Assembly (NCBI GenBank): GCA_964582985.1
Contig: CAZOUM010000024.1
Coordinates: 1-40,022, forward strand
DNA length: 40,022 nucleotides
Reading direction: 5' to 3'
Source of the DNA: an uncultured Pirellulales bacterium
GTDB lineage: Bacteria; Planctomycetota; Phycisphaerae; Sedimentisphaerales; Anaerobacaceae
Shown piece after piece: positions 1 through 40,022 of the stretch. The position numbers and the translations under genes were made by a program. Every line of letters starts with the position of its first letter. Positions within the stretch are counted from its first letter, which is position 1. The notes beneath the pieces were generated by a model. It made no database searches. It saw only the letters and a program-made list of their open reading frames with translations, and had not been told where the DNA came from.

Positions 1-231
1 GAAGCTGCGAGAAAGATTTTTCGCAGGCAGACATTGGGACATATCCGACCTGATGAGCGTCCCTTTGCTTGCCCCGCCGGCGGAGGTCTTCTTGCTTTTC
101 TTGCTCCCGGCACGTGATGACGTTGGTATCGTCTGCTGCGCCCGGCTATCGACTGCCGGGGACCCGGCCAACATCGTTCCGGCAACGGTAGTCTTTAGGA
201 AGTCACGCCGGTTAAGTATTACTCGTTTCAT
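1..231 (-). CDS. 5'-partial gene (N-terminus only; continues past window start) encoding a twin-arginine (TAT) signal protein
   Basis: Minus-strand ATG at 231..229 preceded by AAAGGAG-like RBS (235-241, revcomp). My own translation reads MKRVILNRRDFLKTTVAGTMLAGSPAVDSRAQ..., i.e. a canonical RRxFLK TAT motif. The reading frame stays open to position 1. It is absent from the ORF track because no stop occurs in the window. Confidence 0.4.
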   Translation of the reverse strand, partial: MKRVILNRRDFLKTTVAGTMLAGSPAVDSRAQQTIPTSSRAGSKKSKKTSAGGASKGTLIRSDMSQCLPAKNLSRSF

Positions 232-576
232 CGTGGGCTCCTTTTAGTTCTTTGGGTTACTAAGCGGTTGAATTATTTTCCCCTTGAGTCATATCTTGTC
301 CTTTCTAATTAAATTCTAATATACCTGTAAGAACTTAGGATGGATATGGCTCTTTCTAAACTCGTAAGTCATTTTTACAAAAAATTCCGGACGTAATCTG
401 TATATAGCAATATTTTTAGTATTTACTGGCACATTTGCCATATTTTGCACCTCTCCCCAACAAAAAGCCTTCGCCGCCCACAGTTATTGCAAGTGTAATA
501 ATCCCGTTTACCCGGCGCGCGTTGCTTCGTAGTTTCGCTCCAAGCAGCCCGGTATATTCTGCCTGCCGAAGGACGG

Positions 577-1521
577 TCACTTCTCCTGTGCCGTCGCAGC
601 GGATAGCTGTATCAGTTCGAATGCGTTGAGGACTGCATACCCCCCTTTGCGATGGCGCCTGAGGTCGTCACTCTTGCAGCAGCCGCCGGCGTATACGACC
701 ACCAGCGGCGAGCCGTCGGTGGTGAATTCGATAATCGACGGTTTTAGTTCGGCGTCGGTTTTAACCTGCTGGATAACCACGTTTTTTGCCTCCAGCGTTT
801 GCTTAACGTCTCCGGTGCCCTGCTTTCCGGGAACGATGATTTTGTCCTCCGATGTGCCATACGTACTGCCCTTGACCAGGGCATCTGTCCGCCGCCCGAA
901 ATATTCCGTAAGGACCGTCTTCAAAGGATAGACCTTGATTGACGCCATCGGCGGCTCCGGCTCCCTGGTCCCAGAACATTCAACGCCGGTCGGGGCATCG
1001 CCGATGCGGCGGCAGTTGAAGCTGTTGTGGTAGCTCACCAGCCTGTATTTTCCGGCGGGAAGGTCGTAGAACGACAGCAGAACATCGCTGGTGGGATTAT
1101 TGGGGAAATCGGACCCGGCAATCCAGGTATTGCAGAGCGGCTCATGTATCGGTTTCTTTTCAGGCTGAATACCCCCGGCCAGGTACCTTCTCATGCCGGC
1201 CACATACATCGTCATAATGCCCTCGTAGTGGCACGTGACGGCGGCGTGCACACCGCTGCCGGCGATACCCGGCCCACCTTCCGGATACCTTCCCTTACCA
1301 TCCTCCCACGTCAAATCGCTGCGGTAGAAATCCCAGTCCGGAATAACCCAGTGCCACCAGCCATCCTTCGTCGTGCCCGCAATGGGCTTTGGGTCGTCTT
1401 TGCCACTCGGAGCCGCGAAATCGACTTTCAGGTGTAAGAGGCCCGGCTCCACGTCGCCGCTCGTACACCCTGCCATGAAGATAAAAACCATCGTCAACTG
1501 CCATACTACACTGCGTCTCAT
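577..1521 (-). CDS. hypothetical lipoprotein (314 aa)
   Basis: ORF-track ORF. N-terminus MRRSVVWQLTMVFIFMAGCTSG carries a signal peptide plus an M-A-G-C lipobox. No recognisable catalytic motifs. Confidence 0.55.
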   Translation of the reverse strand: MRRSVVWQLTMVFIFMAGCTSGDVEPGLLHLKVDFAAPSGKDDPKPIAGTTKDGWWHWVIPDWDFYRSDLTWEDGKGRYPEGGPGIAGSGVHAAVTCHYEGIMTMYVAGMRRYLAGGIQPEKKPIHEPLCNTWIAGSDFPNNPTSDVLLSFYDLPAGKYRLVSYHNSFNCRRIGDAPTGVECSGTREPEPPMASIKVYPLKTVLTEYFGRRTDALVKGSTYGTSEDKIIVPGKQGTGDVKQTLEAKNVVIQQVKTDAELKPSIIEFTTDGSPLVVVYAGGCCKSDDLRRHRKGGYAVLNAFELIQLSAATAQEK

Positions 1522-1681
1522 AACCTCTCTTCCTTCTTCGCCTTTTTCTTTCTAACCACAGTCTTCCCTGCTGAAACTTACCAGTTTCTGTTTTATTAGC
1601 TTGTCAGAATACACGGCACATATCGGCCAAGTCAAGCAAAATGGTCAGCGACAATTATCCGGCATTTCCCATATACACGCC

Positions 1682-1909
1682 TTAGTAACATCGGTACGCC
1701 TTCCAACTTTCATAAGCTGTCAAAGCAAACAAACCTGTGTCACTGATGACTTTGGTTCCATTAAATTCGAGCTTCAATCTGTGGTCAAAACTGACTCTCA
1801 GAGCATCCTTGCGTCTTTCACCCATTGGCTTCTCCCAATCAGGACAGTCAAAACCGGCTTGAATGGTCTCCACAGGCTCTGTACTATCAAAATCCTGTTC
1901 TTTTATCAC
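1682..1909 (-). pseudogene. possible remnant of an IS1380-family transposase N-terminus (75-aa fragment)
   Basis: The translation ...LKLEFNGTKVISDTGLFALTAY... resembles the conserved N-terminal motif of IS1380-family TnpA (ISEcp1: KIDFKAKNLTSNAGLFLLLE). The ORF stops about 20 aa later whereas a full-length TnpA is about 450 aa. It lies in the divergent intergenic region between two host genes. The call is from memory of the family motif only. Confidence 0.25.
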
Positions 1910-2011
1910 CCGTTACCTGGCAAATCCGGGCTTAGAAATTGCCAGCGGCCCCAAAACCTGCTATAAAAGTTGCTTGGTTGATATGTTACTTTGCCAGGCA
2001 AATCTTCAAAT

Positions 2012-3361
2012 ATGGAAAGTGGAAAAAACACAAACACAGGCAAACTGAACCGCCGTAACTTCTTAAAAACCTCGGCCGTCACCGCATTGGGGGCAGCTTC
2101 GGTGTTACCCCAGATAGTCCCATCGAGCGTGTTTGCCGCCAACACGCCAGGCAATCGCATCACGATTGGCTGCATCGGCGTAGGACGTATGGGACTCGGT
2201 GATATGCGCCAAATCTTGGGTTTCGACTACACCCAGGTTGTTGCCGTGTGCGATGTTGACTCAAACAGACTCGACTATGCCCGCCAGAAAGTCCAAGACC
2301 ATTACGCCGCCCGGAGCACCCACGGAACCTACAAAGGATGTGCGACATATAAAGATTTCAGAGACCTCCTCGACCGCAAGGATATCGACGCAGTTTTGAT
2401 TTGTACTCCTGACCACTGGCACGCGCTGCCCGCTATCGCCGCGGCCAAGGCCGGCAAGGACATCTTCATAGAAAAACCGCTGACCCTCACTGTTCAGGAA
2501 GGACGCATATTGAGCGACACCGTCCGCCGCTATGGCCGCATCTTACAGGTCGGCAGCCAGCAGCGCTCCGATTCAAGGTTTCGTTTTGCCTGCGAGCTGG
2601 TCCGCAATGGTCGCATCGGCAAGCTGCACACCGTAAAAGTCGGCCTGCCCATCGACCCCGGTACTGAGCCCCAGGCGTCAATGCCAATCCCAAAACAGCT
2701 CGATTACCAAATGTGGCTCGGCCCCACCCCATGGGCCGAATATACCGAGAAGCGCGTCCACCCCCGGGAAGGCTACGGCAGACCGGGATGGCTGCGCATC
2801 TCCGATTACTGCTGCGGAATGATTACGGGTTGGGGCTCACATCACATCGACATCGCCCAATGGGGTATGGCGGCCGAACATACCGGCCCAATCGAAGTAG
2901 AAGGCTGGGCCCAATATCCCAGGGACGGCCTCTGGAACGTCCACGGCAAGTTCCGCATCGAGTACACTTATGCCAACGGCGTCAAGCTCATCTGCGCGGA
3001 AAACACAAAGAACAAACAAGGCATTCTCTTCGAAGGAACAGATGGCTGGGTCTATGTCAAACGCAGAGTGATTGATGCGCAGCCAAAATCACTGTTGACC
3101 TCGCAAATCAGTCCGACTGAAATACGGCTTTACAAAAGCAGCAATCATAAACAGAACTTTCTTGATTGTATCAGAACGCGCTCTGAAACAGTCGCGCCCG
3201 TTGAAATCGGCCATCGCTCCAACACCGTTTGTCTCCTCGGTTACATTGCAATGCTCCTCGGCCGAAAGCTAAAATGGGACCCGAAAAAAGAACGATTCAC
3301 TAACGACCAGGAGGCCAATCGCATGCTCTCCAGACCAATGCGCAGCCCCTGGAGTCTATGA
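2012..3361 (+). CDS. Gfo/Idh/MocA-family NAD(P)-dependent oxidoreductase with TAT signal peptide
   Basis: ATG at 2012 (the ORF-track start at 1991 is a TTG). NRRNFLKTSAVTALGAASV is a TAT motif. A Rossmann IGCIGVGRMG motif and a CTPDHWHALPAIAAAKAGKDIFIEKPLT motif are typical of the family. Confidence 0.85.
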   Translation: MESGKNTNTGKLNRRNFLKTSAVTALGAASVLPQIVPSSVFAANTPGNRITIGCIGVGRMGLGDMRQILGFDYTQVVAVCDVDSNRLDYARQKVQDHYAARSTHGTYKGCATYKDFRDLLDRKDIDAVLICTPDHWHALPAIAAAKAGKDIFIEKPLTLTVQEGRILSDTVRRYGRILQVGSQQRSDSRFRFACELVRNGRIGKLHTVKVGLPIDPGTEPQASMPIPKQLDYQMWLGPTPWAEYTEKRVHPREGYGRPGWLRISDYCCGMITGWGSHHIDIAQWGMAAEHTGPIEVEGWAQYPRDGLWNVHGKFRIEYTYANGVKLICAENTKNKQGILFEGTDGWVYVKRRVIDAQPKSLLTSQISPTEIRLYKSSNHKQNFLDCIRTRSETVAPVEIGHRSNTVCLLGYIAMLLGRKLKWDPKKERFTNDQEANRMLSRPMRSPWSL

Positions 3362-3389
3362 TAAAAAATCAAATATAAGGAGAACTCGA

Positions 3390-4571
3390 ATGAATAAGAA
3401 AACCGTTCGCACCGGATTAGTCGGCGCGGGCTTCTCCGCAAAATTTCACTTTGAAGCCGTAAATAAGCTCTATGGAACTCAAGCACAGGTCCTCGGAGTC
3501 TACTGCCGCACAAAACAAACCCGCGAAGCCTTCGCGAAAAAACGCGGCATCCAGGCCTTCGACACTCTTGAGGCCCTGCTCGATAAAGTCGACGTCGTCC
3601 ACGTCTGCACTGCCCCCGTCTCGCACGAACCAATCGCAATCGCTGCCCTCGAGCGTGACAAGTTCGCCATAGTGGAAAAACCGCTGACCGGCTTTTTCGG
3701 TGACGGCTCGGAAGATTTCAACGGTGAAACCTTCCCCAAACAACAGGTCCTTGACCACGCTCTGGCCAGTATTGAGCGAATGCTTGACGCCGAAAAAAAC
3801 AGCAAAGGCAAAATCCTTTATGCAGAAAACTGGGTCTATGCGCCTTCCATTCAGAAGGAGCGCGAGATTATCGAAAAGACCGGCGCGCAGGTACTATGGA
3901 TGCATGGCGAGGAAGCGCATTCCGGCTCGCACGCAACAACCTACGGCTACTGGAAATTCTCCGGCGGCGGCGTAATGCTCAGCAAAGGATGTCACCCCCT
4001 CACCGGCGCACTTTATCTAAAGCGCGCCGAGGGCAAGGCACGAAACAAAAAGCCAATCCGACCAAAAACCGTCTCGGCCCGCATTCACGCCTTGACCCGA
4101 ATGAAAAACTTTCGGGACGAGGGACACATTCGCGCCAACTACCACGACATAGACGATTTCTCCATCATGCATCTTGTCTTCGAGGACGGCACCGTCGCCG
4201 ACATCGTCGCTTCCGACATTCTTATCGGAGGCATTCATAACTGGATTGAGGTCGCTGCAAACAACCATCGCACCATTTGCAACATCAACCCAAACACAGC
4301 TATGCAGACCTATAACCCCGTCGATGAGAATTTCAAGGACATATACGTTGTCGAAAAGACCGGCACCAAGCAGGGCTGGTCCACGCCCTCACCCGATGAG
4401 GACTGGTTCACAGGTTACCCACAGGAAATAGAAGCCTTCTATCGCACCGTCGCCTACGGCGAACCCGTCGAAAGTGACAGCCGCCTTGCCGCAGACTGCA
4501 TCTCGACAATCTACAGCGCGTATGTCTCAGCCGAAAAGGCCGGCGCAGAGGTCCCAATAAAAGTCTTTTGA
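3390..4571 (+). CDS. Gfo/Idh/MocA-family oxidoreductase (cytoplasmic paralog type)
   Basis: RBS AAGGAGAAC lies 8 nt upstream. Motifs GLVGAGFSAKFH ... VCTAPVSHEPIAIAALERDKFAIVEKPLTG are present. There is no signal peptide. Confidence 0.85.
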   Translation: MNKKTVRTGLVGAGFSAKFHFEAVNKLYGTQAQVLGVYCRTKQTREAFAKKRGIQAFDTLEALLDKVDVVHVCTAPVSHEPIAIAALERDKFAIVEKPLTGFFGDGSEDFNGETFPKQQVLDHALASIERMLDAEKNSKGKILYAENWVYAPSIQKEREIIEKTGAQVLWMHGEEAHSGSHATTYGYWKFSGGGVMLSKGCHPLTGALYLKRAEGKARNKKPIRPKTVSARIHALTRMKNFRDEGHIRANYHDIDDFSIMHLVFEDGTVADIVASDILIGGIHNWIEVAANNHRTICNINPNTAMQTYNPVDENFKDIYVVEKTGTKQGWSTPSPDEDWFTGYPQEIEAFYRTVAYGEPVESDSRLAADCISTIYSAYVSAEKAGAEVPIKVF

Positions 4572-4597
4572 AAACCACACGAGACAAGAGTGCTTCT

Positions 4598-6295
4598 ATG
4601 GACATTCAAAAAGATCGCCAGCTGTTAACACAGGCAAAAGAAAAGGGCCGAGCTGCTACACTCTCGGCATATATAAAACTATCTGGCCCCGGCTGGCTCC
4701 AAAGCGCAATCACCCTTGGCGGCGGCTCTCTGGCCTCCAGTCTCTATCTCGGCGTACTCGCCGGCTTCAGCCTCCTCTGGCTCCAGCCTCTGGCAATGAT
4801 TCTCGGCATCGTCATGCTAAGCGCCATCGCCTACGTGACACTATCCACGGGCGAGCGTCCCTTTCGCGCCATCAACCAGCACGTCAACCCCGTCCTTGGC
4901 TGGGGCTGGCTCATCGCCACAATGATGGCAAACCTCGTATGGTCCATGCCCCAGTTCGCACTCGGCACCGCAGCGATTCAGCAAAACCTCTTGAAGGACC
5001 TGGTCGGCACAGAAGCAATGCCCCAGCCATGGGGCAAAGTCATTGTCGCCTCCGCAATCCTCATCATCTGCGTTGTTGTAGTGCTGCTGTACAACAGCGG
5101 CGGCTGGGGTGTGAAAGCCTTCAGACTCATCATTAAACTAATGGTCGCAATAATAGTCGTCTGCTTCTTCGGCGTCGTCGTTAAGATGACCATTGCAGGA
5201 GTCCTGGACTGGGGCCGGATTCTCCACGGCCTTGTACCCGACCTGCGCTTGCTCCTCTCGCCGGCAAAAACCTTTGAGCCGTTCATCGCCGCCGTGGACT
5301 CCCGCTACCAAGCATTCTGGACAAACCTCATCGTCGGCCAGCAGCGCGATGTTATGATTAGCGCCGCCTCTGCCGCTGTTGGTATCAACATGACATTCAT
5401 GCTGCCTTACTCAATGTTAAGACGCGGATGGGGCAAAGATTTCCGCGGCCTCGCCATCTTTGACCTCGGCACCGGACTGTTCATACCTTTTATCCTCGCA
5501 ACCAGCTGCGTCATTATCGCTTCAGCCGCACAATTCCACACCCGCCCTGCTGCCGGTTTTCTCAAAGAAACCGATAATAACGGTGTCGCCATCCAGCCTG
5601 CAAAAAACCTCGCCGACAAGTACAAAGCAATCACCGCCGCACGCATCAAGTACGAAGTTGGCAATGATACTTTCGCAGGCCTAAGTAATAAGGAAAAAAC
5701 AACACTGGCGGATACTTTGCCCGTCCCCGAAAAACGCCTGGCGGCTATGCTCGTAAAACGCGATGCATTCAATCTTGCCCGGTCCCTGTCGCCACTAACC
5801 GGAGACATGTTCGCACATTACGTCTTCGGAATCGGCGTCGTCGGAATGGCCGTCTCCAGCATCATTATGCTAATGCTCATCAACGGTTTCGTCATATGTG
5901 AAATGCAGGGCATCGAATCCAAAGGCTGGTCCTACCGCCTCGGCTGCCTCGCGCCCTGCATCGGCGTCCTCGGCCCCTTCATCTGGACCGGCGGAAAAGC
6001 TCAGTTCTGGCTCGCCGTCCCTACCTCTATGTTCGCTATGGTCCTGCTGCCGATTGCCTATTTCACCTTTTATCTCCTGATGAACCAAAAAAGTCTCCTC
6101 GGTGACAATATGCCCCACGGCCCCAAACGTCTCGCCTGGAATATCTTAATGGCAGTCGCCGCCGGCCTCGCATCCTTCGGCTGTATATGGACCCTTTGGT
6201 CCAAGTTCAGATGGCTCGGAATCTCACTAATTGTCGCATTCGTCGCGTTGGCTTTGTTCGTCCACTTCATTCGCTCCGCAAGACAGAGACTATGA
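4598..6295 (+). CDS. polytopic membrane transporter, divergent NRAMP-like family (lacks the canonical DPGN metal-binding motif)
   Basis: At least 10 hydrophobic segments. GPGWLQSAITLGGGS..AGFSLLWL...G..TG resembles the NRAMP/MntH TM1-TM2 signature (GPGFL..DPGN..AGFKLLW), but DPGN is replaced by LGGGS. An alternative TTG start at 4568 overlaps the upstream stop (TTGA) and would imply translational coupling. Confidence 0.55.
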   Translation: MDIQKDRQLLTQAKEKGRAATLSAYIKLSGPGWLQSAITLGGGSLASSLYLGVLAGFSLLWLQPLAMILGIVMLSAIAYVTLSTGERPFRAINQHVNPVLGWGWLIATMMANLVWSMPQFALGTAAIQQNLLKDLVGTEAMPQPWGKVIVASAILIICVVVVLLYNSGGWGVKAFRLIIKLMVAIIVVCFFGVVVKMTIAGVLDWGRILHGLVPDLRLLLSPAKTFEPFIAAVDSRYQAFWTNLIVGQQRDVMISAASAAVGINMTFMLPYSMLRRGWGKDFRGLAIFDLGTGLFIPFILATSCVIIASAAQFHTRPAAGFLKETDNNGVAIQPAKNLADKYKAITAARIKYEVGNDTFAGLSNKEKTTLADTLPVPEKRLAAMLVKRDAFNLARSLSPLTGDMFAHYVFGIGVVGMAVSSIIMLMLINGFVICEMQGIESKGWSYRLGCLAPCIGVLGPFIWTGGKAQFWLAVPTSMFAMVLLPIAYFTFYLLMNQKSLLGDNMPHGPKRLAWNILMAVAAGLASFGCIWTLWSKFRWLGISLIVAFVALALFVHFIRSARQRL

Positions 6296-7329
6296 CAGAA
6301 GAGCAGTGGAACAAACTAATAGATGTCATCAACGGCAAAGTTGTCAAACCCCTTCCCTTCGGCTTCATAATCGACAGTCCCTGGCTCCCCTCCTGGTCCG
6401 GCATCTCTATAACGGACTACTTCTCTAATGAGCAGATGTGGTTCGAAGCCAACCTCAAGGCCGTCCGCCGATTCCCTAATATTATTTTCCTGCCCGGCTT
6501 CTGGGCCGAGTTCGGAATGTGCACAGAACCTTCTGCCTTTGGCGCAAAGTGCTCCTGGCCCGAAAACGAATTGCCCTTCCCCGCCAAACTCATCACCGAT
6601 ATCAAAGATGTGCACCGACACTCCAAGCCGGACCCAAAGACGGATGGTTTACCGCCGTCTGTCCTCAACCGCCTCAAGCATTACCAACACCAGATCGAGC
6701 AGGCCGGCCACTCCATCAAATTCGCCGTCTCACGCGGCTCGTTAAACGTCGCCTCCTTTCTGCTCGGCACCACAGAGTTCCTCACATCCATTCGAACCAA
6801 TCCCAATGAAACTCAAAAACTGCTCGCGACCGTAACCGATTTCATCATCGACTGGCTCCAACTCCAGGCCGAAACCTTCCCGTCCATCGACGGCATATTC
6901 ATCCTTGATGACATCGTCGGCCTGCTCGGAGACTATGACTTCAAACAAACGGCATTACCTTACCTGTCCCGAATCTTCCAATCCTTTGATGTCACGGTCA
7001 AGTTCTTCCACAACGATGCCAACGGCCTGATTTGCGCACCATATCTGCCGGAAATCGGCGTCAATCTATTTAATTTCAGTTCCGACCACACCCTCCCGGA
7101 GATGAAGAAACTCACTAACAACGCCGTCACTCTGCTCGGCAGCATCCCCCCACGCGATGTCCTTGCCGCCGGAACGCCCCAGCAGGTCCGCGAAAGTGTC
7201 AAAGCGGCCCTCGATTCGCTGGATGATAAAACGCGTATTATCCTCTCCTGCGGCGGCGGCATGCCCCCACACGTCCCCACAGAAAACATCGACGCCTTCC
7301 TCTCAGCCGCTGCAATAGAACAAGATTGA
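6292..7329 (+). CDS. uroporphyrinogen decarboxylase (URO-D)-family protein (MtaA/CmuA-like methyltransferase or decarboxylase family)
   Basis: ATG at 6292 forms an ATGA overlap with the stop of the transporter gene. The ORF-track start at 6187 would overlap the transporter by 108 nt. The sequence MTEEQWNKLIDVINGKVVKPLPFGFIIDSPWLPSW...GMPPHVPTENIDAF is typical of URO-D-like family members. Confidence 0.7.
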   Translation: MTEEQWNKLIDVINGKVVKPLPFGFIIDSPWLPSWSGISITDYFSNEQMWFEANLKAVRRFPNIIFLPGFWAEFGMCTEPSAFGAKCSWPENELPFPAKLITDIKDVHRHSKPDPKTDGLPPSVLNRLKHYQHQIEQAGHSIKFAVSRGSLNVASFLLGTTEFLTSIRTNPNETQKLLATVTDFIIDWLQLQAETFPSIDGIFILDDIVGLLGDYDFKQTALPYLSRIFQSFDVTVKFFHNDANGLICAPYLPEIGVNLFNFSSDHTLPEMKKLTNNAVTLLGSIPPRDVLAAGTPQQVRESVKAALDSLDDKTRIILSCGGGMPPHVPTENIDAFLSAAAIEQD

Positions 7330-7423
7330 CCTTAATCTTCTTGCAATCTTCACTCCGTGGATGTAAAGTGGTTTATTGTCTGAAGTTCATAGCTCGTAAA
7401 TCCGAAATCTATTACGGGCTCAT

Positions 7424-7494
7424 TGGGGAATAGTGTAACGGTAGCACGACTGACTCTGGATCAGTTAGTCCAGGTCCGAATCCTGGTTCCCCAG
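7424..7494 (+). tRNA. tRNA-Gln (anticodon CUG)
   Basis: Hand-folded cloverleaf. Acceptor stem TGGGGAA/TTCCCCA carries the U1:A72 pair and G73 discriminator characteristic of bacterial tRNA-Gln. U8 is present. D-stem is GTGT/GCAC with a GG in the loop. Anticodon stem is ACTGA/TCAGT with loop CTCTGGA (U33, CTG). T-stem is CCAGG/CCTGG with loop TCCGAAT (position 55 is C, which is atypical). No encoded CCA. Confidence 0.75.
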
Positions 7495-7570
7495 ATGCGA
7501 TTCACAAGATGCTAATCGCCGCCAGCATTTCGTCGAATCCCTACTGGCCGCGGAACATAGGAAGCAAGAA

Positions 7571-8251
7571 ATGGCATTCGGTAAGTTAAAATCTATTAGC
7601 CCTTGGCTGATTTCTCTATGGACTTTGGCTTTGTTCCTCTTTTCCGGTTGCGGCAAGTCTCCGGCCACGCAGCGTGAAGAGTTGGAACGTGAAATCAGCA
7701 TAGGATTTTGTGAGAAATTATTGGCAAATCCTCAGGTATCAAAAGAGATAAAGTCTCGTGCCGAATCAGTCCTGCAGAAAAGAAAGGATGATTATTCGGA
7801 CCCAGAACCTATACTCATATACGCTGTATTCGTGGAAACTGAATATAGGCCGCCTAAGCACCCTGTTTATCTTGCTGTAGGGCTATCAGACGAAGATGGT
7901 GATATAGCTGGCATAGGCATAAGGGAACGTCATTTGCAGCCAAACGGTCAGACAATGATAATCGAAGAGATGTATCCGATCTTCTGTTATGGCGAATCAC
8001 AAAGGTTTGCTTGTATTCTGTCTGTTCCCGTTGTAATTCGAAAGGAAGGTGAACGGAAGAACGAACAATTCTGGCAAAAATACTTGGAGCGAGGAGTGTT
8101 CGACGAAAAGTTAATGCCTAATATTTGGATCTCTACCCCCCAACCGGGCAAAGTAGATGTGCAAGTATGGATTTACGACCACTCCGGCCACAACAGTCAA
8201 CCAGTGCGTCTTGAGAGTATTTTGAGCTCTGCCCCCGACCCGAATGAATGA
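7571..8251 (+). CDS. hypothetical lipoprotein (226 aa)
   Basis: Signal peptide with lipobox LFLFSGCGKS. GC is lower than in neighbouring genes. Confidence 0.55.
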   Translation: MAFGKLKSISPWLISLWTLALFLFSGCGKSPATQREELEREISIGFCEKLLANPQVSKEIKSRAESVLQKRKDDYSDPEPILIYAVFVETEYRPPKHPVYLAVGLSDEDGDIAGIGIRERHLQPNGQTMIIEEMYPIFCYGESQRFACILSVPVVIRKEGERKNEQFWQKYLERGVFDEKLMPNIWISTPQPGKVDVQVWIYDHSGHNSQPVRLESILSSAPDPNE

Positions 8252-8360
8252 CCGAAGACCAAAGAGAGATTCCAGCTATCGAGAAACACCTCAGCTTCAA
8301 TAAGACAACATCTTTTCCCCTATCAAGCCTCATTCTTTCGCTGTCAATCGCCTGCTTCCA

Positions 8361-8389
8361 TTGACGCCTTCGCGCTGAGCAACTACAAT
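8361..8389 (+). promoter_or_regulatory. sigma70-like promoter (TTGACG-17-TACAAT) upstream of the M48 peptidase gene
   Basis: TTGACG 8361-8366, 17-nt spacer, TACAAT 8384-8389. A GTCAAT-N11-ATTGAC inverted repeat overlaps the -35 region. Confidence 0.35.
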
Positions 8390-8433
8390 AGACTCTCAGT
8401 CACAAGAGACAGATAACGGTGAGAGAATACATT

Positions 8434-9162
8434 ATGAGCGGCTTATTTTACAATCTCGGCAAGAAGCTCGGCCCAAAGGTCCGCAAGGCCAAATGGCTCT
8501 GGCAATCAATAGCCGGAACCGAAGCTGACGCCATCCGCGTCGAGCACGAGGTCGGCCGCGACCTGGCACGTGAAATAAAACGCCAGTTGGAGCTCGACCC
8601 GGAACCGAAGGCCGCCCATACCATCCGGCAAATCGGCGCCAAACTCACCGCCTGCGTTGCAGACCGGCGACGTAAATTCGACTTCGAAATCGTCAAAGGC
8701 CCTGAGCCAAACGCCTTCGCTCTGCCCGGCGGATTCATCTTCGTCACCCGCTCGCTTCTGGAGCTTTGCCAACGGGACCAGGACGAGCTTGCCTTCATCA
8801 TCGGACACGAAATGGCCCACGTCATCCGGGGTCACGCCATGGACCGCTTCATCAGCAACTCGGCAATCGCCATCGGCTCCATAGCGGCACCCGTTCGCGG
8901 ACTCATCGCCCGCTGGTTGCGCACAGTAGGCGTCAAGTTCCTTGAAAGCGCATACTCCCAGGACCTCGAGCTTGAGGCCGACAACCTTGGCGCACGCCTG
9001 ACCGCCGCCGCCGGCTATGACCCTAAAGCCCCTGCACAATTACTCTCACGCCTGGCCAAACTTGCCCGCCCTGCCAATCAATCCGGCCTCGGCAGCTATT
9101 TCTCATCTCACCCCGCCTTCGACCTCCGTATCGAACGGGTCAACCGCCTGCTGAACCGGTAA
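8434..9162 (+). CDS. M48-family zinc metallopeptidase (Ste24/HtpX-like fold)
   Basis: HEMAHVIRGH contains the HExxH zinc motif. RBS GGTGAGAG lies upstream of the ATG at 8434. The ORF-track start at 8419 is a GTG, 5 codons upstream. Confidence 0.8.
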   Translation: MSGLFYNLGKKLGPKVRKAKWLWQSIAGTEADAIRVEHEVGRDLAREIKRQLELDPEPKAAHTIRQIGAKLTACVADRRRKFDFEIVKGPEPNAFALPGGFIFVTRSLLELCQRDQDELAFIIGHEMAHVIRGHAMDRFISNSAIAIGSIAAPVRGLIARWLRTVGVKFLESAYSQDLELEADNLGARLTAAAGYDPKAPAQLLSRLAKLARPANQSGLGSYFSSHPAFDLRIERVNRLLNR

Positions 9163-9362
9163 CGCCGCTGATGCGACAATTACACAGAAAACATCGAATG
9201 CTGGCCCCAATGGACGACCGTTTGCAGACCATATGACCCTCTTACAACGGCCCCTGCCCGCCTCTTCGGTGCGGTGATAGTGAGGAAGTCAGACCGATTC
9301 AAAGTAACAAATGTTTGCAGTACAAGTTGGAATCAGATAGTCGATTTGAGCTAAAGAAGATA

Positions 9363-9391
9363 TTGACAAGTATTACTTTTACTGGGATAAT
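9363..9391 (+). promoter_or_regulatory. near-consensus sigma70 promoter (TTGACA-17-GATAAT)
   Basis: TTGACA 9363-9368, exact 17-nt spacer, GATAAT 9386-9391. It lies about 70 nt upstream of the small acidic ORF and the flotillin gene. Confidence 0.45.
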
Positions 9392-9461
9392 GACAACTGT
9401 TTTACTGTACGTAAGGATATTGAAAGTTAAGTTTATTTATTTGTGAAAGGAGATGAATCGT

Positions 9462-9581
9462 ATGGTTTGTGAAGAAAAACCTCAGGTTCCCGAAGAACCT
9501 CAAGAGACGCCATCGGAAAAGCCTCAAGAGGCGCCATCACAAGAGCCTCAACAGGCACCGGCGGAAACCGAAGAGAGTTAG
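9462..9581 (+). CDS. small acidic P/Q/E-repeat protein (39 aa), upstream partner of the flotillin-like gene
   Basis: RBS AAGGAG 9447-9452 with a 9-nt spacer to the ATG. Translation MVCEEKPQVPEEPQETPSEKPQEAPSQEPQQAPAETEES is a low-complexity PQE/PxE repeat. It falls below the ORF-track length cutoff. A hairpin follows. Confidence 0.4.
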   Translation: MVCEEKPQVPEEPQETPSEKPQEAPSQEPQQAPAETEES

Positions 9582-9592
9582 TATTTATTTGG

Positions 9593-9625
9593 GGAGGGAG
9601 CCAGATGCGCAGTCTGGCTCCCTCC
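9593..9625 (+). other. perfect 13-bp stem-loop (GGAGGGAGCCAGA-tgcgcag-TCTGGCTCCCTCC) between the small ORF and the flotillin gene
   Basis: Exact inverted repeat. No downstream U-tract, so it is not a canonical intrinsic terminator. Possibly an attenuator or processing hairpin. Confidence 0.4.
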
Positions 9626-9686
9626 TGTAATTGTGGAGCATACAACGAAACTGTATTTTTGACAATTTCTTGGAAAGGGGACTATT

Positions 9687-11198
9687 ATGAACGGTACATG
9701 GGAACGAATGCCTGTAAATAAGGCCATGGTAACTTTGATACTTGTTGTGGTGGCTTTGATTGTTTTGCTTGCCGTAATTGCCAGCTCGATTGTGAAAATT
9801 GACGGCGATGAAGTCGGGATAGTGGAGAAGAAACTGTTCGGCGGAGCCCTGCCCGAGGGAAAGGTTTTAGCGGTAAACGGAGAGAACGGCTTTCAGGCGC
9901 AGATTCTGGCGCCGGGCTGGCATGTCAAATGGAAATGGCAGTACAATGTTACCCAGATTAAGATGATCGAGATAAAAGAAGGCTTTGTGGGCCTGATACA
10001 GGCGGCGGACGGGCGAAGCCTGCCTGCCGACATAATTTATGCGCCGGAATGGGAAGATCTGGAAAGAATGCACAATGCCGACTATTTTCTCGGGGAAGGC
10101 AAAGGCTATAGTGGCCCGCAGCTTTCAGTCCTTCCCCCGAAAAAATACCGCATCAATACAAAGCTGTTTACCATAACACCTGTGCCGATAACAAATGTTA
10201 CGGTTGGCACGGTTGTGGTTATTAAAAGTAACGTGGGCGAAGCAGTTGACTCTGAAGACCGCCTGGTGGAGGTAGGCCAGAAAGGGGTATGGAAAAAGCC
10301 GTTAACAGAAGGAAAGTATAGACTACATACGAAAGCTTATGAAGCGACACCTGTCAGTATTCGGCAGGTCAAGGTCAGCTACACCGCCGAGAAAGAACAA
10401 GGTGAAGGCGAAGCCTATCAGCCTATGGAACCAATAAAGGTCCGCACTAAGGACGGCATTGAGTTTCCCGTAGCTGTTCGCATAACCTACAAAGTTGAAA
10501 GTGAAAATGCCCCTCGTATCGTTGCTTCGGTTGGCGATGATGCTATGGTCCTGACAAAGCTGGTAACTCCCGCCGTAAAATCGGTTTTCAGAAACAATGC
10601 CGAAAAGGTCAAGGCCCTGGATTATGTTCAGAACCGCTCAAAACAGGAACAGCAGAGCGCTGCAACGCTTAAAGAAAAATTGGCTGAATACGGCGTAACC
10701 ATTCTTGAAGTTCTCATTGATGATGTGGGTGACGAAAAAAGCATCGGGCTTGCTCGGATATTAAAAACCCAGAGCGACCGTGAAATAGCGCTGCAGGAAC
10801 AGGCGACATTTGAGGAACAGCAGCGTGCTGCGGAAAAACAAAAGGCTCTGACAAAAACACAGCAGGAAGCTGAAGAGGAAAAGCGGCTGGCAACTGCCAG
10901 ATACGACGTTCAGATCGCTGAGCAGGATAAGCAGAAAAGAATTATTGATGCACAGGCTGATGCTGAACGAATTCGGGTTACCGCTGAGGCCAAGGCTCAG
11001 GCTTATAGGAAGATTTCCGAGGTGATCGGCGCAAGCAATGCCGCTCTCATCGAGATTATGAAACTCGTCGAGGCCGGGAAAATCAGGATTACGCCGGAAG
11101 TAATGGTCGGCGGCGCGGGTGCAGGGATGACCGATGCGCTGATGGGAACTGTTCTCAGGGGGATGCTCGGCAAGGAGGCTGCTTCGAAGAAAAAATAA
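9687..11198 (+). CDS. flotillin-like SPFH/band-7 protein (FloA/YqiK-like)
   Basis: N-terminal TM segment (MVTLILVVVALIVLLAVIASS) followed by an SPFH-like domain. The C-terminal half is a long coiled coil (EQQRAAEKQKALTKTQQEAEEEKRLATARYDVQIAEQDKQKRIIDAQADAERIRVTAEAKAQAYRKISEV) typical of flotillins. Confidence 0.8.
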   Translation: MNGTWERMPVNKAMVTLILVVVALIVLLAVIASSIVKIDGDEVGIVEKKLFGGALPEGKVLAVNGENGFQAQILAPGWHVKWKWQYNVTQIKMIEIKEGFVGLIQAADGRSLPADIIYAPEWEDLERMHNADYFLGEGKGYSGPQLSVLPPKKYRINTKLFTITPVPITNVTVGTVVVIKSNVGEAVDSEDRLVEVGQKGVWKKPLTEGKYRLHTKAYEATPVSIRQVKVSYTAEKEQGEGEAYQPMEPIKVRTKDGIEFPVAVRITYKVESENAPRIVASVGDDAMVLTKLVTPAVKSVFRNNAEKVKALDYVQNRSKQEQQSAATLKEKLAEYGVTILEVLIDDVGDEKSIGLARILKTQSDREIALQEQATFEEQQRAAEKQKALTKTQQEAEEEKRLATARYDVQIAEQDKQKRIIDAQADAERIRVTAEAKAQAYRKISEVIGASNAALIEIMKLVEAGKIRITPEVMVGGAGAGMTDALMGTVLRGMLGKEAASKKK

Positions 11199-11457
11199 AT
11201 GACATCTATGATATAGATGCTGAAAGCTCAAAAGCCCTCGCTTTATTTTCAGCTTAATAAGAATGATTATCTTCCCTAAAAAGGAGGCCACCGCCGGTGA
11301 TGGCGATGGCCCAGCCCATATTCTGAGCTTGGAGGATTACACTCTTTCTACTACAAACGGCCCGTTAAGTCAAGCTAAATTTCAAACATTCCAATTTAGA
11401 ACCCGATGCGGCTCGGCTTCAGGGCGGCGATGGCGGGAAAAACGAGAAAAAACTTGA

Positions 11458-11486
11458 TTGACAAGCCTTGTAGTCTTTTCTATTAT
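11458..11486 (+). promoter_or_regulatory. near-consensus sigma70 promoter (TTGACA-17-TATTAT)
   Basis: TTGACA 11458-11463, 17-nt spacer, TATTAT 11481-11486. It drives the candidate structured RNA below. Confidence 0.45.
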
Positions 11487-11492
11487 GTCTAT

Positions 11493-11603
11493 GTTGCGAT
11501 TAGGCGATTGCGCCATAGTGGCCGGATTAGCCAGTAAAGTTATCGCAACAGGGAGACGGGGTGATGACAAGTTCAATCTAAATCCCTTGCGTCTCCCTTT
11601 TTT
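11493..11603 (+). ncRNA. candidate ~110-nt structured small RNA or riboswitch-like leader ending in an intrinsic terminator
   Basis: Starts about 7 nt after the -10 element. Closing helix GUUGCGAU (11493-11500) pairs with AUCGCAAC (11542-11549) and encloses two hairpins (GGCG-AUUG-CGCC and UGGC-CGGAUUA-GCCA). A terminator stem GGGAGACG (11551-11558) / CGUCUCCC (11590-11597) with a T6 run (11598-11603) follows immediately. The only ORF would read through the terminator, which argues against coding. Confidence 0.4.
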
Positions 11604-11646
11604 ACAGCATACAAAAGCATATTTTTGAAGCGGGTCTGCTTTTTCT

Positions 11647-11675
11647 TTGACTTTTCCGACCGAATAGCGTAGAAT
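11647..11675 (+). promoter_or_regulatory. sigma70-like promoter (TTGACT-17-TAGAAT) for the first beta-helix gene
   Basis: TTGACT 11647-11652, 17-nt spacer, TAGAAT 11670-11675. It lies downstream of the terminator above and about 160 nt upstream of the ATG at 11839. Confidence 0.3.
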
Positions 11676-11824
11676 TGTATTATGCTTGAATCCATCCGCT
11701 AAGAATTCAAGATGGACAAAATGGAGGAGTTATGCAGGACTATCAGCCTAAGGTCCCGGGGGGTTCATGAGTTGGTATTGGTGTGCACGGGGTGCGCTGA
11801 GAAATACTATATTAACTGTTTTTT

Positions 11825-13192
11825 AAGGAGGTAGCAAAATGGAAACGAAACGCAAAAGTGCAAAAGTGGTAGTGAGTTTACTGGCTTTGGTTGGGCTGGC
11901 GGTGTTTTCACTGTTCGCTGTCGGCGGTTCCTTGGAGCCGAGTGCGCCACCGGGGCCAACCATGAAGACACTCGATGAGGTCGAGCCGAGGATACCAATT
12001 CAGTCTCTCTCCGGTGATGCAAACGCAACATATATAATTGACCAACCCGGCTCGTATTATCTTGCTGGCGATGTCAACAATGCCGCTATAAACAAGCATG
12101 CCATAGTCGTTGAGGTGAACGATGTAACAATCGACCTGATGGGTTATCAACTGAAAGGCCCGGCTTCGCCGCCCCACTATGGCATATGGGCCCTCGCAGC
12201 CAGCAATGTAGAGGTCCGCAACGGTACGGTGCAGGACTTTTATTTCGGCATATATGCAGACAATAACGCGAACAAGTGCCGTATTCTCAACGTCAGGGTG
12301 ATAGAAAACAAGGGCGAGGGCATTTGGCTTTCCGGCTCTGGTCACCTCGTCAAGGATTGCACAGCTGTGGGTAATCATGTCACTGGCATCCGTATCGGTC
12401 CCGGCAGCACAGTAACCGGCAACACCTGTAACAGCAATGGCGAGAACGGCATCTACGCCAGCTCCGGCTCCACGGTGAGCGGCAACACCGCCTACGAGAA
12501 CGCCGGTCACGGCATTGATGCTGGTACCGGCTGCACAATCATTGGCAACACCGCCAGGATAAATACCGGCAATGGGATAGATTTCGAGGGCCTGGGCACT
12601 ATTGCCGATAACACCGCTGACCGTAACTCAGCGTACGGAATCAGCGTCAACTCAGGCGCTGTGGTGGCCCGCAATTCTTGCGCTGAGAATACACTCGACG
12701 GAATCAAAGCCGGAGACGGAAACCGTATTGTCGGGAATGACTGCGTCGGTAATGGTAACGTCGGAGATGGGGCCGGAATCCACGTGCAGTCGCAACGCAA
12801 TGTCATTATGGATAATACGGTACTGCAAAACGACCGGGGTATTGATGTGGACGCAGCCAACAACCTCATCGTCAAGAACAGTGCCTCAACCAACGGCACC
12901 GAGTACGACATAGCCGGAGGAAACAAAGTCGGCACCATAAGCACAAACCCTACTACTGCCGGACCCTGGGATAACTTCGATTTCTAAAACGATTAAACCT
13001 ATATATTGAAAAATTAGGAGACACAAAATGGAAACGAAACGCAAAAGTGCAAAAGTTGTGGTGAGTCTGCTGGCTTTGGCTGGGCTGCTGGTGTTTTCAC
13101 TGTTCGCTGTCGGCGGTTCTTTGCAGCCAAGCGCGCCGCCTGGGCCGACGATGAAAACACTGGATGAGGTCGAGCCGCGAATTCCGATTCCA
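11825..13192 (+). repeat. duplicated 5' module (about 180 nt: RBS/5'UTR plus the first ~55 codons), roughly 85% identical, at 11825-12003 and 13014-13192
   Basis: Direct DNA comparison of ggaggtagcaaaATGGAAACGAAACGCAAAAGTGCAAAAGTGGTAGTGAGTTTACTGGCTTTGG... with aggagacacaaaATGGAAACGAAACGCAAAAGTGCAAAAGTTGTGGTGAGTCTGCTGGCTTTGG... Downstream gene bodies diverge. Confidence 0.8.
11839..12987 (+). CDS. secreted right-handed parallel beta-helix repeat protein (pectate-lyase/NosD-like fold), paralog 1
   Basis: RBS AAGGAGG upstream. Signal peptide METKRKSAKVVVSLLALVGLAVFSLFAVGG is present. Repeated GNTxxxNxGxGI beta-helix rungs follow (GNHVTGIRIG.., GNTCNSNGENGIYA.., GNTAYENAGHGIDA.., GNTARINTGNGIDF..). 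Confidence 0.7.
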   Translation: METKRKSAKVVVSLLALVGLAVFSLFAVGGSLEPSAPPGPTMKTLDEVEPRIPIQSLSGDANATYIIDQPGSYYLAGDVNNAAINKHAIVVEVNDVTIDLMGYQLKGPASPPHYGIWALAASNVEVRNGTVQDFYFGIYADNNANKCRILNVRVIENKGEGIWLSGSGHLVKDCTAVGNHVTGIRIGPGSTVTGNTCNSNGENGIYASSGSTVSGNTAYENAGHGIDAGTGCTIIGNTARINTGNGIDFEGLGTIADNTADRNSAYGISVNSGAVVARNSCAENTLDGIKAGDGNRIVGNDCVGNGNVGDGAGIHVQSQRNVIMDNTVLQNDRGIDVDAANNLIVKNSASTNGTEYDIAGGNKVGTISTNPTTAGPWDNFDF

Positions 13193-13870
13193 TCAGCAGC
13201 GGGCCGTGACCCTGCTTCAACATTTATTATTAGCGAGTCTGGTTCCTATTATCTCACCGGCGATAGGTCATGCAGTGGAACCGGTATAGAAGTCATTGCT
13301 AATAATGTAACTATTGACTTAATGGGGTACAGTTTGATCGGGGCGGGCTCAGGGACAAACTACGGCATTTCTATGAACGGACGCAGCAACGTGGAAATCC
13401 GCAACGGCACAGTTCGCAACTTTTACTTTGGTATCTACGAGTATAACAGTACGACGGGCCAAAACCACCGGGTCATTGATGTCCGGTCCGTCTCCAATGG
13501 CCTGTATGGTATTGCTCTCAAGGGCACTGGCCATCTGATCAAGGACTGCACGGCGAGTGACAACGGAACTGGGGCTACCAGCATCGTCTACGGCATTTAT
13601 GCTGGCCACGGCTGTACAGTAATCGGCAACACGGCATACTACAACGGAACTTCGGCCACCGGCACCCACGTGCACGGCATCTATAACAACACCGGCTGTA
13701 CAGTAACCGGCAACACGGCATACTACAACGGAACTTCGGCTACCAGCATTGTCTTCGGCATCTTTCTTTCAGGAAGCTGTCTGGTAGACCAGAATACTGC
13801 CTATAATAACAACGGCATAAACATGAATAATCCTGGTAGCGGCGCATTTGGCATAAACTACGCTCCGTAA
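13028..13870 (+). CDS. secreted beta-helix repeat protein, paralog 2 (N-terminal 55 aa nearly identical to paralog 1)
   Basis: Same METKRKSAKVVVSLLALAGL...PSAPPGPTMKTLDEVEPRIPI module as paralog 1. The body is divergent with GNTAYYNGTSAT repeats. Confidence 0.7.
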   Translation: METKRKSAKVVVSLLALAGLLVFSLFAVGGSLQPSAPPGPTMKTLDEVEPRIPIPSAAGRDPASTFIISESGSYYLTGDRSCSGTGIEVIANNVTIDLMGYSLIGAGSGTNYGISMNGRSNVEIRNGTVRNFYFGIYEYNSTTGQNHRVIDVRSVSNGLYGIALKGTGHLIKDCTASDNGTGATSIVYGIYAGHGCTVIGNTAYYNGTSATGTHVHGIYNNTGCTVTGNTAYYNGTSATSIVFGIFLSGSCLVDQNTAYNNNGINMNNPGSGAFGINYAP

Positions 13871-13872
13871 TA

Positions 13873-14544
13873 ATGAAAAGAAAGACAGGTTTTACTATGA
13901 ATAAAAGATATATATTTGGAGTGAGTATTCTGGCTGTCTGCCTTATTCTATACTCTGGGAATTTGTGCGCTGAGAACATCGACCCCAATGAAGATGGTTC
14001 GCAATACGCCTACGGTGAGAACGTCGGGTGGTTAAATTTCGAGCCCAACGTAGCTGCGCCCAATGCTGGTGCGACTGTAAGCGACCAGAATCTGACCGGC
14101 TTTATCTGGGCTGAAAATATAGGCTGGATAAATCTCGACCCCAATGATGATGACCCCAACACCGGCGTAAGTAATGACGGCAGTGGGCAACTCTCAGGCT
14201 TCGCCTGGGGCGAAAACGTCGGCTGGCTCAACTTTGACCCGAATGTCCCCGGTGACCCAAATCACTATGGCGTCACCATTGACATTGACGGCAACTTCGA
14301 CGGCTTGGCCTGGGGTGAGAACATCGGCTGGCTCAATTTCAACTCTGCTGACCTTTACGGGTTTGGTGTTCAGGCGTGCAAGGTCAACTTTATAGACCTG
14401 GCTAATTTCGTTGACGACTGGCTGCAAAGTGGCATTGGTCTGCCGGGCGATTTGAGCGGAAACGAGGAAGTTGATTTCGTTGACTACGGCATGTTTGCCG
14501 AGCTTTGGCTGACCTTCTGCCCCGACGACTGGCCGTTGAAATGA
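13873..14544 (+). CDS. secreted repeat protein with five (Y/W)GEN(V/I)GW(L/I)NF(x)PN repeats and a C-terminal dockerin/EF-hand-like Ca-binding module
   Basis: Signal peptide ..IFGVSILAVCLILYSGNLCA. Repeats are YGENVGWLNFEPN, WAENIGWINLDPN, WGENVGWLNFDPN, WGENIGWLNFNS and others. C-terminal DLSGNEEVDFVD has D, S, N, E, D, D at EF-hand loop positions 1, 3, 5, 7, 9, 12, followed by a hydrophobic helix (YGMFAELWL), which is dockerin-like. Confidence 0.6.
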   Translation: MKRKTGFTMNKRYIFGVSILAVCLILYSGNLCAENIDPNEDGSQYAYGENVGWLNFEPNVAAPNAGATVSDQNLTGFIWAENIGWINLDPNDDDPNTGVSNDGSGQLSGFAWGENVGWLNFDPNVPGDPNHYGVTIDIDGNFDGLAWGENIGWLNFNSADLYGFGVQACKVNFIDLANFVDDWLQSGIGLPGDLSGNEEVDFVDYGMFAELWLTFCPDDWPLK

Positions 14545-14621
14545 GCGTAGAGAATCAGGTTCTTGGGTTCTCTGTATGTACTGTTGCGGCCTTGGTATAT
14601 CCGCAATCCCAGGTACTTTTT

Positions 14622-14735
14622 TCACCAGTCGAACTCAGCAACAATAGGTGTGTGGTCGCTGACGCCGTGATATCGAATACCACCGTGAACATTTCCGCTC
14701 GGACGCCGGCAAGTGTGCAGAACACAGCTAAAGTC
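14622..14735 (-). pseudogene. orphan 3'-end fragment of an exonuclease III (xth) paralog
   Basis: My translation of the minus strand gives ..CVLHTCRRPSGNVHGGIRYHGVSDHTPIVAEFDW*. Compare the C-terminus of the intact xth at 15565 (..CWACYIDKEPRLAERPSDHTPIVAEFDW*). Upstream stops truncate the fragment. The two copies differ at synonymous sites, so the divergence is old. Confidence 0.5.
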
Positions 14736-14809
14736 TTATTTTCAAACTGACCGATAGAATAATATAGTTGACCATTTTTAGCCTCCTTGCCGACCAGGGG
14801 CGTAGATAA

Positions 14810-15436
14810 ATGAAAACTGCGATTTGCGCGTCTCTTATTGTCTTGTGCACTTTAGTATGTTCATGCGAGTCATTGTTAAGCCTGCGTGAAACTAATTCTT
14901 CTGCTTGGGTGAGTTTTCATAAAGAAGCTGCCGTCGTCCGAAATGGATACAAAATGGTCCAAAGACTTGAACCCTCTACCTATGTCCGAAGTGTATACGT
15001 CCAAAGAAAATCAGACAAAAAACCCGTGCTTTTCTACACTCATGGGCGCCGAATCAAAGCTGCACTCGGACACCAGCGTCAACTGGTGCTTATCAACGAT
15101 TATTTTGCTACAAAAGCCTGTAAGGTCATGGTTGCAAATATCGACTCCGGGAACAATTGGAGGATAGATGAAAAAATATGCGAGCAACATATGCGCACCG
15201 CTCCAAAGCAGTGGCTCCCCTACCACGCAATCCCCAAAGCGATAGCTTTTTCACCGGACGACAAAATGGTGCTCATGGCAATGAAATCAGGTTATGTAGC
15301 TGGCTCTGCAGAAGAAGCGGATGACTTCGGAAAAAGATTCAAGCTTTGGTCATACGTTGTTGATTCTACCAACGGAACTGTGCTACATGTATACCAGACA
15401 AACGGAACTGTCCCCCGCAATTGGTGGAAATTTTAA
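14810..15436 (+). CDS. hypothetical secreted protein or lipoprotein (208 aa)
   Basis: N-terminus MKTAICASLIVLCTLVCSCES carries a signal peptide with Cys residues. It sits between the xth 3' fragment and the intact xth gene. Confidence 0.5.
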   Translation: MKTAICASLIVLCTLVCSCESLLSLRETNSSAWVSFHKEAAVVRNGYKMVQRLEPSTYVRSVYVQRKSDKKPVLFYTHGRRIKAALGHQRQLVLINDYFATKACKVMVANIDSGNNWRIDEKICEQHMRTAPKQWLPYHAIPKAIAFSPDDKMVLMAMKSGYVAGSAEEADDFGKRFKLWSYVVDSTNGTVLHVYQTNGTVPRNWWKF

Positions 15437-15564
15437 CTGCCCGTATATCCTGCTGCATCTGGTTTCGTGCCTTTGCCGCTTCACCTGACGTTTTGCTGTC
15501 CTAAAAACTCCAGATACGTACAAGCCGTTATGTGCAATGTCTACCCAGATGGTAGAAGTATCAC

Positions 15565-16335
15565 TTACCAGTCGAATTCCGCGACTATCGGCGTGTGGTC
15601 GCTCGGCCGCTCCGCAAGCCGCGGCTCTTTGTCTATATAGCACGCCCAACACTTCTCAGCCAGAGGCTTAGTAGCCATAATATGGTCTAACCGCCAGCCA
15701 AGATTACGTTTGAACGAATTTCTCATTCTATAGTCCCAGAACGTATATTGCCCCGCCTCCCTGCAATGCATCCTGAACACATCAACAAATCCCCAGCTCA
15801 TAACCTCCTTCAACGCCCTATGAACCTCCGGATGATAACAGACGTGCCCCAACAAGCTCTCCGCGTCATACACATCTATCGCTTCCGGCGCTATATTCAA
15901 GTCCCCTACCCAAAGAACAGCATCAGTTGACTCGAAGTTCTCACCGAAATACCTCCGCAGCCGCTCAAACCACTTTAGCTTGTACTCGAACCGCTCGGAC
16001 CCCGCCATATACCCCTGCGGCACATAAGTATTGACCATAACTACGCCCCCAATTTCCGCTCTTATAAGCCTCGCCTCATCCTTCGGCTCATCATCGAACC
16101 CAAATTGCACGTTTGCTATCTCACTTCTGCTGAAAATCGCCACCCCATTATAGCTCTTTTGCCCTTTGAACACATATTTGTACTCAGTCTTATCAAACGC
16201 ATCTCTCGGGAAGTCAACATCCTGTACCTTGGTTTCCTGCACGCACAAAACATCCGGCCGATGTTGCCCAAGCCACTCAAGAACCACAGGCAGCCGGGCC
16301 CGCAAAGAATTGACGTTAAAGCTCGCAACCTTCAT
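15565..16335 (-). CDS. xth: exodeoxyribonuclease III / AP endonuclease (Xth family)
   Basis: MKVASFNVNSLRARLPVVLEWL..DVLCVQETK... ends ...SDHTPIVAEFDW, a classic ExoIII/EEP-fold sequence of typical length (256 aa). Confidence 0.9.
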   Translation of the reverse strand: MKVASFNVNSLRARLPVVLEWLGQHRPDVLCVQETKVQDVDFPRDAFDKTEYKYVFKGQKSYNGVAIFSRSEIANVQFGFDDEPKDEARLIRAEIGGVVMVNTYVPQGYMAGSERFEYKLKWFERLRRYFGENFESTDAVLWVGDLNIAPEAIDVYDAESLLGHVCYHPEVHRALKEVMSWGFVDVFRMHCREAGQYTFWDYRMRNSFKRNLGWRLDHIMATKPLAEKCWACYIDKEPRLAERPSDHTPIVAEFDW

Positions 16336-16426
16336 TCAAACCACTTTACTTGAACCGAAAGCCACTCAAAATTACATCATCCGGCACACAATACTATCCA
16401 AACCTGCCCACCGTAATAAATTGCAT

Positions 16427-16456
16427 TTGGCAGGACGGCAAAAAACTTTGTATAAT
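16427..16456 (+). promoter_or_regulatory. sigma70 promoter with extended -10 (TTGGCA-18-TGTATAAT)
   Basis: TTGGCA 16427-16432; TG at -15/-14; TATAAT 16451-16456. It lies upstream of the entericidin-like gene. Confidence 0.35.
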
Positions 16457-16544
16457 ATTATCAGACGCTTGGCGGGTTCCGCAAAGAGTCTTTGGATTTG
16501 GTTGTTGAGCTGAAAATTTGGTAGCAATAAAAGGAGCCTGTAGG

Positions 16545-16682
16545 ATGGTTAAAAAGATGCTTTTGGCGGTTGCACTAATTGTCACGGCGTTTTTACTGAT
16601 AGGCTGCAAAACTACTCAGGGACTGGGCGAAGACATTAAGTGGGTCGGTGAGAAAGGCTCCGACGTCGTTGACCAGGAATAA
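16545..16682 (+). CDS. entericidin A/B-family small lipoprotein (45 aa)
   Basis: RBS AAGGAG 16531-16536 with an 8-nt spacer. MVKKMLLAVALIVTAFLLIGCKTTQGLGEDIKWVGEKGSDVVDQE matches the entericidin pattern (signal + C-(N/K)T(T/A)(R/Q)G-(V/L)GEDI..G). Below ORF-track cutoff. Confidence 0.6.
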   Translation: MVKKMLLAVALIVTAFLLIGCKTTQGLGEDIKWVGEKGSDVVDQE

Positions 16683-16749
16683 AAAACTTTCCTCATCAAT
16701 TGCCAGGGATTCCGTTTGTCGACACCTCGACAAATTGACCCCCACCCCT

Positions 16750-19116
16750 TTACGCCGGCTCTTCAACCTGCTTTTTCTTAACTTCCTTCTTGCCGGGTAT
16801 ACTCTTTATCGGCACCGGTCTCTTAAAACCTGCGCCTCGAGGTAACGATACTGCCTTAGTCTCTTCAACTTTCTCGACTATTGCGTAGCTTTCGACTATT
16901 GCCAACAGGCTCGACAAAAAGCTTAGTGTACTCTCCGCGCCCTGATTGACATTAACACCTCCCGGTACCAGAGCATCACAGCTGCCTTTCGTCCTGAAAT
17001 CGTAGACCGGAATGTGCAAATCATTCTCACCCAAAAACCAGTCAAAGGCCTTTCTTTGCAGCGTCAGAAACCTCTTGTCTTGCGTGGCATCGTAAGCCGC
17101 ACGCAGCATCATAACCGTACTTGCAACTTCTATAGGCTGCTGGTCAAATGTCGCTTTTGTCCTCCCGCGCTCATACCATCCTTTATTGCCCACAAAGCTG
17201 AAATGACTGCCGTTGAAAGTATTCCCTAACAGAAATTCACAAGTCCTTTCTGCCACTTTGACGTATTTGTCCCCCAAAGTCGACCCCGCAACAAACAAAG
17301 CATACGGCAAAATCGCATTGTCATAAGTCAGAGCGTCCTCAAACCACTGCCAATCAGGGTGACTGTTTTCTTCGTACTGAATTACAAGACCGTCCGCAGC
17401 TATTTCCAGTTGGCGCTTGATGTCACTGGCCCCGGGAAACTGCTTCAGATAGTCACTCATGCCCAGTATTGAATACGCCATACCTCGCGGGTACTGTTTC
17501 TCCACATATTCTGCGGACTTATCGAAGCAGTCTTTGATGACCGGCAAATACGACGACGAAGGCGGTTTGGCCATAACCGTCCCCAGCGCCCACAATACCC
17601 GACCAAGAGCATCGTTAACAGGCTCATTCTTCCACCACGTTCGGTCAAAATTCATAAAGTTCCTGATTGAACCGTCCTTGTTTTGAGAATGCAGAACAAA
17701 CGATAAATACGTATCAAAAAGCTGTAGAGCACCCGGCTCAGGGTACTGCGCGTAATACTTCGTCATTGCAATTACCGCCCTTGCATTGTCATCTGTGCTG
17801 TAGCCGTGCTTGCGGTCGGGAACCGTAAACCTCGCGTGCTGATACAGCCCTGTATCATCGGTTAGCCGCTTCAAGTGGGCCAGCGACGGCTCAGGAACCT
17901 CAATACTCGGGGTTGTCTCCGCCAGTAACCGCGCAGCCTTAGTCGTAACTCGAAACGGCAGGCGCTTCACATTGAATAGCTTCCAATAACCTTGGCCTAT
18001 CTTCGGCCACGTCCTCGACCGACCGTAATCGTACGCCCGTCTCCGCAACGAGTAGAAAAGCGAATCGTTCGCAAGTATTTCCACTATTGTTTCGGCCATC
18101 TGCTCTGAGTCGCCAAAGTCCACCAGCTTCCCGCGGCCCTCAGCCAGCAGCTCCAAAGCCGCCCAATAAGGAGTTGACACAACCGCCTTGCCTGTGCCAA
18201 CCGCAAACGATAATGTCCCGCTCGTCAATTGGGCTTCGTTCAGGTACGGAGTCGCATAAATATCCGCTGCGCACAAAAAGTTGTTGAGCTCTTCGTCGGT
18301 CACAAATCTGTTATGAAAGACCACATGCTCCCCAAGGCCCAGCTCCTTGACCAGCCGCTGCAAACTGAATCTATATGATTCGCCGTCGTGTTTTAACACA
18401 AGCGGATGTGTCATTCCTAAAACCACATACAAAACAGAAGGCTCGGCCTTGATTATCGCCGGCATCGCCTTCAGCATTACCTCTATACCTTTGTTCCTGT
18501 TGAGCAGACCGAATGTCAGAATTGTCCTCCGGCCTTCCCTCCCAAATTTGTGCTTGTAGTAGTTGCTGTCAACAAAAGGCAAATCCGGTATGCCGTGCGC
18601 AATCAGCTCAACCTTCTTGCTCGATATGCCATAACTCTCACGCAGCATTCCGACCCCACGCTCATTCATAGTGACTACTCTATATGAAGTGTTGCACACC
18701 TCTACCAGGGCCTTATGGTATTCACCGCTCGGCGAGTCAAGCACCGTATGCAGCGTCGTAATCACCGGGGCCTTTAGCCGATTCAGTAACAAGCTCAGAT
18801 ACGAGCCCGCATCTCCTCCGAAAAGACCAAACTCATGCTGCACAGAAACCAGGTCGACATTACTAAAATTCACATAATCCGCAGCACAGATATAATCGTT
18901 CTTGACGTTCCGGCGAATTTCAAACTTTACAGGGTCTTCATATCTAAGATTATTATCCGCACGCATTGCGACCACCAGCGGCTCGAACTGGCCCTTGCCT
19001 GATGATGTCACGCTTTTGATAAGGTCGGACGTGAAAGTCGCAATTCCGCATTTCCTTGGTGGAAAAGAAGAAATAAACGCCACTTTTTTCGTGGAACCTT
19101 TTGCCATCCCTAACAC
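16750..19116 (-). CDS. two-domain glycan enzyme: N-terminal GT4 (group 1) glycosyltransferase fused to a C-terminal (alpha/alpha)6-barrel glycoside-hydrolase-like domain (GDE_C / amylo-alpha-1,6-glucosidase-like)
   Basis: N-terminus KVAFISSFPPRKCGIATFTSDL is a GT4 start motif. The C-terminal half ..HARFTVPDRKHGYSTDDNARAVIAMTKYY.. is six-hairpin glycosidase-like. Total length 788 aa. An alternative start MAKGS lies at 19107. Confidence 0.7.
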   Translation of the reverse strand: MLGMAKGSTKKVAFISSFPPRKCGIATFTSDLIKSVTSSGKGQFEPLVVAMRADNNLRYEDPVKFEIRRNVKNDYICAADYVNFSNVDLVSVQHEFGLFGGDAGSYLSLLLNRLKAPVITTLHTVLDSPSGEYHKALVEVCNTSYRVVTMNERGVGMLRESYGISSKKVELIAHGIPDLPFVDSNYYKHKFGREGRRTILTFGLLNRNKGIEVMLKAMPAIIKAEPSVLYVVLGMTHPLVLKHDGESYRFSLQRLVKELGLGEHVVFHNRFVTDEELNNFLCAADIYATPYLNEAQLTSGTLSFAVGTGKAVVSTPYWAALELLAEGRGKLVDFGDSEQMAETIVEILANDSLFYSLRRRAYDYGRSRTWPKIGQGYWKLFNVKRLPFRVTTKAARLLAETTPSIEVPEPSLAHLKRLTDDTGLYQHARFTVPDRKHGYSTDDNARAVIAMTKYYAQYPEPGALQLFDTYLSFVLHSQNKDGSIRNFMNFDRTWWKNEPVNDALGRVLWALGTVMAKPPSSSYLPVIKDCFDKSAEYVEKQYPRGMAYSILGMSDYLKQFPGASDIKRQLEIAADGLVIQYEENSHPDWQWFEDALTYDNAILPYALFVAGSTLGDKYVKVAERTCEFLLGNTFNGSHFSFVGNKGWYERGRTKATFDQQPIEVASTVMMLRAAYDATQDKRFLTLQRKAFDWFLGENDLHIPVYDFRTKGSCDALVPGGVNVNQGAESTLSFLSSLLAIVESYAIVEKVEETKAVSLPRGAGFKRPVPIKSIPGKKEVKKKQVEEPA

Positions 19117-19387
19117 CCTTTTTGAAATAGCCGCTAACTCAACACCTGATTTTACGCCAAGCCGAATAAGCTGTCAAGTAAATTGACCATTGAGGTCGCA
19201 TATTATAGGATATAAAGCCCACGCTCGTCCGAGGAGTTGGGCCGAAAAGACCACCAAAACCCCAAAAAAACAGGAATCTGCGGAATTCCTCAAATTTTTT
19301 AATAATAATTTGCCATTTTTTCTGCAACGAAGCCCGCCAAATGCGTATAATATACTACTAATATCGTAGGAATAATGGGACATATTT

Positions 19388-19822
19388 ATGAAACTCTCTA
19401 CCAGAACCAGATACGGAATAAGAGCCACATTGGAATTGGCCAGAAACTACGGCAAGGGCCCCCTACAGATCAAGACCATTGCAAGGCAACAAGATATCTC
19501 CGGCAAATATCTCGAACAATTAATGGCCATATTAAAATCGGCAGGACTCGTCACAAGTATTAGAGGCGCCAAAGGAGGCTATCTTCTTGCCAGGCCCCCG
19601 AATCACATTAAACTTAGCGATGTCTTTAATTGCCTCGAAGGACCTGTGACTACTGTCGAATGTATAGAAAACGAAAGTTATTGTACACGAGTCCACGATT
19701 GCGCCGCCAGGCAAGTCTGGACGCAGGTCCAGGAAGCCATTACAAATGTCTTGCAATCAATAACGTTACAGGATTTAGTTGACAGGGCAAAAGACAAGCG
19801 GGCCTTGGATTACCAAATATAA
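19388..19822 (+). CDS. Rrf2-family transcriptional regulator (CymR/IscR-like)
   Basis: MKLSTRTRYGIRATLELA..GPLQIKTIARQQDISGKYLEQLMAILKSAGLVTSIRGAKGGYLLAR is an Rrf2 HTH. Three clustered Cys (C92, C101, C107) match Fe-S-liganding Rrf2 members. It sits directly upstream of cysK, as cymR does in Firmicutes. Confidence 0.85.
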   Translation: MKLSTRTRYGIRATLELARNYGKGPLQIKTIARQQDISGKYLEQLMAILKSAGLVTSIRGAKGGYLLARPPNHIKLSDVFNCLEGPVTTVECIENESYCTRVHDCAARQVWTQVQEAITNVLQSITLQDLVDRAKDKRALDYQI

Positions 19823-19837
19823 ATCGAAGGAGAAATT

Positions 19838-20758
19838 ATGGGCGCTATATTCGAAAACATAGCAACTGTAGTCGGGCGTACCCCATTGGTGAAAATTAAC
19901 AAGCTCGGCTCCGACAAGGCAACCATCCTCGCAAAGCTCGAATCGCATAATCCCTGCGGCAGCGTCAAAGACAGAATCGCATTATCAATGATAGAAGCCG
20001 CTGAAAAGGACGGCCTCATTAAGCCCGACACCGTCATAATCGAACCGACCAGCGGAAATACCGGAATAGGCCTCGCTTTCATCTGTGCCGCAAAGGGATA
20101 CAAATTGATATTGACTATGCCCGAATCGATGAGCATCGAGAGAAGAAAGCTCTTGCGACTGTTCGGCGCAGAACTCGTCTTAACACCCGCCGAGCTCGGT
20201 ATGACAGGAGCCATTGAAAAAGCTCAAGAGTTGCTCGCACAGAATCCAAACGCCTTTATGCCCCAGCAATTCAAAAACCCTGCCAATCCCCAAATTCACA
20301 GGGAAACCACTGCAAAAGAAATCTTGGCGGATACCGCCGGCAAAGTCGACATCTTCGTCTCCGGCGTCGGGACCGGCGGAACATTGACCGGATGCGCCGA
20401 AGTGCTGAAACAGCACAACGAGAATCTAACAGTAGTAGCAGTTGAGCCGAAAGATTCACCCGTTCTCTCCGGAGGCAAACCCGGACCACACAAAATACAA
20501 GGCATCGGTGCCGGATTCGTTCCAGAAGTCTTGAACGTTGACATAATCGATGAAATCATACAGGTCTCAAATAATGATGCAACGGAAACAGCCCGGCAAC
20601 TCGCTGAGAAAGAAGGAATAATGGCCGGCATAAGTGCAGGAGCTGCAATGTGGGCCGCAATACAGGTCTCTCAGCGACCGCAAAACGAAGGAAAGACGAT
20701 AGTCGTGATTCTACCCGATACCGGAGAAAGATATATCTCCACCGAAATGTTTGAATAA
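19838..20758 (+). CDS. cysK: cysteine synthase A (O-acetylserine sulfhydrylase)
   Basis: The PLP-lysine motif ..[11 protein letters not shown].., the [10 protein letters not shown] loop and GIGAGF are present. Length 306 aa. Strong RBS AAGGAGAAATT. Confidence 0.9.
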
Positions 20759-20788
20759 CAGTTTTTTCCCTCTGCAAAAGGTGCAAAG

Positions 20789-21721
20789 ATGCAAAAAAAC
20801 GGGTTAACCAACAAGAAAATAGAAAATTTGGTCGCCGAAATTACCAAAACGTATAAGGGCGATTCCGGCATCAATTTTATTGATGCCTCTAACCTGCCAG
20901 CACGGGATAAAATCCTGGAAATTCTTGATTTGCTAACGGAATTGATTTTCCCCGGCTATACCGGAAAAAGGACGGTTACAAAATCAAATGTCAACTTCAT
21001 CGTCGGCGATATCTTATGTCAGCTCTACACCGAGCTTTCCGACCAGATAGAACGAGCCTATCAATATCAATGCAGAATAGGCAAATGTGATGCCTGCGAC
21101 TGCCGAACAATGGCCGAAAATGTCACCCACCACTTGCTTTCTCAACTGCCGACAATCAGACAACTATTGAAGGGCGATGTCGGTGCGGCCTTCGACGGCG
21201 ACCCCGCCGCAAAATCCTATGAGGAAATAGTAATAAGCTACCCCTGCATCATAGCAATTGCAACCTATCGCATCGCCCACGAATTGTACGTCAAACAGGT
21301 GCCTCTGATTCCGCGAATAATGACCGAGTGCGCACACGCAAAAACCGGTATCGACATACACCCCGGCGCAAAAATTGGAAAAAACTTCTTCATCGACCAC
21401 GGCACCGGCGTCGTAATAGGCGAAACCACAGTGATTGGTGATAACGTAAAGATTTATCAGGGCGCTACCCTCGGAGCTTTAAGCTTCCCAAAGGATGAAA
21501 GAGGAAAAATAATAAAGGGCGGAAAAAGGCACCCAACGATAGAAGACAACGTGACTATCTATGCCGAAGCAACTATATTAGGTGACGTAGTCATCGGCAA
21601 AAATGCCGTCATCGGTGGAAACGTCTGGATAAAAGAATCCGTCCCGCCAGGCGTTACCGTCTCAGCGGGAAATCTCGACCTGGTTTACAAAAAGCAGAAA
21701 AAGAAAGCAAAAAGTAAATAA
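20789..21721 (+). CDS. cysE: serine O-acetyltransferase (long form)
   Basis: Left-handed beta-helix hexapeptide repeats (GAKIGKNFFIDHGTGVVIGETTVIGDNVKIYQGATLG) and an N-terminal SAT domain. Confidence 0.85.
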   Translation: MQKNGLTNKKIENLVAEITKTYKGDSGINFIDASNLPARDKILEILDLLTELIFPGYTGKRTVTKSNVNFIVGDILCQLYTELSDQIERAYQYQCRIGKCDACDCRTMAENVTHHLLSQLPTIRQLLKGDVGAAFDGDPAAKSYEEIVISYPCIIAIATYRIAHELYVKQVPLIPRIMTECAHAKTGIDIHPGAKIGKNFFIDHGTGVVIGETTVIGDNVKIYQGATLGALSFPKDERGKIIKGGKRHPTIEDNVTIYAEATILGDVVIGKNAVIGGNVWIKESVPPGVTVSAGNLDLVYKKQKKKAKSK

Positions 21722-21767
21722 GGAAACAAAGAACTCACAACCTTTGCCTTTTTACCTCCTTTTCAGG

Positions 21768-22694
21768 ATGTTAATTTTGAACGAGCAATTACTTGAAAAA
21801 ATCAAACAATTAAAAACGCAGCGAGAAGCTGTAATACTTGCACACAATTACCAGCCCGCCGAAATACAGGACCTCGCTGATTTCACCGGCGATTCTCTGG
21901 CCTTAAGCATAAAGGCTGCTGAAACCGACGCAAAAGTAATCGTATTCTGCGGCGTCCGCTTTATGGCCGAGACCGCCGCCATTCTTTCCCCACAAAAAAC
22001 CGTTCTCCTTCCTGACAAAAACGCAGGCTGCCCCCTCGCTGATATGACAACCGCCGAGCAGTTAAAACAGCTCAAGCAGAAGCACCCAGATGCGCTGGTG
22101 GTCTGTTATGTAAACAGCTCGGCAGAAGTCAAGGCCGAGAGCGATTATTGCTGCACCAGTGCTAACGCCGTTGAAGTAGTAAGCTCTTTGCCGCAGGACA
22201 GGCCCGTCATTTTCGTCCCCGACCAGCATCTTGGACGCTTTGCAGCCGATAGAACCGCCAGAGACCTTATCCTCTGGCCGGGCTATTGCGCGTCGCACGT
22301 GGTGATAACAGAAGACGACATAAAAAATGCAAAAGCAAAATACCCGAATGCGATTGTAATGAGCCACCCCGAATGTTCAGAGCCGGTCAAAGAGCTTTCA
22401 GACAAACTGCTTAGCACAGGCCAGATGCTCAAGTTTGCCCAAAAAAGCACAGCGAAACAATTTATCGTTGGCACCGAGATAGGAATAATCCACGCTCTCA
22501 AAAAGCAACGGCCCGATGCTGAATTCATCCCGGCCAGCGAGAGAGCTATTTGCCCCAATATGAAACTGATTAATCTCGAAAAAATCGTCTGGTCACTGGA
22601 AGATATGCAATATAAAGTGACAGTGCCGCAAGAGATAGGAACAAAGGCCAGAAATGCTCTTGATAGAATGGTACAAATTCTGCCTACGAGATAA
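21768..22694 (+). CDS. nadA: quinolinate synthase A
   Basis: AHNYQPAEIQDLADFTGDSLALS...VIVFCGVRFMAETAAIL is the hallmark NadA N-terminal region. The ORF-track start at 21744 is a TTG; the first ATG is at 21768. Confidence 0.85.
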   Translation: MLILNEQLLEKIKQLKTQREAVILAHNYQPAEIQDLADFTGDSLALSIKAAETDAKVIVFCGVRFMAETAAILSPQKTVLLPDKNAGCPLADMTTAEQLKQLKQKHPDALVVCYVNSSAEVKAESDYCCTSANAVEVVSSLPQDRPVIFVPDQHLGRFAADRTARDLILWPGYCASHVVITEDDIKNAKAKYPNAIVMSHPECSEPVKELSDKLLSTGQMLKFAQKSTAKQFIVGTEIGIIHALKKQRPDAEFIPASERAICPNMKLINLEKIVWSLEDMQYKVTVPQEIGTKARNALDRMVQILPTR

Positions 22695-22898
22695 CAATGA
22701 CAAAGACTGAAGAAAATGCGGTTGGCATCGTCCAGACAAAAGCCATACGGGTAGTCAGCCGAATAAGCCTTTGGGGCTGGTGTGCGGTCTGGCCTGATGC
22801 ATTACAGCCGTGCGGTCGCAGGAAAACGGTTTCACCCATCATTTTCGGCACCAGTTGTCTGGGCAATGTCTATTAAAATAGAATTGAAAGGTGAAAAA

Positions 22899-23933
22899 AT
22901 GATTTTGAGGAACAGTAAATGCAAAATACTATTGCTCGGATTACTGTTCCTGGGAGCAGCAAATTTATCAATCAAAGGATGCTCTTCCTCTGGGAAAAAA
23001 CAGTCAAATATGGTTGTGCTTGCAGACCTGCCTATGCTGGATGATCCCTACTATATTGTAATTCCGGTAACCATAAATTCACGGCAATACAGATTTATTA
23101 TCGACACTGCCTCCGGTAACACAATAGTCGATAGCAAGTTAAAATCGTTATTAGGTGATTTTGTCAAGAAAGAAAAGCGCCCCGTTACACCGAAACAGAA
23201 GCAGGTGGACTTCGAGTTTTATAATTTTCCCAAGCAATTCGAAATAGGCTCTTTAAATCTTAAGGGTACGATTGCCTGTTTCGACTTGTGCGTGGCTGGC
23301 CTCCCTCCAGACTATAACTACGACGGCATAATAGGAATGAATCTTCTATATGATGAAGTGTTGCAATTGGATATTGAGAACAAGTGTGTTCGGCTCCTAA
23401 GATGGCGTAAGACTGCTTCACAAAATACAGAAGACTTTAGACAAAAATGGGGACATCCTGTTCAAATAATAAAAAATGAAGCGGGTTGGCCGCAAATCAA
23501 CTTAAATTTAACTGACACGATAACTGAACTGTTCTTAGTTGATACGGGACTTAGTGCTCATAACCGGCTACGCGAAAGTACTTTTGACAAATTAAAGGGC
23601 TTGGACGGAATTGAGTATTATAAATACAGCAAACAGCAAATGGGAGCACTTGTTCGTGAACAAGGTCTATCACTTATCAATCCTTCCGACTTAGAGGAAA
23701 CAGAGGTAGTATTTATCAGCCAAGCGCCGTTGCCTGGCATTGACCTTCCGAATCTTTGCTTTGAGAAGAAGCACGTCTCGATTCTGGGGATTAAATTTGT
23801 AAGGCTTTTTAAAATGATGACGTTCGACTTTAAAAACAGCAGGCTTTACTTAAAACCGGTGCCTGTTGAAGTTAAACGTTATAAGGATACAGGCGATACT
23901 TTAAATATTAAACGTCAAATGAGGAATAATTGA
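22899..23933 (+). CDS. secreted, probably lipoprotein, two-lobed retropepsin/pepsin-like aspartic peptidase-domain protein (clan AA-like)
   Basis: ATG at 22899 with an AAGGTG RBS. Signal MILRNSKCKILLLGLLFLGAANLSIKGC. Two hydrophobic-hydrophobic-D-T-(A/G) catalytic-type motifs are FIIDTASGNTIVD and FLVDTGLSAHN. The gene is about 40% GC against about 55% in its neighbours. Confidence 0.5.
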   Translation: MILRNSKCKILLLGLLFLGAANLSIKGCSSSGKKQSNMVVLADLPMLDDPYYIVIPVTINSRQYRFIIDTASGNTIVDSKLKSLLGDFVKKEKRPVTPKQKQVDFEFYNFPKQFEIGSLNLKGTIACFDLCVAGLPPDYNYDGIIGMNLLYDEVLQLDIENKCVRLLRWRKTASQNTEDFRQKWGHPVQIIKNEAGWPQINLNLTDTITELFLVDTGLSAHNRLRESTFDKLKGLDGIEYYKYSKQQMGALVREQGLSLINPSDLEETEVVFISQAPLPGIDLPNLCFEKKHVSILGIKFVRLFKMMTFDFKNSRLYLKPVPVEVKRYKDTGDTLNIKRQMRNN

Positions 23934-24095
23934 ACCGCAGAAGAAGCAACTTTTCTCTCAGGTTAGAATCCCGTTGAGGTTGTCGATAACAAGGTAAGGA
24001 TTCATCCGGTAGAATAAGGGCAAGAAAAGTCACTTGATAGGATGGTTGAAATTTTACCGTCAAAACAGTAATGGTCATTGCAAGGCTTGCCAAGT

Positions 24096-24137
24096 CCCGC
24101 ACCAATTAGGCGTGAGCCTAAGCACAATTGGTGCGGG
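24096..24137 (+). promoter_or_regulatory. perfect 12-bp inverted repeat CCCGCACCAATT-N18-AATTGGTGCGGG upstream of nifU
   Basis: Exact reverse-complement arms at 24096-24107 and 24126-24137, 93 nt before the nifU ATG. It may be an operator or a terminator/processing stem. No U-tract follows. Confidence 0.4.
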
Positions 24138-24229
24138 ATGGCAATCTCACACGTTATGCTTTATACTGTTTAGCGCCGTCTGCAAGCCGATTTCGAACAG
24201 GCGCTAAAGGCAAGTCAGAGGTAAAGAAT

Positions 24230-25111
24230 ATGTGGGAATACACGGAAAAATTAAAAGAGCACTTTTTCAACCCCCGAAACGTCGGCGAAATCGAAGACCC
24301 GGATGGCACCGGAGAAGTCGGCTCATTGGCCTGCGGCGACGCCCTGAAGCTGACCTTCAAACTCGATGCCAACGGCAGAATCAAAGATGCAAAGTTCAAA
24401 ACCTTCGGCTGCGCCAGCGCAATAGCAACATCATCGGTACTGACCGAAATGATAAAAGGAAAAACAATAGACGAAGCCGCAAAGGTAACCAACAAAGACA
24501 TCGCCGACTACCTCGGCGGTTTGCCCGAACAGAAAATGCACTGCTCCGTTATGGGAAGAGAAGCCCTCGAAGCCGCCATTGAAAATTACCGTACCGGCGG
24601 CAGGAAAAAACGCGAACTTGAAGGCAAGGTCATCTGCACCTGCTTCGGCGTCACTGAAAACGAAATCGAGAGAGTAATAAGTGAAAACGACCTTACAACC
24701 GTCGAGCAGGTCACCAACTACTGCAAGGCTGGCGGAGGCTGCGGAGGATGCCAGGGCGAAATCGAAAAAATATTGGAAAAGGTGCAGGGAGACAAAGCAA
24801 AAGCTGCGGCTGCATCCGTACCTCCAAAAGCCGGCAAACTAACCAATATTAAAAAAATACAATTGATTCAGCAGACAATAAATGAGCAAATCAGACCCGC
24901 CCTGCGCGCTCACGGCGGCAACATCGAGCTCATCGACGTCGAAGCAAACAAAGTCATCGTCGCATTCAGAGGTATGTGCGCTCAGTGCAAACTGGCAGAA
25001 TATACAATGAAAGACGTGGTCGAAGCTAAGCTAAGAGAATTTGTCAGCCATGAGCTTTTCGTCGAAGAGGACAAGGACTCAACGCAGCAGCCACACAATC
25101 ACAGAGGATAA
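24230..25111 (+). CDS. nifU: NifU-type Fe-S cluster assembly scaffold (IscU-like N-domain + BFD-like [2Fe-2S] domain + Nfu C-domain)
   Basis: IscU motifs are LACGDALKL, FKTFGCASAIA and KMHCSVMG. The central domain carries C..C...CGGC (CTCFGV..CKAGGGCGGCQ). The C-terminal Nfu domain has GMCAQC. Start is the ATG at 24230, not the ORF-track TTG at 24128. Confidence 0.9.
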   Translation: MWEYTEKLKEHFFNPRNVGEIEDPDGTGEVGSLACGDALKLTFKLDANGRIKDAKFKTFGCASAIATSSVLTEMIKGKTIDEAAKVTNKDIADYLGGLPEQKMHCSVMGREALEAAIENYRTGGRKKRELEGKVICTCFGVTENEIERVISENDLTTVEQVTNYCKAGGGCGGCQGEIEKILEKVQGDKAKAAAASVPPKAGKLTNIKKIQLIQQTINEQIRPALRAHGGNIELIDVEANKVIVAFRGMCAQCKLAEYTMKDVVEAKLREFVSHELFVEEDKDSTQQPHNHRG

Positions 25112-25114
25112 GCA

Positions 25115-26272
25115 ATGAAAACCATATACTTTGACAACAACGCCACAACAAAAGTCGCAGAGCAAGTGCTCGAAGAAATAAAGCCCTACTTCTGCGACCT
25201 CTACGGCAATCCTTCGAGCATGCACACCTTCGGCGGACAAATAGGCGCCAAAATCCGCAACGCCCGCGAACAGATTACCGCCCTGCTCGGCTGCGAACCC
25301 AGCGAAATCATTTTCACCGCAGGCGGCACAGAAAGTGACAACACTGCAATTATGGGCACCCTGACTGCCAAACCAAACAAAAGAAAAATCATAACCACCC
25401 GCGTTGAGCACCCCGCCGTCCTCACCACCTGCCGCGAACTGGAAAACCACGGCTACACGGTCGTAGAACTGCCAGTAGACAAACAGGGCCAACTCGCTCT
25501 GGACGAACTCGAAGAGCAAATAGACGACGACACCGCCCTCGTCACGATTATGTACGCCAACAACGAAACCGGCGTCGTGTTCCCAATCGAAAAAATCGCC
25601 GAGCTGGCTACCGACAAAGGCGTCATCTTCCACACCGACGCCGTCCAGGCCATAGGAAAGATTCCGCTGAACCTCTCAAAAAGCAATATCGATTTGCTAA
25701 GTCTCTCAGGCCACAAGCTGCACGCACCGAAGGGAGTAGGTGCCTTATATGTTAAGAAAGGGACCCGCCTCTCTCCATATATGTTAGGCGGACATCAGGA
25801 AGCAGGCCGAAGGGCCGGAACAGAAAATGTCCCCGGAATAATCGGCCTCGGAAAAGCCTGCGAACTCGCCGCAAAAAATATCGAAGAGGAAAACCAGCGA
25901 GTGAAAACTCTGCGCGATAAACTCGAAAATGCCCTACTCGAAAAATGCCCCGGCAGCAGTCTCAACGGCGGCAAACAAAACCGCCTGCCCAACACCACCA
26001 ACATCAGCTTCGAGTACATCGAGGGCGAAGCGATTCTGCTCATGCTCGACAAATTCGGTATCTGCGCCAGCAGCGGCTCCGCCTGTACCTCCGGCTCACT
26101 CGAACCCTCCCACGTATTGCGGACAATGGGCGTACCCTTCACCGCCGCCCACGGCTCAATTCGATTCAGCCTGAGCCGGTACAACACCGAAGAAGAAGTC
26201 GACTATTGCCTCGAAAAAATGCCCGAAATCGTAAACAAACTCCGCGAACTCTCACCATTCGTGGCCACGTAG
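25115..26272 (+). CDS. nifS: cysteine desulfurase (class I, NifS/IscS-like)
   Basis: PLP-lysine motif SLSGHKLHAPKG. Catalytic Cys loop SSGSACTSGS. Length 385 aa. Starts 3 nt after the nifU stop. Confidence 0.9.
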   Translation: MKTIYFDNNATTKVAEQVLEEIKPYFCDLYGNPSSMHTFGGQIGAKIRNAREQITALLGCEPSEIIFTAGGTESDNTAIMGTLTAKPNKRKIITTRVEHPAVLTTCRELENHGYTVVELPVDKQGQLALDELEEQIDDDTALVTIMYANNETGVVFPIEKIAELATDKGVIFHTDAVQAIGKIPLNLSKSNIDLLSLSGHKLHAPKGVGALYVKKGTRLSPYMLGGHQEAGRRAGTENVPGIIGLGKACELAAKNIEEENQRVKTLRDKLENALLEKCPGSSLNGGKQNRLPNTTNISFEYIEGEAILLMLDKFGICASSGSACTSGSLEPSHVLRTMGVPFTAAHGSIRFSLSRYNTEEEVDYCLEKMPEIVNKLRELSPFVAT

Positions 26273-26514
26273 CTCACAGGTGCTGCACTTGCCCGGTTTC
26301 AGCATATACAATCTGCAAACAACTACTGTGACAGCGATTTTGCCGCCGATTTATTTTAGTTCCGCCGTAAGTTTCGTGCATCAGCCACTTTTCCTGATTC
26401 ACTGAACCAGCCGGCCTGAAACGTCACTTTGGCCAGGGCCTCGATAAGAAATCTTTAGCACAAAAGTTATGGACACACGTTCAAAAATCGCTATCGTATA
26501 AGCTCGAGATAGAC

Positions 26515-28677
26515 ATGAGGTTTCTGCGAAAAAAAAGTTTTGACAGGCCGAAACTGGAGACAGCATTGATAACGGAGCCGCAAAAAAACACGTTCTTTCC
26601 GATACTCGTCTCGGTCGCAATTATTGTACTATTGGGTTGGTACATACACATCTCCTGTGATTACCCCTATTATTTTATATGGGATATGGACCATATCACT
26701 TGTGTGGATACAGTGCTAATCCAAAGTGAATTGTTACCTGACCAGATATGTCACCCCAGTTCCGGAATGTATTTACTCCTGTTTTTCAGCCAGAAAATCG
26801 CCCACGCCTTCAACGCCGTGTCGGCGATAAATCTCACCGAACTCGACGCCTCACTCAACCCCCTTGCGGCAATGGCCGAACTGACGGATTTTATCAGGCT
26901 TCATTCTCCATTTTTATCGGTAGGTATCGTCCTCTTGCTGTCTGTCGCAGTGTACCTGATATTTGATATGCCTCGATGGTATCTTCTTTGCTTTATTGTT
27001 TTTCTGGGCACACAGGAGTCGCTTATCTACCATTCAAGTTTGGTAAGAAGCGAGCTTTACAGCGTTTTCTACTGGAGTGGCGCCGTTTTAGCAATCGCAA
27101 TGGCTGCTAAAACTACCAGCCCGGTCCGCAGATGCCTGTTGCTCTTGCTGACAGGCCTTCTGTTGGGGCTTTCTTTCCTGACCAAAGTACAGGCGCTGAT
27201 TTACCTTGTTGAGCTGCCCGTTCTACTAATTCTTGTGTTTTCTGTTCTAAAAAATCATCACAAACAGCATAGTCAGCACATTACACCTGCACGCGCATAT
27301 CTGATACTGGCAGTCAGCCTTGCTGACGTCATTGCTTTTCTGCTTTTGGCTATCGCTGCGTACCGGACCCCTGTGCCTCGTGGCATCCCCACCTGGGCCA
27401 CTGGTTTCGGCATTACACCAATGACAGTCCTTTTCTTTTTGGCCTTGCTTTCATTGTTTCTCTGTCAACTCTTTTTGTATCTCAGAAAAAGAGCATCCAC
27501 GCCCATTTTCAGATTCTCCGGCTTTTTTAGCCTCATCGCGGCCGGCTTTCTCCTGACCTTTGCCTTGCATTTTCTTTTTTATTCTAATCCAAGTCTGTCA
27601 CTGCGTTATATGTTGCTTGATTTCAAAATGGTTTTTCTCAGACACTCTGAAATCTTCCACCTTAAAGACCTCCCTGTTTATATCTCCAATTTCCTGTCAT
27701 ATCTGAGCTACAATCCCACGCTGTTTGTTGTTAATGTCGCCCTGAATTTGCTTCTGGTTCTGGGCTGCCGTTTTGGATTTGTCCGAATAACAAAAGGCCG
27801 GTTGGCCCTGTGCTTGATAATTACTGTTCTTGCTTTTGCAAATATCCTTATTGCGACACGGTTTATCCTCCGCGATATTCTTTGGAAGGAAGTGCTCCTT
27901 AACTTTTTGAATTTATTGTATTTTGGCTTCCTCGTAAGCAGGGCTGCTCGCTATCGTCTGGTCTTGGCCAGGGTTGGAAGCGGGTTGCTGATTGTCCTGC
28001 TTGTTGCGAATTGTATTCATAGCCGTAACATGCCCGACAGGACGGACGCCAACTTTAACCACTATGGATGGTGGCAGGACAAAGGGCTTACCAACACTTA
28101 TGGCGGCAATCAGCGCAAATATGGCCAAGTTATGCGCGAGAAGTACAACAGGACTACCACACAGGTGGCAAAGGCCAAGGCCCCCGACCACAGGCAAATC
28201 AGAAGGACGGTAGACTTTGTATTTAAAAATCAGACCGTCACACACCGCAATATTGGAATTGTTTTCACCGGTTTTCCCGCCTGGACTACTGATTTGGCCT
28301 ACAGGCTCGTTGAAGTCCCATCCGCCCTCCGCGGCGCCATCCTCGTGGATAATACTTCAGTTCCACCTGAAAAAACCGGCTTCTTCAATGAGCAATATAT
28401 CAGGCAGAATTCTGAGTACCTGGACAAATTCAAAAAGCCTTCCAGCGCTGATAAGATATCTGTCCTGACCAGACGTGATTTGAAGGTTTTCTTATTTGTC
28501 GATGCTGATGATGTCTCTTCTCTGGTGAGTGAACAGATAGTCAAGACACCTTACAAAATAGTCCTGAGAAATGCCAAGCAATCCACCCAGTTACAAGGCC
28601 TGGAGATAAAGAATTACTGCGAAATACCGCTGGAAAAAATCACGCGGAAATTCTTCTTTGTGATTCGAAAAATATAG
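26515..28677 (+). CDS. large polytopic membrane protein, possibly a GT-C-fold (ArnT/PMT-like) glycosyltransferase
   Basis: 720 aa. About 12 TM helices lie in the N-terminal 500 aa and a C-terminal soluble domain follows. The first loop carries acidic residues (WDMDHITCVD). The family assignment is tentative. Confidence 0.5.
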   Translation: MRFLRKKSFDRPKLETALITEPQKNTFFPILVSVAIIVLLGWYIHISCDYPYYFIWDMDHITCVDTVLIQSELLPDQICHPSSGMYLLLFFSQKIAHAFNAVSAINLTELDASLNPLAAMAELTDFIRLHSPFLSVGIVLLLSVAVYLIFDMPRWYLLCFIVFLGTQESLIYHSSLVRSELYSVFYWSGAVLAIAMAAKTTSPVRRCLLLLLTGLLLGLSFLTKVQALIYLVELPVLLILVFSVLKNHHKQHSQHITPARAYLILAVSLADVIAFLLLAIAAYRTPVPRGIPTWATGFGITPMTVLFFLALLSLFLCQLFLYLRKRASTPIFRFSGFFSLIAAGFLLTFALHFLFYSNPSLSLRYMLLDFKMVFLRHSEIFHLKDLPVYISNFLSYLSYNPTLFVVNVALNLLLVLGCRFGFVRITKGRLALCLIITVLAFANILIATRFILRDILWKEVLLNFLNLLYFGFLVSRAARYRLVLARVGSGLLIVLLVANCIHSRNMPDRTDANFNHYGWWQDKGLTNTYGGNQRKYGQVMREKYNRTTTQVAKAKAPDHRQIRRTVDFVFKNQTVTHRNIGIVFTGFPAWTTDLAYRLVEVPSALRGAILVDNTSVPPEKTGFFNEQYIRQNSEYLDKFKKPSSADKISVLTRRDLKVFLFVDADDVSSLVSEQIVKTPYKIVLRNAKQSTQLQGLEIKNYCEIPLEKITRKFFFVIRKI

Positions 28678-28939
28678 AGTATTCGGCACTTCTTATTATT
28701 ACGCCCTGCCGGATAAAGTGCTTGTTACGAATCCAACCAACTGCTATTGTGCTTCCTCTAACCAATAGTTCGCAAACTCGGCAAAGTCGCGCATGTTCAC
28801 TATACCGTCCGCATTGGCGTCCCACCTTTGCGCAGCTAACCATTTTGGCACGTTACCAACAAGAATGACACAATCAGCTCCCTGACTCCGCCTATGCGTA
28901 CTTCAATTATAACATTCTATCTTATATTTCAAGTGGAGC

Positions 28940-29095
28940 CCCACGGGCATAGCCCGTGGCACCTCCATCTTCGGCGGAACCCGCCGAAGCATCCGCCTAC
29001 GCTAAAGCTTCGGCGGATACCTTTTTCGCATTCATCCACGGGTAAAACCCATGGCTTTCTGCGAAGGCGGGTAAAAAAACCTATTTTTTAAAAAA
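28940..29095. other. cluster of perfect palindromes with alternative pairing potential (candidate structured RNA or REP-like element)
   Basis: CCACGGGC-ATA-GCCCGTGG (28943-28961) and CTTCGGCGG-AAC-CCGCCGAAG (28966-28986), with a third CTTCGGCGG copy near 29008-29016 able to pair alternatively with the middle arm. ATCCGCC..GGCGGAT, a second CCACGGG, and an A7/T6 tract (29073-29091) are also present. Confidence 0.35.
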
Positions 29096-29199
29096 TTTGG
29101 CCCCATCTTTTATTGTCGGCCGCCTCATCCAAAAACCCCTAAATGCCCTCAAATACACGCCGGCAACTTACCGCCGGAAATAGGTTGCGGATAGGCATC

Positions 29200-31545
29200 T
29201 TACCGTATCGCGAGTTTCGCCTGCTCAAGCCAGGTCGACGCCTTCGGCACAAGCTCAAAGCCTAAAGCAGCCAATGCAGCTTCCAGATTTTCAATGCTTT
29301 TCTCTAAAGCTTCTTTGGACCGCTCACCCTGTTCTATCGCCGTGTATATCTCATACCTCGCCGTGACAATATCGCTATAACTCAAATTGCCATAATCCGT
29401 CGTCCTGAGCATCTGCTCTAATGCCTCGTACGCTTGCCGCTCTTTCTTCAGCATATCATCAATCTTTTTCCACGCCTCAACTTTCTCACGTATAGCACGT
29501 TCGATATTATCGACGGCAGTTCCTGGACTTACCGGCAAACCACGGCCACTCGACCCGTTTTCATAGAGTTTCCGAATCTCCTCAGCAGATAAAGCCCGGT
29601 CATAGATGCGGACGTCATCGATTTTACCGTTCCAGGAACACCCATCCCAGGCCTTTCCTATCAGCGCTGTATTAGATGCATTAGAAGTCCCTTCCGAGAA
29701 TAATTTGCTGTCTTTTTCAACACTATTAACATACAGTCTCCAATCAGAGCCATCCCAGGTCATGGCAACATGATGCCAGCTTCCAACGCGGAAAGTACCT
29801 GCTGCAAACGTCAGATGACCGAGGTACATGTCATTTTGAACCGAAGCCCAGCCGCCACCGTCTCCATGTACTCTCAATCCTAATTCTCCACCAATCCAAT
29901 TATTTGCTCCTATTATGTAAGCAAAGTTCCTGCCGCCACAGGTCTCACTTAGGTCGGCAGCAAACGCCCACGCCATAAAAGTGCCTTTAGCCAGATTGTG
30001 CATTACCGTATTTCCTATGCTCACGTAATCCCCACTGCCGTCAAAATCAAGTGCGTAGTCACCTATCTGTCCAGCCACCCACTCCGGATCCCCGTTCAGC
30101 ATGCCGTCGTTATTGCCGACCGAATCGTATGCTATATCCCCCTCGCCCTCATCAAACTCCCAGTGGGCTATCGGCCCCACTCCCTCCAGGTAGAATACCT
30201 CGATTTCTTCGGCAGTCAACGCCCGGTTATAGACCTGCACATCATCGATCATGCCGTTGAAGAAATAGCCTCTACCTAAAGGGTTCTCCCTGCAGCCAAC
30301 ATAGACTTTCGACGATTTTCCCGTAACCACACCTGCTGTTGCCCCTGTGTTCTCCGGTGCTCCGTCGATGTAGAGTATTTTTGTTGAACCGTCCCTGACA
30401 GCCACGATATGGGTCCACCGGCCTTGATAACCATCATTCGACCACAAATGCTCGTCGGTTGCCCATTGTCCTGTAGGATTTGTATAGAAATCTATTCTTC
30501 CGTTGGGGTCCTGATAAACGACCCATTGCCGGCCATCGCCGCCATAGTTGTATTTGCTGACGACGTCACCGTAGCCGCCGTATGCCGAGTGAGGCCCTTG
30601 GGTGTAGAACCACGCTGCAATGGTGAAATTAGCGTCGCCGAATTCGAATTCGTCGATATCCCCAAAGTCGACGCAATCACCGTCACCATCAAAATCAAGT
30701 GCGTAGTCACCAACCTGTCCAGCCACCCACTCCGGGTCCCCGTTCAGGATACCATCGTTGTCGCCAGCCGAATCAAACGCTGTTATCCCACTGCCTTCAT
30801 CAAACTCCCAGTGAGCGACCAGACCGCCCGCGCCCTCCTGATAGAGTTGCGAAACTTCTTCGGCAGATAAAGCCCGGTTATAGACGCGCACATCATCAAT
30901 CTTCCCGTCAAAACAAATATCCTGGTAATGGCTGGTTCCGATACTTGCATTAGCACTCGAATAGGCCAAACTTCCTCCGCTTCCACTGTATGTTCCGCCA
31001 TCATCCACGCCGTTAACATACACGTCCATATCTGTCGCGCCTCTTACCACTCCAGCGACGTGATACCATGTATCCGTATCAAGTGCTCTTGTTCCTGTCT
31101 TGCTTCTTCTGTACGCTGGGCCCGAACCGTTGCCATCGCCAATACTAATTGTCGCATGACCGCTGTTGTCGATCAGCAGTGTCACTCCGTAATATATTGA
31201 CGAACTCTCATCCAGACATATAACAACGACACTATTTCGCGAAAGATTAATCCATGCCGAGAGCGTTACTGGCAGAGGCGGTTTCAAGCTGCTGTCATTG
31301 CCCAAATCAACATAGTCATCCACACCATCAAAGCCCAACGCCCCACCAATCTGACCACTTGTCCAGAGCGGACCGTTGATCAGCGTCCCGTGATTGCCAC
31401 CAACCGAATCATACGCGGTTGTTCCCGCGCCTTCGTCAAACTCCCACCAGCTAACAAGATTCGGCTCAGCCCACACAAGCCCAGAAAGGGCCAAAAGGCT
31501 CAAGACCAATGCAATTACCACACCGAAATTCGCTTTACTTGCCAT
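29200..31545 (-). CDS. secreted triple LamG/concanavalin-A-like lectin domain protein with C-terminal coiled-coil
   Basis: Signal MASKANFGVVIALVLSLLALSGLVWA. Three repeats follow the pattern (L/I)(V/A)(S/H)WWEFDEGxGxxA(Y/F)DSxGxN(H/D)GxLxNG(P/D)(L/E)W(T/V)(S/A)GQ(I/V)G(G/D)(A/Y)ALxFDGxxDxVxxG(N/D) (Laminin_G_3-like). The repeats are visible at DNA level. The last ~130 aa are heptad-rich. Confidence 0.8.
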   Translation of the reverse strand: MASKANFGVVIALVLSLLALSGLVWAEPNLVSWWEFDEGAGTTAYDSVGGNHGTLINGPLWTSGQIGGALGFDGVDDYVDLGNDSSLKPPLPVTLSAWINLSRNSVVVICLDESSSIYYGVTLLIDNSGHATISIGDGNGSGPAYRRSKTGTRALDTDTWYHVAGVVRGATDMDVYVNGVDDGGTYSGSGGSLAYSSANASIGTSHYQDICFDGKIDDVRVYNRALSAEEVSQLYQEGAGGLVAHWEFDEGSGITAFDSAGDNDGILNGDPEWVAGQVGDYALDFDGDGDCVDFGDIDEFEFGDANFTIAAWFYTQGPHSAYGGYGDVVSKYNYGGDGRQWVVYQDPNGRIDFYTNPTGQWATDEHLWSNDGYQGRWTHIVAVRDGSTKILYIDGAPENTGATAGVVTGKSSKVYVGCRENPLGRGYFFNGMIDDVQVYNRALTAEEIEVFYLEGVGPIAHWEFDEGEGDIAYDSVGNNDGMLNGDPEWVAGQIGDYALDFDGSGDYVSIGNTVMHNLAKGTFMAWAFAADLSETCGGRNFAYIIGANNWIGGELGLRVHGDGGGWASVQNDMYLGHLTFAAGTFRVGSWHHVAMTWDGSDWRLYVNSVEKDSKLFSEGTSNASNTALIGKAWDGCSWNGKIDDVRIYDRALSAEEIRKLYENGSSGRGLPVSPGTAVDNIERAIREKVEAWKKIDDMLKKERQAYEALEQMLRTTDYGNLSYSDIVTARYEIYTAIEQGERSKEALEKSIENLEAALAALGFELVPKASTWLEQAKLAIR

Positions 31546-32142
31546 TCTTCTATCCTTTCGAAAATGTATGACATTAAATTATGCCGCCATAGTCATCATA
31601 GCTAATAGACATCAGCCAGCAAATTTCGTTACGAAACTTACTTCACTTTTTGGGATTTTTTTTCGAAACTGTCGACTTAGCGTAAGCACATTCGTACCTC
31701 TCTGTAAAACTTCGCGAAACTCTCCCAATAGAGCCGGATTTTGCCACATCAGCTCTGTAACTACGTCTCCTACACTACAATTATAACATTTTTCCTCTTT
31801 TTCAAGTAAAAGAAACTATTCTATAAAAAATTTTACGTGACCTCTTATCTTCAACGAGCCTATCCAAAAACCGGCATATACCGTAAAATATCCGGCCTGA
31901 TGCACTCTGGAGAATTGTAACCAACATCGCTTAGGCTCAAAATCTCTGCAGCAATTCTGTCGATACTAAATGTAAACGAAGCTGTAGTCTCTGTGTACCT
32001 TCGGACATGGTTATCTCAGGGCAGTCCGCACACGAGAAATTGCCATTGCGTCCGACGCGAAGGAAGTTTAAAATACGCTCCCAAATGGTCGTAGTTAAGT
32101 GCCAACAACCATAAATACTTGTATTTTTTGAGTGACGGTCAG

Positions 32143-32898
32143 ATGGTCGATGATATTGCCGGCAAAGAGCGGTTATCTCACGAAAGAGAGCATGCAAAGG
32201 TTCTTCTACGTGACCCTGAAGGGATTTGGGGTTGGGCAACGCCTGCGGGTCGGATACGTGCCCAACGCCGGGCAAAACTTATAATCGAGGCGGGTAAAAT
32301 AAATGCCGGCAGCTTAACGTTGGAAATTGGTTGCGGCACAGGTGTCTTTACAGAACTTGTCACCAAGAGCGGCGCTTCCATAACCGCCTGCGAGCTATCC
32401 GAAGAACTTCTGGAACTTGCCACCAAAAAATCTTATGCTTCGAAAGTTGAATTTCTTAACCAAGACGCTGCGCAGTTGGGTCCTGAACATCACGGTCGTT
32501 ACGATGTAGTGTGGGGCAGTTCTGTCCTGCATCATCTGGACCTAACACTATTTCTTCCAAAAATGCTGCAGCTTATGAAGCCCGGTGGCTGTTTTGTCTT
32601 CGCTGAACCAAACATGATGAATCCACAGATATGGTTAGAACGTAATGTGCCTGTTATCCGCCGAATTACTGGGACAAGTCCTGATGAAACAGCTTTTTAC
32701 CGTTGGCGTCTTAAGAAATTTCTTCTTGATGAAGGATTCACTAATGTGTCCATACGACCGCATGAATTCCTCCACCCTATGATTCCCAAATTTTCTATAC
32801 GCGTGTTCCAATCGTTAAATGCGGTGCTGGAACACATCTGGCCGATTCGCGAGATTGCCGGTTCACTCCTAATCAGGGCAGAAAAACCAAATCTATAA
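32143..32898 (+). CDS. class I SAM-dependent methyltransferase
   Basis: Motif I LEIGCGTGVFTELV and the downstream VFAEPN motif. First ATG at 32143; the ORF-track start at 32119 is a TTG. Confidence 0.7.
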   Translation: MVDDIAGKERLSHEREHAKVLLRDPEGIWGWATPAGRIRAQRRAKLIIEAGKINAGSLTLEIGCGTGVFTELVTKSGASITACELSEELLELATKKSYASKVEFLNQDAAQLGPEHHGRYDVVWGSSVLHHLDLTLFLPKMLQLMKPGGCFVFAEPNMMNPQIWLERNVPVIRRITGTSPDETAFYRWRLKKFLLDEGFTNVSIRPHEFLHPMIPKFSIRVFQSLNAVLEHIWPIREIAGSLLIRAEKPNL

Positions 32899-32915
32899 GA
32901 GCAGACAGACAGTGC

Positions 32916-34340
32916 ATGATGAACAATGCTGAGACATTAGCTCAGGTTGACTGGAAGCGGCGGAAGAATCGCGGCTATTACCGTGAAGTCGACCGATGTT
33001 ACACCTCTGTCGTGCCCCAGGGCGTTCGCGTCCTCGAGCTCGGCTGTGCCACGGGAAGACTCCTCGCCGCCACTCGCCCGTCCTACGGCCTCGGAATCGA
33101 CATCGACACCCAGCAAATCGAAACCGCCAAAAAGATTCACGCCGACCACAGCGAATTAGAGTTTCGCGTTGGTGACGTCGAGGAAATGGATTTCGCCGGC
33201 ATCGAGCCTTTCGATTGTATCATCATCTCCGACGTCCTGCCGCTCTTACGTGACATTCAGAAAACGCTGGCCCGCCTGCACGCGGTTTGTATGCCGCACA
33301 CCCGGCTGATTATCACGTATCACTCCAACCTTTGGCGGCCGGTACTTGCCATAGCCACACTCCTCAGACATCGCTCGCCCGACCCGTCTTACAATTGGCT
33401 TTCCACACACGACATAGAAAACTTATTGCATCTGGCCGATTTCGAGGCCGTCACACATTCCGGCCGCACACTCTTGCCAATACGCCTGCCCGGCCTCGAC
33501 TGGATAATGAATCGCGTCCTTGCCAAGATGCCCCTGCTTAACAAATTGTGTCTGACCTGGCGAATTGTCGCCCGTCCCCGTCCCCAGGTTAGCTCCGAGA
33601 AGAAAGATTCCGATGGGCCCACAGTCTCAATCGTTATCCCAACCCGCAACGAAAAGGGCAATATCGAACCAGCCTTCACCCGCACCCCAAAAATGGGCAA
33701 GTGGACGGAACTTATTTTTGTGGATGCGCACTCCGACGACGGCACCATTGAAGAAATCAACAGGTGCACCGAAAAATACGGCCGCCAATGGCACCGCATC
33801 CTCCTGCTTCACCAAACCGCCCACGGCAAGGGACAGGCCGTCCGACAGGGCTTCGCCCAGTGTCACGGTGACATCTTGATGGTTCTCGACTCCGACCTTA
33901 CAATGCCCCCCGAGGAGCTGACAAAGTATTACAACGCCATTGTCTCCGGAAAGGGTGAGTTTATCAACGGCTGCCGGCTCGTCTACCCAATGGAAAAAAA
34001 GGCCATGCGTTTTCTTAACATGATTGGCAATTACTTTTTTGCCCGCCTCTTCACCTGGCTCCTCGAACAGAGCATAAAGGACACCCTTTGTGGAACAAAG
34101 GTCTTATGGCGCCGCGACTATCAGAGAATCGCTGCAAACAGGTCATACTTCGGCGATTTTGACCCCTTCGGTGATTTCGACCTGCTCTTTGGTGCATCCC
34201 GCCTCAACCACAAGATTATCGATTTGCCCATCCGTTACCGCGAACGCACCTACGGCCAAATAAAAATCCATCGCTGGCAGCACGGCTGGCTCCTCCTGAA
34301 AATGAGTTTAGTAGCCTTCTGCAAACTCAAACTGTCCTGA
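32916..34340 (+). CDS. fusion protein: class I SAM-methyltransferase (N-terminal) + family 2 glycosyltransferase (C-terminal, DPM1-like)
   Basis: N-terminal RVLELGCATGRLL is MT motif I. C-terminal VSIVIPTRNEKGNIE....FVDAHSDDGT....VLDSDLTMPPEE are the GT2 DxD/DSD motifs. Confidence 0.8.
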   Translation: MMNNAETLAQVDWKRRKNRGYYREVDRCYTSVVPQGVRVLELGCATGRLLAATRPSYGLGIDIDTQQIETAKKIHADHSELEFRVGDVEEMDFAGIEPFDCIIISDVLPLLRDIQKTLARLHAVCMPHTRLIITYHSNLWRPVLAIATLLRHRSPDPSYNWLSTHDIENLLHLADFEAVTHSGRTLLPIRLPGLDWIMNRVLAKMPLLNKLCLTWRIVARPRPQVSSEKKDSDGPTVSIVIPTRNEKGNIEPAFTRTPKMGKWTELIFVDAHSDDGTIEEINRCTEKYGRQWHRILLLHQTAHGKGQAVRQGFAQCHGDILMVLDSDLTMPPEELTKYYNAIVSGKGEFINGCRLVYPMEKKAMRFLNMIGNYFFARLFTWLLEQSIKDTLCGTKVLWRRDYQRIAANRSYFGDFDPFGDFDLLFGASRLNHKIIDLPIRYRERTYGQIKIHRWQHGWLLLKMSLVAFCKLKLS

Positions 34341-34465
34341 CCATACTTGTCCCGAGCGACGAGCGACGAATTTGCCTTCCTACAAATTCTTATTGCCTTT
34401 TCCCACTCTTGATGCTACTATTGTCCTAAATCTGCCTATAAAAAAGGATATCGGAAAACAGCGAA

Positions 34466-37400
34466 ATGGCAAACGTACCTATTAGAGTCATAGAGCTTGT
34501 CGAAACCTTCGACCGCAACATTGAAGCCTACAAAAATCAGCAATACAAAGAGGCACAGCTTTGTCGCGAATTTATAGACCCATTTTTTCACGCTCTCGGC
34601 TGGGATGTTGCAAATGAAAAAGGGTACGCTCCTGCCTATAAGGACGTCATACACGAAGACGCCATAAAAATAGGTGGTTACACTAAAGCTCCGGACTATT
34701 GTTTTCGCATCGGCGAGACGCGCAAGTTCTTCCTCGAAGCTAAGAAACCCTCCATCGACATAAAAGGCGACCCACACCCCGCTTACCAGTTGCGCCGTTA
34801 CGCCTGGAGTGCAAAGCTGCCACTCTCAATCCTTACCGACTTTGAGGAATTTGCCGTTTATGACTGCCAAATCCGTCCCAAACAGACCGACAAGTCTGGA
34901 ACTGCCCGAATTATGTATTACACCTATAAGGACTACATCGACAACTGGGACAAGATCGAGACCATTTTCAGCAAGGACGCAATTAAGAAAGGCTCATTCG
35001 ATAAATTCGCGGCCGCAACCAAAGGAAAACGCGGCACCGCCACTGTTGATAAAGAATTCCTCGCAGAAATCGAAAAATGGCGCGAAATGTTGGCCAGAAC
35101 CATCACTATCAAAAACATATCACTATCAAGGGATGAAATAAACTTCGCCGTCCAGCGAACCATTGACAGAATCCTGTTTTTGAGGATGTGCGAGGACAGA
35201 GGTATCGAGCGATACCAGCAACTTTTAGGCGTAACTAACGGCCGACAAATTTATCCCAGGTTATGCCAGCTTTTCAGGCAGGCCGATGCAAAATACAACT
35301 CAGGCCTGTTCCATTTTCGCCACGAAAAGGGTCGGGCCGAAGGCCCGGACGAACTTACACTAACCCTCGTTATTGATGACACCCAATTGGGATGGATTCT
35401 TCGCAGTCTCTATTATCCGGGCTGCCCCTATGAATTCTCTGTCCTTCCCGCAGAAATCCTCGGCAATGTCTATGAACAGTTTTTAGGCAAGGTTATCCGC
35501 ATAACTCCCGGCCACCAAGCCAAAATCGAAGAAAAACCCAAAGTTAAAAAAGCCGGCGGCGTTTACTACACACCAAGTTATATAGTTGACTACATCGTAA
35601 AAAACACCGTCGGCAAACTCTGCGAAGGCAAAGACCCCAAGCAAATCTCAAAACTAAAAATCCTCGACCCCGCCTGCGGCTCAGGCTCATTTCTGTTAGG
35701 TGCCTATACATATCTGCTAAACTACCATCGGGATTGGTACGTCCAGAACAATCCCAAAAAGCATACAAAACAAATATATCAGGGCAAAGGCGCCCAGTGG
35801 TTCCTCACCATCGCCGAGAAAAAAAGAATCCTCTTAAGCAACATCTTCGGCGTCGATATCGACTCCCAGGCAGTCGAAGTAACAAAACTATCCTTATTAT
35901 TAAAAGTCCTCGAAGGCGAAACCAGCGAAACCATCGGCCAAACCTATCGAATGTTCCACGAACGTGCCCTCCCCGATTTGGGCAACAATATAAAATGCGG
36001 CAATTCTCTCATCGGCCACGACTTTTTCGATGACTACCAACGTTTAGCCCCCGCACCTGTGGCGGGGGGCTCACACGAAACAACAATTCCTAACGACCTC
36101 TACCAAAAAATAAACCCCTTCGACTGGGAAGCTGAATTCCCCCAAATCTTCTCCGGCAAAAACCTCGGATTCGACGCCGTTATCGGAAATCCACCGTATA
36201 TCCGAATCCAACGAATCGGCCACGAAGAATCCGATTATCTCTTCGCCAAATATAAAACTCCAGCTAGTAAAACCGATCTCTCACAATTATTTCTTGAACG
36301 CTCTCTAATCCTTGCAAACAAAACCGCCATCATTGGTTTCATTTGTACTTCTCAATGGATAGCAACCGATTATGGGAAGAACATGCGCCGAGTATTATCT
36401 AATGGAGTACTCCATGAGATTGTTGACTTCGGTTCTCTCCCAGTTTTCCAAAAGGCAAGTACCTACCCCGCAATTTTTATTCTCAGCCCATCACGGGCTA
36501 AATCTTTGCGTATCAAAAAGATCACGTCACCCAACCAACTTAACCTTTCTAAAATCGAACAGATATGTCCCCGGCAAATCAATCTCGAAAACCTCTCAGA
36601 AAAACCATGGAATCTAGCCAAACTGGATATTCCTCAAACCCTCGACAGTCATGGTGTTGTATGGGAACCACTGCAGGCTTTTGGCAATACTTACATAGGT
36701 GTCTTGACTGGAATGGATGCTGCCTTCGTTCTACCAAAATCAGACACCAATCGACTGGGCCTTGAAGATGAAATCCTACTTCCATATGCCTATAAAGGCA
36801 AAGAGGTTGTTCGCTACCAAACAGTAACCCCCAGTTCAGTCGTCATCTACCCTTATACTCAAGCCCCTGATGGTTCCCCTGTATTGATTCCAGAGAATGA
36901 CTTGCGGCGCCGTTGTCCGTACATTTTTAAATATCTCGTCGCTCAGAAAAGTAAATTGTGCCAACGAAAAGATAGCCGGCGCCTGTATGCTACCGGTTCT
37001 CACTGGTATCGCCACTTACGGCCCGGTTCATTCAAGTATATCATGCCAAAAAAACTGATCATCAAGGGAATTGACAAACGGACGGTTGTAGGTCTTCTGG
37101 ATCAACAGACTTGCTTTAATGGCGCGAACTGTCCAGCTATAATCCTCGATAAGGACCAACGTCATTTGGAATTATACATATTGGGAATTATGAATTCAAA
37201 ACTCGTTTCATTTCACCTACGCTCGATTTGCCCCTCCAAGCTAAGCGGTTACACCCGCTTCAATGCAAAAAGCATTAATGGTACACCTATTCGCACAATT
37301 GATTTTGACAGTCCGCAAGACAAAGCCAGACATGACAAAATGGTAAAGCTGGTGGAGCGAATGTTGGATTTGAACAAGAAATTGGCCGCCGCAAAAGTCC

Positions 37401-37522
37401 CTGCCGAAAAAACCCGAATCCAACGCCAAATCAACACCACCGACTCTGCAATCGACAAACTCGTTTATGAATTGTATGACCTAACAAAAGAAGAAATAGC
37501 AATCGTGGAGGGCAAAAAATAA
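34466..37522 (+). CDS. Type IIG restriction-modification enzyme: N-terminal PD-(D/E)xK endonuclease + N6-adenine DNA methyltransferase (Eco57I/TaqII-like), 1018 aa
   Basis: The N-terminus has the HsdR_N-like motif ..FIDPFFHALGWDV.. and APDYCFRIGETRKFFLEAKKP (PD..ExK). MTase motif I is ILDPACGSGSFLLG and motif IV is VIGNPPYIRIQR (NPPY, gamma-class, Eco57I-like). C-terminal tail ..IDKLVYELYDLTKEEIAIVEGKK. About 48% GC, lower than the backbone. Confidence 0.85.
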   Translation: MANVPIRVIELVETFDRNIEAYKNQQYKEAQLCREFIDPFFHALGWDVANEKGYAPAYKDVIHEDAIKIGGYTKAPDYCFRIGETRKFFLEAKKPSIDIKGDPHPAYQLRRYAWSAKLPLSILTDFEEFAVYDCQIRPKQTDKSGTARIMYYTYKDYIDNWDKIETIFSKDAIKKGSFDKFAAATKGKRGTATVDKEFLAEIEKWREMLARTITIKNISLSRDEINFAVQRTIDRILFLRMCEDRGIERYQQLLGVTNGRQIYPRLCQLFRQADAKYNSGLFHFRHEKGRAEGPDELTLTLVIDDTQLGWILRSLYYPGCPYEFSVLPAEILGNVYEQFLGKVIRITPGHQAKIEEKPKVKKAGGVYYTPSYIVDYIVKNTVGKLCEGKDPKQISKLKILDPACGSGSFLLGAYTYLLNYHRDWYVQNNPKKHTKQIYQGKGAQWFLTIAEKKRILLSNIFGVDIDSQAVEVTKLSLLLKVLEGETSETIGQTYRMFHERALPDLGNNIKCGNSLIGHDFFDDYQRLAPAPVAGGSHETTIPNDLYQKINPFDWEAEFPQIFSGKNLGFDAVIGNPPYIRIQRIGHEESDYLFAKYKTPASKTDLSQLFLERSLILANKTAIIGFICTSQWIATDYGKNMRRVLSNGVLHEIVDFGSLPVFQKASTYPAIFILSPSRAKSLRIKKITSPNQLNLSKIEQICPRQINLENLSEKPWNLAKLDIPQTLDSHGVVWEPLQAFGNTYIGVLTGMDAAFVLPKSDTNRLGLEDEILLPYAYKGKEVVRYQTVTPSSVVIYPYTQAPDGSPVLIPENDLRRRCPYIFKYLVAQKSKLCQRKDSRRLYATGSHWYRHLRPGSFKYIMPKKLIIKGIDKRTVVGLLDQQTCFNGANCPAIILDKDQRHLELYILGIMNSKLVSFHLRSICPSKLSGYTRFNAKSINGTPIRTIDFDSPQDKARHDKMVKLVERMLDLNKKLAAAKVPAEKTRIQRQINTTDSAIDKLVYELYDLTKEEIAIVEGKK

Positions 37523-38223
37523 TGATCGCCAACCTAACGGAAAACTTGGCTTTAATCGCGGCTATTGCCGCCTTGGGTGCATGGTGGGTTTCATGGCGGG
37601 AAGCTCACCGCAACAATACGGTTATTCTGAAGCTAAAGAGGTTTAGCTCATCGTTTACTCAGGATCGAGCAGGGGCATCCTACAAACTGGAAGTCTGCAT
37701 CGTCAACCGGGGAATTCAATTGCAAAATATCTTAATGTCCCTGTGGTTTCATGGTCAGGGGAGGTCGGGCAACGTTTCTATACCTATCCCACCGTCTGAA
37801 TATAGCAAAGGCGTATCCTCGACTTTTCTCAGAGGTACGACCGCAAGCTTCCTGCTGTCTGCATCCGACAAAAAGACCTCCAATTTTCTTTTAATACTTC
37901 GCGATATCAAGGAACAGCGACCCGTCATCAACCTATACAATAATTCGTTCTGGGCCTGTTCATTCCCCATTTACAGCCGATGGGACCGGCTCAAAAAGTT
38001 ATGGAACAGATTGTCGTTTAAATTCAGTTTCAACCGTCGTGTGGGTGATGGCTGCAATGGCAAAGGGGTGTTTAAATCCTACCAACTACCCTACTTCGAG
38101 ATACGATCAGAGAAATTGCAGTTCTTCCTAAATGGACTCTCCCAAAGCAATATTGACGATGCACAAACAACTTGCCGCCACAATGTCGAAGGTCCTGTAG
38201 AATCTCCTCCAGCGACAAATTGA
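37522..38223 (+). CDS. hypothetical N-terminally membrane-anchored protein (233 aa), translationally coupled to the RM gene
   Basis: The start codon overlaps the RM stop codon (TAATG). N-terminal TM segment LALIAAIAALGAWWVSW. No recognisable domain. Confidence 0.55.
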   Translation: MIANLTENLALIAAIAALGAWWVSWREAHRNNTVILKLKRFSSSFTQDRAGASYKLEVCIVNRGIQLQNILMSLWFHGQGRSGNVSIPIPPSEYSKGVSSTFLRGTTASFLLSASDKKTSNFLLILRDIKEQRPVINLYNNSFWACSFPIYSRWDRLKKLWNRLSFKFSFNRRVGDGCNGKGVFKSYQLPYFEIRSEKLQFFLNGLSQSNIDDAQTTCRHNVEGPVESPPATN

Positions 38224-38320
38224 CCAGATGGTCTACAAACTCTACGGCCTGACCGACGAAGAAATCGCCATCGTAGAAGGTGAGGATAAACAATAAGCCC
38301 GAAATCAAAGGAGTGAAAAA

Positions 38321-39238
38321 ATGAAGAGACTGCTATATCTTATTTTTGTTCTGTTTTTGGTTAGTTGTGCTTCTATAGAAGAGGCAGAAAAAGCCGACAA
38401 CAGCTACCGCCCAAAGCAGGCAACAAATAAAATCATTCACAGAGCATGGAAGGGAGTAGCAATGCCACCCATAGATCCAATACATTTGTCGACCACACTT
38501 ATTAGCAGATATCTTGATAAAGAATCCAAAGGTAATGCAACAGGTTTTTTCTTTCAGAGCGAACAGGGCTCCATATATCTTGTGACTAATAAACACGTTA
38601 TTTACGGGGATAATTTTTATAAGGATGAGGCGGTACCGGAAATAGATAAAATAGATATAACTCTTCACGTCAACAGGAATGATCTATCACAAAACAAGAC
38701 AATAACAATTGGTCTGTTTAAGAAGGAAAATAGGCTATGGAGGGAGCACTCCAGGAAAGATATTGACATAGTATGTATACCTCTTGACTTGGACAGAAAT
38801 AAGTATCTTTTCGCTTTGGCGGACGAAAGTCTTTTAGATGCTTCCAATATAAAAATAGGTTTTGAGAAAATATTCGTGATGGGTTACCCATACGGCTGGC
38901 ATGATTCCCTGCACAATCTCCCTATTACAAGAATTGGCCATCTATCAAGCCCATTTGGAGTGCCTTTTCACGGATACCCTTTTATGCTTGGAGATGTGGA
39001 AACACACCCAGGAATGAGCGGTAGTCCTGTATTTATGCATCTCGTTGATTATGTAACTGTCGATAAGGACAAATCAACTCGGCACATGGGTCAGTCTAAA
39101 ATTATTTTACTTGGAGTTTTTTCTGGTCAGCCTTTATGGGAAATAAAAAATAAGAAGACGAACGAAACCATTACGATCCCTCACTCATTAAGTATAATTT
39201 GGTTTGGTGACTTAATAAAAGAGATAATTGGGGAATAA
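38321..39238 (+). CDS. trypsin-like (S1/chymotrypsin-fold) serine peptidase lipoprotein
   Basis: RBS AAAGGAG 38306-38312. Lipobox LFLVSCAS. The catalytic triad context is LVTNKHVI (His), DIDIVCIPLD (Asp) and GMSGSPVF (Ser, GDSGGP-like). About 36% GC. Confidence 0.65.
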   Translation: MKRLLYLIFVLFLVSCASIEEAEKADNSYRPKQATNKIIHRAWKGVAMPPIDPIHLSTTLISRYLDKESKGNATGFFFQSEQGSIYLVTNKHVIYGDNFYKDEAVPEIDKIDITLHVNRNDLSQNKTITIGLFKKENRLWREHSRKDIDIVCIPLDLDRNKYLFALADESLLDASNIKIGFEKIFVMGYPYGWHDSLHNLPITRIGHLSSPFGVPFHGYPFMLGDVETHPGMSGSPVFMHLVDYVTVDKDKSTRHMGQSKIILLGVFSGQPLWEIKNKKTNETITIPHSLSIIWFGDLIKEIIGE

Positions 39239-39265
39239 AGAAACAAACGGTTTGGGAGAATTGAT

Positions 39266-39625
39266 GTGAAATCAACTATAATCATATCGATTATATGGCT
39301 GGTTTTTACTTTTATCTTTGTGAAGCTTGGACGCTCACACTGGGAGCAATCAAAACGGGTGATACCAAAACTTGAAGTTAAAAAGCTTTTAGGTGGTGGC
39401 AGTGATATTACAAAGGGCGGGGTATCTATAGAAAAACCTTTTCAAGATTTCGCAAATGAGTTTAACAACAATTATCTTGAACAGCAGAATAAGTCAAATT
39501 TTGAAGCAAACCGCAATGCAGCTTTCGGCTATTTTGTTGCTTCACTTACTTCCTTGTTTGCGGTGGTGCTTGAATGGGTATCCTATATATCTAAGCGAAA
39601 AAGCCGAATATTACAAAAAAACTGA
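39266..39625 (+). CDS. small two-TM membrane protein (119 aa), hypothetical
   Basis: N-terminal TM IIISIIWLVFTFIFV and C-terminal TM FGYFVASLTSLFAVVLEWV. AT-rich. Copy 3 of the RM tail module follows immediately. Confidence 0.4.
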   Translation: MKSTIIISIIWLVFTFIFVKLGRSHWEQSKRVIPKLEVKKLLGGGSDITKGGVSIEKPFQDFANEFNNNYLEQQNKSNFEANRNAAFGYFVASLTSLFAVVLEWVSYISKRKSRILQKN

Positions 39626-39821
39626 CCAGATGGTCTACAAACTCTACGACCTATCCGAAGAAGAAAGAGATATTGTGAAAGGACATATTTAAGTAGAATG
39701 ACGAAGCAATCACCGCCCACGACGGCTGGCCAGTAAAATAGGGCCCAAAAAAATCCTTGTTCTTTGCTGCTCAAATCCACAAAAGAGTCTCATTTCCCAC
39801 TTGATATTTGATAGTAGTTGA

Positions 39822-39845
39822 GTTAAGTATGTACGCACATACTTA
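39822..39845. promoter_or_regulatory. perfect 10-bp inverted repeat TTAAGTATGT-ACGC-ACATACTTAA (operator-like palindrome)
   Basis: Exact palindrome in the AT-rich intergenic region at the window end. Function unknown. Confidence 0.25.
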
Positions 39846-40022
39846 ATTACTTAATCACTTTATATGGACCTGCGAAATTTATGCCTAAGGTACTTGTGCC
39901 CAAGGTATCCGTGGTTAATAAATTCTTTCAGTCAGCTTCAAAATAGTTGCATTAAACAAAATGCGACTGTGGACGCAGGCAAAAATTTGTGACAAAGCTG
40001 GCTTTGGGAGCAAAATTTGCCG

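Follow-up and report, generated by a model that had tools for sequence, protein, structure and literature searches.

Stand-alone small RNAs (sRNAs) that end in an intrinsic terminator, such as the enterobacterial, Hfq-dependent SdsR, RseX and ArrS, are among the described systems closest to the element that we analyzed here. It lies at positions 11458-11603 of a 40,022-nt stretch of DNA (contig CAZOUM010000024.1 of assembly GCA_964582985.1; “the window” refers to this whole stretch) from an uncultured Sedimentisphaerales-like planctomycete. Like these sRNAs, the candidate is about 100 nt long, contains no ORF, follows a predicted sigma-70-type promoter of its own, and ends in a GC hairpin with a U tail and a single-stranded terminator loop. 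It differs from them in that its 5′ end is locked in a three-way junction instead of forming a free seed, in that its terminator loop is unusually large (about 22 nt), and in that the candidate RNA has no known homologues, chaperone or target. A related layout is found in DapZ and MicL: a promoter inside the 3′ region of an mRNA drives these sRNAs, whose terminator is also that of the mRNA. The candidate is similar, as its predicted promoter (promoter P1) is located 260 nt past the stop codon of an SPFH gene, and its predicted terminator would be common to the mRNA and the sRNA. Here, however, the shared layout would result from a rearrangement that destroyed the SPFH terminator rather than from a conserved 3′ untranslated region, and the SPFH transcript is presumed to reach this far.

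Two further systems involve structured leaders. Purine riboswitches also have a closing helix around two hairpins with a terminator directly after it, and the candidate additionally resembles their architecture in having a predicted alternative hairpin of equal energy at intermediate transcript lengths. Its junction is smaller, however (57 nt), its loops (AUUG and CGGAUUA) show no visible complementarity, it has no match in Rfam, it is not conserved, and a promoter separates it from the gene downstream. RNAs of the SreA/SreB type in Listeria are prematurely terminated leaders that act in trans. The candidate is likewise predicted to combine a structured 5′ domain with a terminator in a short RNA beside an operon, but no relationship to the real leader of that operon could be shown: with every filter switched off, a profile of this leader still had no match in 11440-11630.

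The gene upstream of the element (9687-11198) encodes an SPFH/Band 7 protein, and the gene downstream (11839-12987) encodes a secreted right-handed beta-helix protein, with a paralogue at 13028-13870. Between these two genes, the arrangement of promoter, fold and terminator is real and non-random. The features referred to below are the following.

11219..11253, plus strand: remnant of the ancestral intrinsic terminator of the SPFH gene, 5′ half only; similarity to relatives ends at 11253
11254..11636, no strand: junction DNA, without counterpart in any related locus, holding the entire unit of promoter P1, RNA and terminator
11312-11285, minus strand: terminator-like hairpin in the junction DNA, from the terminator scan
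11436..11457, plus strand: A-rich tract GGAAAAACGAGAAAAAACTTGA, read from the sequence, adjoining the -35 box on its upstream side
11458..11486, plus strand: predicted promoter P1, TTGACA-17-TATTAT, 11/12 consensus positions matched
11493..11549, plus strand: predicted three-way junction of 57 nt; minimum free energy (MFE) and centroid structures identical, -20.3 kcal/mol, z = -3.0
11493-11500 with 11542-11549, plus strand: closing helix of the junction (helix P1), GUUGCGAU pairing with AUCGCAAC in both the MFE and the centroid structure
11503-11514, plus strand: hairpin P2 of the junction, GGCG-AUUG-CGCC, with loop AUUG
11516-11536, plus strand: hairpin P3 of the junction, UA.UGGC-CGGAUUA-GCCA.UA, with loop CGGAUUA
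11550..11603, plus strand: terminator hairpin with GC-rich stem, followed by U6, from the fold prediction
11564..11581, plus strand: five-codon mini-ORF AUG ACA AGU UCA AUC UAA (MTSSI) within the terminator loop, read from the sequence
11647..11675, plus strand: predicted promoter P2, TTGACT-17-TAGAAT, 10/12, the beta-helix operon's own, outside the RNA
11682..11838, plus strand: conserved 5′ leader of the beta-helix gene (about 160 nt), with a hairpin at 11780-11798, a U run and a Shine-Dalgarno sequence, outside the RNA

Promoter, fold and terminator of the element

The sequence-only reading had described a consensus promoter (TTGACA and TATTAT, separated by a 17-nt spacer), a closing helix that follows within 7 nt and encloses two short hairpins, a terminator stem with U6 immediately 3′ of this junction, and a second promoter at 11647-11675. 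All of these parts were recovered in our analysis, at the same positions, with TTGACA at 11458-11463 and TATTAT at 11481-11486. The bases GTCTAT separate TATTAT from the closing helix, so that the predicted transcription start, G11493, 7 nt after the -10 box, is itself the first base of that helix, while the A-rich tract on the other side of the promoter resembles an UP element. For an sRNA gene one expects a promoter directly upstream of the RNA, and the sequence match to promoter P1 predicts one in exactly that place. Promoters matching at least 11 of the 12 consensus positions occur six times in the 40-kb window, compared with 0.4 ± 0.6 in 200 dinucleotide shuffles (both strands), an excess of approximately 15-fold, and five of the six are intergenic. 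Of the others, one directly precedes a gene for a small entericidin-like lipoprotein and another a small acidic ORF, and near-consensus sigma-70 promoters therefore appear to be in use in the host organism.

Within the closing helix, the two arms are connected by the junction strands UA, A and AAGUU. The full RNA of approximately 111 nt folds at -41.9 kcal/mol (z = -3.7), again with identical MFE and centroid structures; none of 200 shuffles was equally stable, and of 3419 GC-matched windows of 111 nt from the contig, only 14 reached this stability. The reverse strand folds at least equally well (z = -5.4), which means that the strand call depends on the promoter and the U tail, and not on the fold. 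We also considered whether the RNA could be a protein-sequestering sRNA of the CsrB/Rsm type, which would display many GGA motifs in its loops. This was rejected, as there are only two such motifs in the RNA, one in the P3 loop (CGGAUUA) and one at the foot of the terminator stem (ACAGGGAG).

In the terminator, GGGAGACG (11551-11558) pairs with CGUCUCCC (11590-11597) in a perfect 8-bp GC stem. The lower stem as a whole comprises 11550-11558 and 11590-11598, it is extended by an upper stem of GGG/CCC (11559-11561 and 11585-11587), and the U6 tract spans 11598-11603. At the level of sequence, this GC-rich hairpin with a 3′ U run is what characterizes the end of an intrinsic-terminator sRNA. Folded alone, the terminator half has a z-score of -2.5. 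The 40-kb window contains a single perfect GC-rich stem of 8 bp or more with T5 directly after it, at 11550-11603, versus 0.11 expected, and a promoter of at least 11/12 with such a terminator within 200 nt was seen in 0 of 200 shuffles. The arms of the terminator are 31 nt apart, and about 22 nt of the apical region is essentially unpaired; because of this spacing and this large apical region, a standard terminator scan (loop 3-8) omitted the hairpin. Such a loop size is atypical for an intrinsic terminator and makes the efficiency of termination uncertain. The loop also holds the mini-ORF, with GGGAG 8 nt 5′ of its AUG and inside the terminator stem. G-rich terminator arms resemble Shine-Dalgarno sequences by chance, and the mini-ORF may be a coincidence of the G-rich stem.

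Junction DNA and the neighboring transcription units

To place the element in its genomic context, we compared both neighboring genes with their relatives. Homologues of the SPFH gene are labelled Sedimentisphaerales, Phycisphaerae or Planctomycetota, and its synteny set consisted of 80 species-representative loci plus one 88%-identical relative. Across this set, similarity past the stop codon is limited to the first ~54 nt. In relatives, the SPFH gene ends with an intact, canonical terminator, AAAAAGCCCTCACC...GGCGAGGGCTTTTTTT; where relatives have AAAAAGCCCTCACCTTATTTTCAGGCGAGGGCTTTTTTT, the window has AAAAGCCCTCGCTTTATTTTCAG and then continues into unrelated sequence. Since only the 5′ half of this terminator is left, up to 11253, the RNA sits in the DNA of a rearrangement junction, about 385 nt in length. 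We tried to explain 11254-11640 as an insertion, beyond which the lost half of the terminator should then follow, and rejected this, as CAGGCGAGGGCTTTTTT is absent from the window at up to 3 mismatches. A duplicated gene fragment at 14624-14660 is a further trace of rearrangement nearby. On the plus strand, we found no other terminator between the SPFH stop codon (11198) and 11603. Given that the ancestral SPFH terminator is broken as well, the hairpin of the RNA should also end SPFH transcripts. A transcript from the minus strand was considered and rejected, as promoters on that strand near the element match 8/12 positions at best; the terminator-like hairpin at 11312-11285 is not accounted for by any of the readings below.

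The beta-helix operon has regulatory sequences of its own. Promoters equivalent to promoter P2 are located approximately 150-170 nt before the start codon in each beta-helix homologue with enough upstream sequence, and a profile of 19 homologous promoter/leader regions matches 11637-11850 with E = 1.9e-25, covering promoter P2, the leader and the first codons. Among the homologues, this leader is better conserved than the protein. Searching with it by nhmmer gave 38 matches, all on the gene strand, and its hairpin (11780-11798) is 89% paired, with some compensatory changes. The leaders of beta-helix and LamG genes share an invariant block, CTCTATTAGCC.AATTCTGCGAAATTTTACGAG. In an orthologous locus that is ~80-86% identical at the DNA level (contig L091), the promoter and leader are present and the sequence upstream of them is unrelated; in another relative (L095), a 60-nt tandem repeat array occupies the same position. 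Indeed, what lies upstream of the beta-helix operon is different in each relative, and others have heptamer repeats there. By eye, the 3′ half of the RNA has GGTGATGA...CAATC...TTGCG...TTTTAC in common with the leader, and we therefore considered it as a diverged leader copy. This was rejected as unsupported; the 19-leader profile, as mentioned above, matched nothing in 11440-11630 (a search space of 191 nt). As the operon has a conserved promoter and leader of its own, the candidate RNA lies outside the conserved transcription unit, which argues against a riboswitch or attenuator.

Searches among relatives and known families

The sequence-only reading had proposed an Rfam scan and a search for covariation in related genomes as checks on the RNA: no Rfam family matched the element, and the homologous intergenic regions lack it altogether. 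A covariance model (R1), made from this one sequence with its predicted fold, was run over 688,305 + 348,187 + 81,788 bases of related loci, in which only the element itself was found. From the genome and metagenome collections, the search covered loci anchored on proteins. The 688 kb comprise the SPFH loci, and the 348 kb comprise the loci with the 82 closest beta-helix relatives (3 from exact look-ups and 79 metagenome loci). Blastn and nhmmer over the related loci yielded no homologue of the RNA either. In total, the RNA is absent from 171 related loci (~1.1 Mb), including the regions after the SPFH gene and those before the closest beta-helix homologues, and there is no trace of it upstream of any of the 82 beta-helix loci. 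Neither DNA patterns made from the loops only and from the terminator loop (0 matches in viral contigs) nor blastn against phages and plasmids found anything similar. Copies do exist in six other contigs of the same species, but these are 100% identical across 11199-11840 and thus offer no variation for covariation analysis. Datasets from sites where the species assembles include JGI 3300005782, 3300028837, 3300008516/7, 3300007871 and 3300005823 and ENA ERZ25073474/ERZ25073496. In other words, the conservation and covariation that would mark an sRNA gene were not found among the related loci searched, and within that set the element is a singleton of one uncultured planctomycete species.

With Rfam 15 at gathering thresholds, the only match in the whole window is a tRNA at 7424-7494. 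Relaxing the search to E-values up to 10 in 11200-11900 gave two chance-level matches (E = 6 and E = 8.9), a snoRNA with 18.7 bits, where the threshold is 43, and a CRISPR direct repeat with 14.8, where it is 39. ARAGORN found no tRNA or tmRNA at the element and only tRNA-Gln (7423-7495) in the window. A tRNA-like element was also considered and rejected, since lowering the ARAGORN thresholds to 60-80% produced only aberrant models around the region; the closing helix encloses two arms, not three as in tRNA. Translation in six frames gave no credible ORF, only short ORFs of implausible composition, and a Pfam search with E up to 10 had no match in the ORFs of the element. The region thus has the lack of coding potential expected of an sRNA gene, apart from the five-codon mini-ORF. 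A repeat element (CRISPR, REP-like or the end of a mobile element) was rejected as well, as the element matches a single site in the window at up to 3 mismatches, and a further ~20 kb of flanking DNA of this genome yielded no second copy.

A candidate sRNA gene and its rivals

The reading that we favor, with a probability of roughly 0.45, is a self-contained, lineage-specific sRNA gene. In this reading, a rearrangement would have cost the SPFH gene the 3′ half of its terminator and brought in ~385 nt of junction DNA, which now separates it from the beta-helix operon. Starting at approximately G11493 from the near-consensus promoter P1, RNA polymerase carrying the housekeeping sigma factor would transcribe the 57-nt three-way junction and stop at the GC-rich hairpin with U6, giving an RNA of ~109-111 nt; we infer both transcription and the transcript ends from these signals. 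The terminator of the RNA would also be the first strong stop for SPFH transcripts. Three segments are exposed in the predicted fold, namely ~22 nt in the loop of the terminator, 7 nt in the loop of P3, and the junction strand AAGUU, and the RNA would most likely act in trans through these. In E. coli, the terminator loops of sRNAs can have a regulatory function, as described in PMC11979758. When we searched for targets by duplex folding against the 31 translation start regions of the window, ignoring intramolecular structure, no target emerged; the RNA, at -67.0 kcal/mol, scored no better than shuffled RNAs, at -65.9 ± 3.2 kcal/mol. The sequence-only reading had called the element most simply an independent sRNA, and it is still the simplest reading of a near-consensus promoter, a start at the foot of a helix, a U tail, the lack of a credible ORF and a downstream operon that owns promoter P2; selection on the fold and production of the RNA found no support.

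DNA at a rearrangement junction can bear promoter and terminator signals that have no function, which counts against the sRNA reading. The promoter and hairpin may have arrived with the junction DNA, for instance as the stump of a lost transcription unit, and be transcribed or silent, with only the terminator under selection and the three-way junction functionless. This is the main rival of the sRNA reading, and we regard it as possible yet rather unlikely. The element lies exactly within the counterpart-free segment 11254-11636, which starts inside the broken SPFH terminator, in a region where the upstream sequences of beta-helix operons vary in every relative (the 60-nt tandem array, the heptamer repeats) and other traces of rearrangement are found nearby (such as the duplicated gene fragment 14624-14660); moreover, it has no homologue and shows no variation among related loci or same-species copies. 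This history does not readily account, however, for a near-consensus promoter whose predicted start falls exactly where a stable junction (z = -3.0) begins, which is more order than one would expect of a random stump. The associated idea that this terminator now stands in for the truncated one of the SPFH gene and keeps read-through out of the beta-helix operon is similarly doubtful, though conceivable; a terminator by itself needs no promoter 65 nt upstream. Another reading starts from a cluster of exact words of 8-11 nt that the RNA has in common, on both strands, with 3614-3675 in a Gfo/Idh/MocA oxidoreductase gene (3390-4571); the RNA region could be a scrambled fragment of such a gene or an antisense partner for its mRNA. 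The sense words are TGACAAGTTC, CGCCATAGTGG and ATCGCAA, and the antisense words are GAGACGGGG and GCGATTGCG/TTGCGATT. Together they cover 41/70 nt, a value reached by none of 300 shuffles (highest 34) and, among 400 random genomic 111-mers, only by true paralogous repeats. ORF 11458-11628 contains the sense words in frame, and in tblastn 29 of its residues align, at 34% identity, with the region around the EKP motif in the neighboring paralogue (1991-3361). That alignment is not significant, however (E = 0.68 in a 642-nt database), and the ORF has no Pfam match. The words are out of order, lie on both strands and arise partly from self-complementarity of the RNA; GCCATAGTG-like words recur elsewhere in the window; and the complementary segments are inside the RNA's own stems, with the site 225 nt into the coding region. 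A link to the oxidoreductase therefore seems improbable to us, and the shared words could stem from a fragment of a decayed gene, from an antisense relationship or from chance.

Other explanations make the element act in cis. The sequence-only reading had also allowed for a riboswitch or attenuator controlling read-through into the gene at 11839, in which the junction would sense a ligand or factor and gate transcripts from promoter P1 and from the SPFH gene past the terminator into the beta-helix operon. Such a device would have an aptamer followed by a terminator, as the element does, and for transcripts ending near 11568-11574 an alternative hairpin (GUUAUCGC, 11539-11546, with GGUGAUGAC) is predicted at -22.1 kcal/mol versus -22.0 for the junction; this hairpin has the 5′ arm of the terminator in its loop and could be an antiterminator. 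Once the RNA is full length, however, folding as the terminator is favored by ~9 kcal/mol over folds with either terminator arm unpaired. In addition, a leader riboswitch should have no promoter between itself and its gene, and here the conserved promoter P2 of the operon intervenes; riboswitch classes are normally widespread, and this element is a singleton, missing upstream of 82/82 beta-helix loci, including the ~80-86% identical orthologous locus, and without an Rfam match even at E up to 10. We consequently hold this reading to be disfavored and its probability to be low. Even less credence is due to a leader-peptide attenuator, in which a ribosome on, or stalled at, the MTSSI ORF (11564-11581) would open the stem and modulate termination. 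Although the ORF falls wholly in the terminator loop, with GGGAG 8 nt 5′ of its AUG, this ribosome-binding sequence is itself sequestered by the 8-bp stem, nothing about the arrangement is conserved, and promoter P2 makes read-through unnecessary. We find it only slightly easier to believe, and still very improbable, that the RNA controls the secreted beta-helix and LamG proteins that share the leader, in trans or by regulated read-through, with the junction as a sensing or protein-binding domain and the RNA as a new class. If true, that would connect a lineage-wide regulon of surface proteins in Phycisphaerae with an orphan RNA.

As a candidate from a single genome without a sign of selection, the favored sRNA gene is of low general importance. 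The more useful by-product of the analysis is the promoter-plus-leader module before beta-helix and LamG genes, which is not in Rfam and recurs in many uncultured relatives. To our knowledge, Phycisphaerae and Sedimentisphaerales have no genetic system and essentially no known regulatory RNAs. If expressed, the RNA would be among the very few sRNA candidates described in Phycisphaerae or Sedimentisphaerales, and it would be a clean case of an RNA gene in DNA made by a recent rearrangement.

Truncation, duplication and possible recombination around the SPFH and beta-helix genes

The intrinsic terminator of the SPFH gene is whole in the related loci (collected through SPFH or beta-helix homologues) with which window positions 11219-11253 were compared, namely L081:7504-7580, L044:835-910 and L001:5498-5575. 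In the window, this terminator is cut off after 11253 and its 5' arm alone is left, which marks a rearrangement breakpoint. A further sign of local rearrangement is a duplicated fragment of an endonuclease/exonuclease/phosphatase gene: 37 nt from the 3' end of this gene recur in the gap before gene 14810-15436 (14624-14660 versus 15567-15603, 84% identity). The region upstream of the beta-helix operon promoter also varies widely among relatives, where it includes the following repeats:

L095:40-240, four tandem 60-nt repeats
L091:100-150 and L090:890-930, runs of GCGTATT-type heptamers

The two tandem beta-helix paralogues (11839-13870) share 87% identity across their first 167 nt, and the homologues compared in L090 and L091 are mosaics. 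For the L090 gene, for instance, identity to the window gene falls from 91% over the 3' half to 68% over the 5' half, a pattern that suggests recombination among paralogues.

Clustered exact matches of 8-11 nt, found on both strands, connect the candidate RNA (11493-11603) with positions 3614-3675, which lie in the Rossmann/EKP-motif region encoded by a gene for a Gfo/Idh/MocA oxidoreductase. None of the shuffles or non-paralogous genomic controls equalled this cluster, which may reflect a relic, a target or chance.

Other near-consensus promoters and structured stretches

Further promoters matching 11 of the 12 consensus positions occur in regions 9363-9630, 9659-9688 and 16427-16682, and those other than the SPFH promoter are predicted to drive small genes. 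The one at 9659-9688 has its 3' end at the start codon of SPFH, an arrangement that points to a leaderless SPFH mRNA or to a later start of the gene. These small genes and the structured stretches of the minus strand are:

9453-9581, acidic ORF of 42 aa, rich in proline and having a terminator of its own, behind the promoter of region 9363-9630
16545-16682, 45-aa entericidin-like lipoprotein, behind the promoter of region 16427-16682
11312-11285, minus strand, terminator-like hairpin of 11 pairs (8 G-C), then CCUUUUUAGG
24040-24180, minus strand, long, almost perfect hairpin (z = -5.2)
28860-29110, minus strand, GC-rich hairpin chain directly 3' of the LamG gene

The hairpin at 11312-11285 came first in the terminator scan of the first 20 kb; it has no minus-strand gene upstream, and the minus-strand promoters near it are weak (8/12). 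The hairpin at 24040-24180 lies in the gap between a gene ending at 23933 and the start of nifU at 24128. No stretch of the window is more structured than the 251-nt chain at 28860-29110 (-107.7 kcal/mol, z = -7.2), for which Rfam gave no match.

A promoter-leader module shared by beta-helix and LamG genes

A promoter and its ~160-nt 5' leader are conserved before genes whose beta-helix products are only 40-68% identical. Copies were found at:

11637-11850, plus strand, before the beta-helix gene
31811-31695, minus strand, 5' half of the module, before the LamG-domain gene (29200-31545, minus strand)
Related loci L090-L167, e.g. L122:3745-3904, L102:2040-2194 and L113:285-448

The core reads GGAGG..GGTGATGA..CTCTATTAGCC.AATTCTGCGAAATTTTACGAG..TATCGGTGCGCACAGGGCGCACCGTGAAATATTAAC..TTTTTGAAAGG. 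One hairpin (11780-11798) is 89% paired, with a few compensatory changes, and the remainder is conserved in sequence without predicted structure. Reading frames are not maintained, and the module has no match in Rfam. We regard it as a candidate cis-regulatory module for a family of secreted proteins.

Follow-up and report, generated by a model that had tools for sequence, protein, structure and literature searches.

Orphan 3' ends of a Type IIG RM gene bound accessory genes downstream of the intact gene in an uncultured Pirellulales bacterium

Results

Two orphan copies of the 3' end lie downstream of an intact RM gene

The 40,022-nt stretch of DNA analysed here (the window; uncultured Pirellulales bacterium, GCA_964582985.1, CAZOUM010000024.1:1-40022) carries an intact Type IIG restriction-modification (RM) gene followed on the same strand by a small gene (X), an orphan copy of the RM 3' end (t2), a protease gene, a 119-aa gene and a further orphan copy (t3) (Table 1). 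Three copies of the RM 3' end with genes between them had been described in an earlier note on this DNA, and all of these elements were confirmed. The same arrangement was found at 100% or 99.98% identity on 10 independent metagenome contigs, which came from different samples and had been built with different assemblers, so that the locus is not an assembly artefact. The RM ORF, ending in IDKLVYELYDLTKEEIAIVEGKK before its stop codon, matched the Pfam families HSDR_N, N6_Mtase, Eco57I, MmeI_Mtase and TaqI_C in that order and was a full-length match to the PADLOC profile REase_MTase_IIG (PDLC03604, E 2.4e-235, residues 7-1013). Judged by these matches, the product would have the Type IIG (Eco57I-like) architecture, a single polypeptide in which a nuclease at the N terminus is followed by a gamma-class N6-adenine methyltransferase and, at the C terminus, a recognition domain. 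GC content changed in steps, from ~0.50-0.56 in the chromosome to 0.44-0.49 over the RM gene and X and 0.35-0.40 over the protease and 119-aa genes (together, cargo 2), with a drop from ~0.46 to ~0.38 at the right edge of the shared block within t2 (38277/38278). Terminator and promoter scans gave background levels only.

Table 1. Features of the RM locus, in positions of the window
Feature	Position	Strand	Basis
Type IIG RM gene, intact, 1018 aa; predicted nuclease, N6-methyltransferase and TaqI_C recognition domain	34466..37522	+	Pfam, PADLOC
RM variable recognition-domain segment	36200..37294	+	Not alignable with relatives
RM conserved C-terminal module, from TIDFDSP (aa 944)	37295..37522	+	DNA homology with relatives resumes at 37297-37334, 79-91%
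Tail copy 1 (t1), in register	37449-37512	+	Inside RM C-terminal module
Gene X, 233 aa; predicted membrane-anchored beta-sandwich protein	37522..38223	+	Homologs, AF2 model
Tail copy 2 (t2), orphan RM C-terminal relic, ~54 codons	38135..38296	+	tblastn E 3e-7
Right edge of the block common to relatives, within t2, directly after the ..IVE codons	38277..38278	+	blastn
Trypsin-like serine protease (PADLOC candidate PDC-S45)	38321..39238	+	Pfam Trypsin_2, PADLOC
119-aa predicted two-helix membrane protein, full length	39266..39625	+	Homologs of similar length
Tail copy 3 (t3), orphan relic with the final ~22 codons of an RM or MTase gene, DQMVYKLYDLSEEERDIVKGHI before the stop	39619..39692	+	Repeat and homology searches

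The relics are ordinary 3' ends with variable upstream edges

The three copies could be aligned in register over 64 nt, copy 2 at 38217-38280 and copy 3 at 39619-39682; copy 1 was 67% and copy 3 81% identical to copy 2. A 26-nt core was shared exactly by t2 (38221-38246) and t3 (39623-39648), as the note had reported; it occurred nowhere else in the window, t1 included, and 100 shuffles produced 0 matches. Its first three bases are the TGA stop of X at t2 and of the 119-aa ORF at t3. A search of one genome per species returned a single exact match (L007), which is a true gene end in a Pirellulales MAG, and t2 of the related locus L033 carried the same core (25/26), with no t3 on that contig. 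The core and X were both absent from viral contigs. The core is ordinary tail-coding DNA, and the special att site that had been proposed is not supported. The tails are direct repeats of coding sequence, and an inverted-repeat search over 34000-40022 found neither inverted repeats nor attC-like structures at any of them.

Copy 2 had been taken to begin exactly at the stop of X. The relic proved longer, with RM homology from ~38135/38150 (..DSPKAILTMHKQLAATMSKVL, a stop, then NLLQRQIDQMVY..), so that the RQI junction, suggested earlier as the crossover point, is not its 5' edge. Its reading frame differs from that of X, whose last ~29 codons overlap with it. It has in-frame stops of its own at 38129-38131 and 38198-38200, and lacks 7 codons (NPTDRQI) that are present in the L008 relic. 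No RM homology was found upstream of t3, and no RM fragments other than 3' ends were detectable. Every relic (t2, t3, tB of L019, and the t1 relics of L021 and L022) consists of the extreme 3' end through the native stop. Relic 5' edges lay ~22, ~54 and ~63 codons before the stop, which speaks against the fixed insertion point that had been envisaged.

Identity between t2 and t3 fell from 29/30 nt to only 23/34 in the remainder (Fisher p = 0.003), which suggests that t2 is a mosaic. The first 30 nt of t2 matched L007 at 30/30 and t3 at 29/30, with only 20/30 for the t2 copy of L008; over the last 34 nt, the L008 copy was the closest (28/34). Over all 64 nt, t2 matched t3 at 52/64 and the single copy of L033 at 56/64, and t3 matched the L033 copy at 49/64. 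The 26-nt identity of t2 and t3 could reflect shared ancestry of one tail allele instead of crossover or conversion. Campbell-type integration of a circle carrying tail and cargo into t2 was considered and fitted poorly: it predicts that the 3' part of t3 is the ancestral t2 end, and it is t2's own 3' part, not that of t3, that lies closest to the t2 copies of L008 and L033.

Conservation of the t2 relic among loci (~80-87%) was about that predicted from the four-fold sites of X (identity 0.69-0.91). There is therefore no case for a coding or RNA function of t2, and selection on the relic was rejected. A comparison of the last 185 aa of the RM protein with PDB sequences, made for a structural role of the tail, gave no match. 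A tblastn search of plasmids with the 67-aa tail found nothing, and four distant plasmid-borne RM homologs outside the clade (30-33% identical) had a degenerate tail and no orphan copies.

The genes between the tails belong to families of their own

The start codon of X overlaps the RM stop (TAATG). Its 37 homologs (44-87% identity) were conserved to ~residue 205, and the AF2 model (pLDDT 76.6) showed an N-terminal helix followed by a beta-sandwich. X matched no Pfam family and no PADLOC profile; its generic beta-sandwich had no informative PDB match, and a function assigned from the fold was rejected. Genes of this family also had Type IIG genes or other methyltransferase fragments as neighbours, and in L012 X lay between Type III-like mod and res genes. 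At two loci, away from any RM gene, X was accompanied by a partial upstream tail relic, of ~11 codons in L021 and ~38 codons in L022.

The protease matched the PADLOC candidate defence profile PDC-S45 (E 1e-32, residues 46-283 against profile positions 9-250 of 293), by which it may be a defence gene. Most of its 180 homologs are 258-265 aa long, and translation therefore probably starts at M48 (38462); the longer ORF, from 38321, adds a lipoprotein-like signal. The idea that the 119-aa ORF is a truncated partner gene was rejected, as its 11 homologs are 112-121 aa long; the family was absent from viral contigs. With homologs in such numbers, X, the protease and the 119-aa protein all represent genuine families and not frameshifted RM pieces, in keeping with the note's view that orphan RM ends here bound genuine, unrelated genes.

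Cargo 2 had also been pictured as a cassette flanked by tails. At other loci its genes were seen without them: no tail lay near the protease gene in L014, L016, L017 or L018, which hold the four closest protease relatives on long contigs (73-85% identical), and L037 carried a 119-aa homolog at 68% identity with neither protease nor tail nearby. The neighbouring genes at these five loci were unrelated, and none of them was a donor locus for cargo 2 with flanking tails. A recurrent tail-flanked cassette was accordingly rejected for cargo 2.

Related loci break within the tail module

Context was taken from ~20 related loci. These comparators are metagenome contigs of different organisms, and an 'empty site' among them means the same module in another context, not a sister-strain site. 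Against five of the loci (L008, L020, L023, L033 and L036), the N-terminal/MTase part of the RM gene was mostly 70-77% identical, with two short stretches at 84-86%. The region ~36200-37297 gave no blastn match to any of the five, and both of its flanks aligned. From 37297/37334 to 38167-38278, a block comprising the C-terminal module, X and t2 was 79-91% identical to the same five loci. This block sat in unrelated genomic neighbourhoods across the window and its relatives, and its boundaries differed from locus to locus. Inside t2, blastn homology ended right after the ..IVE codons, at 38278 against L008/9 and at 38277 against L033-35; past this point the last codons before the stop differed among loci (GEDKQ, ENYKD, SQSI), and so did the downstream genes.

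The in-frame stop at the junction of X and t2 (MSKVL-stop-NLL) was kept in the window, L008/9, L022 and L033-35, and differently truncated derivatives of t2 were present in L019/20 and L023-26. The same stop in several lineages suggests that this junction arose once. Tail copies from different lineages grouped by type, t1 with t1 and t2 with t2. In each of L022 and L023, the stop of the relic and the ATG of the following gene overlap (ATGA). The two following genes are different, and the overlap suggests that they were once coupled to a full RM gene.

Loci lacking one or the other cargo were found. L033-35 (X 86% identical) and L008/9 have the RM gene, X and t2 and lack the protease gene, the 119-aa gene and t3; they lie in other genomic contexts and are not sister strains. 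L020 has one tail and is without the insert of L019, which has two. Starting 63 codons upstream of the RM stop, L019 and L020 were 98.9% identical over 1114 nt, a stretch that includes the right tail copy of L019. What L019 has in addition is a 113-aa membrane ORF and a foreign left tail that matches the L020 tail at ~79%. In the right copy of L019, identity to L020 was only ~69% over the first ~40 nt and 99% over the rest, a jump that points to a homologous crossover inside the module. By these comparisons, the pair represents an independent event with a different cargo and an imported tail. The note's reading of the upstream tail as imported, not locally duplicated, thus holds for at least one event, and its iterative process recurs in the relatives, among which L033-35, L008/9 and L020 resemble empty sites.

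Discussion

We think that the three tail copies are probably the scars of serial, integrase-free recombination, a sequential displacement or accretion anchored in the conserved RM 3' module. This Type IIG family has a conserved C-terminal module of ~75 codons, usually followed by a small accessory gene that overlaps the RM stop. DNA arriving from a related RM locus would pair through the conserved RM sequence, and its far end would be joined by an illegitimate event or, where a relic is already present, by homologous crossover within the tail module. With the RM end that comes in, the enzyme would stay intact, and the last 20-65 codons of the resident gene would be pushed downstream as an orphan together with its accessory gene. 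Read from left to right, the locus would then hold the current RM gene with X; t2, the end of the previous RM gene, with the protease and 119-aa genes after it; and, rightmost, t3, the end of a still earlier RM or MTase gene. We propose that relics stay recombination-active, which would account for the mosaic t2 and for the core common to t2 and t3.

The pathway would be homologous or homology-facilitated illegitimate recombination, and each event would have either displaced an RM body or inserted a cargo. The start/stop overlaps in L022 and L023 make displacement of an old RM body, with the old tail and accessory gene kept, a better fit than insertion of cargo into a tail. For the unit of protease, 119-aa gene and t3, insertion of cargo plus tail fits about as well as displacement of an RM body.

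Tandem complete RM or MTase genes might instead have decayed passively, random deletions leaving their ends by chance and tail homology playing no role. Several RM genes in one defence island are common, and the relics carry stops and deletions and are conserved at a roughly neutral level. We nonetheless consider this improbable, since chance deletion has to contend with relics that are all extreme 3' ends running to the native stop, with no other RM fragments detectable, with lineage breakpoints that lie within the tail module to either side of X (37297-37334 and 38277) and within the right copy of L019, and with the foreign origin of the left copy of L019. That left copy bears equally on the proposal that cargo entered an RM tail and 60-190 bp of target were duplicated locally, as in the Nobusato/Furuta type of insertion. 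Long direct repeats without mobility genes are known for RM-linked insertions (PMC2853133); the left copy of L019 matches the L020 tail at ~79% and the right copy lies in the 98.9% stretch, a pair that contradicts local duplication for that event. Since, in addition, t2 and t3 of the window match each other at 52/64 and t3 matches the single L033 copy at 49/64, and t1 and t2 copies cluster by type across lineages, such duplication seems extremely unlikely.

The earlier note favoured att-like or integron-like insertion, in which small circles with a replacement RM end enter an att-like core in the RM tail through a recombinase encoded elsewhere. Direct repeats do bound each cargo, the exact core begins right at the stop of the last gene in each, t2 and t3 are most alike over their 5' 30 nt, and relatives without cargo 2 are known. 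Even so, we hold this to be very unlikely: no integrase, transposase or recombinase gene was present among the RM island genes, the 20 other main ORFs of the 40-kb window or the called genes within ~8 kb downstream; the tails lack inverted repeats and attC-like structures; relic edges differ (22, ~54 and ~63 codons), as do the boundaries of the shared block; t1 lacks the core, which elsewhere lies inside an ordinary gene end and in the L033 t2 without an adjacent cassette; and the protease and 119-aa genes occur away from tails. Finally, the repeated peptide might serve the downstream genes as a functional motif at their C termini, or sequencing error might have broken one long gene into frameshifted pieces. 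One called homolog (P0007) does read part of the relic frame. Signs of either were looked for and not seen: the motif is missing from the ends of the X, protease and 119-aa families, and the relics are out of frame, carry stops and are identical on 10 contigs, so that we give these explanations practically no credence.

Serial recombination of the kind we favour has close analogues. In T6SS effector-immunity arrays, homology-facilitated illegitimate recombination builds the arrays and homologous recombination spreads them (Kirchberger 2017, PMC5361080), and C-terminal displacement is described for Rhs (Jackson 2009, as cited in PMC5361080). There, as here, incoming DNA is anchored in a conserved stretch of a long gene with no integrase involved, a new variable end arrives with its partner gene and replaces the resident one, and the old 3' end and partner are moved downstream, building arrays by repetition. 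The window has the corresponding parts: the conserved N-terminal part and C-terminal module of the RM gene as anchor, t2 and t3 as orphans, partner overlap in L022 and L023, breakpoints in conserved segments (37297-37334, 38277) and a crossover inside the right copy of L019. It differs in having a Type IIG RM gene as host, in repeating the conserved extreme 3' module and not a pre-toxin core, in carrying X, the protease and small membrane proteins instead of immunity genes, in the lack of a polymorphic toxin tip, and in orphan fragments that encode no functional domain. By analogy, then, the locus would work like a sequential displacement array without being a member of that class.

RM allelic substitution and exchange of Type IIG recognition domains (TRDs) by homologous recombination at conserved flanks have also been described (Furuta 2010, PMC2853133; Furuta & Kobayashi 2012, PMC3467074). 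These cases share with the window a variable recognition domain between conserved segments, breakpoints at segment edges and unrelated genomic contexts; so far as the reports were consulted, they make no mention of orphan 3' ends stacked around accessory genes beyond an RM gene. The insertions with long target duplication (PMC2853133) likewise resemble the window in having long direct repeats around inserted genes and no mobility genes; here, the repeats are not duplicates of one target, and one copy was imported. The statement in the note that no comparable accretion had been described is thus overstated, given Rhs displacement, T6SS arrays and RM substitution.

Islands that target tRNA or tmRNA genes, and integron arrays, duplicate a gene 3' end at the cargo borders, leave the target intact and stack new units beside it. 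The window is alike in having a 3' end at both cargo borders, an intact target gene and stacked units. It is unlike them in having neither an integrase, such as an adjacent IntI-type tyrosine recombinase gene, nor attC-like imperfect inverted repeats, nor the fixed crossover point and edges of elements that restore a gene's 3' end; its repeats are diverged coding DNA, with the core in t2 and t3 only. Nothing in this finding amounts to a new kind of mobile element.

Defence islands turn over fast, and RM systems often have small defence genes nested inside or next to them, with the mechanism of nesting rarely visible. Defence genes 'embedded' in multi-gene immune systems have been reported (Payne et al. 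2024 preprint, 10.1101/2024.01.29.577857); a term search of that work found no mention of recombination, truncation or gene-end duplication. The small candidate defence genes nested at or in RM loci here, such as X between mod and res in L012 and the protease matching PDC-S45, resemble that description, and the tail relics suggest a possible embedding mechanism for this RM family. A more tentative extension, which we regard as possible though rather doubtful, is that the conserved ~75-codon 3' module provides portable homology arms: with the module on its left and a relic on its right, an accessory gene could move by ordinary homologous recombination into related RM tails and restore the gene end, and membrane proteins carried in this way (X and others) might be RM partners. 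If true, this would amount to integrase-free cassette mobility and would explain the embedding of small defence genes at RM loci.

In the window and its relatives, breakpoints fall inside one conserved coding stretch, and the order of events is preserved in orphan gene ends. Should the pattern prove general, such RM tails would be cheap markers with which to date or order acquisitions in defence islands, and they could flag new RM-coupled accessory genes, for example X.

The RM gene end is present three times

The earlier note had described the 3' end of the Type IIG restriction-modification (RM) gene as present in three copies bounding small cargo units, and had read this as iterative att- or integron-like cassette insertion that restores the gene end. 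Our analysis confirmed the scars at the RM tail, with corrections. The positions of the four ORFs (RM, the 233-aa gene X, the protease and the 119-aa gene) agreed with that description, and the three tail copies aligned in register over 64 nt. The 26-nt core said to be shared exactly by copies 2 and 3 was borne out, with exact matches at 38221 and 39623 where chance predicts none; X and the 119-aa gene both terminate at the core, their stop codons being its first three bases. Copy 2 (t2) proved real but longer than first described. The relic is interrupted by an in-frame stop, and the final ~29 codons of X read across it in a different frame. Copy 3 (t3) consists of the last 22 codons only.

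Features of the RM locus and its tail copies (positions in the window)
Feature	Position	Description
RM ORF	34466-37522	Type IIG RM enzyme; Pfam HSDR_N, N6_Mtase, Eco57I, MmeI_Mtase, TaqI_C; PADLOC REase_MTase_IIG, E 2.4e-235
X ORF	37522-38223	No family match (Pfam, PADLOC)
Protease ORF	38321-39238	Trypsin_2; PADLOC candidate PDC-S45, E 1e-32
119-aa ORF	39266-39625	Small protein, two transmembrane helices
RM-tail copies	37449-37512, 38217-38280, 39619-39682	64 nt each, in register
t2	38135-38296	Relic, ~54 codons, DSPKAILTMHKQLAATMSKVL*NLLQRQIDQMVYKLYGLTDEEIAIVEGEDKQ*; tblastn E 3e-7

Similarity between t2 and t3 was uneven along their length, with 29/30 nt identical followed by 23/34 (Fisher p = 0.003), and the run of 26 identical nt was longer than expected by permutation (p = 0.011). 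GC content fell from ~0.52 in the chromosome to 0.46 in RM and X and then to 0.38 in cargo 2 (protease and 119-aa gene) and t3, the second step coinciding with the end of t2. The same arrangement recurred, at 100% or 99.98% identity, in ten contigs that stem from different samples.

The cargo genes belong to independent families

X, the protease and the 119-aa gene are real and independent genes, so the fragments are not pieces of a single frameshifted gene, nor is the repeated peptide a native C-terminal motif of the downstream families. For the protease we found 180 homologs, and the four nearest on long contigs had unrelated partner genes in other defence-like neighbourhoods, with no RM tails found nearby. 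The 119-aa protein had 11 homologs of 112-121 aa; neither a protease nor a tail was found in the vicinity of the homolog at 68% identity.

The X family comprised 37 homologs at 44-87% identity. X directly follows Type IIG genes with overlapping start and stop at L008/9, L020, L023-26, L029 and L033-36 (L008-L037 being related or comparator loci). It is flanked by a Type III-like methylase on one side and a ResIII helicase on the other in L012/13 (L012 6031-6708), adjoins HEPN/MNT genes and a methylase fragment in L011 (8001-8573), and stands alone in a DarTG/SNF2 island in L010 (8001-8717). In L021 and L022 it is preceded by partial tail relics (~11 and ~38 codons) without an RM gene. Its AF2 model (pLDDT 76.6) has a transmembrane helix and a generic beta-sandwich. 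Members of the family recur in start-to-stop coupling with genes that contain a methyltransferase, and an N4/N6-MTase fragment is among the neighbours. X is a candidate for an RM accessory or a defence gene.

Conservation in the X family reaches only ~residue 205 and gives way to variable sequence beyond, where one homolog is even in the relic frame; the present C-terminus of X is therefore read-through into the t2 relic. That homolog, P0007 (aligned to ~38130-38210), follows the relic frame for ~15 codons (DSPKAILTMHKQL) before returning to the X frame, which implies two compensating indels and little constraint on the last ~25 codons of X.

All the genes located at these RM tails encode a membrane or secreted protein: X (N-terminal transmembrane helix), the 119-aa protein (two helices), the protease, a multi-spanning 113-aa ORF in L019 (321-662), a gene with N-terminal transmembrane helices in L022 (1248-1815) and a 228-aa protein with a C-terminal one in L023 (2355-3041). 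The protease ORF starts with a lipoprotein-like signal, a 47-aa N-terminal extension (38321-38461; MKRLLYLIFVLFLVSC.., lipobox-like); most of its homologs lack this extension (258-265 aa, start equivalent to M48). Membrane or secreted localization may be a shared functional theme.

Related loci place the breakpoints within the RM gene end

In blastn comparisons with related loci, identity over the N-terminal and methyltransferase part of RM was 70-77% for the most part, rising to 84-86% in two short stretches, and the recognition domain (36200-37297) gave no alignment. From 37297/37334 to 38167-38278, spanning the last ~75 codons of RM (the C-module), X and t2, identity was 79-91%. The upstream neighbourhoods of these loci are unrelated. 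The X-t2 junction has a single origin. An identical in-frame t2 stop is present in the window, L008/9, L022 and L033-35; L019, L020 and L036 retain the relic's 5' part alone, and in L023-26 it is reduced to ..ILYNLTKEEIKIVEESTK*. Conservation of the relic was about that predicted from four-fold sites of X (0.69-0.91).

Homology to L008 and L033 ends at 38277/38278, directly past the ..IVE codons, after which the final codons (GEDKQ*, ENYKD*, SQSI*) and all downstream sequence differ. L033-35 (X 86% identical) and L008/9 carry RM-X-t2; the protease, the 119-aa gene and t3 were all absent there. In L022 and L023 the relic stop overlaps the ATG of a downstream gene (ATGA), a different gene in each, so that, judged from this overlap, both must formerly have been coupled to an entire RM gene.

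L019 and L020 share 98.9% identity over the stretch that begins 63 codons ahead of the RM stop. On the upstream side of this stretch, L019 has the 113-aa membrane ORF and another C-module, which is foreign (~79% identical). At the start of the right copy in L019, ~40 nt were only ~69% identical to L020 before identity jumped to 99%, which places a probable homologous crossover inside the module. The core also occurs, within an identical stretch of t2 that reaches 31 nt, at a true gene end in a Pirellulales MAG: non-coding sequence at 38216-38246 matches a functional gene end at L007 3425-3455 (minus strand), which suggests recent exchange or gene conversion of a tail allele across distant genomes. 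The first 30 nt of t2 matched this allele at 30/30 and the t2 of L008 at only 20/30, and its last 34 nt were closest to the L008 t2 (28/34). This makes t2 a mosaic.

The locus lies in a larger defence region

Downstream of t3, a repeat-rich, strain-variable spacer of ~2 kb ends at a tRNA-Leu(CAA) gene. This was noted at 39788-39852 in the window and, in two otherwise matching contigs, at L001 13375-14874 and at L002 11086-11647 and 12723-12808; in L001 a 943-nt duplication is present along with additional copies of a 68-nt unit. Similar REP-like units occur in L008 after t2, in L019 after X, in L033 and at ~28985-29017 of the window. L001 also lacks 203 bp within a methyltransferase-glycosyltransferase fusion gene (33834-34036 of the window; between 7623 and 7624 of L001), so that the called product has 347 rather than 474 aa. 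Past proB, beyond the window, AIPR (abortive-infection) and SieB-like genes are present on these two contigs (L001 17234-21107; L002 14481-18354), and the RM locus is thus part of a larger defence region adjoining the tRNA-Leu gene.

Proposed sequential displacement of RM genes

Breakpoints recurred within the C-module, where it starts (37297-37334), where t2 ends (38277) and in the interior of the L019 right copy, and the 5' edges of the relics varied (22, ~54 and ~63 codons). Together these points of breakage and variable edges favour general recombination with conserved coding DNA as its anchor over a site-specific enzyme. The window and the called downstream genes yielded no integrase, transposase or recombinase, and the tails have no inverted repeats. 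The earlier interpretation is supported in part: scars, iteration and 3'-end restoration stand, an att- or integron-like mechanism does not.

Sequential displacement is the most economical history. An incoming RM gene and its coupled accessory gene would replace the resident at the locus, and the resident's last codons and own accessory gene would remain downstream. The first join may have been illegitimate (homology-facilitated illegitimate recombination). Later, the relic would serve as the right-hand homology arm by which the unit RM-X-t2 recombines into the tails of other related RM genes, which would account for the common edge past ..IVE and the differing coupled genes behind it. In the window, t2 would be the end of a previous RM gene once followed by the protease and 119-aa gene, and t3 that of a still earlier RM or methyltransferase gene. 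For cargo 2 the opposite direction, with the cargo and its tail inserted into t2, is about as plausible; a simple Campbell-type integration, though, fits the 3' parts of t2 and t3 poorly.

The displacement proposed for the RM tail follows the same logic as Rhs C-terminal displacement and as T6SS loci, where effector-immunity modules are displaced one after another. The published proposal for those systems is homology-facilitated illegitimate recombination and then homologous spread; an analogy to integrons was raised there and dropped for want of an integrase (PMC5361080). RM substitution, Type IIG recognition-domain substitution and RM insertions between long repeats are documented (PMC2853133), as is domain movement through recombination at conserved motif DNA (PMC3467074). 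Recombination, truncation and gene-end duplication did not turn up in a term search of the work on embedded defence genes (10.1101/2024.01.29.577857), and we found no report in the literature of orphan 3' ends stacked behind a Type IIG gene. We raise as a tentative and rather unlikely generalization that RM tail modules may act as portable homology arms for the integrase-free spread of small membrane-associated accessory genes.

Follow-up and report, generated by a model that had tools for sequence, protein, structure and literature searches.

Type I restriction-modification (RM) systems recombine their hsdS genes at conserved regions flanking the target-recognition domains, and the superinfection-exclusion lipoproteins Llp of T5 and Ltp of TP-J34 are envelope-anchored and act at phage entry. 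[quoted passage not shown] PDC-S45, a PADLOC phage defence candidate, belongs to the 'guilt-by-embedding' set of Payne et al. (2024), who mined Hma, BREX, DISARM and Type I systems (bioRxiv 10.1101/2024.01.29.577857). We found no report in the literature of experimental anti-phage validation of PDC-S45, whose status is that of a candidate (10.1101/2024.01.29.577857); the family was not found in the text or supplements of the embedding preprint, and in the literature it appears only as a PADLOC match in Sinorhizobium prophages. A literature search for proteases embedded in Type III systems, or for dead RM tails, returned nothing relevant.

How might a protease of this kind come to stand behind a Type IIG gene? 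The window, the whole 40,022-nucleotide stretch of DNA analysed here, carries a Type IIG gene followed by three genes that the original prediction had taken as one module: p233, a lipoprotein protease and p119. Comparison with related loci (L numbers) shows the structure to be a mosaic of two units rather than one module. Our preferred reading, to which we give a probability of roughly 0.6, is that candidate defence cassettes, each acquired on its own, form a short stack behind the Type IIG gene, with the cargo acting as autonomous accessory genes.

Layout of the locus

The upstream gene is a Type IIG enzyme, with a nuclease N-terminus, a gamma-class N6-adenine methyltransferase of the Eco57I type and a TaqI_C-like specificity domain in one polypeptide. 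It matches the PADLOC profile REase_MTase_IIG over its full length (2.4e-235) and the Pfam families HSDR_N, Eco57I, N6_Mtase and TaqI_C. Its orthologues at 51-61% identity likewise have a p233 gene downstream, and a swapped block at residues 680-904 is a further difference between RM orthologues.

Table 1. Features of the Type IIG locus and its downstream array, in window coordinates.
Feature	Position	Strand	Remarks
Type IIG restriction-modification enzyme, 1018 aa	34466..37522	+	profile matches; tail-a ends in IDKLVYELYDLTKEEIAIVEGKK and a stop
Live C-terminal tail of the RM enzyme (tail-a)	about 37449-37522	+	tail motif copy 1
p233, 233 aa	37522..38223	+	start overlaps RM stop (TAATG); family-conserved core up to ~38145
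Dead tail b, vestigial Type IIG C-terminus	38150..38296	+	MHKQLAATMSKVL, in-frame stop, NLLQRQIDQMVYKLYGLTDEEIAIVEGEDKQ, stop; chimeric, breakpoint ~38217-38225
S1-type (Trypsin_2) serine protease, 305 aa	38321..39238	+	PDC-S45 member; predicted lipoprotein signal, Cys16; His92/Asp149/Ser233
p119, 119 aa, GTG start	39266..39625	+	small two-helix membrane protein; last codons run into dead tail c
Dead tail c, vestigial Type IIG C-terminus	39619..39692	+	ends in TDQMVYKLYDLSEEERDIVKGHI and a stop; third copy in direct-repeat family D1

The three open reading frames first proposed from the DNA, all on the + strand, are upheld, and homologues of each show evident constraint. The stop/start overlap between the RM gene and p233 is as described, and the protease and p119 each have a Shine-Dalgarno-like site of their own (aaaggagtg and gggaga, respectively). 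The cargo had also been described as AT-rich against a backbone of about 55% GC. This is true of the protease (38.1% GC) and p119 (36.7%), the only AT-rich genes of the cargo, but the backbone has 49.7% GC, and p233, at 46.7% versus 45.8%, is indistinguishable from the RM gene. The two units thus divide by composition, 46-47% versus 37-38% GC. Scans for promoter and terminator signals gave counts equal to chance and marked no transcription-unit boundaries above it. As for the wider setting, one gene resembling AbiU/AIPR and one resembling SieB are found a few kb 3' of the array, and a tRNA-Leu gene lies ~2 kb downstream of it.

The p233 family

We found 37 homologues of p233 and 266 representative clusters. 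Their alignment is conserved to about residue 205, and the last ~25 codons of the p233 open reading frame are an out-of-frame read through dead tail b. Searches of Pfam, NCBIfam, PADLOC and PHROG gave no family match. In the AlphaFold model (pLDDT 81) an Ig-like beta-sandwich stands between a long N-terminal helix and a C-terminal one. Against the earlier description of p233 as a transmembrane protein, the hydrophobic stretch spans only ~17 residues, under the standard 19-residue hydropathy threshold; the model renders it as the long N-terminal helix. The charge distribution and the model together indicate that the sandwich domain is probably cytoplasmic and membrane-tethered. Longer relatives carry N-terminal extensions that look like extra membrane helices, and no Pfam domains were found in them.

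The start of p233 overlaps an upstream Type IIG stop codon in the window, in L073/74 and in L077-79, and L062 is counted with these, though a 23-nt gap is called there. In L066/L067 the homologue lies between the Type III genes Mod and Res and overlaps both neighbours. RM genes are missing altogether around p233 in L064, L065, L068, L075 and L076, and in L069-71, where its neighbours are fabH and ugd.

Could p233 be a dedicated partner of the RM enzyme, either a tether or regulator that brings restriction to the inner membrane face where phage DNA comes in, or a PrrC-like guard whose membrane activity is freed when a phage inhibits the RM enzyme? The stop/start overlap is conserved across five lineages and spans two unrelated RM types, Type IIG and Type III, and in Type III the res gene is overlapped as well; the charge distribution would place the sandwich domain in the cytoplasm; and a search for an enzymatic domain in p233 found none. 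There are also precedents, PrrC and PARIS for the guarding of RM systems (PMC12707154) and SNIPE for membrane-localised cleavage of incoming DNA (PMC13190303). However, the RM-less settings make up about half of the sampled p233 contexts, and we hold a dedicated partnership to be a possible but tentative reading. As an unannotated family with conserved stop/start coupling to two unrelated RM types, p233 is a clear choice for cloning, both together with its RM gene and on its own.

The lipoprotein protease and p119

The original prediction could name no family for any of the three proteins, which stands for p233 and p119 and not for the protease, a member of PDC-S45 and phrog_7688. Its description as an S1-like protease with a lipobox proved sound. 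The protease matches Pfam Trypsin_2 at 36.4 bits (cutoff 27.6), PDC-S45 at 1e-32 (residues 46-283 against profile positions 9-250 of 293, a profile for which the PADLOC library supplies no curated cutoff) and phrog_7688 at 5e-48; phages thus carry homologues. There are also weak profile matches to LmuA (7.6e-6, window protease) and to RT-Protease_XI (9e-8, a Type III-embedded relative). The catalytic triad His92, Asp149 and Ser233 is invariant in 16 aligned sequences; the protease is probably an effector of the PDC-S45 type that works as a single gene and is catalytically competent. A DegP/HtrA-like quality-control protease, which had been named as a possible alternative, is ruled out by the missing PDZ domain (none in Pfam at E up to 0.1); the protein ends ~70 residues past the catalytic serine.

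The lipobox FLVSC (Cys16; window sequence MKRLLYLIFVLFLVSC) fits the pattern [LVI][ASTVI][GAS]C, and the signal is kept across four orthologues, as LLAGC in L013, FLAGC in L014 and FLVGC in L015. Lipid anchoring and export are therefore predicted, as a clade-specific gain. Most homologues start at the position of the internal Met48, ahead of which a Shine-Dalgarno-like run is kept in all four orthologues. An exported lipoprotein protease would be an unusual defence effector, and it might serve the envelope in a way that has nothing to do with phage.

We found 180 protease homologues, and the family is spread patchily over bacteria and archaea. In four non-redundant loci (L007, L031, L032/33 and L036) the gene has Type III Mod on one side and Res on the other, and in L014 and L039 it stands directly behind Eco57I-like genes; other copies are near a Type ISP gene or near GmrSD, STAND, AbiU2 and RES genes. 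About two thirds of the non-redundant loci are without a recognisable RM neighbour, many of them on short contigs. In L013 and L015 the protease is kept although the upstream RM gene has been lost, and some homologues have metabolic neighbours, an aminotransferase in L019 and DeoC in L009.

For p119, whose two predicted membrane segments correspond to two hydrophobic helices in the sequence, the model is a low-confidence helical hairpin of two helices (pLDDT 68). Pfam, NCBIfam, PADLOC and PHROGs gave nothing above threshold, and a sub-threshold match to AI-2E_transport was discarded. Eleven homologues were found; two of them lie on contigs equal in length to one that carries a protease homologue, and so probably share it. 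L014 shows a clean deletion of the gene, L013 lacks it, and in L072 it has no protease beside it. On these comparisons p119 is a clade-restricted, losable neighbour or partner of the lipoprotein protease.

Is the cargo a matter of defence at all? The genes may be envelope or housekeeping passengers, or decaying sequence, in a variable region beside the RM gene. The predicted export and lipid anchoring of the protease in this clade, its persistence after RM loss, the metabolic neighbours of some homologues and the status of PDC-S45 as a candidate (10.1101/2024.01.29.577857) are in keeping with this. Yet p233 and the protease are found repeatedly inside RM operons of different types, their spread over bacteria and archaea is patchy, with homologues in phages (phrog_7688), the neighbours include GmrSD, STAND, AbiU2, RES, DarTG and PDC-S14, and triad and lipobox are under constraint. 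We consider cargo without a defence role rather improbable. The association with RM and defence proposed at the outset is borne out in other loci, where p233 and the protease recur in both Type IIG and Type III settings, and the contexts of the homologues reach beyond housekeeping loci.

Three copies of the Type IIG tail and a chimeric joint

The conserved C-terminal tail motif of Type IIG enzymes, ..VYxLYxLTxEEIxIVEG.. followed by a stop, is present three times: live at the end of the RM gene, dead after p233 and dead after p119. The original prediction had overlooked these repeats. The copies were recovered in two ways, as direct-repeat family D1 and by motif matches. A six-frame search of ~466 kb of related loci found the motif nowhere beyond genuine RM ends and such remnants. 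Dead tail b is 46% identical to RM residues 966-1017 (tblastn), and dead tail c and tail b agree at 81% across a stretch of 64 nt. Overall the copies are 67-81% identical to one another, and each is closer to another RM lineage than to its neighbour. The final few codons of p119 are out of frame through dead tail c.

The origin of dead tail b can be read from its two sides (blastn and alignment). On the left of the breakpoint, window 37406-38278 matches L062 7861-8754 at 80%, where the corresponding portion is the dead tail after p233. On the right, window 38217-39274 matches L014 4068-5118 at 83%, where it is the live tail of an intact 1272-aa Type IIG gene. The switch from L062 to L014 falls inside dead tail b, and the DNA comparison shows this tail to be a recombination joint between the two units. 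In L014 the intact gene ends in IDQMVYKLYGLTNEEIAIVEGEDKQ and a stop ~40 nt before a 75%-identical protease, and in L013 and L015 decayed tails lie directly 5' of the protease. Dead tail c matches the live tail of L014 at 88% identity; against the dead tail that follows the protease of L013 the figure is 83%. The order RM gene, p233, dead tail is found in L062; in L073 the RM gene is followed by p233 reading into a truncated tail; and in L077-79 RM gene, p233 and dead tail are followed by a different, 221-aa membrane protein. The junction of p233 with its dead tail and that of p119 with dead tail c can each be explained by one ancestral event.

Might the dead tails instead be target-site duplications or attachment sites of a site-specific element inserting at RM 3' ends, resembling an integron or an island that restores a tRNA gene? 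Direct repeats do flank every cargo block, and the complete tail 5' of the cargo always restores the RM frame. Against this, identity among the copies reaches just 67-81%, they differ in ancestry, and ordinary homologous exchange explains the junction, so we judge such an element very unlikely. The scan of the window covered ten open reading frames (14810-31545) and six genes (32119-39625); no recombinase was found in the ten open reading frames, and in L001 and L002 the genes called over ~20 kb around the locus included no integrase or recombinase. More particularly, an integron-like or other site-specific cassette system is set aside, there being no adjacent recombinase in these scans and tails far from near-identical; a tRNA-bounded island, there being no repeat of tRNA-Leu and no integrase found; and a target-site duplication by the divergence of the repeats and their differing ancestry.

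Scarcely credible, finally, is the reading that the RM enzyme, p233, protease and p119 have co-evolved as a single abortive-infection module dependent on RM: the four genes share a strand, the gaps between them are short, they have ribosome-binding sites of their own, and the same arrangement occurs on at least six metagenomic contigs, but these are 99.9-100% identical and thus represent the same population, no other locus pairs p233 with the protease or p119, each unit has other partners elsewhere, the two are 9 GC points apart, and the joint between them is a recombination chimera. The single three-gene module of the original prediction falls with it, its units differing in composition, being joined by a chimeric joint and occurring together only in their own population. 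Only p233, and neither the protease nor p119, is coupled to the RM gene.

Discussion

How could a stack of independent cassettes have arisen? On the DNA comparison, Unit 1, consisting of the Type IIG-a gene, p233 and a dead tail and conserved in other genomes, was fused to Unit 2, consisting of the tail of another Type IIG gene, the lipoprotein protease, p119 and dead tail c, by homologous recombination within the conserved tail-coding sequence. In this exchange the earlier RM gene had its body replaced, and what stayed behind is a dead tail of chimeric make-up. Repeated exchanges of this kind would replace RM genes while the downstream passengers pile up, and the array would grow. p233 would be made along with the RM enzyme via the stop/start overlap, and the protease would be exported and, in this clade, lipid-anchored, possibly acting with p119 at the envelope. 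Both p233 and the protease may ride in RM operons for co-expression and co-transfer, and would not be obligate RM subunits.

A far-reaching version of this proposal is that the Type IIG/Eco57I-like tail is a general, recombinase-free docking site at which defence passengers are stacked, with dead tails as the record, and that p233 is also an unrecognised family of RM partners, co-translated with Type IIG and Type III systems, that either anchors restriction to the membrane at the place where DNA enters or protects the RM enzyme against phage inhibitors. We regard this combination as doubtful. A general rule of accretion rests on a handful of lineages, since the first junctions are each a single ancestral event. 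The dead RM tail of this locus offers a sequence mark by which captured cargo can be recognised and successive replacements of RM genes dated. Were the tail-scar rule true genome-wide, it would allow cheap mining of defence candidates and a study of the rate of RM turnover.

Compared with described systems, the window protease is, like PDC-S45, a single-gene trypsin-like protein in or beside RM systems. It differs in that its clade adds an N-terminal lipoprotein signal and a two-helix membrane neighbour, and in that the embedding is in Type III and Type IIG systems, versus Hma, BREX, DISARM and Type I systems in the paper. Homologues of p233 and of the protease do lie between the genes of a multi-gene defence system in the Type III loci. 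The RM system of the window has just one gene, and what brackets the cargo there is a live tail on one side and a dead tail on the other, not a pair of genes; the guilt-by-embedding logic, so far applied to multi-gene systems, is here seen at a single-gene one. As an exported variant of a candidate defence protease, the window protein would represent an unusual site of effector action.

The resemblance to PrrC of the EcoprrI Type IC system lies in an accessory gene within or against an RM operon, co-expressed with it; a back-up triggered by anti-restriction would be an analogy only (PMC12707154). Unlike PrrC, p233 and the protease are without an ABC-ATPase or anticodon-nuclease domain (profile searches, which also covered p119, found neither), and both families also occur free of RM genes. 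Weak profile matches link the family to trypsin-like effector domains of defence systems, the window protease to the protease variants of Lamassu LmuA and a Type III-embedded relative to RT-Protease class XI, but a sensor partner, whether SMC-like, a reverse transcriptase or of another kind, is missing here, and the window protease is predicted to be exported. Action at the point of phage entry, as for Llp, Ltp and SNIPE, might be possible for the protease with p119 and for p233, by analogy only, as there is no relationship of sequence or fold. The exchange at the tails is reminiscent of hsdS, in that a short conserved RM coding segment would serve as a homology arm between diverged alleles. 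Unlike in hsdS, however, the exchange here would move whole downstream genes and leave dead C-terminal copies behind, its product being a cassette array and not a new specificity.

The cargo genes and the repeated RM tail

The three cargo genes 3′ of the Type IIG restriction-modification (RM) gene, which encode a 233-aa protein (p233), a protease and a 119-aa protein (p119), had been read from the sequence alone as one RM-associated accessory or abortive-infection module, and this observation is partly confirmed. All three ORFs were recovered with the coordinates, sizes and strand described, and p233 does start on the RM stop codon, one base of TAATG being common to the stop and the p233 ATG. 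The claim that the cargo is AT-rich relative to the backbone is half right: it holds for the protease and p119 genes but not for the p233 gene, which is close to the RM gene in composition. The enzyme itself matches PADLOC REase_MTase_IIG (2.4e-235) and the Pfam profiles Eco57I, TaqI_C, N6_Mtase and HSDR_N.

ORFs of the RM locus and GC content
Feature	Product	Coordinates	Strand	Basis	GC
Backbone		1-34465			49.7%
Type IIG RM gene	1018 aa	34466-37522	+	PADLOC + Pfam	45.8%
p233 gene	233 aa	37522-38223	+	ORF scan	46.7%
Protease gene	305 aa	38321-39238	+	ORF scan	38.1%
p119 gene	119 aa, GTG start	39266-39625	+	ORF scan	36.7%

The first reading overlooked that the conserved C-terminal tail of the Type IIG enzyme is present in three copies on the + strand. 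The live RM end (tail-a) finishes in IDKLVYELYDLTKEEIAIVEGKK and a stop, dead tail b, directly 3′ of the p233 stop, in NLLQRQIDQMVYKLYGLTDEEIAIVEGEDKQ and a stop, and dead tail c, directly 3′ of the p119 stop, in TDQMVYKLYDLSEEERDIVKGHI and a stop. They form one three-copy, 64-nt repeat family, the outer copies being 67% and 81% identical to the middle one (repeat finder), and tblastn aligns RM residues 966-1017 with dead tail b (46% identity) across an interrupting stop. Searched in six frames across ~466 kb of related loci on other contigs (L numbers below), the tail motif matches only true RM gene ends and similar remnants; because it is so rare there, three copies within 2.2 kb are not chance. 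The p233 and p119 ORFs both terminate at the same out-of-frame TGA within a dead tail, conservation of the p233 family ceases at about residue 205, which is precisely the start of dead tail b, and in the p119 alignment the C-terminal residues likewise differ by frame. A tail-like peptide in L038 (8102-8146; FIYKLYSLTPEEIKIVENKK and a stop) lies one codon past the point where a T5orf172-ResIII ORF stops, in a different frame from it, and is either a frameshifted gene end or a further dead tail.

A mosaic joint inside dead tail b

By blastn, window 37406-38278, spanning the live tail, p233 gene and dead tail, matches L062 at 80%, and 38217-39274, spanning the tail, spacer and protease, matches L014 at 83%. 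In a three-way alignment the window tracks L062 to ~38217 and L014 from ~38225. The L014 tail is the end of an intact 1272-aa Type IIG gene (DUF7149, DUF7814, Eco57I, TaqI_C) that terminates in IDQMVYKLYGLTNEEIAIVEGEDKQ and a stop, ~40 nt 5′ of a protease 75% identical to that of the window. This switch and the intact L014 tail identify dead tail b as the place where homologous exchange joined a unit of Type IIG-a, p233 and dead tail to a unit of Type IIG-b tail and protease.

Related arrays vary on the same theme. L013 has the order decayed tail (LVCDFCSLTDEETAIVEG), protease, dead tail (AVYKLCGLTEEEIRIVESMQN and a stop), with the p119 gene absent, and L015 carries SLNKEEIKIVEGE and a stop just 5′ of the protease. 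In L014 only the first ~13 nt of the p119 gene region are left (the start codon and 2 codons), after which it resumes in sequence lying beyond the window's dead tail c, a clean ~437-bp deletion. Directly past that joint (L014 5150-5400), a fragment that looks like the C-terminal part of an IS3-family transposase was noted by eye in the translation. L062 has the RM gene, p233 and a dead tail with the same internal stop; in L073 the RM gene is followed by a p233 that runs in frame into a truncated tail, ending in EDEIEIVENE and a stop; and in L077-79 the RM gene, p233 and dead tail (ILYNLTKEEIKIVEESTK and a stop) precede other cargo, a 221-aa tail-anchored membrane protein. This unannotated passenger (L078 2365-3030; also L077 and L079) has a C-terminal membrane anchor and gave no match in a PADLOC profile search. 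Gene order and alignment across these loci show an array assembled through recombination inside tail-coding sequence, with RM genes replaced or lost and cargo retained. RM orthologues match the window enzyme over residues 1-680 and 904-1018 (61% and 56% for that of L062), and the unaligned block of ~680-904 (window 36500-37180) suggests a swapped specificity block, recombined at conserved flanks.

The protease and p119

The protease belongs to PDC-S45 (1e-32), an already known candidate family; it also matches Trypsin_2 above cutoff, phrog_7688 (5e-48) and, weakly, LmuA, and His92, Asp149 and Ser233 are invariant among 16 aligned sequences. Most of its 180 homologues, patchily distributed in Eubacteriales, Neomarinimicrobiota and several archaeal phyla, are ~260 aa long and begin at the window's Met48, so the signal peptide is absent from them; the window clade gains a lipoprotein signal with a conserved lipobox. 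In all four lipoprotein-clade orthologues (window, L013, L014, L015), Met48 (window 38459-38464) is preceded by a Shine-Dalgarno-like purine run (ggaagggag and similar), and because this run is kept, the gene could possibly yield a second, cytoplasmic product from Met48 beside the exported one. In L014 the long form has no canonical start codon in frame.

Surveyed over 32 non-redundant lineages at 90% identity (33 with the window), the protease lies in tight Type III operons between Mod and Res (4 lineages of one clade, 85-87% mutual identity), 3′ of Eco57I/TaqI_C genes (L014, L039), with RM tails or tail remnants (window, L013, L015), adjoining a RES toxin gene and two genes of a Type ISP enzyme (L041), 5′ of an Eco57I methylase and a T5orf172-ResIII gene (L038), and by GmrSD (L015, L016), a STAND NTPase (L009) or an AbiU2-like HEPN (L013). 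Other loci have metabolic neighbours or sit on short contigs.

All 11 homologues of p119 are close, and two of the 11 appear to share a contig with a protease homologue, the contigs being equally long. The protein has two helices by sequence and model, is lost in L013 and L014 and stands alone in L072; it is probably a membrane partner of the protease's lipoprotein form, restricted to that clade.

The p233 family

There are 37 homologues of p233, down to 44% identity, and an exhaustive profile search (E up to 1e-3) gave 266 representative clusters; p233 is a real family, with no match in Pfam, NCBIfam, PADLOC or PHROG. Its model (pLDDT 81) has a helix at each end, the N-terminal one at 2-31, with a beta-sandwich (36-187) between them, and structure searches returned generic Ig-like sandwiches only. 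A basic cluster (REAHRNN..KLKR) follows a hydrophobic stretch of ~17 residues, and the positive-inside rule would then place the sandwich in the cytoplasm. Longer relatives have extra N-terminal hydrophobic segments without known domains.

Among 11 non-redundant lineages, p233 lies directly 3′ of a Type IIG or Eco57I-like gene in the window, L062, L073 and L077-79, with stop/start overlap in all except L062, where a 23-nt gap is called. It overlaps both Type III Mod and Res between them (L066/67), adjoins DarT, an SNF2 helicase and PDC-S14 (L064), follows an MNT-HEPN pair (L065), is near HicAB and a T5orf172-like gene (L076), and is found in operons of unknown genes (L068, L075) and between fabH and ugd (L069-71). 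The L068 homologue is preceded by unknown 465-aa and 69-aa proteins (5667-7266), and in L069 (~5700-5840) only the last ~20 codons of the L068 pre-p233 gene remain 5′ of p233, the same pattern of partner lost and 3′ scrap kept as in the RM tails. We regard p233 as a new candidate of the embedded accessory defence kind.

Genomic setting

The locus is chromosomal. Upstream are genes for a cysteine synthase-like protein, NadA, NifU, NifS, glycosyltransferases, methyltransferases and a lectin-like protein; a 720-aa ORF without a match in a Pfam search (26515-28677) and a 781-aa protein with three Laminin_G_3 (concanavalin-like) repeats (29200-31545, minus strand) have the Fe-S cluster genes on one side and the methyltransferases on the other. 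Past the window end come DNA rich in repeats, a pair of small membrane ORFs, tRNA-Leu, proB and two further genes, one AbiU/AIPR-like and one SieB-like. No recombinase was found among the called genes of L001 and L002 (contigs of the window's own population), ten window ORFs in 14810-31545 or six genes in 32119-39625.

The intergenic DNA 3′ of dead tail c is repeat-rich and its size varies between contigs of the same population. A 68-nt element occurs once in the window (39783-39850) and three times in the strain variant L002 (11468-11535, 12076-12143, 12328-12395), and a 99-nt element is duplicated in L001 (11107-11205, 11435-11533). Beyond the window end, L001 carries tandem paralogous 81-aa hydrophobic ORFs (12031-12276, 12441-12686), without a family match by profile search, adjoined by tRNA-Leu(CAA) (12723-12808, minus strand). 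After proB the locus runs on as a defence islet (L001 14481-18354) that encodes an AIPR-domain and a SieB-domain protein, the former a match to PADLOC AbiU (9e-31), along with three small unknown ORFs. On the other side, directly 5′ of the RM gene, a methyltransferase-glycosyltransferase fusion is truncated in L002 (4799-6146; 347 aa) versus the window (32916-34466; 474 aa), which marks structural variation within one population at the RM gene's left edge.

Comparison with known systems

The original prediction is thus partly borne out: its association of the cargo with RM and defence stands, p233 and protease loci lying beside Type IIG, Type III and other defence genes, but its single module gives way to a mosaic. 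Although small, the grammar of the dead tails is a new and useful addition. In Type I hsdS genes, conserved regions act as homology arms, and the RM tail, likened to them, would serve as a homology arm here. We propose that p233 would be co-translated with RM enzymes and act at the inner face of the membrane, and that the protease is a putative competent single-gene effector, exported in the window clade. Both would count among the embedded genes with an accessory role in defence (10.1101/2024.01.29.577857). Like PrrC, p233 and the protease may be back-ups (PMC12707154), or, like SNIPE, they may act at the site of entry (PMC13190303).
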